Assembly: GCA_043803685.1 (NCBI GenBank)
Contig: JAZDJU010000031.1
Span: forward strand, 103,970 to 167,969
Direction: 5' to 3'
Origin: Candidatus Omnitrophota bacterium
GTDB lineage: Bacteria > Omnitrophota > Omnitrophia > Omnitrophales > Aquincolibacteriaceae
DNA: 64,000 bases
The position numbers and the translations under genes were made by a program. Under the pieces are notes generated by a model that did not search any database, was not told where the DNA came from, and saw nothing but the letters and a program-made list of their open reading frames with translations. The stretch's first letter is position 1; each line of letters begins with the position of its first letter. This document shows, one piece after another, positions 1-64,000 of this stretch.

Positions 1-1612
1 CGGGGGCGGTCACAAGATCCGAGGTCGGATAGAATTTCTTCAGATCCTCGGTCTTGGCGGGCCAACCCAGCGTCGAGAACGGCCAGAGCCAGCTCGAGAA
101 CCAGGTATCGAGCACATCCTCGTCACGCTTGATGTCCTTAGAACCACAGTGCGGACATTGCGTGATATCTTCTCGAGAAACGATGACTCCGTTAGACTTC
201 AGACTGCAGACTTCAGACTGCAGGCTTTTTTCTGTGGTCTGGGGTCTAGAGTCTGTGGTCTTTCTAGTTTGGAGCTGTTCGCATTTTGAACAGTACCAAA
301 CTGGAATTTGATGCCCCCACCAGATCTGGCGGGAGATGCACCAATCGCGGATGCCACCGAGCCAGTTCAGATAGACCTTGGTCCAGCGGTCCGGAAAGAA
401 AACCGTTTTCCCCTCGGCGTGCGCCTTGAGGGCCTTCTCGGCCAGGGGCTGCATCTTCACGAACCATTGCTTCGAAAGATACGGCTCCACCACAGTGTCG
501 CAACGGTAGCAGTGCCCGACCGCGTGAAGGTGTGAATCGCGCCGGACAAAAAGCCCTTGTTCTTCCAGGTCCTGCAAAACTTTCTTGCGGGCCTCGAAAC
601 GGTCCATGCCTTTGTAAGGGCCGCCGTGTTCGTTGATCTTGGCGTCCGGCGTCATCACGTTGATCTGCTCGAGTTTGTGACGGTGCCCCATCGCAAAGTC
701 ATTGGGATCATGCGCGGGCGTCACTTTCACGATCCCGGTCCCGAACTCGGGATCGACGAATTCATCGGCGATCACCACGATCTCGCGATTCACCAAAGGA
801 AGCAGGACTTTTTTCCCGATCAGATGCTGATAGCGCGGATCCTTCGGATGCACCGCGACCGCCGTATCGCCCAGCATCGTCTCGGGCCGCGTCGTTGCGA
901 CCACGATGTGGTCCTCACCCATTTTTTCGTAAGGACCGCTCTTCCCCACAACAGGATATTTGATGTGATAGAGCCCGCCCTGCACGTCCTTGTGAGCGGC
1001 TTCCTCATCCGAAAGCGCGGTCTGGCAACGCGGGCACCAGTTGATGATATAATTCCCACGATAAATAAGCCCGCGTTCATAAAGCGTGACGAACGCTTCA
1101 CGCACGGCCTTGGAAAGTCCTTCGTCCATTGTAAAACGTTCGCGCGTCCAGTCGCAGGAAGCGCCAAGACGGCGGAGCTGACGCGTAATGGTCGAGCCGT
1201 GCTCGTGTTTCCATTTCCAAACCTCTTGGAGGAAGGCTTCACGCCCGAGGTCCCAGCGGGTCTTCTTTTCCTTGGCGAGTTTCTTTTCCACCACGTTCTG
1301 CGTCGCGATCCCCGCGTGATCGACCCCGGGAATCCAAAGCGCGTCCCGGCCCTTCATGCGGTTCCAGCGAACGAGAATATCCTGAATAGCGTTGTTGAGC
1401 GCGTGCCCCATGTGCAGGATCCCCGTCACGTTCGGAGGAGGGATGACGATGACGTAAGGATGGGGAACGGGGAACGAGGAACGGGGAACTCTCTTAGGGT
1501 CTGTTGTCTGAGTGACGAAGTCACTCGCGGGACGGAAATACCCCTTGAATTCCCAAAGGGTGTACCACTTCGTCTCTACCTGCTTGGAGTTGTATTGTTT
1601 TTCTAATTCCAT
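1..1612 (-). CDS. valS: Valyl-tRNA synthetase, 3' end runs off the window
   Basis: Manual translation from ATG 1612: MELEKQYN...[16 protein letters not shown] (HIGH-type motif) and [15 protein letters not shown]...DVLDTWFSS. Missing from the ORF track because it is truncated. Confidence 0.97.
192..262. repeat. Heptamer mirror-repeat hairpin (CAGACNN / NNGTCTG), in frame in valS
   Basis: TAGACTT CAGACTG CAGACTT CAGACTG CAGGCTT followed by TCTGTGG TCTGGGG TCTAGAG TCTGTGG. Confidence 0.85.
1462..1489. repeat. GGGGAAC heptamer tandem repeat, in frame in valS
   Basis: GGGGAAC GGGGAAC GAGGAAC GGGGAAC; related arrays at 1620-1668, 8501-8565 and 11063-11092. Confidence 0.8.
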
Positions 1613-1670
1613 ATTTTTCGGGAAACGGGTAATGGGTAACGGTGAACGACAGACTTTTCGTTCCCCGGTT

Positions 1671-3242
1671 TTATCCTTTATGCAGTTTATACTCGATGGC
1701 TTCAACGAGGGCCTTCCAACTGGCCTCGATGATGTTCTCGTGAACGCCCACCGTCGTCCAGGACTTGTCCTTGTCCTGGAATTCGATGAAGACACGCACC
1801 TTGGCCGCCGTTCCGGCCTCGGAATTGACGACGCGCACTTTATAATCCGTCAGATGGATCTCGGCGATCGACGGAAACGAGCGGCCGAGCGCCTTGCGAA
1901 GCGCGGAATCGAGCGCGTTCACGGGGCCGTCCCCTTCCGCGGACTCGAAATGTTCCTCGCCCTTGGCCAGGATCTTGACGTCCGCGATGGAACGCGGAAC
2001 GCCCTTGCCAATATTCTCGGTCCGGACCGAAATGTCTTCGACCTTGAAGAACGGTTTGAATTTTCCGAGCAGTCGCTGCACCAAAAGCTCGAAGCTTGCT
2101 TCCGCGGCCTCGAATTGGTAACCTTCGTGCTCAAGTTTCTGGATCTCCGTCAGGATCTTCGCGGCTTCGGGAGAATCCTTCAGGAACTTGAGCTCCAGTT
2201 CCTGAGCCTTGATCATGATGTTCGTTTTACCGCCAAGCTCCGAAACAAGATAGCGACGATAATTGCCGAGGGCCTGGGGTTCCACGTGCTCGTAGGTCCT
2301 CGCGTTCTTCATCATCGCGTTGATGTGGACGCCACCTTTATGAGCGAACGCGGAGCGACCCGTGAACGGCTGGTGATTCAAGAGCGGCATATTGCAGACC
2401 TCTGCCACATAATGCGAAAGAGGGGTCAACTCTTTCATCTTTTTCGCCAGAAAACACGGCACCTTCATCTTGAACTGAAGGTCCGGTATGATGCTCATGA
2501 GATTCGCGTTCCCGCAGCGCTCTCCGTAACCGTTGATGGTGCCCTGCACAAGGACGCAACCTTCGCCAACCGCTTGAACGGAATTAGCAACCGCAAGCTC
2601 CGAATCGTTGTGACAATGGATCCCAAGCGGAGTCTTCAGGGTACGTTTCACCTTCAGGATGGCATGACGGATCTCATGCGGTAAACTTCCGCCGTTCGTA
2701 TCGCAAAGCGTAAGGTTGTCGGCTCCGGCCTTGGCGGCCTGCCGAAGCGCTTGCAGGGCATATTCCGGGTTCGCCTTGAAACCATCGAAGAAATGCTCCG
2801 CGTCAAAGATCACCTCGATCTTCCGGTCCTTGAGATAGGCAACCGTCTCGTAGATCATCAGAAGGTTCTCTTTGAGCGTTGTCTTGAAAACCTCCGTCAC
2901 GTGCATGTCCCAGGATTTCCCGAACACCGTCACAACTTTTGTGCCAGCCTCGAGCAGCGCCTTGATCTGCGGATCCTCTTTGACCTTCACGTGGGCCCGG
3001 CGCGTGGAACCGAACGCCGCGATCTTCGCCTTCCGGATCCCGGCCTTCTTCACCATCGTGAAAAATTCCATATCCTTGGGATTCGAGCCCGGCCATCCAC
3101 CTTCGATGTAGTGGATCCCGAATTGGTCGAGCCGCTTCGCGATCAGGACCTTGTCGTGCGAAGACAGACTGATGCCCTCAGCTTGGGAGCCGTCACGGAG
3201 TGTCGTGTCGTAAAAGAATATCTTTTTTTGTTTTGCAGTCAT
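1671..3242 (-). CDS. cimA: Citramalate synthase
   Basis: [36 protein letters not shown] and a C-terminal LeuA-type regulatory domain; start chosen at MTAKQ after AGGGA. Confidence 0.93.
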
Positions 3243-3264
3243 AAAAAGTTCCCTGAACAACAAC

Positions 3265-3340
3265 GTATCAGGGTATCAAAGTGTCCGAGTGTCATATTTT
3301 TAACGCTTTGACACGTTGATACTTTGACACATTGACACTT
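3265..3340. repeat. Octamer mirror-repeat hairpin (GTRTCA x4 / TGAYAC x4)
   Basis: gtatcagg gtatcaaa gtgtccga gtgtca ... ttgacacg ttgatact ttgacaca ttgacac; homologues at 7015-7090 and 12233-12301. Confidence 0.85.
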
Positions 3341-4556
3341 ATTTCTTGCCAAGCCCAAACGCCTTGTGGATCACTTTCGCGGCGAGCTTGCCCTTATCGC
3401 CGGCGACGACGACTGAGATCTTGATCTCCGAAGTCGAGATCATATCGATATTGATCTTGTTCTTGGCCAGGGTCGAGAACATCTTGGACGCGATACCGGA
3501 ATGAGAACGCATCCCGATCCCGACCACGCTGACCTTCGCGACGTTCTCGTCGCAGGTGACGTTCGTGGCGCCAACCTTCTTCATGGCCGCCTTGACGACC
3601 TTCATGGCCTTCACGAGCTCGTTCTTGAAGACGGTAAAAGAGATGTCGGTGGAATTCGTCTGCGTTTTGTTCTGAATGATCATATCCACGTTCACGTTCG
3701 CGTCCGCCAGGGTCTGGAAGACCTTGGCCGCCACGCCCGGGCGGTCCGAAACGCGGAACAGAGTGATCTTCGCCTCATCTTCAGCTAACGCGACACCGCT
3801 TACAACGACTTCTTCCATGGCCTTATTCTCCTTCGTGATAAGAGTTCCTTTGTGGTCGTTCTGGGAATTGCAGACCCAAATCGGCATGTTGAATTTTTTT
3901 CCGACTTCGATCGAACGCGAGTGCATGACTTTCGCCCCGAGCGACGCGAGCTCGAGGATCTCGTCATAGGTGACCTGATTCATTTTTTGCGCGTCCGGGA
4001 TCACGCGCGGATCCGCGGTGTAGATCCCGTCCACGTCCGTGTAGATCTCGCAATGTTTTGCCTTGAGGGCCACCGCCAACGCCACAGCGGTCAGGTCCGA
4101 ACCGCCGCGCCCGAGCGTCGTGATCTCGCCCGAGGGCGTCTGCCCCTGGAACCCGGCCACGATCACGATCTTTCCTGCGGACAACGCTTTCTTAATACGG
4201 TCCGCGCTAATGTTCTGGATCCGGGCCTTGCTGTGGAATTCGTCCGTGATGGTCCCCACTTGCGAACCCGTGAACGAGACCGCCTCGTGTCCCAATTTCT
4301 GGACCGCCATCGCCAAAAGCGCGATCGAGACCTGTTCCCCCGTCGAGAGAAGCATGTCCATTTCCCGGTCCTGAGGATCCTTGTTGATCTGATCGGCGAG
4401 CGTGATCAGGTCATCGGTCATGTCGCCCATGGCAGAAACCACCACCACGACCTTGTTCCCGGCTTTCTTGGTCTTGATCACACGTTGAGCGACCCTCAGG
4501 ATCTTTTCCGCATTGGCGACCGAAGAGCCGCCGTACTTCTGAACAATAAGTGACAT
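3339..4556 (-). CDS. lysC: Aspartate kinase
   Basis: MSLIVQKYGGSSV, TTLGRGGSD, two ACT domains; GAGGA RBS before ATG 4556. Confidence 0.96.
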   Translation of the reverse strand: MSLIVQKYGGSSVANAEKILRVAQRVIKTKKAGNKVVVVVSAMGDMTDDLITLADQINKDPQDREMDMLLSTGEQVSIALLAMAVQKLGHEAVSFTGSQVGTITDEFHSKARIQNISADRIKKALSAGKIVIVAGFQGQTPSGEITTLGRGGSDLTAVALAVALKAKHCEIYTDVDGIYTADPRVIPDAQKMNQVTYDEILELASLGAKVMHSRSIEVGKKFNMPIWVCNSQNDHKGTLITKENKAMEEVVVSGVALAEDEAKITLFRVSDRPGVAAKVFQTLADANVNVDMIIQNKTQTNSTDISFTVFKNELVKAMKVVKAAMKKVGATNVTCDENVAKVSVVGIGMRSHSGIASKMFSTLAKNKINIDMISTSEIKISVVVAGDKGKLAAKVIHKAFGLGKK

Positions 4557-4596
4557 CTGAATAGTCCTCCTCAAATAATTTATACGCTGATCACCT

Positions 4597-4667
4597 GATG
4601 GAGGAAGGAGGATGGCGGAGGGCGTCAAAGTCTTTACTCCAACCGCCATCCACCATCCGTCATCCTT
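4597..4667. repeat. Heptamer mirror-repeat hairpin (GATGGNG / NCCATCC)
   Basis: gatggag gaaggag gatggcg gagggcg ... tccaacc gccatcc accatcc gtcatcc. Confidence 0.8.
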
Positions 4668-4672
4668 GGGCG

Positions 4673-5878
4673 TTACCCCGCCTTCGCCATAAAAAAAGGC
4701 ATCAGCTCCGTGGTTTTAATGAATTTCAGCTCGGAGGTCTTGGCCGCGATCTCCGAGAAGCGCTCGATCTCGTCGGGCATGACGTTCTTGCCCGTAACGG
4801 CGAACGGCACGCTATCGCGGACGATCTCTCTCATCTTCCAAAGCGTCGCGTGCCCCGGCGTGACCAGAAGACGGGATTCCTTGGAACGTTCGAGGTATTT
4901 CTTGATCTTGGAGAGCACGAAGAAATCGATCCCCTCGATCGCCGCGACCTTGTTCTTCACATCCCCGGTCCGGGACGCGACCTCGGGCGTGTGGAGGTGG
5001 AGACACACAAAATCTTTTTCTTCCAGCGCGTCAATCGCCACTTTGGAGATCTTGTCGTAGAAAGCCGACGGTTCCTCGCCCTCTTCCTTGACGTCCATCA
5101 CCGTGAACCCGGTGAGCCGGCCCAGTCCCCGGGCATATTCGCGCGCGGAGACCATCGCGCCGCCGGCGACATCGAAACATTCGCGGAAAGGCTTGAGGGA
5201 CGGTTTTTTTCCCTGTCCCCAGAGCCAGATCATGTTCGCGGGATTCTCACCGAGATCCACGCGCACCTGGTTGATCTCGTGGTCCTGCAGAAGCAGCCTT
5301 GCATCGTACATCAATTTCCGCATCAATTCGTCACCCGGTCCGCGCGGCAGAACGTCTTCGATCTTCTCGCCAACCACACTTTCCGGCGCCTGGGTCTTCG
5401 CGGACAGCGCTTCGTACCCGTTCGCGTCCTTGATCACCGCAAGATGCCGGTACCCGGAGCTCGAAAAGAACCGCACAAAATCGCTCGCAACCTTTTTATT
5501 CATGAAATTGATGAGCGCCTTGGCCTCTTTCGTGCTCAGATCGCCAGCGGTCGGATCGGCGAGCGTCCCCGCGGCCTCCGTGATAAAATTCATGCAGAAC
5601 GCGACTTCCTTGTCGTCGAGCGTCAGCTCTTTGTCAGCAGCCTCGAGCGGTCCCCGGCCCGTGTAGAGTTTCGACGCGTCGTAACCCAAAAGATTGAACA
5701 GGCTCACGTCCGCGGAAGCAGGCAAACGGTCGGACACGAGCTTCGCCGTCCCCACTTTACCGTTCTTCGCAAAGAAATTGAGATTCGGGACTTTTGCCAC
5801 TTCGAGAGGTGTCTTGCCTCCGAGTTCCTCGGTCGGATGATCCGCAGCACCGGCGAGAACTATAACGATCGATTTCAT
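4673..5878 (-). CDS. apgM: ApgM-type phosphoglycerate mutase / proposed homoserine kinase family protein, catalytic motifs degenerate
   Basis: LGGKTPLEVA, YTGRGPLEAA, PANMIWLWGQG; located in the thr operon. Confidence 0.85.
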   Translation of the reverse strand: MKSIVIVLAGAADHPTEELGGKTPLEVAKVPNLNFFAKNGKVGTAKLVSDRLPASADVSLFNLLGYDASKLYTGRGPLEAADKELTLDDKEVAFCMNFITEAAGTLADPTAGDLSTKEAKALINFMNKKVASDFVRFFSSSGYRHLAVIKDANGYEALSAKTQAPESVVGEKIEDVLPRGPGDELMRKLMYDARLLLQDHEINQVRVDLGENPANMIWLWGQGKKPSLKPFRECFDVAGGAMVSAREYARGLGRLTGFTVMDVKEEGEEPSAFYDKISKVAIDALEEKDFVCLHLHTPEVASRTGDVKNKVAAIEGIDFFVLSKIKKYLERSKESRLLVTPGHATLWKMREIVRDSVPFAVTGKNVMPDEIERFSEIAAKTSELKFIKTTELMPFFMAKAG

Positions 5879-6945
5879 CGGATCACCTCCTTGACAGCAT
5901 CAAGCGTGGACGGGACCTTGAAAACCGGGTCCTCGAAACTGAGCGCGAAATCAGGGTCCTTCAAACCCGCTCCCGTGAGGGTGATCACGATGCGGGATCC
6001 TTCCTTGAAAAATCCTTTGCGGGCGAGGTTGATCACACCCGCGACCGGCGCGACACTAGCCGGCTCCGCGAAAACGCCTTCGCGCTCCGCGATAAAGCGA
6101 TACGCCTTCGTGATCTCTTCGTCCGTCACACTATCGATCAACCCGCCCGATTCATCGCGCGCGGCAACCGCGCCCTGCCAGCTCGCGGGATTTCCGATAC
6201 GGATCGCGGTCGCGAGCGTTTCCGGCTTTTCCACCGGATGCCCGAGCACGATCGGCGCCGAGCCCGCGGCCTGAAAACCGAGCATCTTCGGCAACGTCTC
6301 CGACTTCCCCACTTTTTTATATTCCTTGTAACCCTTCCAGTAGGCGGTGATGTTCCCCGCATTCCCGACCGGGATCGCGTGATATTCCGGCGCGTCCCCG
6401 AGATCGTCCACGATCTCAAAGGCCCCCGTCTTCTGTCCTTCGATCCGGTACGGATTGATGGAATTCACCAGAGTGATCTTACCTTCCGCCGTGATTTCCT
6501 TCACAAGCTCGAGGGCTTTGTCAAAATTCCCCTCGATCATGATCACTTTCGCGCCGTAGCGGTACGCCTGAAGGAGTTTTCCTTTGGCGATCTTACCTTC
6601 AGGGATCAACACATAACATTTCAACCCGCACCGGGCCGCGTAGGCCGCAGCGGAGGCGGAGGTATTTCCGGTCGAGGCGCACATCACAGCCTTCGATCCC
6701 GCTTCAACCGCCTTCGAGATCGCCATCGTCATTCCGCGATCCTTGAAAGAACCGGTCGGGTTCAGACCTTCGAACTTGTAATAGATCCGGACATTCTTCA
6801 GCCCGAGCTCCCGGGGCAAAGCCTCCGCGAGAATAAGCGGCGTGTTGCCTTCATTGAGCGAAACGATGGGAGTCTTGTCCGTGACCGGAAGATACTCCTG
6901 GTAACGTTCGATGATCCCGATCTTCTTAACCGCGTATTTTCCCAT
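5875..6945 (-). CDS. thrC: Threonine synthase
   Basis: EGLNPTGSFKDRG, CASTGNTSAS, PVGNAGN. Confidence 0.97.
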   Translation of the reverse strand: MGKYAVKKIGIIERYQEYLPVTDKTPIVSLNEGNTPLILAEALPRELGLKNVRIYYKFEGLNPTGSFKDRGMTMAISKAVEAGSKAVMCASTGNTSASAAAYAARCGLKCYVLIPEGKIAKGKLLQAYRYGAKVIMIEGNFDKALELVKEITAEGKITLVNSINPYRIEGQKTGAFEIVDDLGDAPEYHAIPVGNAGNITAYWKGYKEYKKVGKSETLPKMLGFQAAGSAPIVLGHPVEKPETLATAIRIGNPASWQGAVAARDESGGLIDSVTDEEITKAYRFIAEREGVFAEPASVAPVAGVINLARKGFFKEGSRIVITLTGAGLKDPDFALSFEDPVFKVPSTLDAVKEVIR

Positions 6946-7014
6946 AAAATTTGATTCCGTTATTTCCAGATTCGCTTTTTTTTTCTTCCACCAACTCCGA
7001 AACTGAATCCTTCC

Positions 7015-7090
7015 GTATCAAAGTATCACAGTGTCACAGTATCAGGGTTTGAGCACCTTGACACTTTGAGACTCTGACACCCCGACACTT
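7015..7090. repeat. Octamer mirror-repeat hairpin, second copy
   Basis: gtatcaaa gtatcaca gtgtcaca gtatca ... ttgacact ttgagact ctgacacc ccgacact. Confidence 0.85.
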
Positions 7091-7096
7091 ATTTCC

Positions 7097-8392
7097 CTAC
7101 GCCTCTTCGATACGGATGACCTGAGTACGTCCCTTGATGCAGGACATGCCGTCGATCTCGCGGATCGCGGCTCTCAGATCTTTTTCGTGCGTGTCATGGG
7201 TCAAGAGGATGAGCGGCACCACGCGCCCGGCGCTGCGTTCGCGCTGCATCACGTCCGAGATGCTAATCTTGTATTTACCGAGGATCTTCGAGATATTCGC
7301 GAGCACGCTGGGTTTGTCGATCACGTAAAACCGCAGGTAATAACGCGACAGGATCGAAAAAATACTTCTCACCGGCAAGGTCTTCCCGAGCGCCCGGACC
7401 ATGAAAGAGTCCTCGATCGGCCCGACAGCCCCGGCCTTGGCGATATCCACCAGGTCCGCGATCACGGCGCTTGCCGTAGGATGCGGTCCGGCCCCGCGGC
7501 CGTAAAAAAGAACGTCGCCCACTTCATCGCCGCGCATCAGGATCGCGTTGAACGACCCGTTCACGTTCGCGAGGATGTGCGAATTCGGGAGAAGCGTCGG
7601 TTGAACACGCGCCTCCATCCCCTCGCCCGAACGTTTGGCGATCGCGAGCAGTTTGATCGTGTATCCGAATTCCTTAGCGAAGGCGATGTCATCGCTTGAG
7701 ATCTCGGTGATCCCTTCGCAGTAAATGTCCTTGAATTTCACTTTCCCGCCGAACGCGAAACGCGCGAGGATCGCAAGCTTGTGCGCGGCATCGTGCCCGC
7801 TCACGTCGAGAAAAGGATTCGCCTCGGCAAAACCCAGCTTCTGGGCGCCGGCCAGGGCTTCCGCGAAGCTCACACCCTTGGCGGTCATCTGGGTCAGAAT
7901 ATAGTTCGTGGTCCCGTTGATAATGGCATGCATCGAATCGATGCGGTTCGCCACAAGGCCTTCGCGAAGCGCCTTGATACACGGGATGCCACCGCCCACG
8001 CTTGCCTCGAAACACAACCAGCGTTTCATCCGGTGCGCGAGCTCAAAGATCTCATCGCCATACTCGGCCAGAAGGGCCTTGTTCGCCGTCACCACATGCT
8101 TGCCGTTCTTCAGGGCTTCCTTGATCAATTGACGGGCGATCGTCGTACCCCCGATCAGCTCGACCACCACGTCGATGGACGGGTCCCGCACGACCTCAAA
8201 AGCGTCCTTGGTCAGAATGTTTTTCGGAGGACGGACTTTTTTGTTCCGCTCGGGATATTTCTCCGCGATCAGCGCAAGCTCGAAGGACACGCCGAGCTGG
8301 CGCGCGAACGAAGCCTTCTTCGCCGTAAGGATCTCATAGAGTCCGGTCCCGATCTGTCCTAGCCCGAGAAGTCCGATCCTGATCTTTTTCAT
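7097..8392 (-). CDS. hom: Homoserine dehydrogenase with C-terminal ACT domain
   Basis: GLGQIG Rossmann motif, VVTANK, EASVGGGIP, NGTTNYIL. Confidence 0.96.
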   Translation of the reverse strand: MKKIRIGLLGLGQIGTGLYEILTAKKASFARQLGVSFELALIAEKYPERNKKVRPPKNILTKDAFEVVRDPSIDVVVELIGGTTIARQLIKEALKNGKHVVTANKALLAEYGDEIFELAHRMKRWLCFEASVGGGIPCIKALREGLVANRIDSMHAIINGTTNYILTQMTAKGVSFAEALAGAQKLGFAEANPFLDVSGHDAAHKLAILARFAFGGKVKFKDIYCEGITEISSDDIAFAKEFGYTIKLLAIAKRSGEGMEARVQPTLLPNSHILANVNGSFNAILMRGDEVGDVLFYGRGAGPHPTASAVIADLVDIAKAGAVGPIEDSFMVRALGKTLPVRSIFSILSRYYLRFYVIDKPSVLANISKILGKYKISISDVMQRERSAGRVVPLILLTHDTHEKDLRAAIREIDGMSCIKGRTQVIRIEEA

Positions 8393-8450
8393 GGTGTCCC
8401 TCGTTCAAACATCCTAAGTTCAATAGTAGTAAAACCTTAACAAGGCAGGG

Positions 8451-8479
8451 AGTATAACTTACATCAGATGAAAAATCAA
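8451..8479 (-). promoter_or_regulatory. Putative sigma70 promoter of the hom operon
   Basis: Minus strand TTGATT-N17-TATACT about 60 bp upstream of hom. Confidence 0.55.
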
Positions 8480-8737
8480 ACAGGCCTTCCTCATAAAATC
8501 CGGGAAACGTTCCTCGGGGAACGCAGGCATTTTTTCCGTCCGCTTCCCGTTCCCCGCTCCCCGGGATCGTGTATTTTCCACTTACTTTACTTTAGAACCT
8601 GTTGATGTATACTAGCCTTGTCTTACATTCTTTTCTTGAATGGCGACAAGGCTTGCCCCAATTTCAACTTCGTTAAAATTGATAAGAATTGGGACTAGCG
8701 TTGCTTTTTCGGGAAAATCTCAACGGAGAGGTCCAAA

Positions 8738-9163
8738 ATGAATAAGAAATTGATTCCCGCCCTTGTCCTTATCTCAGCGATCACCGGCTTCGGCATGGCG
8801 CGATCCGGTCAATACGACGAAGACGCGCGCGCGCAGGAAAAGATCCAGAAACAAATGGATGTAGAAACAGCGACGCCGGAGGAACGTCACCCCATGAAGA
8901 ATTTCGCGACGGGCGTCAAAGAAGTCACCTATGACAACGTCCGGGACACCTTAAGTGATACCGCCAAGGGAACCGCCCATGAGAAGCCGATCGTCGGAAC
9001 TCTCGACGGAACCCAGCAGGCCGGCGAAAAAGTGGTCGATAACACCATCAAAGGCGTCAAGAAGGTTGCGTCCCTCGGTTACGCGAAAGACGACAGCTAT
9101 GAGATCGCCCAACCTGAAAAAGGTTCCGGCGAAGCCGCCAAGATCAAGCTCTTCAAGTTCTGA
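8738..9163 (+). CDS. Hypothetical secreted protein
   Basis: GAGG RBS and N-terminal signal peptide; no recognised domain. Confidence 0.75.
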   Translation: MNKKLIPALVLISAITGFGMARSGQYDEDARAQEKIQKQMDVETATPEERHPMKNFATGVKEVTYDNVRDTLSDTAKGTAHEKPIVGTLDGTQQAGEKVVDNTIKGVKKVASLGYAKDDSYEIAQPEKGSGEAAKIKLFKF

Positions 9164-9200
9164 TCAGACTACAGTCGTTAGACTGCAGCATTTAAAAAAT

Positions 9201-9240
9201 AGGGGTCGTCACCGTTTTTCTAAAAAGGTGACGACCCCTT
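9201..9240. terminator. Palindrome between convergent genes (REP-like or bidirectional terminator)
   Basis: AGGGGTCGTCACC-gtttttctaaaaa-GGTGACGACCCCT. Confidence 0.65.
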
Positions 9241-9285
9241 CTTTATTATTAAGTCTGTAGTCTCTGGTCTGAAGTCTGAGGCCTA

Positions 9286-11049
9286 TTAAAGATTGAATTG
9301 CAGATCGTAAAGCTTCTTGTACATCCCGCCCAAGCGCAAAAGGAACTCGTTCGTCCCCTGCTGGACGATCTGTCCTTTGTCCATGACAAGAATGCGGTCG
9401 GCCTTTTGGATGGTGGAAAGACGGTGCGCGATCACGAACACCGTGCGATCCTTCATGAGATTCTCCAAAGCGCTCTGAACTTCTTTCTCGCTTTGCGTAT
9501 CAAGATGCGAGGTCGCCTCGTCGAGGATCAGGATCGGCGGATCCTTGAGGAGCGCCCGTGCGATCGCGATGCGCTGACGCTCGCCGCCGGATAGTTTGAG
9601 CCCCCTGTCCCCTAGCGGCGTGTCGTAGCCTAGTGGAAGCGCTTCGATAAAATGATCGGCGTAGGCGATCTCGGCCGCCCGCTTCACATCTTCGATGCTC
9701 GCGTCCGGACGCCCGTAAGCGATATTCTCGCGGATCGTGCAATTAAAAAGCACCGTTTCCTGCGACACGATTCCGATCATGCCACGCAAAGAATGAAGCG
9801 TCAGGTCCCGGACATCCCTGCCGTTGATCTTGATCACACCCTGGACAGGATCATAGAAGCGAAGGAGCAGGTTCACGAGTGTGGTCTTGCCGGAACCGCT
9901 CGCTCCCACGAACGCGACCACTTCATTGTGCTTGGCTTTAAGCTCGATGTCCTTGAGCACCCACTTCTCCGGCTCATAGCAGAAACTCACATGCTCGTAA
10001 CTGACCTCGCGGACCGGCTCTGAAAAAACAAGGGCTCCGGGCTTGTTGTGTATCGTGGGCTTCGCGTCCAGTACCTCAAAAATGCGCTGTCCCGAAGCGA
10101 TCGATTGCTGGATCGTACTGTTCACCTTGCTGATCTTTTTGAGAGGCTCGTAACAAACATAGAGCGAAATAAAAAAAGCCGCGAACCGTTCCGGCGACAG
10201 GTATTGCATCCCGTACCACACCGCGAACGCGGCCCCGATCGATCCGATCACTTCGATCAACGGACGCTGGATGATCGTGACCTTGATGGTCTTTCTGAAA
10301 AATTTAAAAACGCTGTCATTGATCTCCTCGAAACGACGGATCTCCCGCTCCTCGCTCGTAAAGGCCTTCACAATGTGAGCCCCGGCGAGGGTTTCGCCGA
10401 TAAAAGACGTAATGTCCCCCGTGCGCTCCTGCATTTTTTTCGTCAGTTTGCGAAGCTGCTTGCCCAAAAGCACGATGGGGATCGCCACGAGCGGAAAGAT
10501 CAGGATCGCGATGAGCGCGTATTTCCCGCCCCACATAAAGATGAAGGGAATGTTGAAGAGAATGACGAGCGGTTGCTTGACGAGGTCCGTGATCACGTCC
10601 GTGATCGCGCCCTGGATCTGGCCGACATCGTTCGTAATACGGGAGAGGAAATCCCCGGTGCGGCCTTTGGCATAAAAATCATGCGAGAGATAGACGAGGT
10701 GGCGGTAGAGGTCGTCCCGGACTTTGCGAACGGCCAGGATCCCCACATTGGCCATGTGATAGTTCGACACGTAATCAAAAAAACCGCGCAAAAGGAACAC
10801 GCTCACCAGGATCACCGGGATCCAGATCATGGGGACAGCCACAGAGGTCAACTGGGGGAAATATTTTGAAAGGTAAGGGATATTGTCGACGACGACCTGG
10901 CTCTTCTGAAAGAACCCTTTCGTGATCACATAGAGCGCCACCGAGACCAGCGCGTTCGCCATCGAAAAGGCCAGCATGCACGCGAAGGCAATGGCCAGAC
11001 GCCAGCGGTACGGCTTCACATAAGTCAGCAGTCTTTTATAAATGTCCAT
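9286..11049 (-). CDS. msbA: MsbA-like ABC transporter (permease plus ATPase)
   Basis: TM domain, GASGSGKT Walker A, LSGGERQR, ILILDEATS; next to lpxB; start at MDIYKRLL. Confidence 0.85.
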   Translation of the reverse strand: MDIYKRLLTYVKPYRWRLAIAFACMLAFSMANALVSVALYVITKGFFQKSQVVVDNIPYLSKYFPQLTSVAVPMIWIPVILVSVFLLRGFFDYVSNYHMANVGILAVRKVRDDLYRHLVYLSHDFYAKGRTGDFLSRITNDVGQIQGAITDVITDLVKQPLVILFNIPFIFMWGGKYALIAILIFPLVAIPIVLLGKQLRKLTKKMQERTGDITSFIGETLAGAHIVKAFTSEEREIRRFEEINDSVFKFFRKTIKVTIIQRPLIEVIGSIGAAFAVWYGMQYLSPERFAAFFISLYVCYEPLKKISKVNSTIQQSIASGQRIFEVLDAKPTIHNKPGALVFSEPVREVSYEHVSFCYEPEKWVLKDIELKAKHNEVVAFVGASGSGKTTLVNLLLRFYDPVQGVIKINGRDVRDLTLHSLRGMIGIVSQETVLFNCTIRENIAYGRPDASIEDVKRAAEIAYADHFIEALPLGYDTPLGDRGLKLSGGERQRIAIARALLKDPPILILDEATSHLDTQSEKEVQSALENLMKDRTVFVIAHRLSTIQKADRILVMDKGQIVQQGTNEFLLRLGGMYKKLYDLQFNL

Positions 11050-11238
11050 AATCCTCCCGGATCGGGGAATGGGAAACGGGTCACGGGGAACGATGACGTT
11101 CAACGTTGGCCGCTGCACGGCTCCCTGTGAAACAAGGGAGCACACTGTAACATATTCGTTGACACTCCTCAAGGTTATGATTTAAGCTTCCCGATCGCTA
11201 TTTTTTCCTGATAACTCATGAAATACAAAGGAGTTAGG

Positions 11239-12204
11239 ATGCCAACACCTCTAAAGGTCGGCGTGGTCGGCGTAGGACATCTCGGTAAGGAGCACGCCCG
11301 GATCTATCGCGATCTCCCCGAGGCCGAACTCGTCGGGATCTCGGACATGGACCCCGCCAAAGAGGACAAGGCCAAGGAACTCGGGACCGTCTATTACAAA
11401 GACTTCCGGGACCTTCTGGGCAAAGTCGAGGCCGTGAGCATCGCGACCCCGACCTCCACCCATTACGCGGTCGCCAAGGAATTTCTCAAAGCTGGCATTC
11501 ACACCTTGATCGAAAAACCCATTACGCTCAAACTCGACGAGGCCGATGAACTTTTGGAGCTCTCGCGCAAAAATAATTGCGCCCTGCAAGTCGGACATAT
11601 CGAACGTCATAATCCCGGATTCAGACGCATCGAGGAGATCGCGAAGAACATCCGCTTCTTCGAGATCCACCGCCTCGGCCCCTTCACCGGCCGCATCAAT
11701 GACTGCGGCGTGGTGCTTGATCTCATGATCCACGACCTCGACATCGTGCTCGGGCTCATGAAATCCGAAGTTGTGAGTTTCGACGCCGTCGGCGTGAACG
11801 TGCTCACCCCGTTCGAGGACATCGCGAACGTCCGTATGAAATTCAAGAACGGCGCCGTGGCCGACATCACGGCTTCGCGTCTCACCTTCGAAAAACAGCG
11901 CAAGATCCGCATCTTCCAGGAAGACGCTTATATCTCGCTCGATTACGGCGCGCAAAGCTGCAAGATCTTCCGCAAGAACGGCACGGAGATCGCCCAGGAG
12001 ATCGTGGACATCGAAAAAGCGGAACCCCTGAAAGAAGAGCTGAAATTCTTTATCTCGAATATCCAGACCGGAAAAAGTCCGGGGCATCCCGACACCGCGG
12101 CCCGTGACGCGCTGAAGCTCGCGCTCGAGATCGCGCACAGGGTCCAGACAGAACACCCCAAGCCGAGTGTGCCCCTCCAGGATCCTGTCGCCAAGAAACA
12201 ATGA
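11239..12204 (+). CDS. Gfo/Idh/MocA oxidoreductase, GnnA-like
   Basis: GVGHLGKEH, EKP, VGHIER, DLMIHDLD; directly upstream of lpxB. Confidence 0.85.
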   Translation: MPTPLKVGVVGVGHLGKEHARIYRDLPEAELVGISDMDPAKEDKAKELGTVYYKDFRDLLGKVEAVSIATPTSTHYAVAKEFLKAGIHTLIEKPITLKLDEADELLELSRKNNCALQVGHIERHNPGFRRIEEIAKNIRFFEIHRLGPFTGRINDCGVVLDLMIHDLDIVLGLMKSEVVSFDAVGVNVLTPFEDIANVRMKFKNGAVADITASRLTFEKQRKIRIFQEDAYISLDYGAQSCKIFRKNGTEIAQEIVDIEKAEPLKEELKFFISNIQTGKSPGHPDTAARDALKLALEIAHRVQTEHPKPSVPLQDPVAKKQ

Positions 12205-12232
12205 CCTCACAAAAAGCCACACACCACGGTAA

Positions 12233-12301
12233 GTGTCATGGTATCAAGGTGTCAAAGTATCAAATCTTTGACACGTTGACACTTTTGACACTATTGACAC
12301 G
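12233..12301. repeat. Octamer mirror-repeat hairpin, third copy
   Basis: gtgtcatg gtatcaag gtgtcaaa gtatcaaa ... ttgacacg ttgacactt ttgacacta ttgacac. Confidence 0.85.
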
Positions 12302-12310
12302 ATAAAAATT

Positions 12311-13474
12311 ATGTCTAAAAAAATCTTCCTTGTTGCTTGCGAAGCCTCGGGCGACCTCCACGGCGCTCATCTGATCGACGAGATCCGGGAACTTTCCCCC
12401 GACACGGTTTTTTGCGGCGTGGGTGGCGCCAAGATGCAGGCCACCGGCATGCAGATCTTCAACGACATGACGAAGATCTTGGCCCTGGGTTTGGGCGATG
12501 TCCTCCGGAATTACTTCAAGTACCTCAAGATCTTTAATGAGACGATCGAGAACATCCGCCGCGAGAAACCTGACGCTGTGGTCGTGATCGATTCCCCGGC
12601 CTTCAATCTCCGGCTCGCGAAAAAGATCTCGGCTCTCGCGCCCGTCCTCTATTACATCTCCCCGCAGCTCTGGGCCTGGGGCAAGCGCCGGATCCACATC
12701 GTGAAAAAACACATCCGCGAAATGCTCGTGATCCTGCCGTTCGAGAAGGATTTCTATGAGAAGGAAGGGGTCGCCGTCAAGTTCGTGGGACATCCCCTGC
12801 TCGATGCGATCCCGGAACTTCCGGCCGCTGCAACCCTTCGCGCCGGGATCGGGATCACTCCGAACCAGAAAGCCATCGGACTTTTCTCGGGCTCGCGGGA
12901 AAAAGAAGTGAAACGCATCCTGCCGATCATGCTCCGGGCGGCTGTTCATCTTCAGAAAGAATTCCCCGAAGCCGTCTTTTTCATTTCAAAATCCTCGAAC
13001 GTGCGCCCTGAAGTTTATGACGCGCTCCTTCAAGGTCAGTCCCTTGTGACGCAATGTCCGGCTGTTCCTTTTTATGAACTGGTCAAAGCGATGGATTTCG
13101 CTTACGTGGCCTCCGGGACCGCGACGCTTGAGACCGCGCTTATCGGGACCCCGTTCTTTCTTCTCTATAAGGCTAGCTGGTCGACCTATTTCCTCGGCAA
13201 GCGCCTCATCAAAGTCCCCTACCTCGGACTCGTGAACCTTCTCGCGGACACCCGCGTGATTCCCGAGTTCATCCAGCAGGACGCCCACCCCGAAACACTC
13301 GCCCATGAAGCCAGGGTTTTTCTCCGAAGCCCGGAACTCCAGCAGAAGATGAAAGAGGAGTTCCGTCAGGTGAGGGAAAAACTCGGAGAAAAAGGCGCGA
13401 GCGCGCGAGCCGCCCGGGAAGTGACGGATTTTCTGGAGAATCCAGAAAAAAATCGTCATCCCCGAACGCTCTAA
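12311..13474 (+). CDS. lpxB: Lipid A disaccharide synthase
   Basis: ACEASGDLHG, IDSPAFN, SPQLWAW, FVGHPL, GSREKE, SGTATLE. Confidence 0.95.
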   Translation: MSKKIFLVACEASGDLHGAHLIDEIRELSPDTVFCGVGGAKMQATGMQIFNDMTKILALGLGDVLRNYFKYLKIFNETIENIRREKPDAVVVIDSPAFNLRLAKKISALAPVLYYISPQLWAWGKRRIHIVKKHIREMLVILPFEKDFYEKEGVAVKFVGHPLLDAIPELPAAATLRAGIGITPNQKAIGLFSGSREKEVKRILPIMLRAAVHLQKEFPEAVFFISKSSNVRPEVYDALLQGQSLVTQCPAVPFYELVKAMDFAYVASGTATLETALIGTPFFLLYKASWSTYFLGKRLIKVPYLGLVNLLADTRVIPEFIQQDAHPETLAHEARVFLRSPELQQKMKEEFRQVREKLGEKGASARAAREVTDFLENPEKNRHPRTL

Positions 13475-13527
13475 TCGGGGATCCATCGCTCTGGATTCCG
13501 GCTCGCGCTTCGCTTGGCCGGAATGAC
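13455..13527. repeat. Inverted doublet of GTCAT-type REP-like palindromes
   Basis: GTCATCCCCG..CGGGGATCCA followed by TGGATTCCGGCT..GGCCGGAATGAC. Confidence 0.65.
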
Positions 13528-13585
13528 AAATTCTCCAATCTACAGCCTAAGGTCTGTTGTCTATTCCTTAGTTTCCCCTCAAAAA

Positions 13586-16500
13586 CTAGAAAAGCGAAAA
13601 TCCGTAAAGCTTCATATCGAGAGAGGACGAACCGGTCCCTTCCGTAACGAAAACGATCTCATCCACCAGCGGATATCCCGAAAGAATGAGGTCCGTATTG
13701 ACCGTCTTGACAGCTCCTCCGGTATTTTGCAGGTTCAGATATTGCGTTTTTACAATGATCAAATTACCAAAACTATCTCTCGCTTTATATTCGATCCTCG
13801 CATTGGGCACCGGCGTCAAAGAAGAATAACTGATCTGGAGCTGGCGAACATTGATGGAAAGATCATTAGTGATCGCCGCGACGCCCATGCCTTGAAAATT
13901 GCTGCTCGTAAGATGAAGGGCCCCTGAATCCCAACTCGCAGCGGCATTGCCTCCGTTCAGGGCAAACGTGGCGATCGGCCCTTTCAAGAGATCCGTCCCA
14001 AGGACATGATTGACGGAGAAATTCACGACCGTTCGATTTCCCGCCAGATCAGATTCTTCGATCGTAAGCGTATTCGCGCCTGTCACGAGATCCGTAAAAG
14101 TTTTCTGTTTTAGCGAACCGTCTAGAGTGTAATTCACCGTAATAGAAGACGAGGCGATCATCGCCGGAGTCCCGGGATCCAGTACCACGACGGGAGCAAC
14201 GGTATCCACCGTCACCTGATGGGTCACCGTGGTTGAATTCCCGGCCAGATCCTTCTCCGTAATGGATAACGTATTCGATCCTTCCGGAAGATCTGTAAAA
14301 AGTTTCGTCTTCGAAACTCCATCCACCGTGTAACTCACTGTCAGCGTCTTCGCCTTGATCAGGCCCGGGATCCCAGCATCCAGCACCACCACGGGGGGCG
14401 TGAAATCATTCTTGGGGATCTGTCTCATTTCACCCCCAGTACTGATCACCCCCATCATATCGCCGTAGGCGTACCACAGTTCGACCTCATCCGATCCATT
14501 GAGACTCATCCCGCTCAGGATGTTCCCTTCATAAAGACGAACCACTTCCCTTCCCGGGCGGAGATAATTCATTTCCGTGAACCATTCATTGATTGGACCG
14601 CTACCCGTCATTTTATAATACGCGTGAAACCCAATAGCGAGATTTCCGCCACGCGTGTAAATGAGATGGTATACGGGGGCTACCGGCATGGAAAGCAACT
14701 GCAGATCCGCCACATTCACCTGCGGCGCGTACTGCAGCAATAATGCCTCCAGATCCCCTCCCGTGTACTCCACGCCCACTTCCACTCCCGCAGGCGGCAC
14801 AAAGCGGGCGGCGGGCACGAGCGTCATGCTGGTGATCTTGTCGTTCGGATATCCCTGCGCGTCCGGGAACAGAACCACGGCATCGGTAATGTACCAGTAA
14901 AGATAGCTTTCGGGGATCGTGATCACGTACTCGCCGGGACCGGACTCCGTCGCCGGAAGGTCAAATTGAACACTGTAGGCCGGATCATTGCTCCCCGCGT
15001 GCTTCAGCTCAAGCTTCACGCCCGTGACCGGCGTTGAAGACTGATAGGTGATACGCAATTCGCGGTCGGAGGCCCGGACAGCTTCAGGAAGGTGCCAGGC
15101 GGTCCCTTTGAACCCGTTCCATTCGAAATTACCGCTCGTCCCGCTCGTGAGCGAGACCGGTGTCTGCGGATCCCAGATCGACTCGAGTTTCGATGTCAGC
15201 CCTTTATTTTCGAGATACCGGGTCATGGAAGCTCCTCCGGTCCCGGCCATCCCGAGCGTAAACGAAACCACGTTGTTGAATACCTGCTCTTTGACCACTT
15301 TGCCCGAACTCATGTTGATACCTTCCCAGAGACCGTGGCTTGTAATGAGCTCCGGATGCTCATTGATCAATCGCTGCAATAAGGCTTCGACCCCCTCAGG
15401 ACGGAACATGTACGCCGCCCCCAGGTTGTATGTCGAAGGCGTGGTCTCCGAGACCCCGTTCATGGCGATCTCGTTAATGCCAAGCGAAAAGTTATATTGA
15501 ATGCGGTCCGTATCGATGCTGTAGAACGTGAGGTCAAGCGGCCCGCTACCTTCGGAAGTCACGAAAACCACTTCGCTCAGATCGCCCAATACGCCGCTCT
15601 CGGGCAACTGAAGCGAAAGCGTGCGCACTTCCCCTCCTGTATTTTCCAGCGTCAGGTCCTGCACATACACGGTCGTCAGCACACCATCGATCTTCTGTTT
15701 GAATTCCAGCCTCGCGTTCGGCACCGCCGTCTGAGAAGAATACCGGATCTGCAACGCCGACCCTTCGAGCACGTACTTGCTGTTGTCGGTAAAAGCAACG
15801 CCGATTCCATTCGTGCTTCCGGCCGTCAGGTGAAAACTGCCGTCAGCCCCATAGCTCGGATTCACTACGTCCCCCTGCCAGCTGAATGCACTGACAGAGC
15901 CGCTCAAAAGATCATAAGAACCCACGTCATAGCTCGCCGACAAAAGCCCCGGCTGGTTGTTACGCTGAGCGTAATCGAGTTGCACGTCCGTGTAGGTCTC
16001 GAGCATCGCACGCAGATCCGGATCATCCGCTTCCGGCAACAAGAGCGCCGGCCAGTACATCTGGAAAGCACCGCTGAAAGGCTCAACAACGGTTCGGGTA
16101 CTGCCGTCCTGCATCGCGTAGTCGCTGACCGAGAAATAAAGCTTATTGTAAACACTCGCCGGAAACGCGTCGCCGTACTGCAAGATGAGGAAGAGGAGCG
16201 GACCCATACTTTCCGCTCCAAAAAGATCGACCGTCCCTTCCAGGTGACCATCCGAGATCACCATCGTCCGGGCGAACGTCTGGTTCGCGGCGTTATACAT
16301 GGCCACGTAGCCTGGCCGCTGGTTCTCAATGAAAGCGTCGATCTTGTCCAGAATGCCGCCGGAAGCGTGGACCGTCGCGTTGCCCGAAAGCGACGCGTCC
16401 AGGAGCGCGCCGTAAGCGACCGCAAGTCCCGCCGTCATGTTCGTGTTGTCCTCGAAACTGACCTGGCGGCCGTAAAGATCGTCCATCCTTTCCCAGTCAC

Positions 16501-19500
16501 CGTTGTAATAGCCGAGCCAGGGCAATAATCCCTGGTAGCCCAGCCTCTGTTGATCTTCGAGCAGATGGGTCATCATCACATCAAGCCGGCGGATCGCTTC
16601 CGCTTTTGAGATGGTAGAGGTCACAAGATCTCCCGCGGCGATCGTGGCGAGCAGATTCGCGTAAAACCCGAAGTTGGAGGGCTGAGTGATGCGGCGCTGG
16701 AGCCACCCCTCGAGCGGATATTCATGAGTCGATTCGACAAGGCCAAAATCGGTCTCTAAATAAAGCATGTTGATCTGCGTCAAAAGGTCGGCAGCGGTCG
16801 TGATCTCCCTGGGAATGGCCCGGTAAACAACAGCCCCGCGATCCTGCGCCGGATCTTGCCAAGCAACCTCCCCGTAATGAGCGGCCACAAAAGTTCCCGC
16901 GGTCTGCCAAACGCCTGAGCCATCGTCAAACTGAACCTCGTAACGGACTCCGCGCATCGCCTGATCGATCTTAAGCGACCACTGGTTCGCGGCGCTCGGG
17001 ACCTGCGTGATCACGGGTTCGACGAACCGGATCGCGGGCAGTTCCGGCAGGATCTCAAGCGTATTAAGATCAAAGCGAACGGTACGGATCGAACCGTCAT
17101 CTTCACGGACTGTGTAAGTCGCGATATTGTTCTGATACGTAACCGAAGTGGCAGCTCCATCGAACGTGATGTTCTGGTTTACGAGGAATGTTTTATTGAA
17201 CGTTAGCGAATCAAGACCGAGCGCGAGGACTGTCTGGCCTCCCGGCGCAACAACCGCATCGACCAGTGTAAAAGTCCCGCCCGCCGCACCCGGCGTTTCA
17301 TTCCCGAGACTTACGGTCCGAACGGCAGACGAATAATCGTTCCCTCCATACAAGCTATAGATATGGGCGTAGTACTGGCCCGAGGTCTGGTCATATTCCG
17401 GCTGAACCGCGAGGGACAGCACGTCGTTGCGATAAAACCCGGTTCCGGGAGTCACGAGCGTTAAATAGAAACTCGAAATAAATTCCGGGTTGAACGTGCT
17501 GATGCGGATCCCTGTGGAGGTGCGGATCACCGTGCCGCTGGGATAGGTCCAGTCCGTTTTGAGCATGACGTAATTGCTGTAATAGAGGATCTGCGTCAGA
17601 TCGCCTGCGACAGTCTGGGCCGTCCAGGGCTCACCGATCCGTTCCACGCGCGCCGTCCCTCCGCCTTCGTAGATCACTTTGCTACCATCCGGCGTCACGT
17701 CAAAGGTATCGGGAACGTCTCCGGCGCCGGAATAAAGAAGCGTGATCCCGCCGCTCGGAATATATTTCAGTTCGAGCCGGGAAATATCGCCGTCCTGTAT
17801 CACGCGGAAAGCGAAATTCGCGTTAGAGGTCGCCGGGACCCAAGGCGCCGCGGGAGGAATATCCACGAGGATCGAATCGGTAAAAACCTCTGAGATCAGC
17901 CCCGCCTTGTCCATGAGCTGGCAATGCACTTGCCGCGCACCGTTCCCCTCAGGAAGCGTGAACGACTGCGTTTCGCTGAACGCCGTCCACTCCGACCAGA
18001 TTGTTCCTTGATCGGTGGAAAAACGGACCTGATCGACGCCTGAACCGGCATCGGAACCAGTCAAACTGAAGGTCACTTCCGAAGACGTTGATGTCGAAGC
18101 GCCGTCATTGATCGAAAGCGTACCGACGGGCTTCACCGTATCCAAAAGCACGGTCACAGACGCGGACTCCGACCATTTTCCGGACCTATCCTGGAATTTC
18201 ACATACATTTTTTTGAGACCATCGCTTGCCGAAAAGATGACCGGCATGGAAGTGGCGTATGCCTGAGCCGCAGACCAATTGAGCCCATCCCCAGAAAAAC
18301 TCATCTGGCTCACCCCGGAACCGGCATCCGTTGCTGACAAATCCATCGTGGCAGCACTTTGCGTAATATACTGGGCACCCCCGTTGATCTTGATCGTTCC
18401 GGTGGGCGGCAGCGTGTCCAGAATGATGGACTTCGAATAAACCGCACTGGCGTTCCCGGCCTTGTCGTAATACTTCACAAAAACTTGCTTAGCCCCGTCC
18501 CCGTCCGTCAGAGTGAACGTCTTGGATGTTGCGTAAGCAACGGGCGTTGCCCAGTTCGTTCCATCTATCGAAAAACTCATCTTGCTTATGCCGCTCCGGC
18601 TGTCCGTCCCGGAGAGATTGAGCGTCACCGTCTGCGAAGAGGCATACACGGCACCCGAATTGATATTGAGCGAACCCGTCGGCGCTACCGTGTCCAAAGT
18701 CACGGTCACGGATGTCACCGCGGACCACCTGCCGACCTTGTCCTGGAATTTCACATACACTTTCTTCGCTCCATCGCCGGTCGCAAACGTCCACGCTTTT
18801 TGCGCCGCATAACTCTCCGCCGTAGTCCACGTCGTTCCGTTCGACGAAAAACTCATTTTACTTAGCCCCGAACCCGCGTCGGTTGCGGCAAGGTCCAGCG
18901 TCACGGCGGTCTGATTGATGTAGGTAGTCCCGCCGTTCACCTTGACCGTCCCCGCAGGAGGAAGCGTGTCCAGAATGATGGACTTCGAATAAACGGCGCT
19001 CACGTTCCCGGCTTTGTCGTAGTACTTCACATAAACGGTCTTGTTGCCATCGCCGGAAGGAAGCGTGAATGTTTTTGAAGTCGCGTAGGCCACGGCCGAA
19101 CTCCAGGTCGTGCCATTCGTCGAAAAACTCATCTTAGAGATCCCGCTTCCGGAATCCGCGCCGGAGAGGTTCAAGGTCACGGCCGTGGAAGTGGCGTAAA
19201 GAGCCCCTGAGTTAATATTGACCGCGCCTGTCGGAGGCGTTGTATCCAGAAGGATCGACCTGGAATACACAGCGCTGGCATTTCCGGCCTTGTCGTAATA
19301 CTTCACATAAACTTTTTTAGTCCCATCCCCGTCCGCCAGAGTGAACGACTTGGAAGTCGCGTAAGCGACGGGTGTGGTCCAGTTCGTCCCATCCGTCGAA
19401 AAACTCATCGTGTTTATGCCACTCCGGCTGTCCGTCCCGGTAAGATTCAACGTCACCGTCTGCACCGCGGTATAAAGCGCTCCCGAATTGATATTGATCG

Positions 19501-20971
19501 TTCCGGTCGGCTTGACCGTATCCAAAGTGACGGTGACCGATGCGGCAGAAGACCACCTGCCGACCTTATCCTGGAATTTCACATACACTTTCTTCGCTCC
19601 GTCGCCGATCGCGAACGTCCACGCTTTTGTTGCGGCGTAGTTCTCCGCCGTGGTCCATGTCGTTCCGTTCGTCGAAAAGCTCATTTGGCTGAGTCCCGAG
19701 CCCGCATCGGTAGCCGAGAGAGTCAGTGTCGTGGCAGTCTGATTAATGTAGGAGGCCCCACCATTCACCTTGACCGTCCCCACAGGCGGAAGCGTGTCCA
19801 GCATGATCGAACTCGAGAACGGTTCGCTCTCATTCCCGGCTTTATCGTAATACTTTACGTAAACGGTCTTGCTGCCATCGCCGGAAGGAAGCGAGTAAGT
19901 TTTTGAGGTCGCGTAGGCCACGGGCGCACTCCAGGTCGTACCGTTCGTCGAAAAACTCATGCTGCCGATCTCACTCCCGCTGGCTGTTGCCGAAAGATTC
20001 AAGAGAACGATTTGTGACGTCGTGTAAACAGCGCCCGAGTTGATAGTGATCGTTCCGGTCACAGGAGGGATCAGTTCGTCGTAGGTGATCTTCAGTCTTG
20101 CGTTGGCGAGTTGGATCTTGGGTATCGCGCCGTCCGGCGCGGCAGAAAAACCCGTCCAGGTTTTTCCGGAACGAAGATCACTAAGAACGGCTTGTGTGAC
20201 GTCCGCAGAGATCGTCTGTGAAACGTTCCTTGCGAATGACTTTTGAGTCATGCTTGCCGCTAGGGTGGAGACCCCGGTGTAATGCTTCGCGGCTCCGCCG
20301 GACAAGGTGGGATAAAGCCCGTCTTCGTTCGCTTGCATATCATAGATCGAAAAGTTATAAGCCCCTGTCGTAGTCGAAACAGCGTCAAAAACGAGCTCGA
20401 CCTTCCGGATCTTCTCGATATCGGCCCCCGCCGCGGACCATTCAACAAGGCTGACTTCCATGAATGCCCGGTAGTTGGACAGATCATAGACGGGTCCGGT
20501 TCTCTGAATGAATGCCCCATCCCGGTAATAATAACTGGTGTAATAGACCGGATTCCCGTAGGAATCAGGGTAATAATGCCCACTCAGAGCCTGAACCGTT
20601 TTCGAACTCACCGCTCGGAGCTCCAGGGATACCTCCCGGAAAAGTGGCGCTAGCTCACTCATCGTAGCTGCGGGAGCCTGGATGCTGGGGGGTACGGCAC
20701 TATCTTTCGAAAGACCACTGGCCGCTGATAAGGGGAAACTTGACTGAACCGCTACTCCCGAAGGAATATCATTCTCTAAAACTGGAGGAACCTGCGCATT
20801 CGCCTGCTCCAGCGTCATGGCCGGCACGAATTGCTGCGTTTCGTTCAGGACCCATTCACTGCCGGCCGCGAAGGAAACAGGCACAGAGATCCCGCTGAAA
20901 ATAAAGCAAAGGGTTGTCGAAAGCGCGACAAGCTTGAAAGAGGATCGCTTCACTGGGAAGGAATGCTTCAC
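13586..20971 (-). CDS. Giant secreted/surface protein (2461 aa): eight Ig-like repeats, glucoamylase-like/GH144-like domain, three CBM-like modules, two further Ig domains
   Basis: GGAGG RBS and GTG start, signal peptide, DTxPPxG...DKAGN repeats, ITQPSNFGFY / GLLPW / SGAFQMYWP segments. Confidence 0.85.
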   Translation of the reverse strand: MKHSFPVKRSSFKLVALSTTLCFIFSGISVPVSFAAGSEWVLNETQQFVPAMTLEQANAQVPPVLENDIPSGVAVQSSFPLSAASGLSKDSAVPPSIQAPAATMSELAPLFREVSLELRAVSSKTVQALSGHYYPDSYGNPVYYTSYYYRDGAFIQRTGPVYDLSNYRAFMEVSLVEWSAAGADIEKIRKVELVFDAVSTTTGAYNFSIYDMQANEDGLYPTLSGGAAKHYTGVSTLAASMTQKSFARNVSQTISADVTQAVLSDLRSGKTWTGFSAAPDGAIPKIQLANARLKITYDELIPPVTGTITINSGAVYTTSQIVLLNLSATASGSEIGSMSFSTNGTTWSAPVAYATSKTYSLPSGDGSKTVYVKYYDKAGNESEPFSSSIMLDTLPPVGTVKVNGGASYINQTATTLTLSATDAGSGLSQMSFSTNGTTWTTAENYAATKAWTFAIGDGAKKVYVKFQDKVGRWSSAASVTVTLDTVKPTGTININSGALYTAVQTVTLNLTGTDSRSGINTMSFSTDGTNWTTPVAYATSKSFTLADGDGTKKVYVKYYDKAGNASAVYSRSILLDTTPPTGAVNINSGALYATSTAVTLNLSGADSGSGISKMSFSTNGTTWSSAVAYATSKTFTLPSGDGNKTVYVKYYDKAGNVSAVYSKSIILDTLPPAGTVKVNGGTTYINQTAVTLDLAATDAGSGLSKMSFSSNGTTWTTAESYAAQKAWTFATGDGAKKVYVKFQDKVGRWSAVTSVTVTLDTVAPTGSLNINSGAVYASSQTVTLNLSGTDSRSGISKMSFSIDGTNWATPVAYATSKTFTLTDGDGAKQVFVKYYDKAGNASAVYSKSIILDTLPPTGTIKINGGAQYITQSAATMDLSATDAGSGVSQMSFSGDGLNWSAAQAYATSMPVIFSASDGLKKMYVKFQDRSGKWSESASVTVLLDTVKPVGTLSINDGASTSTSSEVTFSLTGSDAGSGVDQVRFSTDQGTIWSEWTAFSETQSFTLPEGNGARQVHCQLMDKAGLISEVFTDSILVDIPPAAPWVPATSNANFAFRVIQDGDISRLELKYIPSGGITLLYSGAGDVPDTFDVTPDGSKVIYEGGGTARVERIGEPWTAQTVAGDLTQILYYSNYVMLKTDWTYPSGTVIRTSTGIRISTFNPEFISSFYLTLVTPGTGFYRNDVLSLAVQPEYDQTSGQYYAHIYSLYGGNDYSSAVRTVSLGNETPGAAGGTFTLVDAVVAPGGQTVLALGLDSLTFNKTFLVNQNITFDGAATSVTYQNNIATYTVREDDGSIRTVRFDLNTLEILPELPAIRFVEPVITQVPSAANQWSLKIDQAMRGVRYEVQFDDGSGVWQTAGTFVAAHYGEVAWQDPAQDRGAVVYRAIPREITTAADLLTQINMLYLETDFGLVESTHEYPLEGWLQRRITQPSNFGFYANLLATIAAGDLVTSTISKAEAIRRLDVMMTHLLEDQQRLGYQGLLPWLGYYNGDWERMDDLYGRQVSFEDNTNMTAGLAVAYGALLDASLSGNATVHASGGILDKIDAFIENQRPGYVAMYNAANQTFARTMVISDGHLEGTVDLFGAESMGPLLFLILQYGDAFPASVYNKLYFSVSDYAMQDGSTRTVVEPFSGAFQMYWPALLLPEADDPDLRAMLETYTDVQLDYAQRNNQPGLLSASYDVGSYDLLSGSVSAFSWQGDVVNPSYGADGSFHLTAGSTNGIGVAFTDNSKYVLEGSALQIRYSSQTAVPNARLEFKQKIDGVLTTVYVQDLTLENTGGEVRTLSLQLPESGVLGDLSEVVFVTSEGSGPLDLTFYSIDTDRIQYNFSLGINEIAMNGVSETTPSTYNLGAAYMFRPEGVEALLQRLINEHPELITSHGLWEGINMSSGKVVKEQVFNNVVSFTLGMAGTGGASMTRYLENKGLTSKLESIWDPQTPVSLTSGTSGNFEWNGFKGTAWHLPEAVRASDRELRITYQSSTPVTGVKLELKHAGSNDPAYSVQFDLPATESGPGEYVITIPESYLYWYITDAVVLFPDAQGYPNDKITSMTLVPAARFVPPAGVEVGVEYTGGDLEALLLQYAPQVNVADLQLLSMPVAPVYHLIYTRGGNLAIGFHAYYKMTGSGPINEWFTEMNYLRPGREVVRLYEGNILSGMSLNGSDEVELWYAYGDMMGVISTGGEMRQIPKNDFTPPVVVLDAGIPGLIKAKTLTVSYTVDGVSKTKLFTDLPEGSNTLSITEKDLAGNSTTVTHQVTVDTVAPVVVLDPGTPAMIASSSITVNYTLDGSLKQKTFTDLVTGANTLTIEESDLAGNRTVVNFSVNHVLGTDLLKGPIATFALNGGNAAASWDSGALHLTSSNFQGMGVAAITNDLSINVRQLQISYSSLTPVPNARIEYKARDSFGNLIIVKTQYLNLQNTGGAVKTVNTDLILSGYPLVDEIVFVTEGTGSSSLDMKLYGFSLF
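17860..20068 (-). repeat. Eight intragenic repeats of about 276 nt (92 aa) with an 828-nt higher-order duplication
   Basis: Repeats 1-2-3 match 4-5-6; the DTLPP starts of repeats 2 and 5 are 828 nt apart. Confidence 0.9.
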
Positions 20972-21104
20972 GGGGAACCTCCACTCTGTTTTCTATTCGA
21001 ATCAGCTTTTTTAGCCTATTTTTTGCAGCAGGAGAAGCAGAAGCTAGCTCTCCAAGTCTCGATTAAATTTTTAACTGGGAACTTGGACTGCTCACACCAA
21101 GCTT

Positions 21105-21488
21105 TTATTTTTTTAAAGGAGTAGAGGGTGCGAGCTGCCACGGGAATTCTGGCTCGAGGATGGGCTTATAAGAACACGGCCAAGGGAACGGGAAAGTCAC
21201 CATTTCATAAATTCCCACGCTAGCGCGACCTACGGCATAAAGAGAACCGCGACATAATCCTGCGACCCAACTCGGAGGAAATGTGTCCGTGCGGACTTCC
21301 TTGGAGAGTTCATTCGAGATCTCGAACGGGCAGAGGGCCACGTTCAGAAATCCGCGCTGGAGCTTCCGGAGAGACGTTCCCTCCCCCTGGATCTGGGCTT
21401 CAGGGGCGACTTCCCCCGCCGCCATCACGGGAAGCGAGAACGCCAGAAGCACGAACAACGCGATCAGGACCGTATAGAGTCTCTTCAT
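21105..21488 (-). CDS. Exosortase-system-associated protein, TIGR04073-like
   Basis: Signal peptide; RKLQRGFLNV...RASVGIYEMVTFPFP. Confidence 0.75.
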   Translation of the reverse strand: MKRLYTVLIALFVLLAFSLPVMAAGEVAPEAQIQGEGTSLRKLQRGFLNVALCPFEISNELSKEVRTDTFPPSWVAGLCRGSLYAVGRASVGIYEMVTFPFPWPCSYKPILEPEFPWQLAPSTPLKK

Positions 21489-21633
21489 AACGCGGTTAAT
21501 CTAACATTGAAGGCAAAACAACGCCAGCTAGAAATTACATTAACGGCCACGCGCCACGATACACGCTTTCCCCTCGCCCTTGGCCCGCTCCTGCCCGCCG
21601 AAGCAGTGAGGCGGGAACGGGCAATCTTTTGAT

Positions 21634-21676
21634 GCCTGTCCCCTTTTGGGTGACTGTCTCCTGTCTTACCTGTCTT
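21634..21676. repeat. GACTGTCACCTGTCTT-family repeat, copy A
   Basis: GCCTGTCCCCTTTTGGGTGACTGTCTCCTGTCTTACCTGTCTT; near-identical to 24612-24645. Confidence 0.8.
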
Positions 21677-21842
21677 TGCAGTTCTCTGGACAACCTAACT
21701 CCGAAGGAATATGCTCAGACGAACGCAAACCAACCCTCCGAAACACTAACTTAGCATTGGCACAATGAACGGGGGGAGGTCAGCGGATCCCTATGATTCA
21801 AAGGTCGATTCATAATTTGCCTCTATAAACGATGGAGATCAT

Positions 21843-22742
21843 ATGAAGCAACGCAGGATCTTTAGGCTCGTACTTTCAACATTGCTTTTGATAGGTGGGC
21901 TTGGGCTTTCGCTTGTCCTTGCGCAGGCGGGTCCTGATCAGAGCATTGAGAGGGTCAAAACAGCGACTTCTGCTGACGGCACAGCGATCCATTATTACGA
22001 GCATGGGCAAGAGGGGCCGACACTTGTGTTTGTTCACGGATGGATTTGTGACGCAAGCTACTGGAGAGAGCAAGTCGAGTATTTCAAGAAGAAGTATCAC
22101 ATGGTTCTGATCGATCTGGCTGGGCATGGTCGTTCCGGGAGTGAGCGTGAGAATTACACCATGGAAACCTTTGGCCAGGATGTGAAAGCTGTTGTCGAAA
22201 GTGTCGGGGCAAAGAAGGTAGTCTTGATCGGTCATTCCATGGGTGCCCTTGTGATCGCACAGGCGGCTCTCTTGATGCCAGAGAAGGCGATGGGATTGGT
22301 CGCGGTGGATGACCTTCAGAACGTAGAGTATCCCCTGGGAGAAACACAGTTCAAGGAGATGACCACGCCCTTCAAAAAAGATTTCAAACAGGGCGTCAGA
22401 GATTTCGTCACAGATATGCTGCGTTCTGACAACTCGCCTGTCAATGAATGGGTGATCTCGGATATGTCTTTGGCTGATCCCAAGGTTGCGCTCAACGCAA
22501 TGAACGGATCTTTAGGCGGGTATCTGACAGGTGATGTAGCCAAGTTGTTTGATGGATTGGATGTTCCGGTGGTGGCTGTGAATAGCGACCTTTGGCCAAC
22601 CGATGTCGAAGCGAACAGACGGCATATAAAAGATTTTGAGCTGATCGAGTTGGACGGACTGGATCATTTTCTGATGCTTAAAGCGCCTGAGCGTTTTAAC
22701 CCTGCGCTTGAACAAGCTGTTAAAATGATACTTAAGAAATAA
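21843..22742 (+). CDS. Secreted alpha/beta hydrolase
   Basis: Signal peptide, HG motif, DLAGHG, GHSMG nucleophile elbow, C-terminal His. Confidence 0.92.
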   Translation: MKQRRIFRLVLSTLLLIGGLGLSLVLAQAGPDQSIERVKTATSADGTAIHYYEHGQEGPTLVFVHGWICDASYWREQVEYFKKKYHMVLIDLAGHGRSGSERENYTMETFGQDVKAVVESVGAKKVVLIGHSMGALVIAQAALLMPEKAMGLVAVDDLQNVEYPLGETQFKEMTTPFKKDFKQGVRDFVTDMLRSDNSPVNEWVISDMSLADPKVALNAMNGSLGGYLTGDVAKLFDGLDVPVVAVNSDLWPTDVEANRRHIKDFELIELDGLDHFLMLKAPERFNPALEQAVKMILKK

Positions 22743-22805
22743 ACAAAACGGGACGTCCGGCGGGAGACGTTAGGGTTTAGCTCCTCCCCGCAAGCTGCAG
22801 CCAGC

Positions 22806-23057
22806 TTACAAATGGAATTGGCTTTTTTTGCGCTCGAGGGTACGCTGGAATTTGTCTTCGACGTCCTGGATCGAATCCTTCAACGCTGCGAAGATCTTCG
22901 CCACCTGGTCGCCATTATAAGAATACTGGGAGGTCGCCAGATTCCCGATCAGGCGGATCTTATCGAGCGTCGCCGCGACTCTCTGCTCCGCCAACCGCTT
23001 GAACCGCGCTTCCTTGGATTCATTAGGTACGTTGCTTGCGTCTTCATTTTCTTCCAC
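22806..23057 (-). CDS. Small conserved hypothetical protein (83 aa)
   Basis: AAAGGAG RBS and GTG start; ESKEARFKRLAEQR...IGNL...YSY...KIF pattern resembles small island-associated proteins. Confidence 0.75.
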   Translation of the reverse strand: MEENEDASNVPNESKEARFKRLAEQRVAATLDKIRLIGNLATSQYSYNGDQVAKIFAALKDSIQDVEDKFQRTLERKKSQFHL

Positions 23058-23125
23058 GTGAGTCTCCTTTATGGATCCGCTTCTTAGCCGGGACCGCTGT
23101 AAAATATCACACCCGATCGTGCCCT

Positions 23126-23438
23126 GAAAACAGAAAAGGCTTAGCGATGGGGTCAGGAAGCTTGGGCCTCACTACTTGCCAAGCGCATCAACCCAAAGCT
23201 AAGCCTACCGCTGAGACCGCTGGAAGGGCGCTCGCTTCCTCACCCCCGGCCCTGAGGACCGTGGCCAGTCGCGCGTACTTTCTGGCGTCAGCGATCTCAA
23301 AAAACGTAAGCCCAAGATCGGCGCCCCGCTTTGATCGCGGTCAAGCCAGCCGTAACTCAGGCTCCGTACGACGCCAAGAGGGTCCCGGTTCCGTCGGGGG
23401 TTCATCGCCCCCAAGCCAGATCCACCATCTCTTGGCCT
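23126..23438 (-). ncRNA. Candidate structured RNA of unknown class
   Basis: Upstream TTGCTT-N17-TACAGT, multiple stems, 3' stem followed by U-rich tract, no credible ORF. Confidence 0.45.
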
Positions 23439-23502
23439 GATCTGACTGTAGCCGACGAGTGTTCAAAAAGCAAGACCCCCGCGAAAAATAGGTGAAATAT
23501 TT

Positions 23503-24420
23503 TCAGCAACAACAGGTGTTTGGTGGACGATCGACAAAGGAGATCCCGGCAAAACGCCGGCGAATGCCGCGCTCAAAAGTCCCGGCCGCGTGTCCGAAAA
23601 TAATCGCCAAACCATGCCGCATGCCCGGCGCGATCTTGTATCTTTCCCTGAACTCCCGACTCGTATGAGCCAGCATGGGAACCACCGTTCCGATCATACA
23701 CGAACCAAGACCCAGGCTTTCCGCAGCGATCATGGCATAAGTACACGCGATCCCGGCGTCGGCCGGATCTTCGGAACACGCAAAGATCATCGCGAGCGGC
23801 GCATCGTAAAACATGAGGTCCTTCCCCTGTGCTCGACCGTGGGTGAGTTCCTTATAGATCGGCACGACCAACTCACGCATACTGCGGTGCTCTTCTTTCG
23901 ACATAAAAGGACGCAGCAGCCAGACACCGGCTTTCGAGAATAACCATGACATTTTCCTCACAGCGTCCAGGAAATCGAAAGCAAAGGAACGGACCGCTTC
24001 CTTGCCGTCGAGAACAACGACCTTCACAGTCGAGGGCGGAAGACCCGCAGGGGCCTGCTGTGCGGCTTCAAGGATCTTTTCCGTGATGTCACGCGAAACC
24101 GGTTGATCCGAAAACTTACGAACGCTCCGCCGTGATACCAAAAGGCGGAACAAGGCGTCATAGGTCGGGGGTTTCTCCTTGGAAAAGCGGAGTACATCCT
24201 GCCGTCCGATCCCCTCCGCTTCCACATGAATGGCTTCCACAGGACAAATGGCCGCGCAATGACCACACGTGAGACATCCCCAGGAATCTTTCTTCCCGCC
24301 CCTCACCTTAACCGATTCCAATTCAAGATAGGCGGTGGGACAGCCTTCCACACACAACCCGCAAAGATTACATTGATCATTGACGATGATCTCTACTTTT
24401 TTTCCGTAAATCGTCGGCAT
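23503..24420 (-). CDS. Nitroreductase-family protein with N-terminal 4Fe-4S ferredoxin domain
   Basis: Two CxxCxxCxxxCP motifs, SRRSVRKF, AAESLGLGSC. Confidence 0.93.
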   Translation of the reverse strand: MPTIYGKKVEIIVNDQCNLCGLCVEGCPTAYLELESVKVRGGKKDSWGCLTCGHCAAICPVEAIHVEAEGIGRQDVLRFSKEKPPTYDALFRLLVSRRSVRKFSDQPVSRDITEKILEAAQQAPAGLPPSTVKVVVLDGKEAVRSFAFDFLDAVRKMSWLFSKAGVWLLRPFMSKEEHRSMRELVVPIYKELTHGRAQGKDLMFYDAPLAMIFACSEDPADAGIACTYAMIAAESLGLGSCMIGTVVPMLAHTSREFRERYKIAPGMRHGLAIIFGHAAGTFERGIRRRFAGISFVDRPPNTCCC

Positions 24421-24578
24421 GCGATCCCCCCTTCGTTCCCCAAAGATCCTGAAAAAGAATTCCGTCCGCTGTGCATTTTAAAATATCCCCTGTTCCATAG
24501 CTACCATTTGTTCTTTCGCCTCCCGTTCCGTTCATGTATACGGGACGGCGTCTGATTTACTGCTAAGAGGCAACGCAA

Positions 24579-24645
24579 AAAAGGGGACAGGCTACTTTTT
24601 GAAAAAAAGTAGCCTGTCCCCTTTTGGGTGACTGTCACCTGTCTT
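24579..24645. repeat. GACTGTCACCTGTCTT-family repeat, copy B, with long palindrome
   Basis: AAAAGGGGACAGGCTACTTTTT / AAAAAGTAGCCTGTCCCCTTTT then GGGTGACTGTCACCTGTCTT. Confidence 0.85.
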
Positions 24646-24656
24646 AACCGGCGTCT

Positions 24657-24779
24657 TTAACGTCTGAGATACGTCACTGTGACGGTGGGAGCGTCGGACG
24701 AAAGCGATGCCGCAAAAGCATCCGCGACCCACACGCTACAAGCCGCCAAAACGAGTAAAAACACGACTATCTTCTTCAT
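24657..24779 (-). pseudogene. 40-aa ORF, essentially a signal peptide; probable truncated gene
   Basis: AAAGGA RBS; MKKIVVFLLVLAACSVWVADAFAASLSSDAPTVTVTYLRR*; stops about 12 bp from repeat copy B. Confidence 0.5.
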
Positions 24780-24896
24780 GGATTCCTTTGATTCAGACTT
24801 AATGGGATTTCCCTAAAAAACAAGGAGGGAGTTAAGCCGTCGGAAAGATGCCCTACGAAGTTCCTTCTGTCAAGGGTACCAAGACAAGACGCCTGT

Positions 24897-25006
24897 CCCG
24901 TGTGAAGACGAGACCTTCAAGGTCTCGCGAGCCTGCCAGAAACATGGGGTTCAGGCCTTTCGGCGCCTGCCCGCCAGCGCTGTGTGGCGGGACTGTCACC
25001 TGTCTT
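24897..25006. repeat. GACTGTCACCTGTCTT-family repeat, copy C (long form)
   Basis: About 110 bp near-identical to 26401-26509. Confidence 0.9.
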
Positions 25007-25112
25007 TATTCGATTTTAAGCCGACTTTGGCCGCGCGGCCAAAGTTGTCCCACCCCATCACTCCATTGGATCTAACGCCTCCCTGCGGACGGCGGCCGGT
25101 TTATTCACTTTC

Positions 25113-25745
25113 TCAGCGTATAAAGTTTGTGAAGATACGTTCTTCTCTCTCCGGGAAAGGGATCCCGGCCTTGGTTCCCGCCTCTTTACATTTCAAGAAC
25201 CACGCCATATTTCTCCCCAAGGTGCGCATCGTCTGCAAACCCTCCAGATCTTTTCGGACATCGTCGGGAGTGTGCCCGTGGACCATGTTCCAATATTGAG
25301 ATGAGATGACCGGCATCTGTGAGATGGTGAAATATTTGTTGAGTTGGTCGAATGTCGCCGTCGTCCCGGCTCTTCGGGCAGAGACAACGGCAGCGGCTGG
25401 TTTTAAATAAAAGGACTGCCTTCCGGAGAGGAGGTCTGCAAAGAACACGCGATCCATAAAGGAGGTGATGGCGCCGCCCGCAGACGCATAATGCACGGGA
25501 GAACCGAACACAAACCCATCCGCGTTTTTAGCGATATCCAGAAAATCATTCACCCGGTCGGAAAAAACACAACGCTTCAGCTCCGCGCATTTCCGGCAAG
25601 CGATGCATCCGGACAAAGGCGTTCTGCCGATTTGAAATATTTCCGTTTCAACCCCGCCGGCATTCAATGTTTTCGCCACTTCCTCCAATGCCGTATAAGT
25701 ACATCCCTTTTCATTCGGACTTCCATTCACTAACAATACTTTCAT
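25113..25745 (-). CDS. Flavodoxin-family NADPH-dependent FMN reductase / iron-sulfur flavoprotein
   Basis: NGSP..GCT, CIACRKC..C, GSPVHY. Confidence 0.92.
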   Translation of the reverse strand: MKVLLVNGSPNEKGCTYTALEEVAKTLNAGGVETEIFQIGRTPLSGCIACRKCAELKRCVFSDRVNDFLDIAKNADGFVFGSPVHYASAGGAITSFMDRVFFADLLSGRQSFYLKPAAAVVSARRAGTTATFDQLNKYFTISQMPVISSQYWNMVHGHTPDDVRKDLEGLQTMRTLGRNMAWFLKCKEAGTKAGIPFPEREERIFTNFIR

Positions 25746-25794
25746 GTAGGCTCCTTTGCGCGCGCTTGCCGGTGTTGCCTATGAAGTGGATACC

Positions 25795-26394
25795 TTATTT
25801 CACCATCTTTATTTCACGCAACCATTCAGACACTTTGGACTGAGCAGATCTTACAGTTCTTCCACGGACCGCAAGACCGTCGAGAAGAGTCGATCTGGGG
25901 CAAAGCTGCGACAGATCAAAGACACTTTGTCCCAATCCGCTCCCTTCGTGCGTACAAAAAGGCACGAGGGTTTTTCCCGAAAGGTCATGTTTTGACAAAA
26001 AAGCTTTCACGGCCATCGGATAAGTTTCCCACCAACTCGGGTAGCCGATAAAGATCACATCATAGGCATTGACGTCTTGAACGTCGGATCGAAGTTCCGG
26101 CCGAAAGTCGGAATGGAGTTCTTTTTTTGCTTGTTCAACGAGATCATCATAATTCTCCGTGTAAGGAGCCACCGTCTGGATCTCGAAAATATCCCCGCCA
26201 ACCCTCTCGTGGATCTGACTCGCGATCTCGCGGGTATTCCCCGTATGCGAAAAATAAGCGATCAACACCTTTCTCGTATTCCCGGTCCCATGATCGAATT
26301 TTTCTTCCTTGGCGGCGAAGCTTACTGGGCTCGCCGCGGCTATCAGCATCAAGAACGTCATGATCATCGGACATGCTAGCTTCAATCTCTTCAT
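25795..26394 (-). CDS. Flavodoxin with signal peptide
   Basis: YFSHTGNT, IGYPSWW, PFCTHEGSG; start at MKRLKL. Confidence 0.9.
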   Translation of the reverse strand: MKRLKLACPMIMTFLMLIAAASPVSFAAKEEKFDHGTGNTRKVLIAYFSHTGNTREIASQIHERVGGDIFEIQTVAPYTENYDDLVEQAKKELHSDFRPELRSDVQDVNAYDVIFIGYPSWWETYPMAVKAFLSKHDLSGKTLVPFCTHEGSGLGQSVFDLSQLCPRSTLLDGLAVRGRTVRSAQSKVSEWLREIKMVK

Positions 26395-26400
26395 AGTTCT

Positions 26401-26528
26401 CCCGTGCGAAGACGAGACCTCAAAGTCTCGCGAGCCTGCCAGAAACATCGGTTTCAGGCCTTTTCGGTGCCTGCCCGCCAGCGCTGTGTGGCGGGACTGT
26501 CACCTGTCTCTGTATTGTCACCTGCCTT
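26401..26528. repeat. GACTGTCACCTGTCTT-family repeat, copy D (long form)
   Basis: Direct repeat of copy C plus an extra TGTCACCTGCCTT. Confidence 0.9.
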
Positions 26529-26535
26529 GGCAGAA

Positions 26536-27267
26536 TTAAATATCCCTAAATGTAAAAAACGGCAATCTCACCTTACTCATACCGGGCACAACCAATGTCG
26601 TTTTTTCCATGTCTTTTAAGCTTTTTACTCCTAAATAATTCCTATGGAATAGAGCTAAATAATGACCAAAAAATCGCTGCATGCATTTTGTAATCCTTAG
26701 TATTTCTTCGAAGATTTGGTTGGAAGCTTGTTGTAAATTTTTGTTATGAAATTTTTTCATCATTGCCATTAACAGCATATGCTCACCTAGCTGATAAAAA
26801 CAGTTGCCCTGGGCCTCATTCAAGTAGATTTCAAATTCGCCATACTCCTTCAGAGAAGCTAGCTCTTCTTCAACAACGTTTGGGTCCAAGTGATAAGCGA
26901 ATTCATTTCGAATCGTTTCGATTATGTTAGAGCCCTTAAAATAAGCCTTAATTTCTTTTTCTTCTTTTATTTGGTATTTAATACCCATTTTCCTTGAATA
27001 AAACCCCGATCGGATTAACTGCCAACCCTCATACAGCAACCCCGCCAGATTGCGCATTATGAAAGTCGTCTGGATATGCCCTGCGCTCAATTTCAGCTTG
27101 CCTCTTCTAGGGCTGCGAAAAGAATACAAAAGAAGTTTTTGACTAATTCCTACATCTGTCAAAAAATTCATCGCTCTTATATAGAAAATACGTTCATCTT
27201 TCGGGCATTTGGAAAAACGCTTTTTTGAAATTTTGATTTTATATATATCAATTTTATTAGAAGCCAT
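26536..27267 (-). CDS. AT-rich hypothetical protein, possible HEPN-domain RNase
   Basis: Helical-looking sequence with RNEFAYH (Rx5H); visibly AT-rich. Confidence 0.55.
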   Translation of the reverse strand: MASNKIDIYKIKISKKRFSKCPKDERIFYIRAMNFLTDVGISQKLLLYSFRSPRRGKLKLSAGHIQTTFIMRNLAGLLYEGWQLIRSGFYSRKMGIKYQIKEEKEIKAYFKGSNIIETIRNEFAYHLDPNVVEEELASLKEYGEFEIYLNEAQGNCFYQLGEHMLLMAMMKKFHNKNLQQASNQIFEEILRITKCMQRFFGHYLALFHRNYLGVKSLKDMEKTTLVVPGMSKVRLPFFTFRDI

Positions 27268-27636
27268 TCAAAGAATTACCCCAATGTATTTTCAAATAAG
27301 AAGGAATTTCTTCTCAAAAAAAGGGCCCTATTTCAAACAGCAACCAGGACGCCATCCCGAGGAAGAGGTTAACTTACCCCCGTACAAACAACATCAAGCC
27401 CAAAATAGAAATAGCATCTAGGGATAGTGTTGGGCAAAGTATACGCCTCTTGTTAATTTCCGACTATATTTCTTCGTGGAGGCGAAAAGCGGGGTGAGAC
27501 ACGCTAAGGAGGCCGAGAGCCAGGGTTTTTCATCGAGGCCGACGCTCGCGAGTGCGGTCATGCCTCGGTGGGGCATGACAAACGTTGGCGAGACACACTT
27601 TTCGCCGAAGCGTTTTGCTTTGGGAAAACGTCTGGA

Positions 27637-29064
27637 TCAGACTTTTAGCGAAGCGTTGATGGCTTGAGCGGCTTGGCGGCCCTGGTTGATGGCCCATACG
27701 ACAAGCGAGGCGCCGCGCACCGAGTCCCCTGCCGCGAAAACGCCGGGCACCGGGGTCGCGTAGTTGCCGTTCGTCTGGATGTTGCCGCGGTTGTCGAACG
27801 GAACGCCGAGTTCTGCGAGGAACTTCGCGTGCTCGACGTGCACAAAACCCATCGCGAGAAGCACCAGATCCGCCTGCAAAACGAACGCGGAGCCGGGAAC
27901 TTCCTTCATCGCGTATTGTCCCGTCGCCTTATCCATCGTCCACTCAACGCGCATGCAATGGACTTCGTGGACCTTGCCGTCTTTCCCCTTGATCTCCTTG
28001 GTCGTGATCGACCAGTCCCGCTCGCAGCCCTCTTCATGCGAGGTCGACGTGCGGAGGATCGTGGGCCAGTTCGGCCAAACAGGATTCGACGATTCTTTCC
28101 ATTCCCGGGGTTTCGGAAGGATCTCGAATTGATAAACTTTCTTGGCGCCCTGACGGTTGGACGTGCCCACGCAGTCAGAACCCGTGTCACCGCCGCCGAT
28201 CACAAGCACGGTTTTCCCTTTAGCGGAAATAACCTCGGAGGGCTTCACTTCGCCCGAGACAGCCTTGTTCGAGAGCGTCAGGAAATCCATCGCGTAGTGC
28301 ACGCCCGAAAGTTCGCGGCCCGGAACCTTGAGGTCACGCGGCGCACCGGCGCCCATCGTAAGAAGGACAACGTCGAAATTCTTCTTCAGGTCCTTCGCGG
28401 AGATCTTCACGCCTACTTCTGTATTCACTTCAAAGCGGACGCCCTCGGCCTTCATCTGTTCGATGCGGCGGTCGAGGACCCATTTCTCAAGCTTGAAATC
28501 CGGGATCCCGAAACGCAGGAGCCCGCCGATCTTCGAGGACTTCTCAAAAAGCGTGACCGTATGCCCGGCGCGACGGAGCTGCTGGGCCGCGGCAAGTCCG
28601 GCAGGTCCAGAACCGACGACGGCAATTTTCTTCCCCGTTTCCTTCGCGGGCGGCTGGGGCTTCACCCAACCTTCGGCGAACGCCTTTTCGATAATGGAGC
28701 ATTCGAGCTGTTCGATCGTGACCGGCGCGACATTGATCGCGAGCGTGCAAGCGGCTTCGCAAGGGGCCGGGCAGATCCGTCCCGTCACTTCCGGAAGATT
28801 GTTCGTGAGCGACAAACGCTCGTAGGCGTCGTGCCACTGACCGCGGAACACGGCGTCGTTCCACTCGGGAATCAGGTTCGAAATGGGACAGCCGACCGCG
28901 TGGCAAAAAGGAATACCGCAATCCATGCAGCGGGCACCCTGTTTCTGGAGATCCTCGGCGGGAAGCGGCTGAGGGATCTCTTTATAGTCTTTCAGGCGCT
29001 CGGCGACGGGCCGCTTCGTTGAAAGGGTGCGATTGAACTCTAAAAAGCCGTCTGGTTTTCCCAT
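27637..29064 (-). CDS. gltD: Glutamate synthase small subunit
   Basis: MGKPDGF, RCMDCGIPFC, GRICPAPCE, GSGPAG, GGGDTG. Confidence 0.97.
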   Translation of the reverse strand: MGKPDGFLEFNRTLSTKRPVAERLKDYKEIPQPLPAEDLQKQGARCMDCGIPFCHAVGCPISNLIPEWNDAVFRGQWHDAYERLSLTNNLPEVTGRICPAPCEAACTLAINVAPVTIEQLECSIIEKAFAEGWVKPQPPAKETGKKIAVVGSGPAGLAAAQQLRRAGHTVTLFEKSSKIGGLLRFGIPDFKLEKWVLDRRIEQMKAEGVRFEVNTEVGVKISAKDLKKNFDVVLLTMGAGAPRDLKVPGRELSGVHYAMDFLTLSNKAVSGEVKPSEVISAKGKTVLVIGGGDTGSDCVGTSNRQGAKKVYQFEILPKPREWKESSNPVWPNWPTILRTSTSHEEGCERDWSITTKEIKGKDGKVHEVHCMRVEWTMDKATGQYAMKEVPGSAFVLQADLVLLAMGFVHVEHAKFLAELGVPFDNRGNIQTNGNYATPVPGVFAAGDSVRGASLVVWAINQGRQAAQAINASLKV

Positions 29065-29141
29065 ATCAGTGCCGTTCTCCATCTGATTTTAGGGGTCAAC
29101 GGTACAAGACCGCAACCCTTTCAAATCAATAAAATGCGGTA

Positions 29142-32100
29142 TTAGTTAAAGACCTCTTCTGTCATTTCTACGGATTCTGAATTTTTCATCTGGCGTTCTT
29201 TCATCTTGGCCAAGGCCTTCTTGTAGTCCATCGGCATGACCTTCACGAAACGCGGGAGCATCTCTTCCCAACTCGCGAGGATCGTCTTGGCCTGCTGACT
29301 GCCCGTGAACTTCACGTGGCGCTCGATCGCGGTCTTGAGGAATTCCCGGTCGGACTTCTCCGTCACGGGCTCGAGGTCCACCATCTCGAGGTTACAACGC
29401 GTATCAAAAAGTTCATTCTCGTCAAGCACATAGGCGATCCAGCCGCTCATGCCCGCTGCAAAATTCACGCCGGTCTGGCCCAGGATCACCACGCGGCCTC
29501 CGGTCATGTATTCGCAGCCGTGGTCCCCCACGCCTTCGACCACCGCGATCGCGCCACTGTTACGGACGCAGAACCTCACGCCCGCGCGGCCGTGGATGTA
29601 AGCCTCGCCACTTGTGGCGCCAAACAGGTTCACGTTCCCGGTGATGATGTTGTCCTGCGGACGGAATGTTGCGGCCTTGGGCGGATACACGATCAACCGT
29701 CCTCCCGAAAGCCCCTTCCCGAAATAGTCGTTCGCATCGCCTTCGAGTTCGAAGGTCACGCCACGTGCGAGAAATGCGCCGAAACTCTGACCGGCCGATC
29801 CCTCGAACTTGATCTTGATCGTGTCTTCCGCAAGACCTTTCTGGCCGTAGCGTCTCGAGATCTCGTAGCTTAAGGTCGTCCCGACCGTGCGGTTGCAGTT
29901 CTTGATCTTCTGCGTGATCACCACAGGTTTCTGGGATTCGAGCGCGGGCTGGGCCTTCTTGATGAGCTCCTCATCGAGCGAAAGTGAAAAATCGTGGACC
30001 TGCTTCGTCACGCAACGGATCGATCCGCCGCGAGGCGCTTCGATCACGGCGAGGACTTTCGAGAAATCGAGGCCCTGCGCCTTGTAATGGTCGACCGCTT
30101 CGAGAACCTCGAGCTTGTCCACACGCCCGACCATCTCCTCGAACTTTTTGAAACCGAGCTCCGCCATGAGTTCGCGCACTTCCTGCGCGATGAACTTCAT
30201 GAAATTCATGATGTGTTCCGGTTTCCCTGTAAAACGTTTGCGGAGTTCCGGGTTCTGCGTCGCGATGCCCACGGGACAGGTGTTCAGATGGCACTTGCGC
30301 ATGATAATGCAGCCCATCGTCACGAGACTCGTCGTCCCGAAACCGAATTCCTCGGCGCCGAGCAGCGCGCCGATCACCACGTCGCGGCCGGTCTTGATCT
30401 GGCCGTCCACCTGGACGCGGATCCGGTCGCGGAGCTTGTTCATGACGAGCACCTGCTGGGTCTCGGCGAGGCCGATCTCCCACGGGGACCCCGCATACTT
30501 GATCGAAGAAAGAGGTGACGCGCCCGTGCCGCCATCGTGGCCGCTGATCAGGACCATATCGGCCTTCCCTTTGGCAACACCTGCGGCGACCGTGCCGACG
30601 CCCACTTCCGAGACAAGTTTCACGGAAATGCGCGCTTCGGGGTTCGAGTTCTTGAGATCGAAGATGAGCTGAGCCAAGTCTTCGATCGAATAAATGTCGT
30701 GGTGCGGCGGCGGCGAAATAAGCATGACACCCGCCGTGGAGTGACGCACGCGCGCGATCTGCTCGTCCACTTTATGACCGGGAAGCTGTCCGCCTTCGCC
30801 CGGTTTTGCGCCCTGCGCCATCTTGATCTGAAGTTCGGAGGAATTGGCGAGGTAATGACTCGTCACACCGAAACGCCCTGAAGCGACCTGCTTCACGGAA
30901 CTCTTGCTGGAATCTCCGTTCGGAAGCGGTTGGTAACGGGCCGCATCCTCGCCGCCTTCGCCAGAGTTACTGCCGGCACCGAGACGGTTCATGGCAATCG
31001 CCATCGTCTCGTGGGCTTCCTTACTGATCGAACCGAAGGACATGGCGGAAGTGACGAACCGCTTGACGATGCTGTCCACCGATTCTACTTCTTCAATGGG
31101 AATGGACGGCCCTTTCTTCATCTTGAAAAGGCCACGGAGCGTGCACAGGTTCTTGCTGATGTCGTTCACTTCGGAGGAATACTTCTTGAAAACGCTGTAA
31201 TCCCCTTCCCGGACCGACTTCTGGAGATTGATGACAGCTTGGGGCGAGAAAAGGTGCTTCTCGGAATTCACGCGGTAGTAATAATTGCCGCCAGAATCCA
31301 GATCCTCAACACTCGCCTGAGATTCCTGAAAGGCCGCCTTGAAGCGTTCGAGCGTTTCCCGCTCAACCACTTCGATCCCGATGCCGCGAATGCGCGAGGA
31401 CGTTCCCGTAAAATAGGCTTCGAGGAACTCGTCGTTCAATCCCACGGCCTCGAAAATTTGAGCGCCGCGGTAACTGCGGATCGTGGAAATGCCCATCTTG
31501 GACATGACCTTGAGAAGTCCTTTTTTGATCGCGGCGATGTAATTCTCGACCGCGGCTTCGAGCGTCATCGAGGCGGGTAAATGCCCGCGACGCTTGAGGT
31601 CGGTCAGGCTTTCGAAAACAAGATACGGATTGATGGCGTCCACGCCGTAACCCACGAGACACGCGAAATGCTGCACTTCACGCGCTTCGCCGGTCTCGAG
31701 AACAATGCCTCCCAAGTGGCGTTTCCCTTTCCGGATCAGATATTGATGGACCGCGGAACCGGCCAAGAGCGCCGGGATCGGGGCTTTTCCCGGACCGGCA
31801 TCCCGGTCACTCAGGATCACGAGCGAATTGCCTTCATCGAGTTTCTGTTCCACAAGCGAGCAGAGCGCATCCACCGCTTTGGCGAGACTGCCCGCGGCGC
31901 CCGTAGCGTCAAAAAGCATCGGGACGGTGCAGACACGGAAGGTGGCCAAGGTTGAGGTTTTCAAACGATCAATGTCATCGTTCGTGAGGACCGGGTGCGA
32001 GAGCTTGAGCTGATGGCAATGTTTCGGCGTCTCGTCCAGGAGATTCCCCTGGCGGCCCACGAAACTCATGAGCGACATCACAAGGTTCTCGCGATACGGA

Positions 32101-33665
32101 TCGATCGGAGGGTTCGTGACCTGCGCGAAAAGTTGTCTAAAATAATTGTAAAGAAGCTGGGAGCGCTTTGAAAGGATCGCGAGCGCGGCGTCGTTCCCCA
32201 TCGACCCGATCGGTTCCTGGGCGTTCTCGGCCATCGGAAGCAGGATCAGTTTCTCATCCTCGAGCGTGTAGCCGAACATGCGCTGACGGAGCGCGAGCGT
32301 TTTCTCGTCCACTTCCACCGGCCCCGGCACCTGTAACAATCCTTTAAGTTCGATGCGGTTCTCTTCAAGCCATCGGCGGTACGGCTTGCTCCGGGCGATC
32401 CCGGACTTGATCTCGTGATCTTTCATCACGCGCTTCGTCGCCGTGTCCACCAAAAGAATTTTACCAGGCGTGAGCATCCCTTTTTCCTGGACGTCCGAAG
32501 GATCGATCTCAACCACACCGGCTTCCGAGGCCAATACCAGGATCCCGCTTTTCGTGATGGTGTATCGCGCGGGACGAAGACCGTTCCGGTCGAGGATCGC
32601 GCCGACCTTCGTTCCGTCCGTGAACGCGACAGCGGCAGGACCGTCCCACGGTTCCATGATCGCGGAATGATATTCAAAGAAAGCGCGCTTGGCTTCGCTG
32701 ATATGGTATTTCACGCCGAACGCTTCGGGGACCATCATCATGATCGCGTGTTCCATTGAGCGACCGCCCAACGTCAGAAGCTCAAAGGCATTATCAAAGA
32801 TGCCGGAGTCGCTCAAATCAGGATTGATGACTGGCAGAAGTTTCTTGATCTCGGGACCGAAGAGGTCGGTGGAAAGTCTTCCTTCGCGGGCGGCCATCTT
32901 GTTGATGTTGCCGCGCAGAGTATTGATCTCGCCGTTGTGCGCCACAAAATGGAACGGATGCGCCAGGGCCCAGGATGGGAACGTGTTCGTCGAGTAGCGC
33001 TGGTGCACGACGGCGATGGCGCTGACGAGGTCTTCGTCCATCAGGTCGGTGAAGAAATGATCGAACTGGGGCGCCGCGAACATGCCTTTATAGACCATCG
33101 TACGCGTGGAAAGGGACGGAATATAGAAATCCTCGATCGCCCATCCGAGTTTCGCGGCTTCGTTCTCAAGGACTTTCCGGAGGATATAAAGACGGCGTTC
33201 CAGGGCCAACCCTTCGAGTCCGTCATAAGAAACAAAGACCTGCCAGATGGACGGCATCACGTCCCGCGCCATTTCACCGAGACAATCGGGCGCGATCGGC
33301 ACTTCACGCCATCCAAGGATCTTGCCGCCTTCCTTGGCGGTCTGTTCGGCGATCATCTTCCGGGCACGTTCGGCATCCTTCGCCACTTTCGGGAGAAAGA
33401 GCATCCCCGCGCCATACTTTCCTTCCGCCGGCAGCTGGAATTTCAGGACCTTCGCAAAGAACTTGTGCGGTAGTTGAAGCAGCATCCCGGCGCCGTCACC
33501 CGTCTTCAGGTCGCCCCCCACCGCGCCGCGATGAACAAGGTTCTTCAGGATCTGGACGCCATCACGGACGATCTGGTGGGTCCGGGTTCCGTCGATCTTG
33601 ACAATAAAGCCGACGCCGCACGCGTCATGTTCCATGCTAGGGTGATAGAGGCCTTGGGCTTTCAT
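29142..33665 (-). CDS. gltB: Glutamate synthase large subunit
   Basis: EHDA-CGVGF amidotransferase start, QGAKPGEGG, CHLNTCPVG, GXGXG C-terminal domain. Confidence 0.98.
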   Translation of the reverse strand: MKAQGLYHPSMEHDACGVGFIVKIDGTRTHQIVRDGVQILKNLVHRGAVGGDLKTGDGAGMLLQLPHKFFAKVLKFQLPAEGKYGAGMLFLPKVAKDAERARKMIAEQTAKEGGKILGWREVPIAPDCLGEMARDVMPSIWQVFVSYDGLEGLALERRLYILRKVLENEAAKLGWAIEDFYIPSLSTRTMVYKGMFAAPQFDHFFTDLMDEDLVSAIAVVHQRYSTNTFPSWALAHPFHFVAHNGEINTLRGNINKMAAREGRLSTDLFGPEIKKLLPVINPDLSDSGIFDNAFELLTLGGRSMEHAIMMMVPEAFGVKYHISEAKRAFFEYHSAIMEPWDGPAAVAFTDGTKVGAILDRNGLRPARYTITKSGILVLASEAGVVEIDPSDVQEKGMLTPGKILLVDTATKRVMKDHEIKSGIARSKPYRRWLEENRIELKGLLQVPGPVEVDEKTLALRQRMFGYTLEDEKLILLPMAENAQEPIGSMGNDAALAILSKRSQLLYNYFRQLFAQVTNPPIDPYRENLVMSLMSFVGRQGNLLDETPKHCHQLKLSHPVLTNDDIDRLKTSTLATFRVCTVPMLFDATGAAGSLAKAVDALCSLVEQKLDEGNSLVILSDRDAGPGKAPIPALLAGSAVHQYLIRKGKRHLGGIVLETGEAREVQHFACLVGYGVDAINPYLVFESLTDLKRRGHLPASMTLEAAVENYIAAIKKGLLKVMSKMGISTIRSYRGAQIFEAVGLNDEFLEAYFTGTSSRIRGIGIEVVERETLERFKAAFQESQASVEDLDSGGNYYYRVNSEKHLFSPQAVINLQKSVREGDYSVFKKYSSEVNDISKNLCTLRGLFKMKKGPSIPIEEVESVDSIVKRFVTSAMSFGSISKEAHETMAIAMNRLGAGSNSGEGGEDAARYQPLPNGDSSKSSVKQVASGRFGVTSHYLANSSELQIKMAQGAKPGEGGQLPGHKVDEQIARVRHSTAGVMLISPPPHHDIYSIEDLAQLIFDLKNSNPEARISVKLVSEVGVGTVAAGVAKGKADMVLISGHDGGTGASPLSSIKYAGSPWEIGLAETQQVLVMNKLRDRIRVQVDGQIKTGRDVVIGALLGAEEFGFGTTSLVTMGCIIMRKCHLNTCPVGIATQNPELRKRFTGKPEHIMNFMKFIAQEVRELMAELGFKKFEEMVGRVDKLEVLEAVDHYKAQGLDFSKVLAVIEAPRGGSIRCVTKQVHDFSLSLDEELIKKAQPALESQKPVVITQKIKNCNRTVGTTLSYEISRRYGQKGLAEDTIKIKFEGSAGQSFGAFLARGVTFELEGDANDYFGKGLSGGRLIVYPPKAATFRPQDNIITGNVNLFGATSGEAYIHGRAGVRFCVRNSGAIAVVEGVGDHGCEYMTGGRVVILGQTGVNFAAGMSGWIAYVLDENELFDTRCNLEMVDLEPVTEKSDREFLKTAIERHVKFTGSQQAKTILASWEEMLPRFVKVMPMDYKKALAKMKERQMKNSESVEMTEEVFN

Positions 33666-33677
33666 GATGATTCCTTT

Positions 33678-36600
33678 TTAGGCTTTGGCGTTATGATAAC
33701 TTTGGATCGACCGGACGTCGAGCTCGTCGTCACGAACGGCTTGAAGACCGCGGACCGCCGCGCGCGCGGCGCTCAAGGTCGTAATGCAGGGAATATTGAA
33801 GGACACCGCGAGCGACCGGATCTTGCCTTCGTCCAGCATCGGCCCTTTGCCGACCGGCGTGTTGATAATAAGGTCCATTTTCTTTTCCTTGATCCAGTGC
33901 GAAAGGTTCGGGCTCCCCTCGGCCATTTTGAGGACTTCCTCCGCGGGCACGCCCGCTTCCTTGAGGACCTTCGCCGTTCCCTTGGTCGAAACGATCTTGA
34001 GGCCCAGCTTGTGGAACTCCCGGGCGATCTCGGCGATCTTGGGTTTGTCCGTGTCCTTCACGCTGATAAAGACCGTTCCCTTGCGCGGGATATGCGACAT
34101 CGCCGCGTCCTGGGATTTATAGAAGGCTTTCCCGAAATCCTTGTCGATCCCCATGACCTCTCCGGTCGATTTCATTTCCGGGGAAAGGATGATATCCACC
34201 CCCGGGAACTTCACGAACGGGAACACGGATTCCTTCACGGCCACGTGCTTGGGGATGATCTCTTCGGTGAATTTCAATTCCTTGAGCGTTTTCCCGAGCA
34301 TCAGCTGCGCGGCAAGTTTCGCGAGCGGCACACCGATCGTCTTGCTTACGAAGGGCACTGTCCGGGAAGCGCGCGGATTCACTTCAAGGCAATAGACCTG
34401 GTCTTTCTGGATCGCGTACTGCACGTTCATGAGCCCGACCACGCCGAGCTCCTTGGCGATCTGTTTCGTCTTGTGGACAATTTCTTCCACGATCTCACGC
34501 GAGATCGAGAACGGCGGAATGACGGACGCGCTGTCCCCCGAATGGATACCAGCTTCTTCAATGTGCTCCATCACGGAGCCCACGACCGCGATCTTGCCGT
34601 CCGAAATGAGGTCGACGTCCACTTCCGTCGCGTCCTCCAGAAACTTATCGATCAGGATCGCCTGGTCATCGCTCGCCTCGACCGCCTGCTTCATATATTT
34701 CTTGAGCGAGGTCTGGTCGTACACGATCTCCATCGCGCGGCCACCCAAGACATACGACGGGCGGATCACGACGGGATAGCCGATCTCTTTGGCGATCTGA
34801 TGGGCTTCTTCAAGGCTTTTCGCGATCCCGTTGGCGGGTTGGCGCAGGCCGATCTTCTTCAACAGTTTCTTGAACCGGTCGCGGTCTTCGGCGCGATCGA
34901 TCGCGTCGACCGAGGTCCCGAGGATCTTCACGCCATTGGCGAGAAGCGACTTCGCGAGATTGAGCGGCGTCTGTCCGCCGAGCTGAAGGATCACGCCGAC
35001 CGGTTTCTCGTTCTCATAGATATTGAGAACGTCTTCGAGCGTCAAAGGCTCAAAGAAAAGTTTGTCAGAGGTGTCGTAGTCCGTGCTCACGGTCTCGGGA
35101 TTGGAATTGACCATGATCGTTTCATAGCCCATTTTCTTGAGGGCCATGACGGCGTGCACGCAGCAATAATCGAATTCGATCCCCTGCCCGATGCGGTTCG
35201 GCCCGCCGCCCAGGATCATGACCTTCTTCTTGCGGCTGGGGTTCGCTTCATCCTCATCTTCATAAGTCGAATAAAAGTAAGGCGTGTAGGCCTTGAATTC
35301 CGCGGCGCAGGTGTCCACCAACTTATAGACCGGCTTGATCCCGAGATTCTTGCGTTTCTTGCGAACGTCTTTTTCCTGAAGCCCCCAGTAGAACGCAAGC
35401 TGGCGATCGGAGAACCCGTACTGCTTGGCTTGACGCATCAGCGCGTCCTGCTGTTTCGATCTCCCCTGCGCGGCCAGGAGTTCCTTTTCGAGGTCAATGA
35501 TCTGCTTGAGCTGTTCCAGGAACCACGGATCGACCCCTGTCTTTTTATAGATCTCCTCGGTGGTGTAGCCGGCGAGGTACGCGTATTTCAAATAGAAGAT
35601 CCGGTCCTCGCGCGGAACCTTGGCATAAGCGAAGATCTTTTCGCGGAGTTCCTTATCGTTTGGAACGGTCTTGATGAAGTTCACGTAAGCGTCGCGGGTC
35701 TTGAGCACGAGGTCAAAGATCTTGTCCTTGCCGTCGCCGCCGAACCCAAAGCGTTTTGTCTCAAGCGAGCGCAGGCCTTTCTGGAACGATTCCTTGAACG
35801 TGCGGCCGATGGACATCACTTCGCCCACGGATTTCATTTGGGTCGTCAGACGATCATCCACGCCCTCGAATTTTTCGAAGGCAAAGCGCGGGATCTTCAC
35901 AACGCAATAGTCGATCGAAGGTTCGAACGAGGCCGGTGTGTACTTCGTAATGTCATTGGGGATCTCATCGAGCGTCAGCCCGACGGCGAGCTTGGCCGCG
36001 AACTTGGCGATCGGAAATCCCGTGGCTTTGGAAGCGAGTGCTGACGAACGGGACACGCGAGGGTTCATTTCGATAATGACCATACGGCCCGTCTTGGGGT
36101 CGACCGCGAACTGAACGTTGGAACCTCCGGTCTCGATCCCGATCTCGGACATGACTTTGCGGGCGGCATCGCGCATGCGCTGATACTCCCGGTCCGTCAG
36201 GGTCTGCGCCGGCGCCACCGTGATGGAGTCGCCCGTGTGGACGCCCATCGGATCAAGATTCTCGATCGAGCAGATGACCACGAAATTGTCGTTCTTGTCG
36301 CGCATCACCTCGAGCTCGTATTCTTTCCAGCCCACGATCGATTCCTCGATCAGGATCTCGTGCACGCGGCTGTAATCAAGTCCGGTGCGCGCGGTGGCGC
36401 GGAGTTCTTCAAGATTATGGCAAACGCCGCTTCCGGAACCCCCGAGCGTGAAACTCGCGCGGACGATCACCGGATAACCGATCTTTTCAGCGACCTTTTC
36501 GGCTTCTTCCAGGGAATACGCGAAATCGCTTTTCGGAAGATCCAGACCGATCTTCTGCATCGCGCGCTTGAACTCCTCGCGGTTCTCGGCCTTCTTGATC

Positions 36601-36965
36601 GCCTCATACTTCGCGCCGATCATCTCGACATTGTGGCGCTGGAAAACGCCCGCTTCATAAGCCTCGACCGCGAGGTTCAGCCCCGTCTGGCCGCCCATGG
36701 TCGGCAGGACCGCGTCGGGTTTCTCTTTGATGATGACCTTCTCAAGAAATTCCACCGTGAGCGGTTCAATGTAGGTCGCATCCGCGAGATCGGGATCGGT
36801 CATGATGGTCGCGGGATTTGAATTGATGAGCGCGACCTTGTAGCCTTCTTCCTTCAGGGCCTTCACCGCTTGCGCGCCCGAATAATCGAATTCACAGGCC
36901 TGGCCGATGATGATAGGCCCCGAGCCGATGATCAGGATCTTTTTGATGTCAGTTCGTTTAGGCAT
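33678..36965 (-). CDS. carB: Carbamoyl-phosphate synthase large subunit
   Basis: [30 protein letters not shown]; duplicated ATP-grasp domains; MGS domain. Confidence 0.98.
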
Positions 36966-38085
36966 CTTTTTGGTTCTTTTCTATGAGATCGTAGAATCGA
37001 GTGAAGAGATAATCGCTATCGTGCGGCCCGGGAGCGTTCTCGGGATGGTACTGGACGCTGAAGAGCGGGTATTTCTTGTGCTGCAACCCTTCCATCGTCT
37101 TGTCGTTCAAATTGATATGGGTGACCTCGACCTCCCCTTTCGGAAGCGTGTCGATATTCACCACGAAGTTATGGTTCTGGGAAGTGATCTCGATCTTCCG
37201 CGTTTTGAGGTCCATGACCGGCTGGTTGTTGCCGTGGTGCCCGAACTTGAGTTTCGAGGTCTTGCCCCCAAGCGCCTGCCCGATCATCTGATGCCCGAGG
37301 CAGATCCCGAACATCGGCTTTTTCCCGATGAGTTTTCGAACCGTCTCGACCAGATACTTCACCGCGGAAGGATCTCCGGGACCATTCGCGAGAAAGACTC
37401 CGTCCGGCTGGTACGCCAGGATCTCTTCAGCGGTCGCGGTCGCGGGAACGACCTGGACATGAAAACCATGCTGATTGAGCTTCCGGAGGATGTTCCATTT
37501 CGTGCCGCTATCCACAGCCACGACCTTGAACTTTTTCTTCTTCGAGTCCCCCCAGGCGAACTCCGCGGGCATGACCTCTTCAAACACATAAGGTTTCTGG
37601 CACGTCACTTCCTTCACCAGATCCACGCCTTCGATGCCCGGGGACTTTTTGGCCTTCTGAACCAGTTTTTTAGGATCAAGTTCGATGGTGGAAATGACCG
37701 CCTTCTTCGCGCCGACGGTCCGGAGGTGCTTCACGAGCTTGCGGGTGTCGATCCCCTGGATGCCGAGGATATTGTATTGCTTGAGGTATTGATCGAGCGT
37801 CATCTCGGAGCGGTAATTGCTCACCACCGGACTGAGTTCTTTAATGATAAAACCTTCGACCCAGGGCCGGGAAGATTCCACGTCGGCGGTGTTGATGCCG
37901 TAGTTGCCGATCAGAGGATAGGTCATGCAGACCATCTGTCCTTTATAGGAAGGATCGGTCAGGATCTCTTGATAGCCCGAGAGGCCGGTATTAAAAACGA
38001 CTTCCCCAAAGGTCTCGCCATCGGCGCCAAAACCTTCGCCTTCAAACCACACACCATCCTCGAGCGCTAGTATCGCTTTCTTCAT
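36958..38085 (-). CDS. carA: Carbamoyl-phosphate synthase small subunit
   Basis: GEVVFNT, NGPGDP, GICLGHQ, QYHPE. Confidence 0.98.
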
Positions 38086-38274
38086 GGTTTTACCTGGGGG
38101 TAAGTGAATCCGTGGGCTTCCGAACCTGTCAGAACGCCTTCAAATTGGCGCATAGAATACTTCAGGTTGGCCTAACTGTCCAGAGGTGGATGAACGAAAA
38201 ATCTGACATGAAAACAGGCGACTTCTTCATTCCAGACCCGGTCTGGAATGAGGTGGGGTCCTTTCCCCGCCTCT

Positions 38275-38514
38275 TCAGCGGATCTTTCGCCCGAACCGGA
38301 ATCCCACCAATAGGACGGAAGTCCAGATCGCGGAAATAAGCAGACGATCTTTGACCGGCTCCCGGACAACGACGAACGATAGAACGCCCGCGATAACTAT
38401 GAAAATGAAGATCCATTTCGAGAAATTCAGATCGATCGCCCGGAACCATGCCAGCCTCAGCCCCACTACGAAGAAAAATATCGAGGCATAAGAGGCGAGA
38501 GCGAATTCGGCCAT
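38275..38514 (-). CDS. Small membrane protein
   Basis: 79 aa with three hydrophobic segments; starts directly after the transporter stop. Confidence 0.6.
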   Translation of the reverse strand: MAEFALASYASIFFFVVGLRLAWFRAIDLNFSKWIFIFIVIAGVLSFVVVREPVKDRLLISAIWTSVLLVGFRFGRKIR

Positions 38515-38515
38515 G

Positions 38516-40549
38516 TTATAGCTTTTCGATCAGTTCCTTGCCGTCCCAAATGATCCTGATCTTCAAGGGCCGGACCTCATCCGCGGGGGTGACAGAACCC
38601 CAGGCGACAGCGATCTCTTCCATTTGCACTTCGGGAGAGAATCTCTGCGATCTTCCAAGTACGAGTTGTTGGGCTTTCAAGTCGAATGCCACGCGCGCCA
38701 TGACGTAATAGGCGTCGTTCGTAGGAACTGAAAGTAAAATGACCGGGCGGCCGACCTTCTCCGCGATAGAAATAACCCGGGTAAAAACTTCCTCTTCCTG
38801 CGGATAAGGTTTTTCGAGATCTCCCTCCAATTGAAATCCCTTAGCGACTTTTGAAGTCAGGGCGATCACATCGGTCGTGTCAGGATCGACCTCGGCCAGA
38901 ACGCGCTCCAGATGGATCAGATTGCGCGGCGATCTTACGGCCACGACGATCCGGTCCGCCTTCGTACAATGGCACGCCTCGGGAGTGAGAAATTCCATTT
39001 CGTTCAGATTCACATGATCGATATGCTGGTGCGAACCGTCGGCATTTTTTTTATCATGAAGCTCGGGGTGAGCGCGCTGATTGATCTTTTCAGAGACCAG
39101 AAAGATGATGAAGAACGCCAATGTGAAAAGGGACCCTGAAATAGTGGCCACTCTTTTGGTGAGGAGGTTAAGGCAGGCCGTCGCGAAAAGAACGAGGAAG
39201 ATCGCCACGAGCCCCATAGGGACCTCAAACCCGAAAAGCCGGATATTCCCGGGGACTCTCCATTCACGAGGAGTTTTATCTTTATATCGCAGCATCAGAA
39301 CCGCCAGGGATTTAAAAACAAAACTCCAGATGACGCCGAAGGCGTAAGCTTCGCCCAGCACATAGACATTGCCGCGACAAATCAATATTGTAAAGATCTG
39401 CAGCGCGACGATCAGGTTGATCATCCGGTGGGAGGTACCGAAACGCGGATGCGGGCGGCGGAGCATTTCAGGAAGGATGCCATCCTCCCCCAACCGGTTC
39501 AAAACACCGTTGGAGCCGACAATCGCGGTGTTCACGGCGCCTGAAAGGATCAAAGCGCCGACAAATACTACAAAGGCCTGGAACAATATCTTCACAGGCG
39601 CCGGGCCGACAAGGAACATCGTCAGACCTCCGATCAAATTATCCGAATACTGCGAAGTCCTGACAGCGTCCGGAATGATCATGACCGCAAAGAAGCTGAC
39701 CAACGAAGTAAGCAGCATGCTGTAGAGAAAGATGATGAATCCGGCTTTTTCAAGGTTTTTGAGCTTAGGCGCCTCCATCTCACGGTAGACCTGCGCGAGC
39801 GATTCCTCTCCACTCATCGCGAGAAGCGAATGGCCGAACGCGATCGTGATACCGATCATGCCCAGAGGAGCGATCTTTCCACTGAACCCATGAAGCCACC
39901 CCAGGGACTCCTGACTAAAAACAGGCGCGAAAGGCGGAAGATGAAAACCTCTGATCGCCAGGGTCAGGATACTCCAGGCGATCATGATCACCGCCATGAC
40001 GGTCGTAACCGCCATGATCTTCAAAGCTTTTCCGCTGGATTCCGGAACCCCTTTAATGTTCTGCCACCAGAAATAAAGAGTGACGGCGATCGCGAAACAG
40101 ATCGAAAAGATCCCTGGAGGGATATGAAGCGGGATCTCGAAATGCGGCATGAGCGTGTTCAAAAGCCCTGCCAGATATTGGCCGGCGCAAACAGCGCTGA
40201 TCGGTCCGGTGAGCACATAGTCAAAGATCAAAGCGGAAACCGAAAGCTTGGCGAGGGTGCCGCCCATCGCTTCTTTGACGACCCGGTAAACGCCGCCGCG
40301 GACGAACATGCTGCACGACTCGATATATACGGCACGTACCGTATAGGAAAAAAGCATCACCCCCAGAACGAACCAGGGCGCGGCTTTCCCGATAGCCTGT
40401 TCCGCGATCCCACCGATGTAATAGGCTGTGGAAGCCAGATCGCAGAGCACGATCGCTGAAGCACGCCAAAAACTGATGAAGCTGAGCATGGCGGTCGTGA
40501 CAAGGATGACGTTCCGGGCCGTTTTCTTCTGTTCGGGGATATTAGGCAT
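38516..40549 (-). CDS. APC-family permease with C-terminal USP-like domain (KimA-like)
   Basis: About 12 TM segments, DYVLTGPIS, SGEES, YAFGV; cytoplasmic C-terminal domain; downstream of kdpE. Confidence 0.75.
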   Translation of the reverse strand: MPNIPEQKKTARNVILVTTAMLSFISFWRASAIVLCDLASTAYYIGGIAEQAIGKAAPWFVLGVMLFSYTVRAVYIESCSMFVRGGVYRVVKEAMGGTLAKLSVSALIFDYVLTGPISAVCAGQYLAGLLNTLMPHFEIPLHIPPGIFSICFAIAVTLYFWWQNIKGVPESSGKALKIMAVTTVMAVIMIAWSILTLAIRGFHLPPFAPVFSQESLGWLHGFSGKIAPLGMIGITIAFGHSLLAMSGEESLAQVYREMEAPKLKNLEKAGFIIFLYSMLLTSLVSFFAVMIIPDAVRTSQYSDNLIGGLTMFLVGPAPVKILFQAFVVFVGALILSGAVNTAIVGSNGVLNRLGEDGILPEMLRRPHPRFGTSHRMINLIVALQIFTILICRGNVYVLGEAYAFGVIWSFVFKSLAVLMLRYKDKTPREWRVPGNIRLFGFEVPMGLVAIFLVLFATACLNLLTKRVATISGSLFTLAFFIIFLVSEKINQRAHPELHDKKNADGSHQHIDHVNLNEMEFLTPEACHCTKADRIVVAVRSPRNLIHLERVLAEVDPDTTDVIALTSKVAKGFQLEGDLEKPYPQEEEVFTRVISIAEKVGRPVILLSVPTNDAYYVMARVAFDLKAQQLVLGRSQRFSPEVQMEEIAVAWGSVTPADEVRPLKIRIIWDGKELIEKL

Positions 40550-40632
40550 GAACAGAAATTTACCACGCAAGAGGGACCCAGGAGAGTCAAAAAGGCGTCA
40601 AAAATCGACACCTCGGGGTACGGGGAACAGTA

Positions 40633-41334
40633 CTAGTCTTCGGAGTACAAACGATATCCAACGCCAGGCTCTGTAAGGACATAAGTGGGCTGGTCGGGAT
40701 CGGGTTCGATCTTGTTGCGCAGATTGCTGATCGTGACACGGAGAAGATGAGAAGCGCCTTCCAGCTCTTCCGTTTTATTCCAGACCTCCGCGAGAAGTTG
40801 CTTCTGGGTCACCACTTTTCCGGAGTTCATGATAAGAACTTTCAAAACTTCGTATTCGGTCGGTGAAAGCTGCAGGGACTTCCCTTTCGACTCGATCTGA
40901 TGTTGGGCGATATCCACCGAAAGATCACCAGCTTTAAAAACGGTCGCTCCCGTCTGCGGCACAAGCCTTCGCATGACGGCCCGCAAGCGGGCCAGGAGTT
41001 CCCCCGCGCTAAAGGGCTTGGTAAGATAATCATCCGCGCCCGCATCGAGCGCCTGGATCTTGTCGGTCTCCTGATCCTTGACGGATAAAATAATGATCGG
41101 GGTTTTAGCCCTTTTCCGGATCTCGCGCGTCACTTCAAGCCCGTCCATATCGGGTAATCCCAGATCGAGAATGATCACATCCGGATGAAAAGAAACGGCC
41201 TCTTCCAGGGCCTCTGAACCATGAGAGGCTTCCTGGACACTATACCCCTGAGAAACGAGGGCTACTTTAACAAAACGCCTGATCGTTCTTTCGTCGTCGA
41301 CAATGAGAGCGCGGAGATGATCGTTTTTGCTCAT
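40633..41334 (-). CDS. kdpE: Response regulator KdpE
   Basis: LDLGLPDMDG, ALDAGADDYLTKPF, KIEPDP..P.YVLTEPGVGY. Confidence 0.9.
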   Translation of the reverse strand: MSKNDHLRALIVDDERTIRRFVKVALVSQGYSVQEASHGSEALEEAVSFHPDVIILDLGLPDMDGLEVTREIRKRAKTPIIILSVKDQETDKIQALDAGADDYLTKPFSAGELLARLRAVMRRLVPQTGATVFKAGDLSVDIAQHQIESKGKSLQLSPTEYEVLKVLIMNSGKVVTQKQLLAEVWNKTEELEGASHLLRVTISNLRNKIEPDPDQPTYVLTEPGVGYRLYSED

Positions 41335-42395
41335 GGTGATCCTAAGGCTAACGGCAAAAGGACCGTGAATACCGCCCCTTTTTTTCCCGGACGGTTTTCA
41401 GCCCCTATCTGGCCATGGTGCGCCTCCACGATCCCCCTGCAAATGGAAAGGCCCAGCCCTAATCCGCTCACCTGTTTAGGTTTTGAGACCCGGTAAAACT
41501 TGTCGAAAATACGTTTGACGTCTTCGGCCAGGATCCCGGAGCCTTCATCCTCGATCTCGATCTTGACTTGCCAGCCATTCATTTTCGCACGAATACGAAC
41601 CGGAGCGCCGTCGTCGGAATACTTGAGAGCGTTGTCGATCAAATTGACGAGCACCTTGACGATCCATGGGAAATCTACCGCTATTTCCGGAAGATCTCGA
41701 GGGATCTGGATATCGAGCTTCCGGTTGCCGAGTTTGGGCTTCAGTTCCTGCAGAGAGACCCCCAGGATATCCCGAAGCTCGCAGGGTTTGGGCGAGATCT
41801 TTAACGCTCCCGCTTCCATTCGAGCCATATCGAGAAGATTCCCGACGATCCTGTTAAGCCGGTTCGATTCTCCGTAAGCGTCCTGAAGAAGTTCCCTCAC
41901 GGTCTCTTCCCCCAGAGAAGGAGCGTCCTGAAGAAGCATGCTCACGGAACCTATGATGGAAGAAAGCGGTGTGCGAAGATCGTGCGAGATCGAGTTCAAA
42001 AGAGCCGTCTGGAGTTTCTCGGTCGCGCGCAGAAGCTCAAGCTGCCTTGTTTTCTCAGACTGTTCACGCGACCGGGACATCAACTCGCTCACCACTACAC
42101 CCACGGTAAGAAGCCCTACGAATGTAAAAAGATATTGGATCTGGGAAACGGCGAAGGTCAGATAAGGCGGCACCAGAAAAAAGTCAAAGGCAAGAACCCC
42201 CAGCACGGAGGTCGCGATAGCCGGTCCGCGGCCCCATCGCATGGCAACCACCATCACGATCAGTAAATACAGCATGACAAGGTTCGTCGGCTCAAGATAT
42301 CTTTTGATGATCTCGCCGAGCATTGTCACAGCCGCAACCAGGACAAGGCTAAAAAAATAGGGGCGGAGTTTGGGACGTTCCATGACAGGCATCAT
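41331..42395 (-). CDS. kdpD: Short KdpD-like sensor kinase (DUF4118 membrane domain, HisKA, HATPase)
   Basis: AFDFFLVPPYLTF, SISHDLRTPL, GLGLSIC; lacks the N-terminal KdpD/USP domains; start uncertain. Confidence 0.8.
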   Translation of the reverse strand: MMPVMERPKLRPYFFSLVLVAAVTMLGEIIKRYLEPTNLVMLYLLIVMVVAMRWGRGPAIATSVLGVLAFDFFLVPPYLTFAVSQIQYLFTFVGLLTVGVVVSELMSRSREQSEKTRQLELLRATEKLQTALLNSISHDLRTPLSSIIGSVSMLLQDAPSLGEETVRELLQDAYGESNRLNRIVGNLLDMARMEAGALKISPKPCELRDILGVSLQELKPKLGNRKLDIQIPRDLPEIAVDFPWIVKVLVNLIDNALKYSDDGAPVRIRAKMNGWQVKIEIEDEGSGILAEDVKRIFDKFYRVSKPKQVSGLGLGLSICRGIVEAHHGQIGAENRPGKKGAVFTVLLPLALGSP

Positions 42396-42531
42396 AGCAA
42401 AAAACGAGGCCCCTTTTAACGGGATTTTCATTTTATTAAATACGGGACGGTGGCCAGTCAATGAAGTTGTTAGCTATCGGTTATTAGCTATTGTCTATAG
42501 TCCAGGGTCTTCAGGCTGTCGCTGCAGTCTG

Positions 42532-42867
42532 TCAGATGTTCTTCAAGAACCGCTTGACGTCGTCATGATTGCCGGCAAGGACGAATTCGACGAGGTCCCC
42601 TTGCCAGCGGAAAAGTATCCGGGCCTTGATCCCCTTCCTCACTTCCCAGAAATCGGATCTCAGTCGCTTGAGCCCAAGGCCTTGATAAAGTTGCCGGTCC
42701 TGCGAAAGCACGTCGATCAGTTTCGCGGCCGCGTCCTTAACATCCTCTTTTTCCTGCGAAGAGAAGCTCTCCAAGAGCTGCCGAGCGTGCTGAAATCACA
42801 TACTTTCAGCGGAGAGAGGAAGGGCTTTCAGGGAACGTTCGAAAGACGGTTTGAACTCGAACCTCAT
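42532..42867 (-). pseudogene. RelE/ParE-like toxin interrupted by a 57-nt in-frame insertion containing TGA
   Basis: ATG overlaps the antitoxin stop (ATGA); MRFEFKPSFERSLKALP[LSAESM*FQHARQLLESFS]SQEKEDVK...LGLKRL...WEVR...RILF...GNHDDV. Confidence 0.7.
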
Positions 42868-43127
42868 AGAGAGGCTAGGCGTTTTTTTGCAGCTTCTCCG
42901 GTCGCGTAGACCGCTCCCTTTTCGCACACCATCTTTTCAATCTTTTCCCATTCTTTGGAAGTGTAGGGCGACTGCGCGGTCACCTCACAGGGCAGGAGCA
43001 TGATCCCGTTCTTCGTCACGCTGAAGGCCACAGAGGTCCCCTGCTGCAAACCGAGGATCTTGCGGACACTGAGCGGGATCGTCACTTGTCCTTTGGAGGT
43101 CATTTTCGTCGTTTCAATGATCGTCAT
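42864..43127 (-). CDS. AbrB/MazE/SpoVT-family antitoxin
   Basis: KMTSKGQVTIPLSVRKILGL. Confidence 0.9.
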   Translation of the reverse strand: MTIIETTKMTSKGQVTIPLSVRKILGLQQGTSVAFSVTKNGIMLLPCEVTAQSPYTSKEWEKIEKMVCEKGAVYATGEAAKKRLASL

Positions 43128-43579
43128 CGTGATCAGTTCCTTATCTTAGCGCGTTAGCACTCTTTTAAAATTGAATTCAGAGGTAAAACAGTACTGCGCC
43201 TAAAACAGATCGAAATTGCGGGCACAACAATTTCGATCCTGAAGCGGCGCTAGGTATTACTTCCTTACTTCCTGATAATAGGATAACGTCAGGAAGCGCC
43301 GAAGTCAAGCCGCTCTCCCTGCTGTCGGTCGTCGATGCAGGACACGGCTATCTTTGGAGAGTGCCTGCATCGTACTTGCGCGCTGGCGCAAGTGCTGCAG
43401 TCTATTTCGTGGAACGGCGGGAAGATCTTTTGACTTTGCGATCCTGCGTTCCAGGATCAGCGATCGCAAGCCCTTTCCCCTCAAGCACACAACCTTTGGC
43501 CAGCGGCTTGCATGGCTTATGGCGCTTCCCGCAAAACCCCTGCTCTTCATGAGGACATACCCAACCGGTCATTTGTCTT

Positions 43580-44308
43580 TTACCTTTTGAGATACCGTTG
43601 GCGTTTCGGCTCGGGGAACCGTTCGATCGCGTAACGCAACATGGTGCGCGGCATTTTTTGATGATGTTTTTTGAGAAAAGACTCCAGGAGCGGCTCATCC
43701 CGCTTCCCGACCTCCCGAAGCGCCCACCCCACCGCCTTATGAATGAGATCCTCTTTGTCCTTCAAAAGCATGCGGGCGATCTTGAGAGTCTCCTTGAGAT
43801 CACGGTCACGGATGTAGCGAAACGTCGCGAGGACCGCCATCCGTCTCTTCCAAAGACTGCCTGAGCGGGCGAGCGAATACAACGGGGTTTGCTCCTTGCC
43901 TCTCAGGAAACCTCCGAGAATGTGGTGCGCGGATAGATCGATCAGGTCCCAGTTATTAATAAAGGAATGATTTTTCAGATAGATCCGGTAGATCTGGCCC
44001 CGGCCCTTTTCATCCGCTGACTGGAATTGGGAAACAAGGATCAGGAGAGCGACCAGTCTTTCCTCGTGAACGCGCGATCGCAGAAGCTTGACCACTTCCC
44101 CCAGAGCCAGATCCCCGAACTCTTTTGCGACTATGCGGGAGCAAGGGACCCTGACGCCGATAAAGACATCTCCCTCGCCGTATTCCCCCGGTCCCGTTTT
44201 GAAGAACCGCCGCAGCAGCGCAGCCTGTTCTCGGTCCGCGTACTGCCGCAACCTTTTCCTGATGGCCATCACAGTCATCGGATCACTTGCCCTTCGTTCC
44301 TTGTTCAT
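43580..44308 (-). CDS. DNA alkylation repair protein, AlkD-like
   Basis: FFKTGPGEYGEGD, NNWDLID, DLIHKAVGWALREVGK, MPRTMLRYAIE. Confidence 0.9.
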   Translation of the reverse strand: MNKERRASDPMTVMAIRKRLRQYADREQAALLRRFFKTGPGEYGEGDVFIGVRVPCSRIVAKEFGDLALGEVVKLLRSRVHEERLVALLILVSQFQSADEKGRGQIYRIYLKNHSFINNWDLIDLSAHHILGGFLRGKEQTPLYSLARSGSLWKRRMAVLATFRYIRDRDLKETLKIARMLLKDKEDLIHKAVGWALREVGKRDEPLLESFLKKHHQKMPRTMLRYAIERFPEPKRQRYLKR

Positions 44309-44511
44309 TCATTATCCATAAAGTGACGGGACGGCGTCCCATTGGCGCGGAATTCCCGTGGAGATAAGTGATGTGCCTGCTCGGCCGCATCCCAGGCGGT
44401 GGCCTGCCCTGCGCAGAGGAGGGGCCCCGAAATTACGAGAAATTATATTTGCGAGCCACGTGCCACGATCCACGTCTTGTCCCAGCCCCTGGCTCGCGGA
44501 CGGCGTCCGCG

Positions 44512-44853
44512 TTACGCGAAGGCGGTTTTGAGCCAAACGTGCGTCGCGGCCGCTTTTTCTTCCCGGCGTCTCGGGTGGATCACGATCTCCACATCCTTAT
44601 CAAGCGCGTTCAGGATCTCGAACAAATAGTCCAAAGAGAATGCGCTGAGTTTTCCGTTCACAAGACAGGAAACCTTGGATTGGGGGATCCCAAGAAGTTT
44701 GGCCGCCTGTTTTTGCGTCAGGCCACGCTCCCGGAGGATCTCCGCGATACGGGACATCACCTGCGCGCGGATCTGGACACGCTCCGGATACTCCGCTCCG
44801 ATATCCGCGAAAACATTCCCGCCCCCTCGCTGAATTTTTTCTTTTCCGCTCAT
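44512..44853 (-). CDS. XRE-family HTH antitoxin (HigA-like)
   Basis: GGGNVFADIG, GLTQKQAAKLLGIPQSKVS, FSLD. Confidence 0.88.
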   Translation of the reverse strand: MSGKEKIQRGGGNVFADIGAEYPERVQIRAQVMSRIAEILRERGLTQKQAAKLLGIPQSKVSCLVNGKLSAFSLDYLFEILNALDKDVEIVIHPRRREEKAAATHVWLKTAFA

Positions 44854-44912
44854 CCCCCGCCGCCTTCCCCGTAATAGATCCTGTAGTCCTCTTCCGCCGC
44901 TTGGAGCCTTCT
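44850..44912 (-). pseudogene. C-terminal stub of the cognate RelE/Gp49-like toxin
   Basis: RRLQAAEEDYRIYYGEGGGG* with TGA overlapping the antitoxin ATG; no start codon. Confidence 0.5.
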
Positions 44913-44916
44913 AGTA

Positions 44917-44936
44917 ATATACCATATTTGGTATAT
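44917..44936. promoter_or_regulatory. Palindromic operator
   Basis: ATATACCA-TATT-TGGTATAT upstream of the TA remnant. Confidence 0.6.
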
Positions 44937-45069
44937 CTGCATACGCTTTAAAAGAAATTGCGGAACGGAAAGAACCTGTACGCTTGAAGCGTAGCGGCAA
45001 GGAGAAGGACGGCGTCTCATGGAGCGACGACAGAAACATTACGATGGCGTCCGGTTTACTGGTGCTGTT

Positions 45070-45342
45070 CTACTGATATCTTGCGACGTAACGGTCGAGG
45101 ACTTCGCGGATCATCCGCTGATATTTGGTGTGAAACTCCTTAGCCTTCCCCCTGAAAAAGTCCACGCTCGCTTTCCTAAGAACGATCGTCACTTTTTCCG
45201 TCTCTTCTCCGGAAAATACCAGCTCTTCCGGCGGAGGCAGAAAATCGGCGATCCGGGTCAGTTTGCCGGAAGGAAAATCCGGGTCCGACGGATCGTCGTC
45301 TTTATAAATATCCGCGTTCAATTTATTTTTTTTCTTCTTCAT
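45070..45342 (-). CDS. BrnA/CopG-like antitoxin
   Basis: DFLPPPEEL, KVTI.L...VDFF...A...YQRMIR. Confidence 0.85.
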   Translation of the reverse strand: MKKKKNKLNADIYKDDDPSDPDFPSGKLTRIADFLPPPEELVFSGEETEKVTIVLRKASVDFFRGKAKEFHTKYQRMIREVLDRYVARYQ

Positions 45343-45610
45343 AGCGCTCCCTGCCTTTCCTCCAGAAACCAGCCCCGATGATCCTTATCTTTCCGTCCCG
45401 GTAAGTGAACCGTACCGTCAGGATCCCCCGGCCGACACGCCCGTAACAAAAGAACCTCGGCTCTCCGCGGCTGTGTCCGGAGTCAACGTTGATCTTTCTT
45501 TGAGGATCCTCGAATGCCCGTTCAGCCTCCCGGAAATTGACGCCGTGCTTTAGGATATTGAGCCGTTCTTTTTCAGGATCCCAAACAAAATCACTTTCAC
45601 GCTCTCCCAT
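45323..45610 (-). CDS. BrnT-family toxin
   Basis: FVWDPEK...NILKHGVNF.EA, LTVRFTYR..KIRII. Confidence 0.9.
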   Translation of the reverse strand: MGERESDFVWDPEKERLNILKHGVNFREAERAFEDPQRKINVDSGHSRGEPRFFCYGRVGRGILTVRFTYRDGKIRIIGAGFWRKGRERYEEEKK

Positions 45611-45640
45611 CAGAAGAATACCTCATAGCCTTATTTTTGT

Positions 45641-45656
45641 CCATACTATAGTATGG
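45641..45656. promoter_or_regulatory. Palindromic operator of the BrnTA module
   Basis: CCATACTATAGTATGG perfect palindrome. Confidence 0.6.
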
Positions 45657-45693
45657 CTTTTTATACATACGATTTGGAAAAGGGCGGGCGTTT

Positions 45694-46230
45694 TTACGGC
45701 TGGAACCCAATGGGACCTTTCGGCTTACCGGGTTCAGATTCGGATCCAGTTTGCGCCATCATCTTGCGGATCGTTGCAATAATATTCTGGATCACCTCAT
45801 CATGATCCCCCACCCGGCGCTCCAATTCTGAGAATTTCCGCGCAAGCGCCTTATGCGTTAAGAGAACCTCACGCAGTTTCACGAACGCCCGCATGATCGC
45901 AATGTTGACCTGAACCGCTCTCGAACTGTTAAGGACACTCGAAAGCATCAAGATGCCGTGTTCCGTGAACGCATAGGGAAGGTAACGGGCCCCTCCGTGC
46001 GAAAAACTTGAGGTGCCAATTTGGCACCTCAAACCCGCCATTTCCTTCTTGTCGAGCCGGAACATAAAATCAGGAGGAAACCGATCGATATTTCTGTCCA
46101 CCTGCCGCTTCAGATATTTTGTTTCGACGCCATAGAGACACGCCAAGTCGGAATCCAGCATTACTTTGTGACCACGGACCAGGTGGATCGCGGAAGATAT
46201 TTTTTGGATACCATGTTTTTCTATATTCAT
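45694..46230 (-). CDS. ORF6N-domain protein
   Basis: VRGHKVMLDSDLA.LYGV, RFPPDFMF, PYAFTEHG. Confidence 0.9.
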   Translation of the reverse strand: MNIEKHGIQKISSAIHLVRGHKVMLDSDLACLYGVETKYLKRQVDRNIDRFPPDFMFRLDKKEMAGLRCQIGTSSFSHGGARYLPYAFTEHGILMLSSVLNSSRAVQVNIAIMRAFVKLREVLLTHKALARKFSELERRVGDHDEVIQNIIATIRKMMAQTGSESEPGKPKGPIGFQP

Positions 46231-46516
46231 GCGGAAAGATTATCACGACATTGTCTATTAATCAATATTGAATTGATTTTAATGCATTCATCGATTCGCT
46301 ACGCTCTGAGCGTAGCGGCAGAGAGGGACTGCGATCGAAGTGAGTCTTGGGATGGGACGGCGCGCTGACTCGCCGTCTTTGCTGTGAGAGACCTGAAGCT
46401 TTCAGCTATGCGCTATAGTCTGTGGTCTTCAGTCTGGAGCTTCAAAGGAGAATCCCCGGAATTCCGGAAGCTGTTGGGTGGAGTGGCATCTTGTCGACAG
46501 TCAACGCGCATCCGGT

Positions 46517-46942
46517 TTATTCGGAGCGGCCGCCCGCCGTATTGATCAGTTCGCGGGCCTTCGCGTTATCGGCCGTGTCGAAGATCCCGACGATCTTGAA
46601 ACCGTCCGAGCTCGTGCCGTAGACGGAACGGACGCTGATGCCGTTCTGCCCGAGGATCTTCGCGACCTCAGCCAGTGTGCCGACCCTGTTCTCGAACTCG
46701 ACGATCAGGACCTCCCGGGCCTCGATCTTGGGAACGAAATAAGCAATGCTTTCCCGGGTTTTTTCGAAGTCCCCGCTTGAGGTGATCAGCCGGAGATGCC
46801 CTTCACCGCCTTCCGTGTCCGCGGTCAGGTGCTGGATAAAAATGTTCTTCTGGGCCAGGGCCAGCACGATCCGGCCCAACAGCCCGGTCTCGTCCTTGGC
46901 CACGCAATGGATCTCTTTTCCGATCGTCGCTCTCGCCATCAT
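46517..46942 (-). CDS. Tandem ACT-domain protein
   Basis: DETGLLGRI..L and ENRVGTLAEVAKILG..GI. Confidence 0.8.
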   Translation of the reverse strand: MMARATIGKEIHCVAKDETGLLGRIVLALAQKNIFIQHLTADTEGGEGHLRLITSSGDFEKTRESIAYFVPKIEAREVLIVEFENRVGTLAEVAKILGQNGISVRSVYGTSSDGFKIVGIFDTADNAKARELINTAGGRSE

Positions 46943-47022
46943 GTTCTCCTTAAGGATCGTTCGTGGATCTATTTAAATTATTTTCGTTCTGCCGACATTG
47001 ATGGAACGTCACAGGCTCCTCT

Positions 47023-47059
47023 AAACGATCGAAAAGATCAGGATGCCGAAAGAGGCGGC
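47023..47059. repeat. 37-bp direct repeat of the 3' end of gene 48816-49184 (partner at 48818-48854)
   Basis: AAACGATCGAAAAGATCAGGAT(G/C)CCGAAAGAGGCGGC, one mismatch. Confidence 0.9.
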
Positions 47060-47070
47060 TATTTCTACCT

Positions 47071-47160
47071 CTCCCTGCGAAGACGAGACTTTCAATGTCT
47101 CGCGAGCCTGCCAGAAACATCTGGTTTCAGGCCTTTTGGGTGACTGTCACCTGTCTTACC
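47071..47160. repeat. GACTGTCACCTGTCTT-family repeat, copy E
   Basis: Matches copies C/D except for their internal hairpin; ends GGGTGACTGTCACCTGTCTTACC. Confidence 0.9.
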
Positions 47161-47169
47161 AGCACCTTT

Positions 47170-47781
47170 TTACTGGCTTCTTGTTCGCATACCAGGTTCT
47201 AACGGATGCCATATCGCGTCCGTCTCTGAAACCGGACGGTCTGAAACCTCACGAGCCTCGGGTGCCGTTCCAAACAAAGAAAACCCCACGATCTTTTTTA
47301 TCTTTTCAAGGGTCCGCGTTGACAGATTCTGGGTTCCGCTTTCGATCCTGGAAATGAATTGCTGTTTCACTCCCATTCTTTGGGCAAACTCCGCCTGGGT
47401 CATTTTTTGAGCGCGCCGCCATGTCCGGAGGTCGTTGGCGATCCTTTCCCAAGCCGCTTTTTTGGAAAGCTTCTTTCCTTGTCTTGGAAAAACCACGCCC
47501 TTCTTCTTGAATTCCCGTACAAGGTGCTTATAAACTTCATCCCAGAACGGAATGCGTTCATTGTTCCATTGGTCTTTACGCATCCTTCGCTTGATCTCAA
47601 ACCAGTGCCGGCAAAAATTTTCCTTACTCAGGAAGTCCTGGAACATCTCCTTGGGGAGACCGGAATGCCTCGAAAGCAACAGCGCCGCGTAATGAATAAA
47701 GCTTTCCTCCTTCGGATCTTTAAGGATCCGCTTTATTTCATCCTCGGTCTTGTTGATATTCCAAAGCCAGGATCTTTTCAT
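47170..47781 (-). CDS. Putative antitoxin: unknown N-terminal domain plus XRE HTH
   Basis: KMTQAEFAQRMGVKQQFISRIESG; overlaps the stop of the upstream nucleotidyltransferase. Confidence 0.75.
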   Translation of the reverse strand: MKRSWLWNINKTEDEIKRILKDPKEESFIHYAALLLSRHSGLPKEMFQDFLSKENFCRHWFEIKRRMRKDQWNNERIPFWDEVYKHLVREFKKKGVVFPRQGKKLSKKAAWERIANDLRTWRRAQKMTQAEFAQRMGVKQQFISRIESGTQNLSTRTLEKIKKIVGFSLFGTAPEAREVSDRPVSETDAIWHPLEPGMRTRSQ

Positions 47782-48512
47782 AACTCGCCCACGGCCTCGC
47801 TCATAAGAGCATCGATCTCTTTTTTGAAATACCTGCTGATCTCGACAAATTCGACCGGGTTCGCTGTCACGATATCGCTGAGCCCCAAGCTCATCTCGAT
47901 CTTATTAAGAGAGTGGTACCACTGGATCAGCGCCGGGATCTGGATCTCCAATTTTCCATGGAATTCCTTAACAAAAAGGGTGAGCCCCTTGTAGGTTTTC
48001 GAAAGATGGTAGAGGTCGAACAGATCTCGAGCCTCCTGTCGTTTCCCTTTCGTCTTGATCCTGCCTAAAGCATCTTGACCGGCGATGATCCCCGTGGCCG
48101 CATAGATCTTACGCAAATAGATATCATCGAGGGAGGCATAATCAATGCCTTCCATTCGCTTGTGCGGCTTCAGAATTTCCACAAAATCTTCCACAAAATC
48201 AAGCTTGAGGGGTTCGCCCTTGCTCAATGGAATTTCGTAACGACGCATTCTGGCAAACCCCTTTTTCCCGCTGGAATCGACCGTTTTTCTTGCTTTTTTG
48301 CGCATCTTCGTTTCAAGTAGCTCAACAGCTTTGGCGATCTCTTTTAAAGAGTAGCGCTGCGTAAAAAAATCGAGATCGTAGGATTCGCGGTGATGAAAAT
48401 ACTGGCGGGACAAAGCAGTTCCGCCGGCAAGGTAAAAGCTACCCATACCGCCTGCCAGCGCTTTCAAAGCAGCCTCCTGTCCTTCCAGGACTTCTTTCAT
48501 TTTGCTTTCCAT
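47778..48512 (-). CDS. AbiEii/AbiGii-family nucleotidyltransferase toxin
   Basis: FYLAGGTAL...HRESYDLDFF, RDLFDLY. Confidence 0.88.
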   Translation of the reverse strand: MESKMKEVLEGQEAALKALAGGMGSFYLAGGTALSRQYFHHRESYDLDFFTQRYSLKEIAKAVELLETKMRKKARKTVDSSGKKGFARMRRYEIPLSKGEPLKLDFVEDFVEILKPHKRMEGIDYASLDDIYLRKIYAATGIIAGQDALGRIKTKGKRQEARDLFDLYHLSKTYKGLTLFVKEFHGKLEIQIPALIQWYHSLNKIEMSLGLSDIVTANPVEFVEISRYFKKEIDALMSEAVGEL

Positions 48513-48815
48513 GTCTAGAATATACACCAAAAAAGTTGTATTTTCAATACTTATACATCTTTTAAGTTGTATTTTTGATGCAACTTATTTAAGTTAAACG
48601 AGTTGAAGCATTAATTATAACGGAAGATTCAACCACACAACACCGATCGAAAACATAGCGCCCTGCGTAGCATGCGCGGTGGAGGGTCCCCCGACCATGC
48701 CCTTCAACCTGCCCCCCCGCGTACCCGGTACCGCTCTCTCTTCCCTATGTTTTCCATCGGGGGCTAGCATTTTCAACTGTACGATTTTCTCGTACACTTC
48801 GATTCCTTACCATTT

Positions 48816-49184
48816 TCAAACGATCGAAAAGATCAGGATCCCGAAAGAGGCGGCGACCAGCCCGAGAAGCCGGATCACCAGGACCGGCAGTTCGCTGTAG
48901 TGAACGAGAAAAGCCTTGAGCTTCTCCAGATCACTGGCGAACACGATGATGCCGCTTAAAAGGAAAAGCACCCCCACCGCCACCGTCGCCACCGGCACCA
49001 GGCTCCCCGGCGCGCAGAGAAGAAGCGCCAGCCCGAGCAAGGACCGGACCACCCCCGCCCAGTAAATGCGCTTCCCCTCTTTCACGAAAGCGAAGATCTT
49101 TTGCGTGAACTTCGGCGAAGCAAAGATCGTGATCCCCAAACCCACAATGACCAGCCCGACCAATTTCACCAGCACGATCAACAT
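48816..49184 (-). CDS. Four-TM hypothetical membrane protein
   Basis: AAGGAGG RBS; four hydrophobic segments. Confidence 0.8.
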   Translation of the reverse strand: MLIVLVKLVGLVIVGLGITIFASPKFTQKIFAFVKEGKRIYWAGVVRSLLGLALLLCAPGSLVPVATVAVGVLFLLSGIIVFASDLEKLKAFLVHYSELPVLVIRLLGLVAASFGILIFSIV

Positions 49185-49244
49185 GAAAGACCTCCTTAGG
49201 TTCTATTCCGGAACGAAACACCGTTCGGTTTTTGCTGTCCTACT

Positions 49245-49808
49245 TTATCTCTCTATCTTTTTCCCGGAAGCTATCACTTTCACCACGGGAGATTCTGTAA
49301 TAGTTAAAGACTTCAAGGAGTTTAGCAATTCATCATAGGCAGGTGAAAAAGCGTAAATAACATCATCGATTGCCATCATGTCGGCAAGTTTTTGTTTTCG
49401 CAAAATACATTCTCTTTCATCTAGTGATATCAAGAACGATTTAGATTTCCTGTGAATATTTTTCAAAGCCAGAGCTTCCAAGTCTGCTTGTTTATAACGC
49501 TCACGTAAACTCGTCTTTAAACTTAGCGAAACAGGGCCATACTCAACAGTGTAAAGCATATAGTCATAATTAACGTTCGGAACAAATGACAGGCTTGCCT
49601 GCTTATAAAAAGGGGTAATTCCTTTGCGTTTCAAAGTCATCTCAACTAAAGCTTCAAACACATTACCATTCAAAGACTGCTCACCTTTTGGATGTTTTTC
49701 CTTATACTGGAGCCAGTGTTTCAAAATAAAAACAGACTCTGTTGCCGATGGATCCGCAAAAGGGTCGGCAACAATTTCCCGGATAACTTTTTGAGTAATA
49801 GTTGTCAT
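49245..49808 (-). CDS. Putative type II restriction endonuclease (CCGG-family-like motif)
   Basis: NGNVFE...D...SLKTSLRERYKQ; overlaps vsr. Confidence 0.7.
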   Translation of the reverse strand: MTTITQKVIREIVADPFADPSATESVFILKHWLQYKEKHPKGEQSLNGNVFEALVEMTLKRKGITPFYKQASLSFVPNVNYDYMLYTVEYGPVSLSLKTSLRERYKQADLEALALKNIHRKSKSFLISLDERECILRKQKLADMMAIDDVIYAFSPAYDELLNSLKSLTITESPVVKVIASGKKIER

Positions 49809-50245
49809 TGATGCCCCCCTGGCTTAAATTTCCTGCCATAAATAACTTTCGTCAATTTTCCAACGATAGCTTCTGGCTTTTTTTCGATTTGACATTCCCA
49901 TACAGTCAGAATTTTCCATCCTAACTTTTTAAGTTCGCTCCGTTTTTTAGCATCCCGATCGCGATTGGCCAAAAGCTTAGGCTTCCAATAGCTGCGACGA
50001 GTTGAAGGAATTCTCCCCTCCCTGCAGCGTCCATGATAGTGCCAAAAACATCCATGAACAAAAATGGCTAATTTCCTCCGGGGAAGGATAATGTCGGGCT
50101 TGCCGGGCAAGTGTTTTGAGCGAAGATGGTATCGGTATCCAAGCCTCCGGAGAATTTGGCGCATCAATATTTCAGGCTTGGTGTTCTTTCCCTTGATCCG
50201 CGACATCACCTGGCTTCGTTTTTCAGGGGACCAGATATCCACCAT
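49805..50245 (-). CDS. vsr: Very short patch repair endonuclease
   Basis: RSQVMSRIKGKNTKPE, LPGKPD, FVHGCFWH, VWEC. Confidence 0.96.
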   Translation of the reverse strand: MVDIWSPEKRSQVMSRIKGKNTKPEILMRQILRRLGYRYHLRSKHLPGKPDIILPRRKLAIFVHGCFWHYHGRCREGRIPSTRRSYWKPKLLANRDRDAKKRSELKKLGWKILTVWECQIEKKPEAIVGKLTKVIYGRKFKPGGHQ

Positions 50246-50251
50246 AAGGTT

Positions 50252-51268
50252 TCAGGCTTTGGCTGTTTTCAACTTTTGAACAATTTTTTTTGCAATAGCC
50301 TTCACAGCAGGGATAGCCACAGAGTTACCCATTTGCCTGTACATTTGCGTCCGGGAGACCGGAATAATAAAGTTTTTGTCAAACCCCATGATGGCCTTAC
50401 ACTCATTCTCTGTTAACAATCTGATTCCAGTTTCACCATCTTTAACAAATGTACCAGTCAGCCTTTGAATCTTATGGTAGGAAGCCACCAATGTCTTAAT
50501 CGGGCCCTTTGTCTTGAAATCTACAATTATTGGGCGCCCATCATTTTTTTTGAAAAGGTAGCTCTTCTGAAGATGCTTCGAAATTGAGTACCCTTTCTTT
50601 CCCTTTTCCAGAAAATTACAAATGTCTACTAATTCACCACTCTCTTCAGGAAACTCAAACTTAACATGATCACCAAACAAATCTTTCCTGAACCCAACGA
50701 TATAAATTCGCTTGCGTTGTTGCGGAACACCAAAATACTTTGAATCCAGGATATCCCAAGAAACCTTGTAGCCGATCTCATCTAAAGCAGCAATTATGAC
50801 ATCCAGTGTATTACCGTTGTTGTGAGTAACAAGTCCCTGGACATTCTCCAGTAAAAACGCCTTCGGCTTGGCACCCTTTCTCTTATCCTTGAGAATCCTC
50901 AAAACATCGTAAAAAAGTGTCCCTTGGGTTGCATGCATAAACCCCTGCCGCTGTCCAATGGAGCTGAATGGCTGGCAAGGAAAACCAGCGACCAAGAAAT
51001 CGAAATCATCTATTTGATCGGCCTTTATTTTTGTAATATCGCCATGCGGAATTTCGCCAAAGTTGGCCTCATAGGTTTTTTGGGACGACGGATCCCACTC
51101 AGAAGAAAAAATACATTTTCCTCCAACCGACTCGAAAGCTATTCTCATCCCACCAACGCCCGCAAAGAGATCTATGAATGTGAACGTTGGTTTCCTTTTT
51201 TTTGATGGGAACTCAGAAAACATTTCTTTTTGCCTTTCATCGTTTCTTTTCATGGCAGCTGTATTCAT
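50252..51268 (-). CDS. dcm: C5-cytosine DNA methyltransferase, MspI/BsuFI-like
   Basis: DLFAGVGG, GFPCQPFS, ENV, QQRKR, YRQMGNSV; TRD segment SISKHLQKSYLF...YHKIQRLTGTFV resembles M.MspI as recalled. Confidence 0.95.
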   Translation of the reverse strand: MNTAAMKRNDERQKEMFSEFPSKKRKPTFTFIDLFAGVGGMRIAFESVGGKCIFSSEWDPSSQKTYEANFGEIPHGDITKIKADQIDDFDFLVAGFPCQPFSSIGQRQGFMHATQGTLFYDVLRILKDKRKGAKPKAFLLENVQGLVTHNNGNTLDVIIAALDEIGYKVSWDILDSKYFGVPQQRKRIYIVGFRKDLFGDHVKFEFPEESGELVDICNFLEKGKKGYSISKHLQKSYLFKKNDGRPIIVDFKTKGPIKTLVASYHKIQRLTGTFVKDGETGIRLLTENECKAIMGFDKNFIIPVSRTQMYRQMGNSVAIPAVKAIAKKIVQKLKTAKA

Positions 51269-51301
51269 AAACGCAGGTCATAGCGCAGCTCTTTAAAACC
51301 G

Positions 51302-51961
51302 TCATCCGAAGAGCCAATGCTTAAGGTCTTTCTCAATGTCATGAAACGGCCTCACGATATCGCAATATTCCATGTCGCCATTTACAATATAAAGGCGATC
51401 ATAGATTGCCTCAGCAAGCTTTCGTGGCTTCTTTGGTTTTTTGCAACTGCCTATAGCATGCGAGGTTTCTGCGCATACCAAAGTGTATTTATAGTTCCTC
51501 CTCGAATACTCAAGGGCCCAAAAAAGATCCATGCTCACTCTGTCACGAAGGGAGCTCTTGCAGCTCACTAAAACACGCGGCCGGTCATTCTTAAAAATGA
51601 TGATATCAGGTTCATTTGATATTTCGATGCGATCATCGGTGCACTTTCTCACCAGCTCATACGATAGCCGCTTCTTCTCTTTCGCATCCAGATCGTAATA
51701 TGAGCTAGCAGAGATGCCCTGGTCACGGAACTCTTTCCTGGTAACAATTTCTAGAATGAATTCTATCGTGATTTTTTCGAAAGCCTTACCGCTTGTCGTT
51801 TTCCAACACTGCCCAGGATCAGACACTTTTTCCTTCTGGGCAAGCTCAAGGAATTCCTTTTTTACTTCCCGCCATATGTCCGGAAAACGTTGTCCTTCCG
51901 TCTTGTTCTTTCGAGCAACTTCATAAATCTCAATAATGTCTGAGACTTTCAATTTTGACAT
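51302..51961 (-). CDS. Putative restriction endonuclease, BsaWI-like
   Basis: W...SGKAFE, PDIII, VSCKSSLRDRV. Confidence 0.7.
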   Translation of the reverse strand: MSKLKVSDIIEIYEVARKNKTEGQRFPDIWREVKKEFLELAQKEKVSDPGQCWKTTSGKAFEKITIEFILEIVTRKEFRDQGISASSYYDLDAKEKKRLSYELVRKCTDDRIEISNEPDIIIFKNDRPRVLVSCKSSLRDRVSMDLFWALEYSRRNYKYTLVCAETSHAIGSCKKPKKPRKLAEAIYDRLYIVNGDMEYCDIVRPFHDIEKDLKHWLFG

Positions 51962-52066
51962 GGCAATCCTTTCATGATCTAAACTTGGAAATTATAACAG
52001 AGCTTTCGAGCTTCCTGAAGAAATAGCCTTCGCCCGGAAAACAGCCATAGCACAATTTCGAGAAAT

Positions 52067-52414
52067 TCATATTTCTGTGTATTTTTTAGACGAGCCCTTG
52101 GCTTTTTCGACGGGGTATTTCTGGGCGTTTTTGGCGAGTTTAATATCAATAGCTTTGGGGAGATCGATGCCGAGGTTATCGGCCAATTCAAACAGGTACA
52201 TCGCCACATCAGCCAATTCGTCTGCGATCTCGTCTTTGCAGGCTTTGCCATGAGCTTCGACTTCCCCGGGCTTCTTCCACTGGAAATGCTCGAGAACCTC
52301 CGCGGCTTCCAGCACCAGGGACAAAGCCACATCCTTGTGATTGTGGAACTGCATCCAGTCCCGCTCATCTCTGAATTTCTTGATCTTCTCAGTTAGCGCT
52401 TTGATCTCGCTCAT
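52067..52414 (-). CDS. MazG-like nucleotide pyrophosphohydrolase (dCTP pyrophosphatase type)
   Basis: FRDERDWMQFH, EAAEVLEHFQW, DELADV, KNAQKYP. Confidence 0.9.
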   Translation of the reverse strand: MSEIKALTEKIKKFRDERDWMQFHNHKDVALSLVLEAAEVLEHFQWKKPGEVEAHGKACKDEIADELADVAMYLFELADNLGIDLPKAIDIKLAKNAQKYPVEKAKGSSKKYTEI

Positions 52415-52568
52415 ATCCCTGCCCCGCTTTCGCTTTGATCCCCCCCCCATCAGTCCGCCCCCCGCTCCAACCCCGAGGGTTGGAACTACCGGCCCAAATG
52501 GCTCGACCCAACTGTGCCTTATAGCTTTTAAGCTATAAGGCCTATCCCTCTCTCAGCAACGCCACCGC

Positions 52569-52778
52569 TCAACCGATCTTGATCCGGATCTTCCGGCCAA
52601 GGGACTTGGCCACCCGCTCGAGGAACTCCACGGAAGGGTTCTGGATCCCCCGCTCAAGCCTTGAGATATTGGCCTGCCGGGTTTTGGCATGACGAGCCAG
52701 CTCCTGCTGGGTCATCCCCGCCGCAAGCCTTGCCTTCGCCAACTCTTCCCCGATCTTTCGCTGTAGGCTCATCTCCAT
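52569..52778 (-). CDS. XRE-family HTH protein
   Basis: GMTQQELA...QANISRLERG..NPS..FL. Confidence 0.85.
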   Translation of the reverse strand: MEMSLQRKIGEELAKARLAAGMTQQELARHAKTRQANISRLERGIQNPSVEFLERVAKSLGRKIRIKIG

Positions 52779-52929
52779 CCTTATAGCTTATAAGATATAA
52801 AGCCGCTTCTCAACCATCATCTTTCTCGAGGTTATATTTTAAAGCTTTACCTATACGGAATCGCCAACTAATCGCCAACCTTTCGCCAACTAATCGCCTG
52901 TCGTTCTTGGCGATTTGTTCATCTGTTCT

Positions 52930-53048
52930 TTGTCAGGTTAGTTGTAAGGTTTTTCTATTTTCAATAGTAAGGTTTTCAATGGCACTCATCCCCGCGGATC
53001 AGTACGCCAAGGCACTTCTAAGGAGGCCGTGGCCTTGGCAGTACTCAT
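52930..53048. repeat. About 119-bp direct repeat (partner 57383-57501): TTGTAAGG array plus hairpin
   Basis: Near-identical sequence at an offset of 4453 bp; partial copies at 56278-56330 and 57510-57541. Confidence 0.9.
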
Positions 53049-53211
53049 CCCTGCGGGTGGCCCTGACGGCCCCCTTCTGCTCGACCTCGACGATCCTCTG
53101 GCCGATCTTCCAATACGCTTCCACCAGAGCCTTGCGCGCGCCTTCATAGAACACGGCAATGTCCGTGACAAGTTTCCGGTAAGCGCTCGCTTCCAGTTTA
53201 CGGTCCGGCAT
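53049..53211 (-). pseudogene. Truncated DUF1016 (YhcG) N-terminal domain
   Basis: LVEAYWKIGQRIVEVEQKGAVRA then runs into the repeat hairpin. Confidence 0.65.
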
Positions 53212-53438
53212 CGGTCACCGTAGGTTGGCACCAAACCTCAGTGGTTGGGTGCGGCTTCGGCGGGAATCCGACATTCCCGCCCGATCCGGATTATACCCAA
53301 AGCCCCCTACCCGGACGAAGGAGAAAAAACTTTCGTCCCCCCGCCCCAACCTTTCACAGCGATCCATTAGGCTTCACGATTATCGCTTTATTGCATATTT
53401 ATATTGCTTTTAATAAACTTTTATATTAGTATCTTCCT

Positions 53439-54023
53439 ATGAAGAAGACAACCGCTCTGGTTAAGCCCGAACAAATAGTCGACGCCCTAGGCTTCATCCG
53501 CGGGCAACGCGTGATCCTAGACGCGGATCTGGCGAGGATCTACGGGGTTCCGTCCAAACGCTTGAATGAACAGGTCAAAAGGAATCAGGAGCGTTTCCCG
53601 GCTGATTTTGCGTTTCAGCTTTCCTCGCAGGAGCTGGAAGTTCTAAGATTACAGCGGCCGGCCGCAGAGAGCACAAAAAACTTGAAGTCGCAATTTGCGA
53701 CCTCAAGCTGGGGTGGACGACGCTACCTCCCCTACGCCTTTACGGAACACGGCGCCATTATGGCCGCGAACGTTCTTCATAGTAGCCGAGCTGTTGAAAT
53801 GAGCGTGTTCGTTGTTCGCGCTTTTGTGAAGATGCGGTCGGTGTTATCGGGTAATAAGAAGCTCGCTGAAGAATTAAAAAGGCTGGAAAAGAAGCTGACC
53901 GACCGGCTCGACGCCCACGAGCTCGCGATCATTGACGTCCTGCGCCGACTCATAAAATTATTTGAGCCCGTACCGGACGGGCCCGAGCCAAAACCCAAAG
54001 GCCCGATCGGGTTCCAGCCGTGA
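53439..54023 (+). CDS. ORF6N-domain protein
   Basis: IRGQRVILDADLARIYGV, RFPADFAF, PYAFTEHG. Confidence 0.9.
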   Translation: MKKTTALVKPEQIVDALGFIRGQRVILDADLARIYGVPSKRLNEQVKRNQERFPADFAFQLSSQELEVLRLQRPAAESTKNLKSQFATSSWGGRRYLPYAFTEHGAIMAANVLHSSRAVEMSVFVVRAFVKMRSVLSGNKKLAEELKRLEKKLTDRLDAHELAIIDVLRRLIKLFEPVPDGPEPKPKGPIGFQP

Positions 54024-54168
54024 ATCGGACACGGCCTACGCATTTATTTACACACCCTCTAGTCATGGTCATTGTGAGCAACCGAAGAGCGCGAAGTGCG
54101 CCACAAAACGTTGGACGGATCCTAGCCTTCTATGTGCAGAGTCTATCTTCCCACCCATCGACCCCTTT

Positions 54169-54212
54169 CACACCCCGGATGTTTGGGACCGGTTTCACAC
54201 ACCCGGGGTGTG
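54169..54212. repeat. CACACCCCGG-type palindromic REP-like repeats
   Basis: CACACCCCGGATG and CACACCCGGGGTGTG; another CACACCCCGGGTGTG at 58162-58176. Confidence 0.55.
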
Positions 54213-54245
54213 ATCCTTCGCTAATGTCTTGGACTTCGCGGGGCC

Positions 54246-56129
54246 TCAAGAAGCGCTGTCTGCCGCAGGGGCTTGGCCTCCGGAACTGATCTCCTTCATC
54301 CCCTGGCGAAGCAGTTCGCCGAACAATCCTCCTCCTTCTGCTTGAGTCTCTCTTCTAACCGGTTGAGACTCAGCCGGTGTTGAAGTTGAAGATGTGGAAG
54401 GCGTTGAAGCCGTATTACCCGGAGTCTCTTTTTCTCCGAATGCTTTTTTCAGAAGCCCGCCGATCGCTTCTGTCGCTTTCTGGGCCGCGATCTTGGAAGC
54501 CACCGACTGAAGGTCCGGCATGACCGTGACTTTCGGTACTTTGCCTTGTATCGCCAGAGGGATCTGGATCTCTTTCCTTTGATCCGTCAGATACTGAAGC
54601 TCTGCCACGCTTCGGATCATCGCCGCGGAAAGGTCCGGCTCGATCGAAAGAAGAGCGGCTCCCGCCACGGCGCCCTGATCCAAACCGTAGGTGCCTGAAC
54701 CCGCGATCTGAAAGGAATCTGTCGCCGCGTTAAGTCGCGGCAATTGCACCACGCGCTGCCGCGCGGAAAACGGGATCTGGATCGTTTCCAGTTTTGTATC
54801 CTTCTCTTTTAATTTATCCTGGTAATTCGCGGGTAAGCGGGAGAGAAGTTTTTCCACTAACCCGGGGATCACGGAAAGCTTTTGAAATACTTCCCGAAGG
54901 ACATTCATGTTGGTGATCACAGCCTGCTCCACGGTCACAGTCCCGTCCGCCGTGATCGTCCGCTTGATCTCGTCCGGGGTCTGGCCTACCAAGTTCCCTT
55001 GAGTCACCACCGAGAGCAGTCCTTTGGCTTGAGGACCGGCTTGCGAAGGTGCCGGAACCAGGTCTTCGATCTTGAGTTTTTCCGCTTTCACATTAAAAGC
55101 AGTCGCCGGCCTCAAGGGATCCGACATATTCACGGCTCCCTGCCCTTCCACCTTTCCTTCCGCGAGGTTGGCCGTGAATTTCTGGATCTTTATCATCGAA
55201 GCCGTCGCAAGCACCTCCGTGGAAATATTTTCGATGGGGCCTTTAAGCGACTCGAGCCTGACTTTCCCGCGGTCAAAACGGATCTGGGCGGCAGCTTCCT
55301 TCAGGCCCTTATCATCCAATTTCAGCGCATCCGCTTCAACCGTCAGCGTTCCCTCGACCGGAAAGATAATGCCCGAGGTCGCGATCGACGGGTTCATCTT
55401 GGCGAGTTCCTGAAGCTCCAGGGACATCAATCGCAGTTCCGCGCGGAATCCGTTTAGCAGAACGGTAAAATCCCTGGAGGCAACGGTCACTTTTCCTTTG
55501 AGATCCAGGTTTTGGACGGTACTAAAGACCGCCGCTTGCGCGGAAAAACCGATCGGCTCGTCTAAAGCAACGTTATCGACTGTCACGTTGATCTTGCGAA
55601 GATGGATCTCCAGGGGCTCTTTCCCGGTTGCATCCTTATAAAACAATTCTCCGTTCTGGATGCTGATCTCGTTAACGAGGAACGAAAGGGCTGCTTCGGC
55701 CCTGGGCGCGGAGACCGCTTGATCTTGTGCCGGGCCCGGTTGCTGCGTCCCGGGTTCCAGACCTTCAAACGTCCCGTCCGGCTTTTTGATAAGGCGGATG
55801 ACGGGATGGTTCAAATAAACGGTAGCGACCTGGATCTGACGCGCCAACAACGGACCCAACTTCAAAAGCGCTTTCGCGGACTCGGCTTCAACAAGCTTTT
55901 CGGAACTTTGCTTGTTCTTCAGAATGGCAAACCCCTGAAGTTCAAGAGCGACCCCCGACTGCCACCCGAGTTTGATCTTGTCGAGCCGCACAGGCTTGTT
56001 GAGGGCATTCTCGATCTGGCTCACGATCTGCGGTCTGAACTTATCCACGTCGAGCGTCATGAGAAAAACACCCGCGCCGATGAGCGCAATCAACAGCAAT
56101 GCAAAAAGAATCATAAGAAACTTTTTCAT
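54246..56129 (-). CDS. AsmA-family protein
   Basis: N-terminal membrane anchor MKKFLMIL..., beta-rich AsmA-like segments; AGGAG RBS before ATG 56129. Confidence 0.8.
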   Translation of the reverse strand: MKKFLMILFALLLIALIGAGVFLMTLDVDKFRPQIVSQIENALNKPVRLDKIKLGWQSGVALELQGFAILKNKQSSEKLVEAESAKALLKLGPLLARQIQVATVYLNHPVIRLIKKPDGTFEGLEPGTQQPGPAQDQAVSAPRAEAALSFLVNEISIQNGELFYKDATGKEPLEIHLRKINVTVDNVALDEPIGFSAQAAVFSTVQNLDLKGKVTVASRDFTVLLNGFRAELRLMSLELQELAKMNPSIATSGIIFPVEGTLTVEADALKLDDKGLKEAAAQIRFDRGKVRLESLKGPIENISTEVLATASMIKIQKFTANLAEGKVEGQGAVNMSDPLRPATAFNVKAEKLKIEDLVPAPSQAGPQAKGLLSVVTQGNLVGQTPDEIKRTITADGTVTVEQAVITNMNVLREVFQKLSVIPGLVEKLLSRLPANYQDKLKEKDTKLETIQIPFSARQRVVQLPRLNAATDSFQIAGSGTYGLDQGAVAGAALLSIEPDLSAAMIRSVAELQYLTDQRKEIQIPLAIQGKVPKVTVMPDLQSVASKIAAQKATEAIGGLLKKAFGEKETPGNTASTPSTSSTSTPAESQPVRRETQAEGGGLFGELLRQGMKEISSGGQAPAADSAS

Positions 56130-56336
56130 TTCAGGCTCCTTTAGCACATGCGCTTTAAGATGGGCCATCGCTTTGAAGACGGGAGAAATCCAGCCTGAAA
56201 GGTTTAAGATCAGGGGATCCCCCTCCGCTAAAACTACGCGGGTTGGAACTACCGGCCAAAATCGCTGGGCCACGCTGTTGTAAGTTAGTTGTAAGGTTTT
56301 TCTATTTTTGATTGTAAGGTTTTTTTCAATGCCCGT

Positions 56337-57365
56337 TTAGGCATTCCCATCCGCTTGGGCCCTTTTCACCATAAAAGCCACGGGCGGGATCATATGGACT
56401 GGCTCGATCAGGACCCCGGGGTGGCCGTTCCGGAAAACACGGAAGACCTCGTCCGCGAAACCCTGCCCGAGACCTTTGACCCTGTGAAAATCCAGGACAA
56501 TATGTTTGAATTTTTCAAGCCCGAAAAGGATCCTTTTGGCTTCCGAACGCGAGACCAGGCCCCCGCCTTTCACGCTCAAATGGACCACGACCCGTGTCTT
56601 ATGGAATTCGTAATCCTCATCGGAGTATTTTTCAAAAAGCCGGCGAAGCTCCTTGCGGGAGCGCTGTTTGAGAGAAAACTCCACCCATGTCCCCCGGAAC
56701 GGCTTACGAAGCTCTTCAAGGAACGTATCCTGCTTCCCCTCATCCATGGTTAAACTTAATTTTTGGCTCGAGAGAACGAACTTGTCGGCGATCTTAGAGG
56801 TGAAAAAGATCCCTTGCCCGGAGTGATGCTCAGGATCGGTCGTCTGTTTTCCCTTGAGCAGGTGTTCCGCCGCTTCGAAAGGGTCTTTCAGCTTGAACTT
56901 TTTCCGGACGCTTTCGAAGACCCCGACTCCCGCGTCCAGGATCTCAAAACGGATCTCTCCCGCCTCAAGCGCGATCCGGAATTCAACCTGCGGCGCTTTC
57001 GAGTGGGAGATCACGTTGTTCATCATTTCCGTAAAAGCGTAGCGGACGATCTTGAGCGCTTCCGGGGAAAGCCTCTGCTTAAGCTTCAGCCGCAGCTCCG
57101 CCTCATCGTAAACACGGTCCTCTTCGAGCCCCCGGATCTTCCGTACTCCTGAAAATGAGGATACCTTCTCTTTTTGCCCCTTGGAAAAAAGCTTGTACCG
57201 AGAGCTCAGAGTGGAGCCTTCTTTGACAAGCTTTCCCGCCCGGATCAATTCCTGAAGATGCTGATGAGCCGTCTGGCGGCTGATGGAGATCGCCCGGACA
57301 ATATCACGGGTACGGATCACCCTGAACTTACGAAGATGGGCGAGAATGAATTGTTTTGCCTTCAT
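56337..57365 (-). CDS. wHTH plus HATPase plus STAS-like (DUF4325) protein
   Basis: SRQTAHQHL, FTEMMNNVISHS, D.GVG, HSGQGIFF, LDF..V..LGQGFADEVFRVF. Confidence 0.85.
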   Translation of the reverse strand: MKAKQFILAHLRKFRVIRTRDIVRAISISRQTAHQHLQELIRAGKLVKEGSTLSSRYKLFSKGQKEKVSSFSGVRKIRGLEEDRVYDEAELRLKLKQRLSPEALKIVRYAFTEMMNNVISHSKAPQVEFRIALEAGEIRFEILDAGVGVFESVRKKFKLKDPFEAAEHLLKGKQTTDPEHHSGQGIFFTSKIADKFVLSSQKLSLTMDEGKQDTFLEELRKPFRGTWVEFSLKQRSRKELRRLFEKYSDEDYEFHKTRVVVHLSVKGGGLVSRSEAKRILFGLEKFKHIVLDFHRVKGLGQGFADEVFRVFRNGHPGVLIEPVHMIPPVAFMVKRAQADGNA

Positions 57366-57663
57366 GGGAGAAGTCTAACACATTGTAAGGTCAGTTGTAA
57401 GGTTTTTTTATATTTAATTGTAAGGTTTTCAATGGCACTCATCTCCGCGGATCAGTACGCCAAGGCACTTCGAAGGAGGCCGTGTCCTTGGCAGTACTCA
57501 TTCCTTTGAATCAGTACGCCAAGGCACTTCTAAGGAGGCCGGGTATTGTGAAACGGGGTGCCTTGCCGCTACAGTATTTTGCCTACCCCTTTTTCGTCTT
57601 TGACCTGATTCCTGGAAAACCCTATCTGCGGTCTAATAGTGACGTTCGAGAAGGAGGAGGCGT

Positions 57664-58101
57664 ATGAGGCAGCTTTCATGGTTGTTGGGTATGTTTTTTC
57701 TTGGAGCCGGCATGTTCTTCACGGAAAACACCGCGAGGGCATTCTCGGAACAAGCGCCATTTATAGCTCCGGATATCGCGATAACAGCCACGGTGTTGAC
57801 GAGCGAGGGTTCGCTCCCCGGTGGTGTTACGCTAGAGGCGAAGACTGACGGTCTTCTCCGCGTCCGGAGCACTCTTTCAGAGATCACGCGGAAGCAGACG
57901 GTTTACGCCCGGCAGGTTCGAGAACTCATCGATAACTCCGGTGAGATCCTCGACTGTGAAACAGTCGATAGAACGTTCTGGTACGACGAGCCAGCGGCAC
58001 TCCCGCGCTCTCCCAGATCACAAAGATCGAACCTGGACGGGCGGCTTCGCGACATCGGACTCGAGCTCCATTTCTCCCGCGCTTTCGCGACCTCGGCCTA
58101 A
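57664..58101 (+). CDS. Hypothetical secreted protein
   Basis: AGGAGG RBS and signal peptide. Confidence 0.65.
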   Translation: MRQLSWLLGMFFLGAGMFFTENTARAFSEQAPFIAPDIAITATVLTSEGSLPGGVTLEAKTDGLLRVRSTLSEITRKQTVYARQVRELIDNSGEILDCETVDRTFWYDEPAALPRSPRSQRSNLDGRLRDIGLELHFSRAFATSA

Positions 58102-58375
58102 GTTCCCGAGACCTCTTTTCTGATCCTCAGCTTCGATCGAATAGTACCGGATACCTTTCTGCACACCCCGGGTGTGGAAATGGGGCGGCCCTCGTCACCT
58201 TGGGAGGAAAATCAAGGGACGAGGGCCGGAAAACCAGCCCTGGAGGAACGGGCGCTCGTGTAGCCCGTCCCTCCGTAAGGCCGGGGAGGAACTTTTACTT
58301 ATCACTGTTTCTGATTCGATTTTAGGGGTTAACAGTACTGTACCGCATACCCCTGATTTTCAATGTGATTCGGTA

Positions 58376-59734
58376 CTAGCCAAACAGATAGATCAGCTGA
58401 CCGCCAAGCGTGTTCTGACTGTGGCGACCGGTGTTGAACACACCCGAGTTCGCGCTATCGATACGGTACTCCCCGCGCGCGATCACATTCTCGTACGGCT
58501 TATATTCGAGCGTGAGCGTATTGCCGAAATCATTCTTCGTGGCGCTCAGGCCCGTCGCGCTATTGGTCCAGTTGCGATACCGCTGGGCATCATCGAACCA
58601 TTCCATGCGATAAGCCGCGGCCCACTTGTCCGTGAACTTGTATTTGACGTAACCCGCCAGGTCATACCAAGTAGCACGGTGATCCAGAAAACCGTCCGAA
58701 TTGAGCTGGAACCGGTTCTGGTTGCCGTAGTCGAATTCTCCGGTGAACGACAATTTGTCCGTCGCGTCCCAGCTGGCCACGTTCGTGATGAGGAAACGTT
58801 TGCGGCCGTTGGGGCCATCGACCTGCGCCGCGTTCGTGAGCTCGGGCCCGAAATAGGTGGCCGTGGTCCACTTGGTGTTCTTGATCGGGCTGAAGCTGAA
58901 CGCGTTCTCGAGCGTCTTGTAGGTGTTGCCGTCGATATCGTTGTCCCAACCGTTATTGACGCCGTTATAGACGGTCAGAAAACCGTCGAACAGGCTGTAC
59001 TGCGCCCGGAGTCCGGTGTGGGTGAACGGGATCGCGTAGCCGAAACTCACCGAGCGTGAGATGTTCCAGTTGTTGTAGCCCTCGATGACTTCGTTGCCCG
59101 CGAGCGTGACCATACGACCGGCCTTCACATCGACTGATTTCGGAAGGATCTTACTGCATCCCCAGAACGTCAAAGGCATGACGAGCTGGACATAAGCCTG
59201 CTCGAAAGCGAAGGACGTTGAGCCACTGCTCCCGCCGTTGGCGGTGCCGAGGTTGTTCGTTTGAAAGTTGTTGAAAAAATAACGCGTATCGCTTCCCATC
59301 ATCATATCGATCCGGAAACCCGCCCCGCCTTCGGGATTGGCCAATTTCTCAAACCAGAGCTTAGCGCCCGGGACAGAAAAAGTGTCCTTGGATTTGTCCG
59401 AGAGAGAACGGCCGATGTTCGTGCCCTTTCCCGCGTCCAGATTGCCGGTGTACTGCGTTTCCACATAACCGCCCATATGAATATCCTTCATCGCGGTCTG
59501 GAGTACGCCTCCGGTCCCCGCATCAGGCGTAGGCGGAATATAGGTGGTCTGAGCACCCGGAGCCGGTTTCTCCATGGTCATCATCTTGCTGTCCATCGCT
59601 TCGAGCTTGCGGCTCAACGCGTCGATCTGGGCCTTGAGCGCCGCGACCTCACCCTCTTCCGCGAAACCCACGCCCGGGACAAGGAACATCCCGATCAAAC
59701 AAAAACTTAACAATCCCCTCAGTAGTTTCTTCAT
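58376..59734 (-). CDS. Outer-membrane beta-barrel porin (BBP2/DUF1597-like)
   Basis: Signal peptide, coiled coil, EQAYV, NWNISRS..F.YAIPFTHTGLR, C-terminal aromatic residue. Confidence 0.85.
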   Translation of the reverse strand: MKKLLRGLLSFCLIGMFLVPGVGFAEEGEVAALKAQIDALSRKLEAMDSKMMTMEKPAPGAQTTYIPPTPDAGTGGVLQTAMKDIHMGGYVETQYTGNLDAGKGTNIGRSLSDKSKDTFSVPGAKLWFEKLANPEGGAGFRIDMMMGSDTRYFFNNFQTNNLGTANGGSSGSTSFAFEQAYVQLVMPLTFWGCSKILPKSVDVKAGRMVTLAGNEVIEGYNNWNISRSVSFGYAIPFTHTGLRAQYSLFDGFLTVYNGVNNGWDNDIDGNTYKTLENAFSFSPIKNTKWTTATYFGPELTNAAQVDGPNGRKRFLITNVASWDATDKLSFTGEFDYGNQNRFQLNSDGFLDHRATWYDLAGYVKYKFTDKWAAAYRMEWFDDAQRYRNWTNSATGLSATKNDFGNTLTLEYKPYENVIARGEYRIDSANSGVFNTGRHSQNTLGGQLIYLFG

Positions 59735-59773
59735 TGTTTTTTCCTCCTCCTTGGTTTTTAAAACTGCCCCTTT

Positions 59774-60022
59774 TTAAAAAGATCTTAAACTGTAATGCTT
59801 CAGGCGATACCCCAGCATCCGCTCCGTGATGCCGAGGATCTCAGAGGCCAGACGCTGATTCCCCCCGGAACGCACCATGGCCTCCTCGATCATCTGCTTC
59901 TCCAGATCGTGGATCGCGTCCGGTAGCTTCCCCTTCCGGGAAAGTCCCGCGTGATCCACTTTCAAACCATCCGTTTCACCTGAACCTTCGATTTCCATAA
60001 CACACCCTTGCCCTGAGATCAT
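59774..60022 (-). CDS. Stand-alone Fis-type (HTH_8) DNA-binding protein
   Basis: LEKQMIEEAM..SGGNQRLASEILGITERMLGYRL; ATG overlaps the glnK stop (TAATG). Confidence 0.8.
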   Translation of the reverse strand: MISGQGCVMEIEGSGETDGLKVDHAGLSRKGKLPDAIHDLEKQMIEEAMVRSGGNQRLASEILGITERMLGYRLKHYSLRSF

Positions 60023-60363
60023 TATCCGATCGCGGCGATCCCTGTCTCGCCGGTCCTGATCCGGATGCATTGAGCCAGTTCGGTCACGAAGATCTTTCCG
60101 TCGCCGATCTTGCCGCTCTTGGCCCCCTTAACGATCGCCTTGATAGTCGTGTCGACAAAATTATCGTTCACGGCGATATCCAGGCGAACCTTTTTCAAGA
60201 GGTTGATCTTGTGTTTCACACCACGATAAGTCTCCTCGTAGCCGGCCTGCTGTCCGCAGCCCAGCGCGTTGGAGACGCTCATCCTGTAGATCTCGGCCTT
60301 TTGAAGCGCTTCTTTGACCGCCGGTAACCGGTACGGCTGTATGAACGCTGTAACAAGTTTCAT
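60022..60363 (-). CDS. glnK: P-II nitrogen regulator
   Basis: [40 protein letters not shown]. Confidence 0.93.
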
Positions 60364-60389
60364 GGTCTTACCCTCCTTTCAAAGGTTGA

Positions 60390-61763
60390 TCACTCCGTTG
60401 TGAAAATTTGGAAACCAGCATAGCCTTCCATGCCGTGTTCATCAATATCAAGCCCCTTGAGCTGTTCTTCATCGCTCACGCGGAGCCCGGTGGTCACCTT
60501 GCAGATCGAAAAACAGATGGTCGCACCGACCGCGGTCCAAAGGGCCACTGCGGCAACGCCGGTCAGCTGGGTGATAAACAGTTGCCATCCCCCGCCGAAG
60601 AAAAGACCATCGCCATGCGAAAGGCCTGCCGCGCCGCCAAACGCTTTTTCGGCAAAGAGACCGACCGCAAGCGTGCCGAACATCCCGTTGACGAGGTGAA
60701 CCGAAACAGCGCCCACAGGATCATCGATCTTAAGGACCCGCTCGATAAAAATGACTGAGTACACGACCAGAACACCCGCGATCAAACCGATGATGATCGC
60801 GCTCAATGGTGACACAGAAGCGCAAGGCGCCGTGATCGCCACAAGACCCGCGAGCGCGCCGTTCAAGGTCATGGAAGTATCCGGCTTCCCAGCGACAATC
60901 CAGATCGTGAACATCGCCGCCACCGCACCTGCAGCCGCCGCGAGATTCGTTGTAACAGCGATCGTGGCAATGCTCAGATTCACACCCGAAGTGGTACTCC
61001 CGGGGTTAAATCCGAACCAGCCAAACCAGAGAATGAATACGCCGAGGGCCGCGAGCGGCATATTGTGCCCGGCAATGACATTAGAACTGCCATCCGGGTT
61101 ATATTTCCCAAGCCGGGGCCCGACCATGATCGCGCCCACCAAACCCGCCATTCCGCCGATGCTATGCACCACAGTTGAACCGGCAAAATCGACCATGCCC
61201 ATTTTGGAGAGCCAGCCGCCGCCCCAGATCCAGTGACCCGCGACGGGGTAAATGATCGCGCTGATAAAAACCGTGTAGATAAGATAAGCGCTGAATTTTG
61301 TACGTTCCGCCATGGCTCCTGAAACGATCGTCGCCGCCGTCGCTGCGAACACGACCTGGAAGAGCCAGTAAGCGTATTGCCAAAGCCCATCCCCAGTTCC
61401 GGGATTCGCTGCGGAGAGAAAAAATCCGGTGGTCCCAAAGAGGCCCATTTTGTCGGCCCCGAACATAACGCCGTATCCGACCGCCCAAAAAGCAAGCGAA
61501 CCGAGACAAAAATCCATCATGTTCTTCATAAGAATGTTGCAGGTGTTCTTCGCTCGCGTCAGGCCTGTCTCGACCAGCGCGAACCCCGCTTGCATGAAGA
61601 ACACCAGAAAGGCCGCGACCAGCGTCCAGATCGTGTTGATGGCCGTCACATTGGACGCCACCGTCGGATCCGCGGCGAACGCCGCCTTTTGCCAAAAATA
61701 CCCCAGGGTCAATAAAGCCCCCAATATGACAAAGGATCTTTTGAACAACTTTTTTGCGAACAT
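60390..61763 (-). CDS. amtB: Ammonium transporter
   Basis: FMQAGF, SGAMAER, DFAGSTVVH, WFGWFGFN, DDPVGAVSVH. Confidence 0.97.
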   Translation of the reverse strand: MFAKKLFKRSFVILGALLTLGYFWQKAAFAADPTVASNVTAINTIWTLVAAFLVFFMQAGFALVETGLTRAKNTCNILMKNMMDFCLGSLAFWAVGYGVMFGADKMGLFGTTGFFLSAANPGTGDGLWQYAYWLFQVVFAATAATIVSGAMAERTKFSAYLIYTVFISAIIYPVAGHWIWGGGWLSKMGMVDFAGSTVVHSIGGMAGLVGAIMVGPRLGKYNPDGSSNVIAGHNMPLAALGVFILWFGWFGFNPGSTTSGVNLSIATIAVTTNLAAAAGAVAAMFTIWIVAGKPDTSMTLNGALAGLVAITAPCASVSPLSAIIIGLIAGVLVVYSVIFIERVLKIDDPVGAVSVHLVNGMFGTLAVGLFAEKAFGGAAGLSHGDGLFFGGGWQLFITQLTGVAAVALWTAVGATICFSICKVTTGLRVSDEEQLKGLDIDEHGMEGYAGFQIFTTE

Positions 61764-61807
61764 AAATGTCCTCCTTTTGATAGTTTTATAGTTCCACTAG
61801 AGGACAA

Positions 61808-61824
61808 TGCATATACCGTGCCAA
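61808..61824 (-). promoter_or_regulatory. Sigma54 (-24/-12) promoter of the amtB operon
   Basis: TTGGCACGGTATATGCA matches TGGCAC-N5-(T/A)TGC. Confidence 0.75.
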
Positions 61825-62160
61825 AGTTCATCCTCCAGCCATATTCAGCAGTCCTAGGGCAGATCCCGAGCGATCCGTCTGGAACCCTACATTTTTGTCA
61901 TATGCCGCACATTTTTGTTCCGGTGAAAGTGAACGGGGGTGAAGTTCAGAACTAGACCTTGAAAGAGGTTAAGGAGGTTGCGGAGGCTTCAGCTGTTTCA
62001 TAAGGACCTCGAAGCGTTTTAGCTATCAACTCATGGCGAGTGTCATTAGCGCCTGCCAGACCGCAGACAGGAAGCAGGCTTTATTCCAAAGTAGACTGGC
62101 ACAATCGTCCACCTAAATCCACAGCGAACTTCTTCGCAAGAATGACCCTGGGATCGGGTG

Positions 62161-63492
62161 TCAGGATAGGTTCTTGAAGGAAACAGGCTGACCGCTGGAT
62201 TCAAGGACAGAGGACCAAAGGCTTCCGTCCGGGTCCACATGCTTGCGGCCGCGTGTGATCAATTTCATCGGGATGTGGACGTCGATGTTATGCACCAGCC
62301 CCACCACGACCTGCGTGCGGCCCGACATGGCGGCATGCACCGCATTTTTCCCGAGCATAAAACAGTAGGCGCTGTCCGCCGCCGTCGCTCCAATCGCCCG
62401 GACGATGTAACTGGGGTCGATGTATTTCAAATTCACTTCGATCTTTCTGGATTGGAAATAGCTGAAGATCTTGTCTCTCAGAAGAAGGCCGATATCCTGA
62501 AATTTCACGTTCCCGGAAGCATCCCGCTCCTCTTTTTTAGAAGGCATATGTTCCTGCCCCGCGCCCTCGGCGACCAGGATCACCGCGTGCCCGCGGCGCT
62601 TGAGCCGGTCCTCGAGAGCCTTCAACAATCCTTTTTCGCCCTCAAAATCAAAAGGGACCTCCGGGATCAGCACAAAGTTGGCGTTACCTGACGCAAGTCC
62701 CGCGAAACACGTGATGAATCCGGAATGACGTCCCATGAGTTTCACGAGACCGATCCCGTTGGGCTGCGATTTCGCCTCGTTATGCGCTATTTCCACAACG
62801 GAGCCCGCGGCAGACATGGCGCTGACAAACCCGAAACTCCGGTCAACATAAAGAATATCGTTATCCACCGTCTTCGGAATACCGACGACGCTCAAGCAGT
62901 AATTCTGCTTCTCCGCCTCTTCCGCCAATTCCATGGCCCCTCGCAGAGTGCCATCCCCTCCGATCACAAAAAGCTGGTTGATCCTTCGCGCTTTGAGATA
63001 ATCCAACATTTCCTTGAAATCTTGCTGGCCGCGCGTCGTGCCGAGGATGGTTCCGCCGGTATGGTTGATGTGATCCACATCCGCGGGACAAAGTCGCACG
63101 GGCTCCAAGCCCGTTTTCTTCACCATGCCCTGATAACCATTCTGAATTCCTAAGATCACTCGGACACCGTAGCGATAATAAAGCGTCATCACCACAGAAC
63201 GGATCACATCATTGATCCCCGGGCAAATACCACCGCACGTCACAATGGCCGCCCGGGTCTTGGCGGGATCGAAAAAGATCTTTTTCCGGGGACCGGCTTT
63301 TTCAAAACAAACGGCCTTGCGACCGGCGTGGACCTTCCCCTCCGCCGAGCCCCTGACGATATCCACAGGGACTTTTTCGGAATCATTCACAAAAATTTTC
63401 CAGCGCCGCCCGGACTCATGCGACTCCAACGGCGAGATCAGCTCACACTCGCCCAATCGCCGGACTTCGAATTCTGAAGACACGTCCACCAT
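62161..63492 (-). CDS. pfkA: ATP-dependent 6-phosphofructokinase
   Basis: TCGGICPG, GGDGT, PKTVDND, MGRHSG, KYIDPSY. Confidence 0.93.
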   Translation of the reverse strand: MVDVSSEFEVRRLGECELISPLESHESGRRWKIFVNDSEKVPVDIVRGSAEGKVHAGRKAVCFEKAGPRKKIFFDPAKTRAAIVTCGGICPGINDVIRSVVMTLYYRYGVRVILGIQNGYQGMVKKTGLEPVRLCPADVDHINHTGGTILGTTRGQQDFKEMLDYLKARRINQLFVIGGDGTLRGAMELAEEAEKQNYCLSVVGIPKTVDNDILYVDRSFGFVSAMSAAGSVVEIAHNEAKSQPNGIGLVKLMGRHSGFITCFAGLASGNANFVLIPEVPFDFEGEKGLLKALEDRLKRRGHAVILVAEGAGQEHMPSKKEERDASGNVKFQDIGLLLRDKIFSYFQSRKIEVNLKYIDPSYIVRAIGATAADSAYCFMLGKNAVHAAMSGRTQVVVGLVHNIDVHIPMKLITRGRKHVDPDGSLWSSVLESSGQPVSFKNLS

Positions 63493-63508
63493 TCACCTCT
63501 TTCACTCG

Positions 63509-63736
63509 CTAATTACAAAGCATCTCTTCAAGATGGATGACCGGCTCACAGATGATCCGGTCGATCTCGCGGCGTGTGACCCCTCTTTTGAGCGCCAGGT
63601 TCCGCCAATAGGCGCACTTTTCATAGGCCTCCTCGCGCAAGGCCTTCCTGAAATAAAGAAGGGAATAGATCTTCCCGTCTTTCTCCTCCCGTTCATTCCC
63701 CCGGATCTTTTCCATCACCATCGTTTTGATCTTCAT
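63509..63736 (-). CDS. Small hypothetical protein
   Basis: GGGAGG RBS; 75 aa directly upstream of pfkA. Confidence 0.6.
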   Translation of the reverse strand: MKIKTMVMEKIRGNEREEKDGKIYSLLYFRKALREEAYEKCAYWRNLALKRGVTRREIDRIICEPVIHLEEMLCN

Positions 63737-63788
63737 TGCGCCCTCCCCTTTGAGATGGCCCCTTTCTCATCTCATCTATCACAAGCAC

Positions 63789-63805
63789 ATCAATATCCGT
63801 GCCAA
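63789..63805 (-). promoter_or_regulatory. Possible sigma54 promoter
   Basis: TTGGCACGGATATTGAT; -12 element imperfect. Confidence 0.5.
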
Positions 63806-63961
63806 GAGACGTTCTTTGAAAGTGTTTGTCACCATGAAGCAGGTTAAGTTTCCCCCTTTGCAAAGATAGTTATGGATGACCGCCTCCCTTAACCGAGGGC
63901 TTTACCTCATAGTGTTCTGATGTAAAATCAGAAACACTAAAACATCAGGGAGGGGTCACCC

Positions 63962-64000
63962 ATGGAGAAGATACAATATCTGGCTCTTGATGTCGATGGT
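63962..64000 (+). CDS. Start of a HAD-family phosphatase (KdsC/Cof-like), truncated by the window end
   Basis: GGGAGG RBS; MEKIQYLALDVDG (DxDG motif). Confidence 0.6.
   Translation, partial: MEKIQYLALDVDG

Follow-up and report, generated by a model that had tools for sequence, protein, structure and literature searches.

Solo TIRtron ends at the borders of accessory genes in an Omnitrophota genome

Integron cassette arrays and CALINs consist of unrelated small genes in one orientation, with a repeat following several of them. An island with this appearance lies in a window (the whole stretch of DNA that was analyzed, 64 kb) from a Candidatus Omnitrophota bacterium, in which 48 of 56 genes are on the minus strand. 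As a preliminary description had already observed, neither a transposase nor intI is encoded in the window. That description took the island for a novel, integron-analogous system built from oriented repeats, which raises the question of what these repeats are, and whether they assembled the island as dedicated cassette sites.

A 16-nt core was found on the plus strand at 21652, 24630, 24991, 26495, and 47142, confirming the 5 same-orientation copies reported before, along with a partial duplicate with 3 mismatches at 26513, beside the core of copy D. A count of 6 was reached in 0 of 100 shuffles (shuffle mean, 0.31). The starts originally assigned to the copies belong to real copies, and mark the left edges of composite units in which the core lies further in. 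All 5 copies share the unit GCCTGTCCCC-N5-GGTGACTGTCACC-TGT, here called the double end, and the hairpins described for the repeat are present. Within the assembly (2.9 Mb, 133 contigs, 91% complete), all 5 double ends fall inside 25.5 kb, for which the uniform chance is about 3e-8.

Each of the 5 copies is a solo terminal repeat of a TIRtron, an element in which a Y1/HUH transposase gene lies between inverted ends. Intact forms were found in two congeners, where the Y1 genes of G002 (L109; HFH at residues 62–64, Y122) and G008 (L115) have inverted double ends on either side; copy A matches the ends of both. The HUH/Y1 type of enzyme that had been anticipated is the cognate one. Inverted copies of the repeat also flank Y1 genes in L157 and L169, and in a tree of 24 rows the four Y1 proteins with the double end form one clade (support 100/99). 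Among Y1 loci found through Pfam, 2 of 30 carry the double end. Exact palindromes number 41 in G002, 12 in G008, and 0–7 in the other 18 genomes; away from the transposase gene, ends are dispersed as singles, dimers, and clusters. The cognate transposase is absent from our assembly by tblastn: the best match, at 34% identity, was to Y1 genes with other ends, as are all three Y1 genes of the assembly, which lie outside the window.

TIRtrons and their TIRYT enzymes were described by Di Nocera et al. 2013 (PMC3733652). In the accessible sections of that paper, they share with our repeats a Y1 transposase gene between long inverted repeats, a GGGGWSAS motif (here GGGGACAG), and partly self-complementary double ends that occur as singles, dimers, and clusters. 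In the window, by contrast, solo ends alone are found, which cluster within an accessory island and occur together with two nested mini-repeats of other types. The same sections mention neither accessory-gene borders nor a mechanism. The motif, read on the minus strand, is present in copies A and B, interrupted in C, and worn in D and E. In the part of Quentin et al. 2018 (PMC6006769) accessible to us, TnpA-Y1 subclass 2.1 is equated with TIRYT and has no GTAG REPs; its end consensus and the lack of GTAG REPs are common to our case. Proteins of that subclass carry a C-terminal HTH (Bac_DnaA_C, HTH_23, HTH_28), however, whereas those of L109 and L115 (200–205 aa) matched only Y1_Tnp in Pfam. 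REP/BIME sequences with RAYTs, as the accessible parts of PMC3733652 and Bertels et al. (10.1101/119735) present them, are likewise short palindromes near gene 3′ ends that sometimes supply a stop codon or lie in frame inside genes, form mosaic composites, and accompany a single-copy transposase. In contrast to REPs, our ends show no GTAG/CGTC tag in the alignment and flank a Y1 gene as inverted ends, and the cognate Y1 proteins score 67–71 against NF047646, below its cut-off of 80. IS200/IS605 elements have asymmetric hairpin ends, while those around the cognate Y1 genes are symmetric inverted repeats, and NF033573 (IS200) did not match L109 or L115. The repeat thus belongs to the known TIRtron class, whose mechanism is unstudied so far, and these ends are a further case.

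Copies C, D, and E are TIRtron ends with nested insertions of the mini-repeats M1 and M2 (M1 only in E; Table 1), and the composite of end, M1, and M2 is present in G008 too. C and D are 94% identical across 111 bp, in line with the direct repeats of about 110 bp noted earlier, but one of the two genes they enclose, both previously called flavodoxins, encodes an FMN reductase. Copies B, D, and E had been placed 8–12 bp past a minus-strand stop codon. This holds for B (11 bp, from the 40-aa ORF) and E (12 bp), but not for D, which lies at 25 bp, or at 7 bp only if measured from the partial duplicate; C lies at 106 bp, and copy A points at a gene start rather than a stop. A single miRNA-type Rfam match on hairpin B was dismissed as chance; at gathering score, Rfam gave 0 matches in the window.

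Table 1. Repeat copies, mini-repeats, and genes in the window.
Feature	Position	Strand	Remarks
M2 mini-hairpin (CCTGCCCGCC...GGCGG)	21590..21614	+	adjoins copy A
Copy A, solo TIRtron end	21634..21667	+	inner GCCTGTCCCC and outer palindrome, one mismatch
Alpha/beta hydrolase gene	21843..22742	+	mobile; relatives in many unrelated contexts
Worn M3 repeat	22745..22775	+	after hydrolase stop; M3 forms the end of a different Y1 element (L112)
83-aa gene, no family	22806..23057	-	five congener loci, with different neighbors there
Conserved non-coding element, separate from repeat	23112..23490	.	65–74% identity, four other genomes
4Fe-4S/nitroreductase gene	23503..24420	-	
Copy B	24579..24645	+	inner-end dimer hairpin 24579–24625; complete TIRtron end 24612–24645
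40-aa ORF (24657–24779) and upstream promoter-like region	24657..24874	-	
Copy C	24891..25006	+	TIRtron end split by M1 (24901–24956) and M2 (24966–24990)
NADPH-dependent FMN reductase gene	25113..25745	-	
Flavodoxin gene	25795..26394	-	ATG 4 nt from GGGAG (putative ribosome-binding site) inside copy D
Copy D	26397..26528	+	TIRtron end split by M1 (26405–26459) and M2 (26470–26494); core 26495–26510; partial duplicate 26513–26528
AT-rich 243-aa gene, no family	26536..27267	-	right border of island
Copy E	47068..47157	+	TIRtron end split by M1 only (47076–47132)
HTH and AbiEii-family gene pair	47170..48512	-	ends 12 bp from copy E

The 6-kb stretch around copies A to D is an accessory island whose content varies among relatives, as had been expected. 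At the gltD loci of relatives, a TIGR04073 gene lies 11–822 bp from gltD in 5 of 16 cases, and island genes in 0 of 16; none of the congener loci fetched held the island block or any two island genes together. A differing base composition had been claimed for its genes; of the 6 island genes measured, 5 have a GC content of 0.48–0.55 and the 243-aa gene one of 0.355, compared with 0.58–0.60 in gltB/gltD. The earlier label of HEPN-like for the 243-aa protein is not supported: Pfam and NCBIfam gave no match, and an atlas lead stands at 0.85. For the 40-aa module, similarity to a congener spans 24653–24874, its limits falling 8 bp short of B and 17 bp short of C, and two congeners have common downstream DNA that is absent from the window. 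Truncation of the 40-aa ORF was ruled out, as two homologues stop at the same residues. The non-coding element has a different context in each of the four other genomes.

Not all mobile units have the repeat at their borders, or at a constant distance. Some copies lie 4–25 bp from module borders, which agrees with part of the first interpretation, but the interval between A and B comprises four independently shuffled pieces with no repeat copy separating them, the right border, upstream of the 243-aa gene, has no copy either, and distances vary. Further worn copies of M3 occur near 24543 and 25087.

Sites in congeners offer a view of the ends without cargo. Twelve of 55 lie between genes that are adjacent in the genome of the window (G000) and carry no cargo, 5 of 55 lie within two genes (3 of those inside a gene), and orthologous intergenic spaces hold unrelated sequence. 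Ends are oriented along transcription at 19 of 26 co-directional congener sites, at 8 of 9 in conserved neighborhoods, and at 13 of 14 in other GTDB loci. This bias is linked to transcription, even at cargo-free sites. The preliminary description had named randomly oriented copies across core intergenic regions, with conserved gene order between them, as evidence against itself. The cargo-free copies between conserved genes, which show the same orientation bias, agree with this in part. Behind dprA, three species have a full TIRtron, a lone palindrome, and an unrelated gene, respectively.

The cargo genes mostly move without a TIRtron end. The double end was absent from all 19 metagenome hydrolase loci, all 11 FMN-reductase/flavodoxin loci, and, read by eye, all 4 HTH-AbiEii and all 3 ACT loci, and some cargo homologues are bracketed by different repeat families (L213, L267, L269). 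No inward-facing pair of ends carrying non-Y1 cargo was seen among the loci mapped, and the viral contigs searched gave 0 matches to the double end.

Taken as a whole, we consider it reasonably probable that these solo TIRtron ends were deposited behind gene 3′ ends, were copied locally, and serve the accessory island as breakpoints of opportunity. By analogy with IS200/RAYT chemistry, deposition likely proceeds through single-strand cutting and rejoining by an HUH enzyme. Local copying would have followed, an amplification suggested by the nested inserts that C, D, and E have in common. Rearrangement may use short direct repeats of any family. The ends are likely opportunistic breakpoints rather than dedicated cassette sites, and where they border accessory genes that can be swapped, they probably help reshuffling.

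The first interpretation is partly supported, but the dedicated capture system that it proposed is unlikely. In such a system, a Y1 enzyme, either supplied in trans or active in a donor, would excise and insert single-strand units of a gene plus an end, building an oriented array without intI. The four leftward modules each have one end after them, B and C fit the 40-aa module tightly, and D abuts an ATG. Accessory islands elsewhere, in G002 (L193) and in L149, also contain runs of ends in the same orientation. In G008, the hydrolase sits between two same-orientation ends, and its grouping with the window hydrolase was rejected (AU p 0.011, in a tree test run post hoc), which suggests two arrivals next to a TIRtron end. 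Junctions between end and gene are also swapped, as for a kinase gene: a TIRtron end follows it at 2 of 9 loci, where the next genes differ. The attC-like arrangement of one end per leftward module, the clustering in 25.5 kb, the fit of B and C, the downstream DNA that two congeners share, the bracketed hydrolase, the kinase junctions, and the missing cognate enzyme all weigh against the opportunistic view. On the other hand, capture is at odds with the cargo-free copies that keep their orientation bias in conserved neighborhoods, the A–B pieces shuffled without an end, the variable spacing from stop to end (11, 12, 25, and 106 bp), the nested inserts interrupting C, D, and E, the absence of the end from most cargo homologues, and an assembly without the cognate enzyme. 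In contrast to an integron or CALIN, the repeat is a transposon end in which inspection by eye showed no R/L-box architecture, and it also occurs cargo-free in conserved operons. A novel integron-analogous system is not supported, the repeat being the end of a described class of element and the cargo mostly moving without it. We regard it as unlikely, though worth keeping in mind, that TIRtron ends are working junctions at which a TIRYT enzyme, or several with ends of their own, would move single genes as strands of gene plus end and stack oriented arrays, as an integrase-free equivalent of integrons in Omnitrophota.

Less likely again is import of the whole island in one piece from a relative rich in ends, the ends being already in place and having no part in its assembly. 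The missing enzyme, the restriction of the double end to one region of the assembly, and the composite shared with G008 fit such an event, but the fetched congener loci lack the block and any pair of its genes, copy E lies 20 kb from the other copies, past gltBD and carAB, and homology limits fall near B and C. It is very improbable that the palindromes serve the host in regulation, as terminators or protein-binding sites retained behind genes: they fold into hairpins mostly after gene 3′ ends, and an RNA-level role of REPs is proposed in the accessible part of PMC3733652, but the number of exact copies varies between 0 and 41 in a single genus, peaking alongside the transposase, some copies lie inside genes, and orthologous intergenic spaces hold unrelated sequence. 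A secondary effect on transcripts may exist. A degenerate integron array (CALIN) with attC sites beyond recognition is scarcely credible, as what we take to be typical integron cassette cargo and a few GTTAG motifs after M3 repeats are set against the lack of any TIGR02249 match above cut-off in this genome and the origin of M3 as an end of another Y1 element. Across 66 genomes of the family, TIGR02249 gave 0 matches at E<=1e-40, and the control was likewise silent there. M3 itself was ruled out as attC, being short and flanking another Y1 gene.

TIRYT enzymes are widespread, yet neither mechanism nor role is given in the accessible parts of PMC3733652 and PMC6006769, and the literature searched, which excluded subscription papers, contained no TIRYT assay and no TIRYT-mediated gene capture. 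The present case offers a defined pair of enzyme and end (L109/L115 and the double end), a site known in its empty, solo, and full states, and natural modules that ends bracket tightly. Together, these make mobilization of neighboring genes by TIRtron ends testable in vitro. If they do mobilize neighbors, heavy single-gene shuffling would be explained in a lineage without detected IntI; if not, the repeats would be ordinary transposon relics that mislead searches for cassette arrays.

ARAGORN predicted neither tRNA nor tmRNA genes in the window. The HTH-AbiEii pair and copy E are together enclosed by 37-bp direct repeats (47023–47059 and 48818–48854) of the 3′ end of a neighboring gene.

The repeat copies A to E belong to a class that has already been described: each is a solo end of a TIRtron, in which a Y1/HUH tyrosine transposase gene (TIRYT) lies between inverted ends. 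All five same-orientation copies of the preliminary description were recovered on the + strand, against a mean of 0.31 core matches expected by chance in the shuffled window. Assembly-wide (2.89 Mb in 133 contigs, 91% complete), the 16-nt core was matched 8 times with at most 2 mismatches, these five included, and Omnitrophota were the source of many GTDB matches to the motif.

The exact palindrome GGTGACTGTCACC is present in 9 of the 20 genus genomes, with 41 copies in the congener G002, 12 in G008, and no reversed-control matches. In these two congeners, inverted copies flank a Y1_Tnp gene (loci L109 and L115, respectively), each end having the architecture G(C/A)CTGTCCCC-N5-GGTGACTGTCACC; TGT continues the ends in G002, as it does copies A and B. 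L109 and L115 were the only loci with this palindrome among the 30 Y1 loci found with Pfam, many of the remainder having different inverted or palindromic ends of their own. Their proteins form a single clade with those of L157 and L169 (support 100/99; tree of 24 rows), although the latter two were found via the motif and are hence not independent in this test. The inner part of the end matches GGGGWSAS, given as the TIRtron motif by Di Nocera et al. (PMC3733652), and Quentin et al. (PMC6006769) equate this class with subclass 2.1. A C-terminal HTH is typical of subclass 2.1, whereas Pfam detected none in the cognate Y1 proteins of L109 and L115. Y1 genes number three in the window's own assembly; none exceeds 34% identity to the cognate ones, and this end lies beside none of them. 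The genus is rich in Y1 clades (L097-L123), the majority of which have a distinct family of palindromic ends, and orthologous intergenic spaces hold different palindromes in different species.

Coordinates of the repeat copies and neighboring features (window positions unless another sequence is named)
Feature	Position	Remarks
Core, copy A	21652	+ strand
Core, copy B	24630	+ strand
Core, copy C	24991	+ strand
Core, copy D	26495	+ strand
Core, copy E	47142	+ strand
Partial sixth core	26513	
40-aa gene with promoter-like region	24653-24874	matches a congener; gaps of 8 bp to B and 17 bp to C
Non-coding element	23112-23490	~380 bp
130-bp repeat	27478-27610	adjoins gltD stop
2461-aa gene	13586-20971	OmpL47-type repeats
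Gene before it	12311-13474	
123-bp repeat and shorter copies	52930-53052, 56284-56323, 57383-57541	123-bp repeat 92% identical; around accessory genes
Degenerate 7-8-bp units	3264-3345, 7014-7095, 12230-12293, 42486-42526, 46404-46444	intergenic; inverted arrangement
Insertion at gltD in congener G005	3120-3990 (L050)	two small paralogous genes between 45-bp direct repeats
M1 copy, own assembly	C72, ~21200-21280	in an apparent tRNA T-arm (by eye; presumed)
M1 copy, own assembly	C98, 54426-54470	inside a presumably ubiX-like gene

Copies C, D, and E are TIRtron ends with insertions. M1, a 56-bp two-hairpin unit, interrupts the CCCC run of all three, and M2, a 25-bp hairpin, is inserted within GGTG-ACTG of C and D; solitary M1 copies also exist elsewhere, one inside a gene. 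As end, M1, and M2 recur as a composite in G008 in a different context, and end and M2 in G004, the repeat of about 110 bp noted for C and D is genuine, but is a BIME-like mosaic of these three units. Common descent of C, D, and E is likely. Copy B contains an inner-end dimer, of which this genome has 10 sites, and M3, a repeat following the stop codons of the hydrolase and FMN-reductase genes, is an end that belongs to a different Y1 element.

Between the copies lie genes for a hydrolase, an 83-aa protein, an Fe-S nitroreductase, an FMN reductase, and a flavodoxin, along with a 40-aa ORF and an AT-rich gene of 243 aa; an HTH-AbiEii pair precedes copy E. The stretch carrying A to D is an accessory island, since gltD and a TIGR04073 gene are 11-822 bp apart in 5 of the 16 fetched gltD loci and no island gene is present in any of the 16, so that gene content between the conserved anchors varies among relatives, as had been anticipated. 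Its left border falls within about 100 bp of copy A, and its right border has no repeat copy. The insertion at the same gltD site in G005, which also holds M3 and another palindrome, is an independent event at this hotspot. The genes flanking the 2461-aa gene (the TIGR04073 gene and that at its other side) are adjacent in G005, marking it as a second insertion beside the island. The 130-bp repeat has many 80-91% copies genus-wide; this genome contains a second copy, and G007 has one in the corresponding position. The non-coding element recurs in four other genomes (65-74% identity) in differing contexts and has no Rfam match; of the 91 pairs in its consensus fold (five sequences), 12 show two-sided changes, and its single-sequence fold has a z of -1.76. 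It is a candidate for either a structured RNA not yet named or a mobile element.

Most likely, the solo ends were deposited behind gene 3' ends by a TIRYT formerly active in this or a donor lineage, presumably, by analogy with its family, through HUH single-strand cleavage and rejoining. Other mini-repeats would then have inserted into one end, the composite may have been copied locally, and ends could later have acted as break or recombination points during gene turnover. Behind dprA, G008 has a full element, G005 a lone palindrome, and the window's assembly an unrelated gene. REPs, too, sit directly behind gene ends according to Di Nocera et al. (PMC3733652), a placement shared by the TIRtron ends here; the spacing of 8-12 bp past a stop codon, first ascribed to B, D, and E, holds only for B and E.

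Alternatively, the Y1 enzyme itself may have moved genes along with its ends into an oriented array, which would amount to gene capture by TIRtron ends; judged from sequence, we consider this unlikely. In favor of rearrangement linked to the ends is the clustering of all five within 25.5 kb (uniform-placement chance about 3e-8), with runs of same-orientation ends in other accessory islands as well (L193, L149). The 40-aa module is delimited close to B and C, sequence downstream of it that is common to two congeners is missing from the window, and copy D ends immediately ahead of an ATG. The G008 hydrolase lies between two ends of the same orientation; it is 82% identical to that of the window, yet their grouping as a clade was rejected (AU p 0.011), in a test done after the first tree was known and for which recombination could also account. 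Ends also join varying partners: a kinase gene is followed by an end in 2 of 9 loci, the next genes differing, and one small gene comes directly after an end once among its 4 full-length loci and once more as a 5' fragment.

Against capture, however, many ends carry no cargo. Among 55 congener sites, scored with our own simple gene caller, 12 lie between genes adjacent in the window's assembly, 5 within two genes, and 9 apart (21 have an accessory flank; 8 were unscorable); in G002, 11 of 29 sites are cargo-free between adjacent genes. With in-gene, mixed-orientation, contig-end, and TIRtron sites set aside, 33 sites were kept, and 19 of 26 co-directional sites, among them 8 of 9 cargo-free ones, were oriented like B-E, as were 13 of 14 at other GTDB loci (18 scored, 14 unscorable), these sites not being independent of each other. 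As 48 of the 56 window genes lie on one strand, the shared orientation requires no array. No end separates the four pieces that lie between A and B, three of which are found apart from one another at other loci. Most cargo homologues also lack the end: it was found at 0 of 19 metagenome hydrolase loci, at no FMN-reductase (n=5) or flavodoxin (n=6) locus in a 401-genome search, at no HTH-AbiEii (n=4) or ACT (n=3) locus, and at neither homologue of the 40-aa gene. Since direct repeats from other families bracket several cargo homologues (L213, L267, L269), and 37-bp repeats of a gene end enclose the module of copy E, bracketing by short repeats looks general rather than end-specific.

The novel integron-analogous capture system initially proposed is not supported, given the cargo-free ends, the end-less cargo homologues, and the known TIRtron class. 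No IntI exceeded the cut-off in this genome, and none appeared at E<=1e-40 in 66 family genomes, in a search whose control was silent too; no study of TIRYT chemistry or TIRYT gene capture turned up in the literature searched. A small-gene pool common to congeners (L183, L276-L289) is reordered gene by gene, with varied repeats or none at its joints and no IntI found in the family.

In other hosts, copies of a different ~30-bp repeat adjoin the hydrolase on one side or both (L213, L207, L216, L222, L223), and in L208, L214, and L222 the gene lies directly behind apparent tRNA 3' ends (by eye), possibly reflecting tRNA-end cassette stacking. Several congeners contain DNA similar to the 123-bp repeat. 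Runs resembling the 7-8-bp units surround the gene behind dprA on contig C79, whose product we take to be a four-helix-bundle protein.
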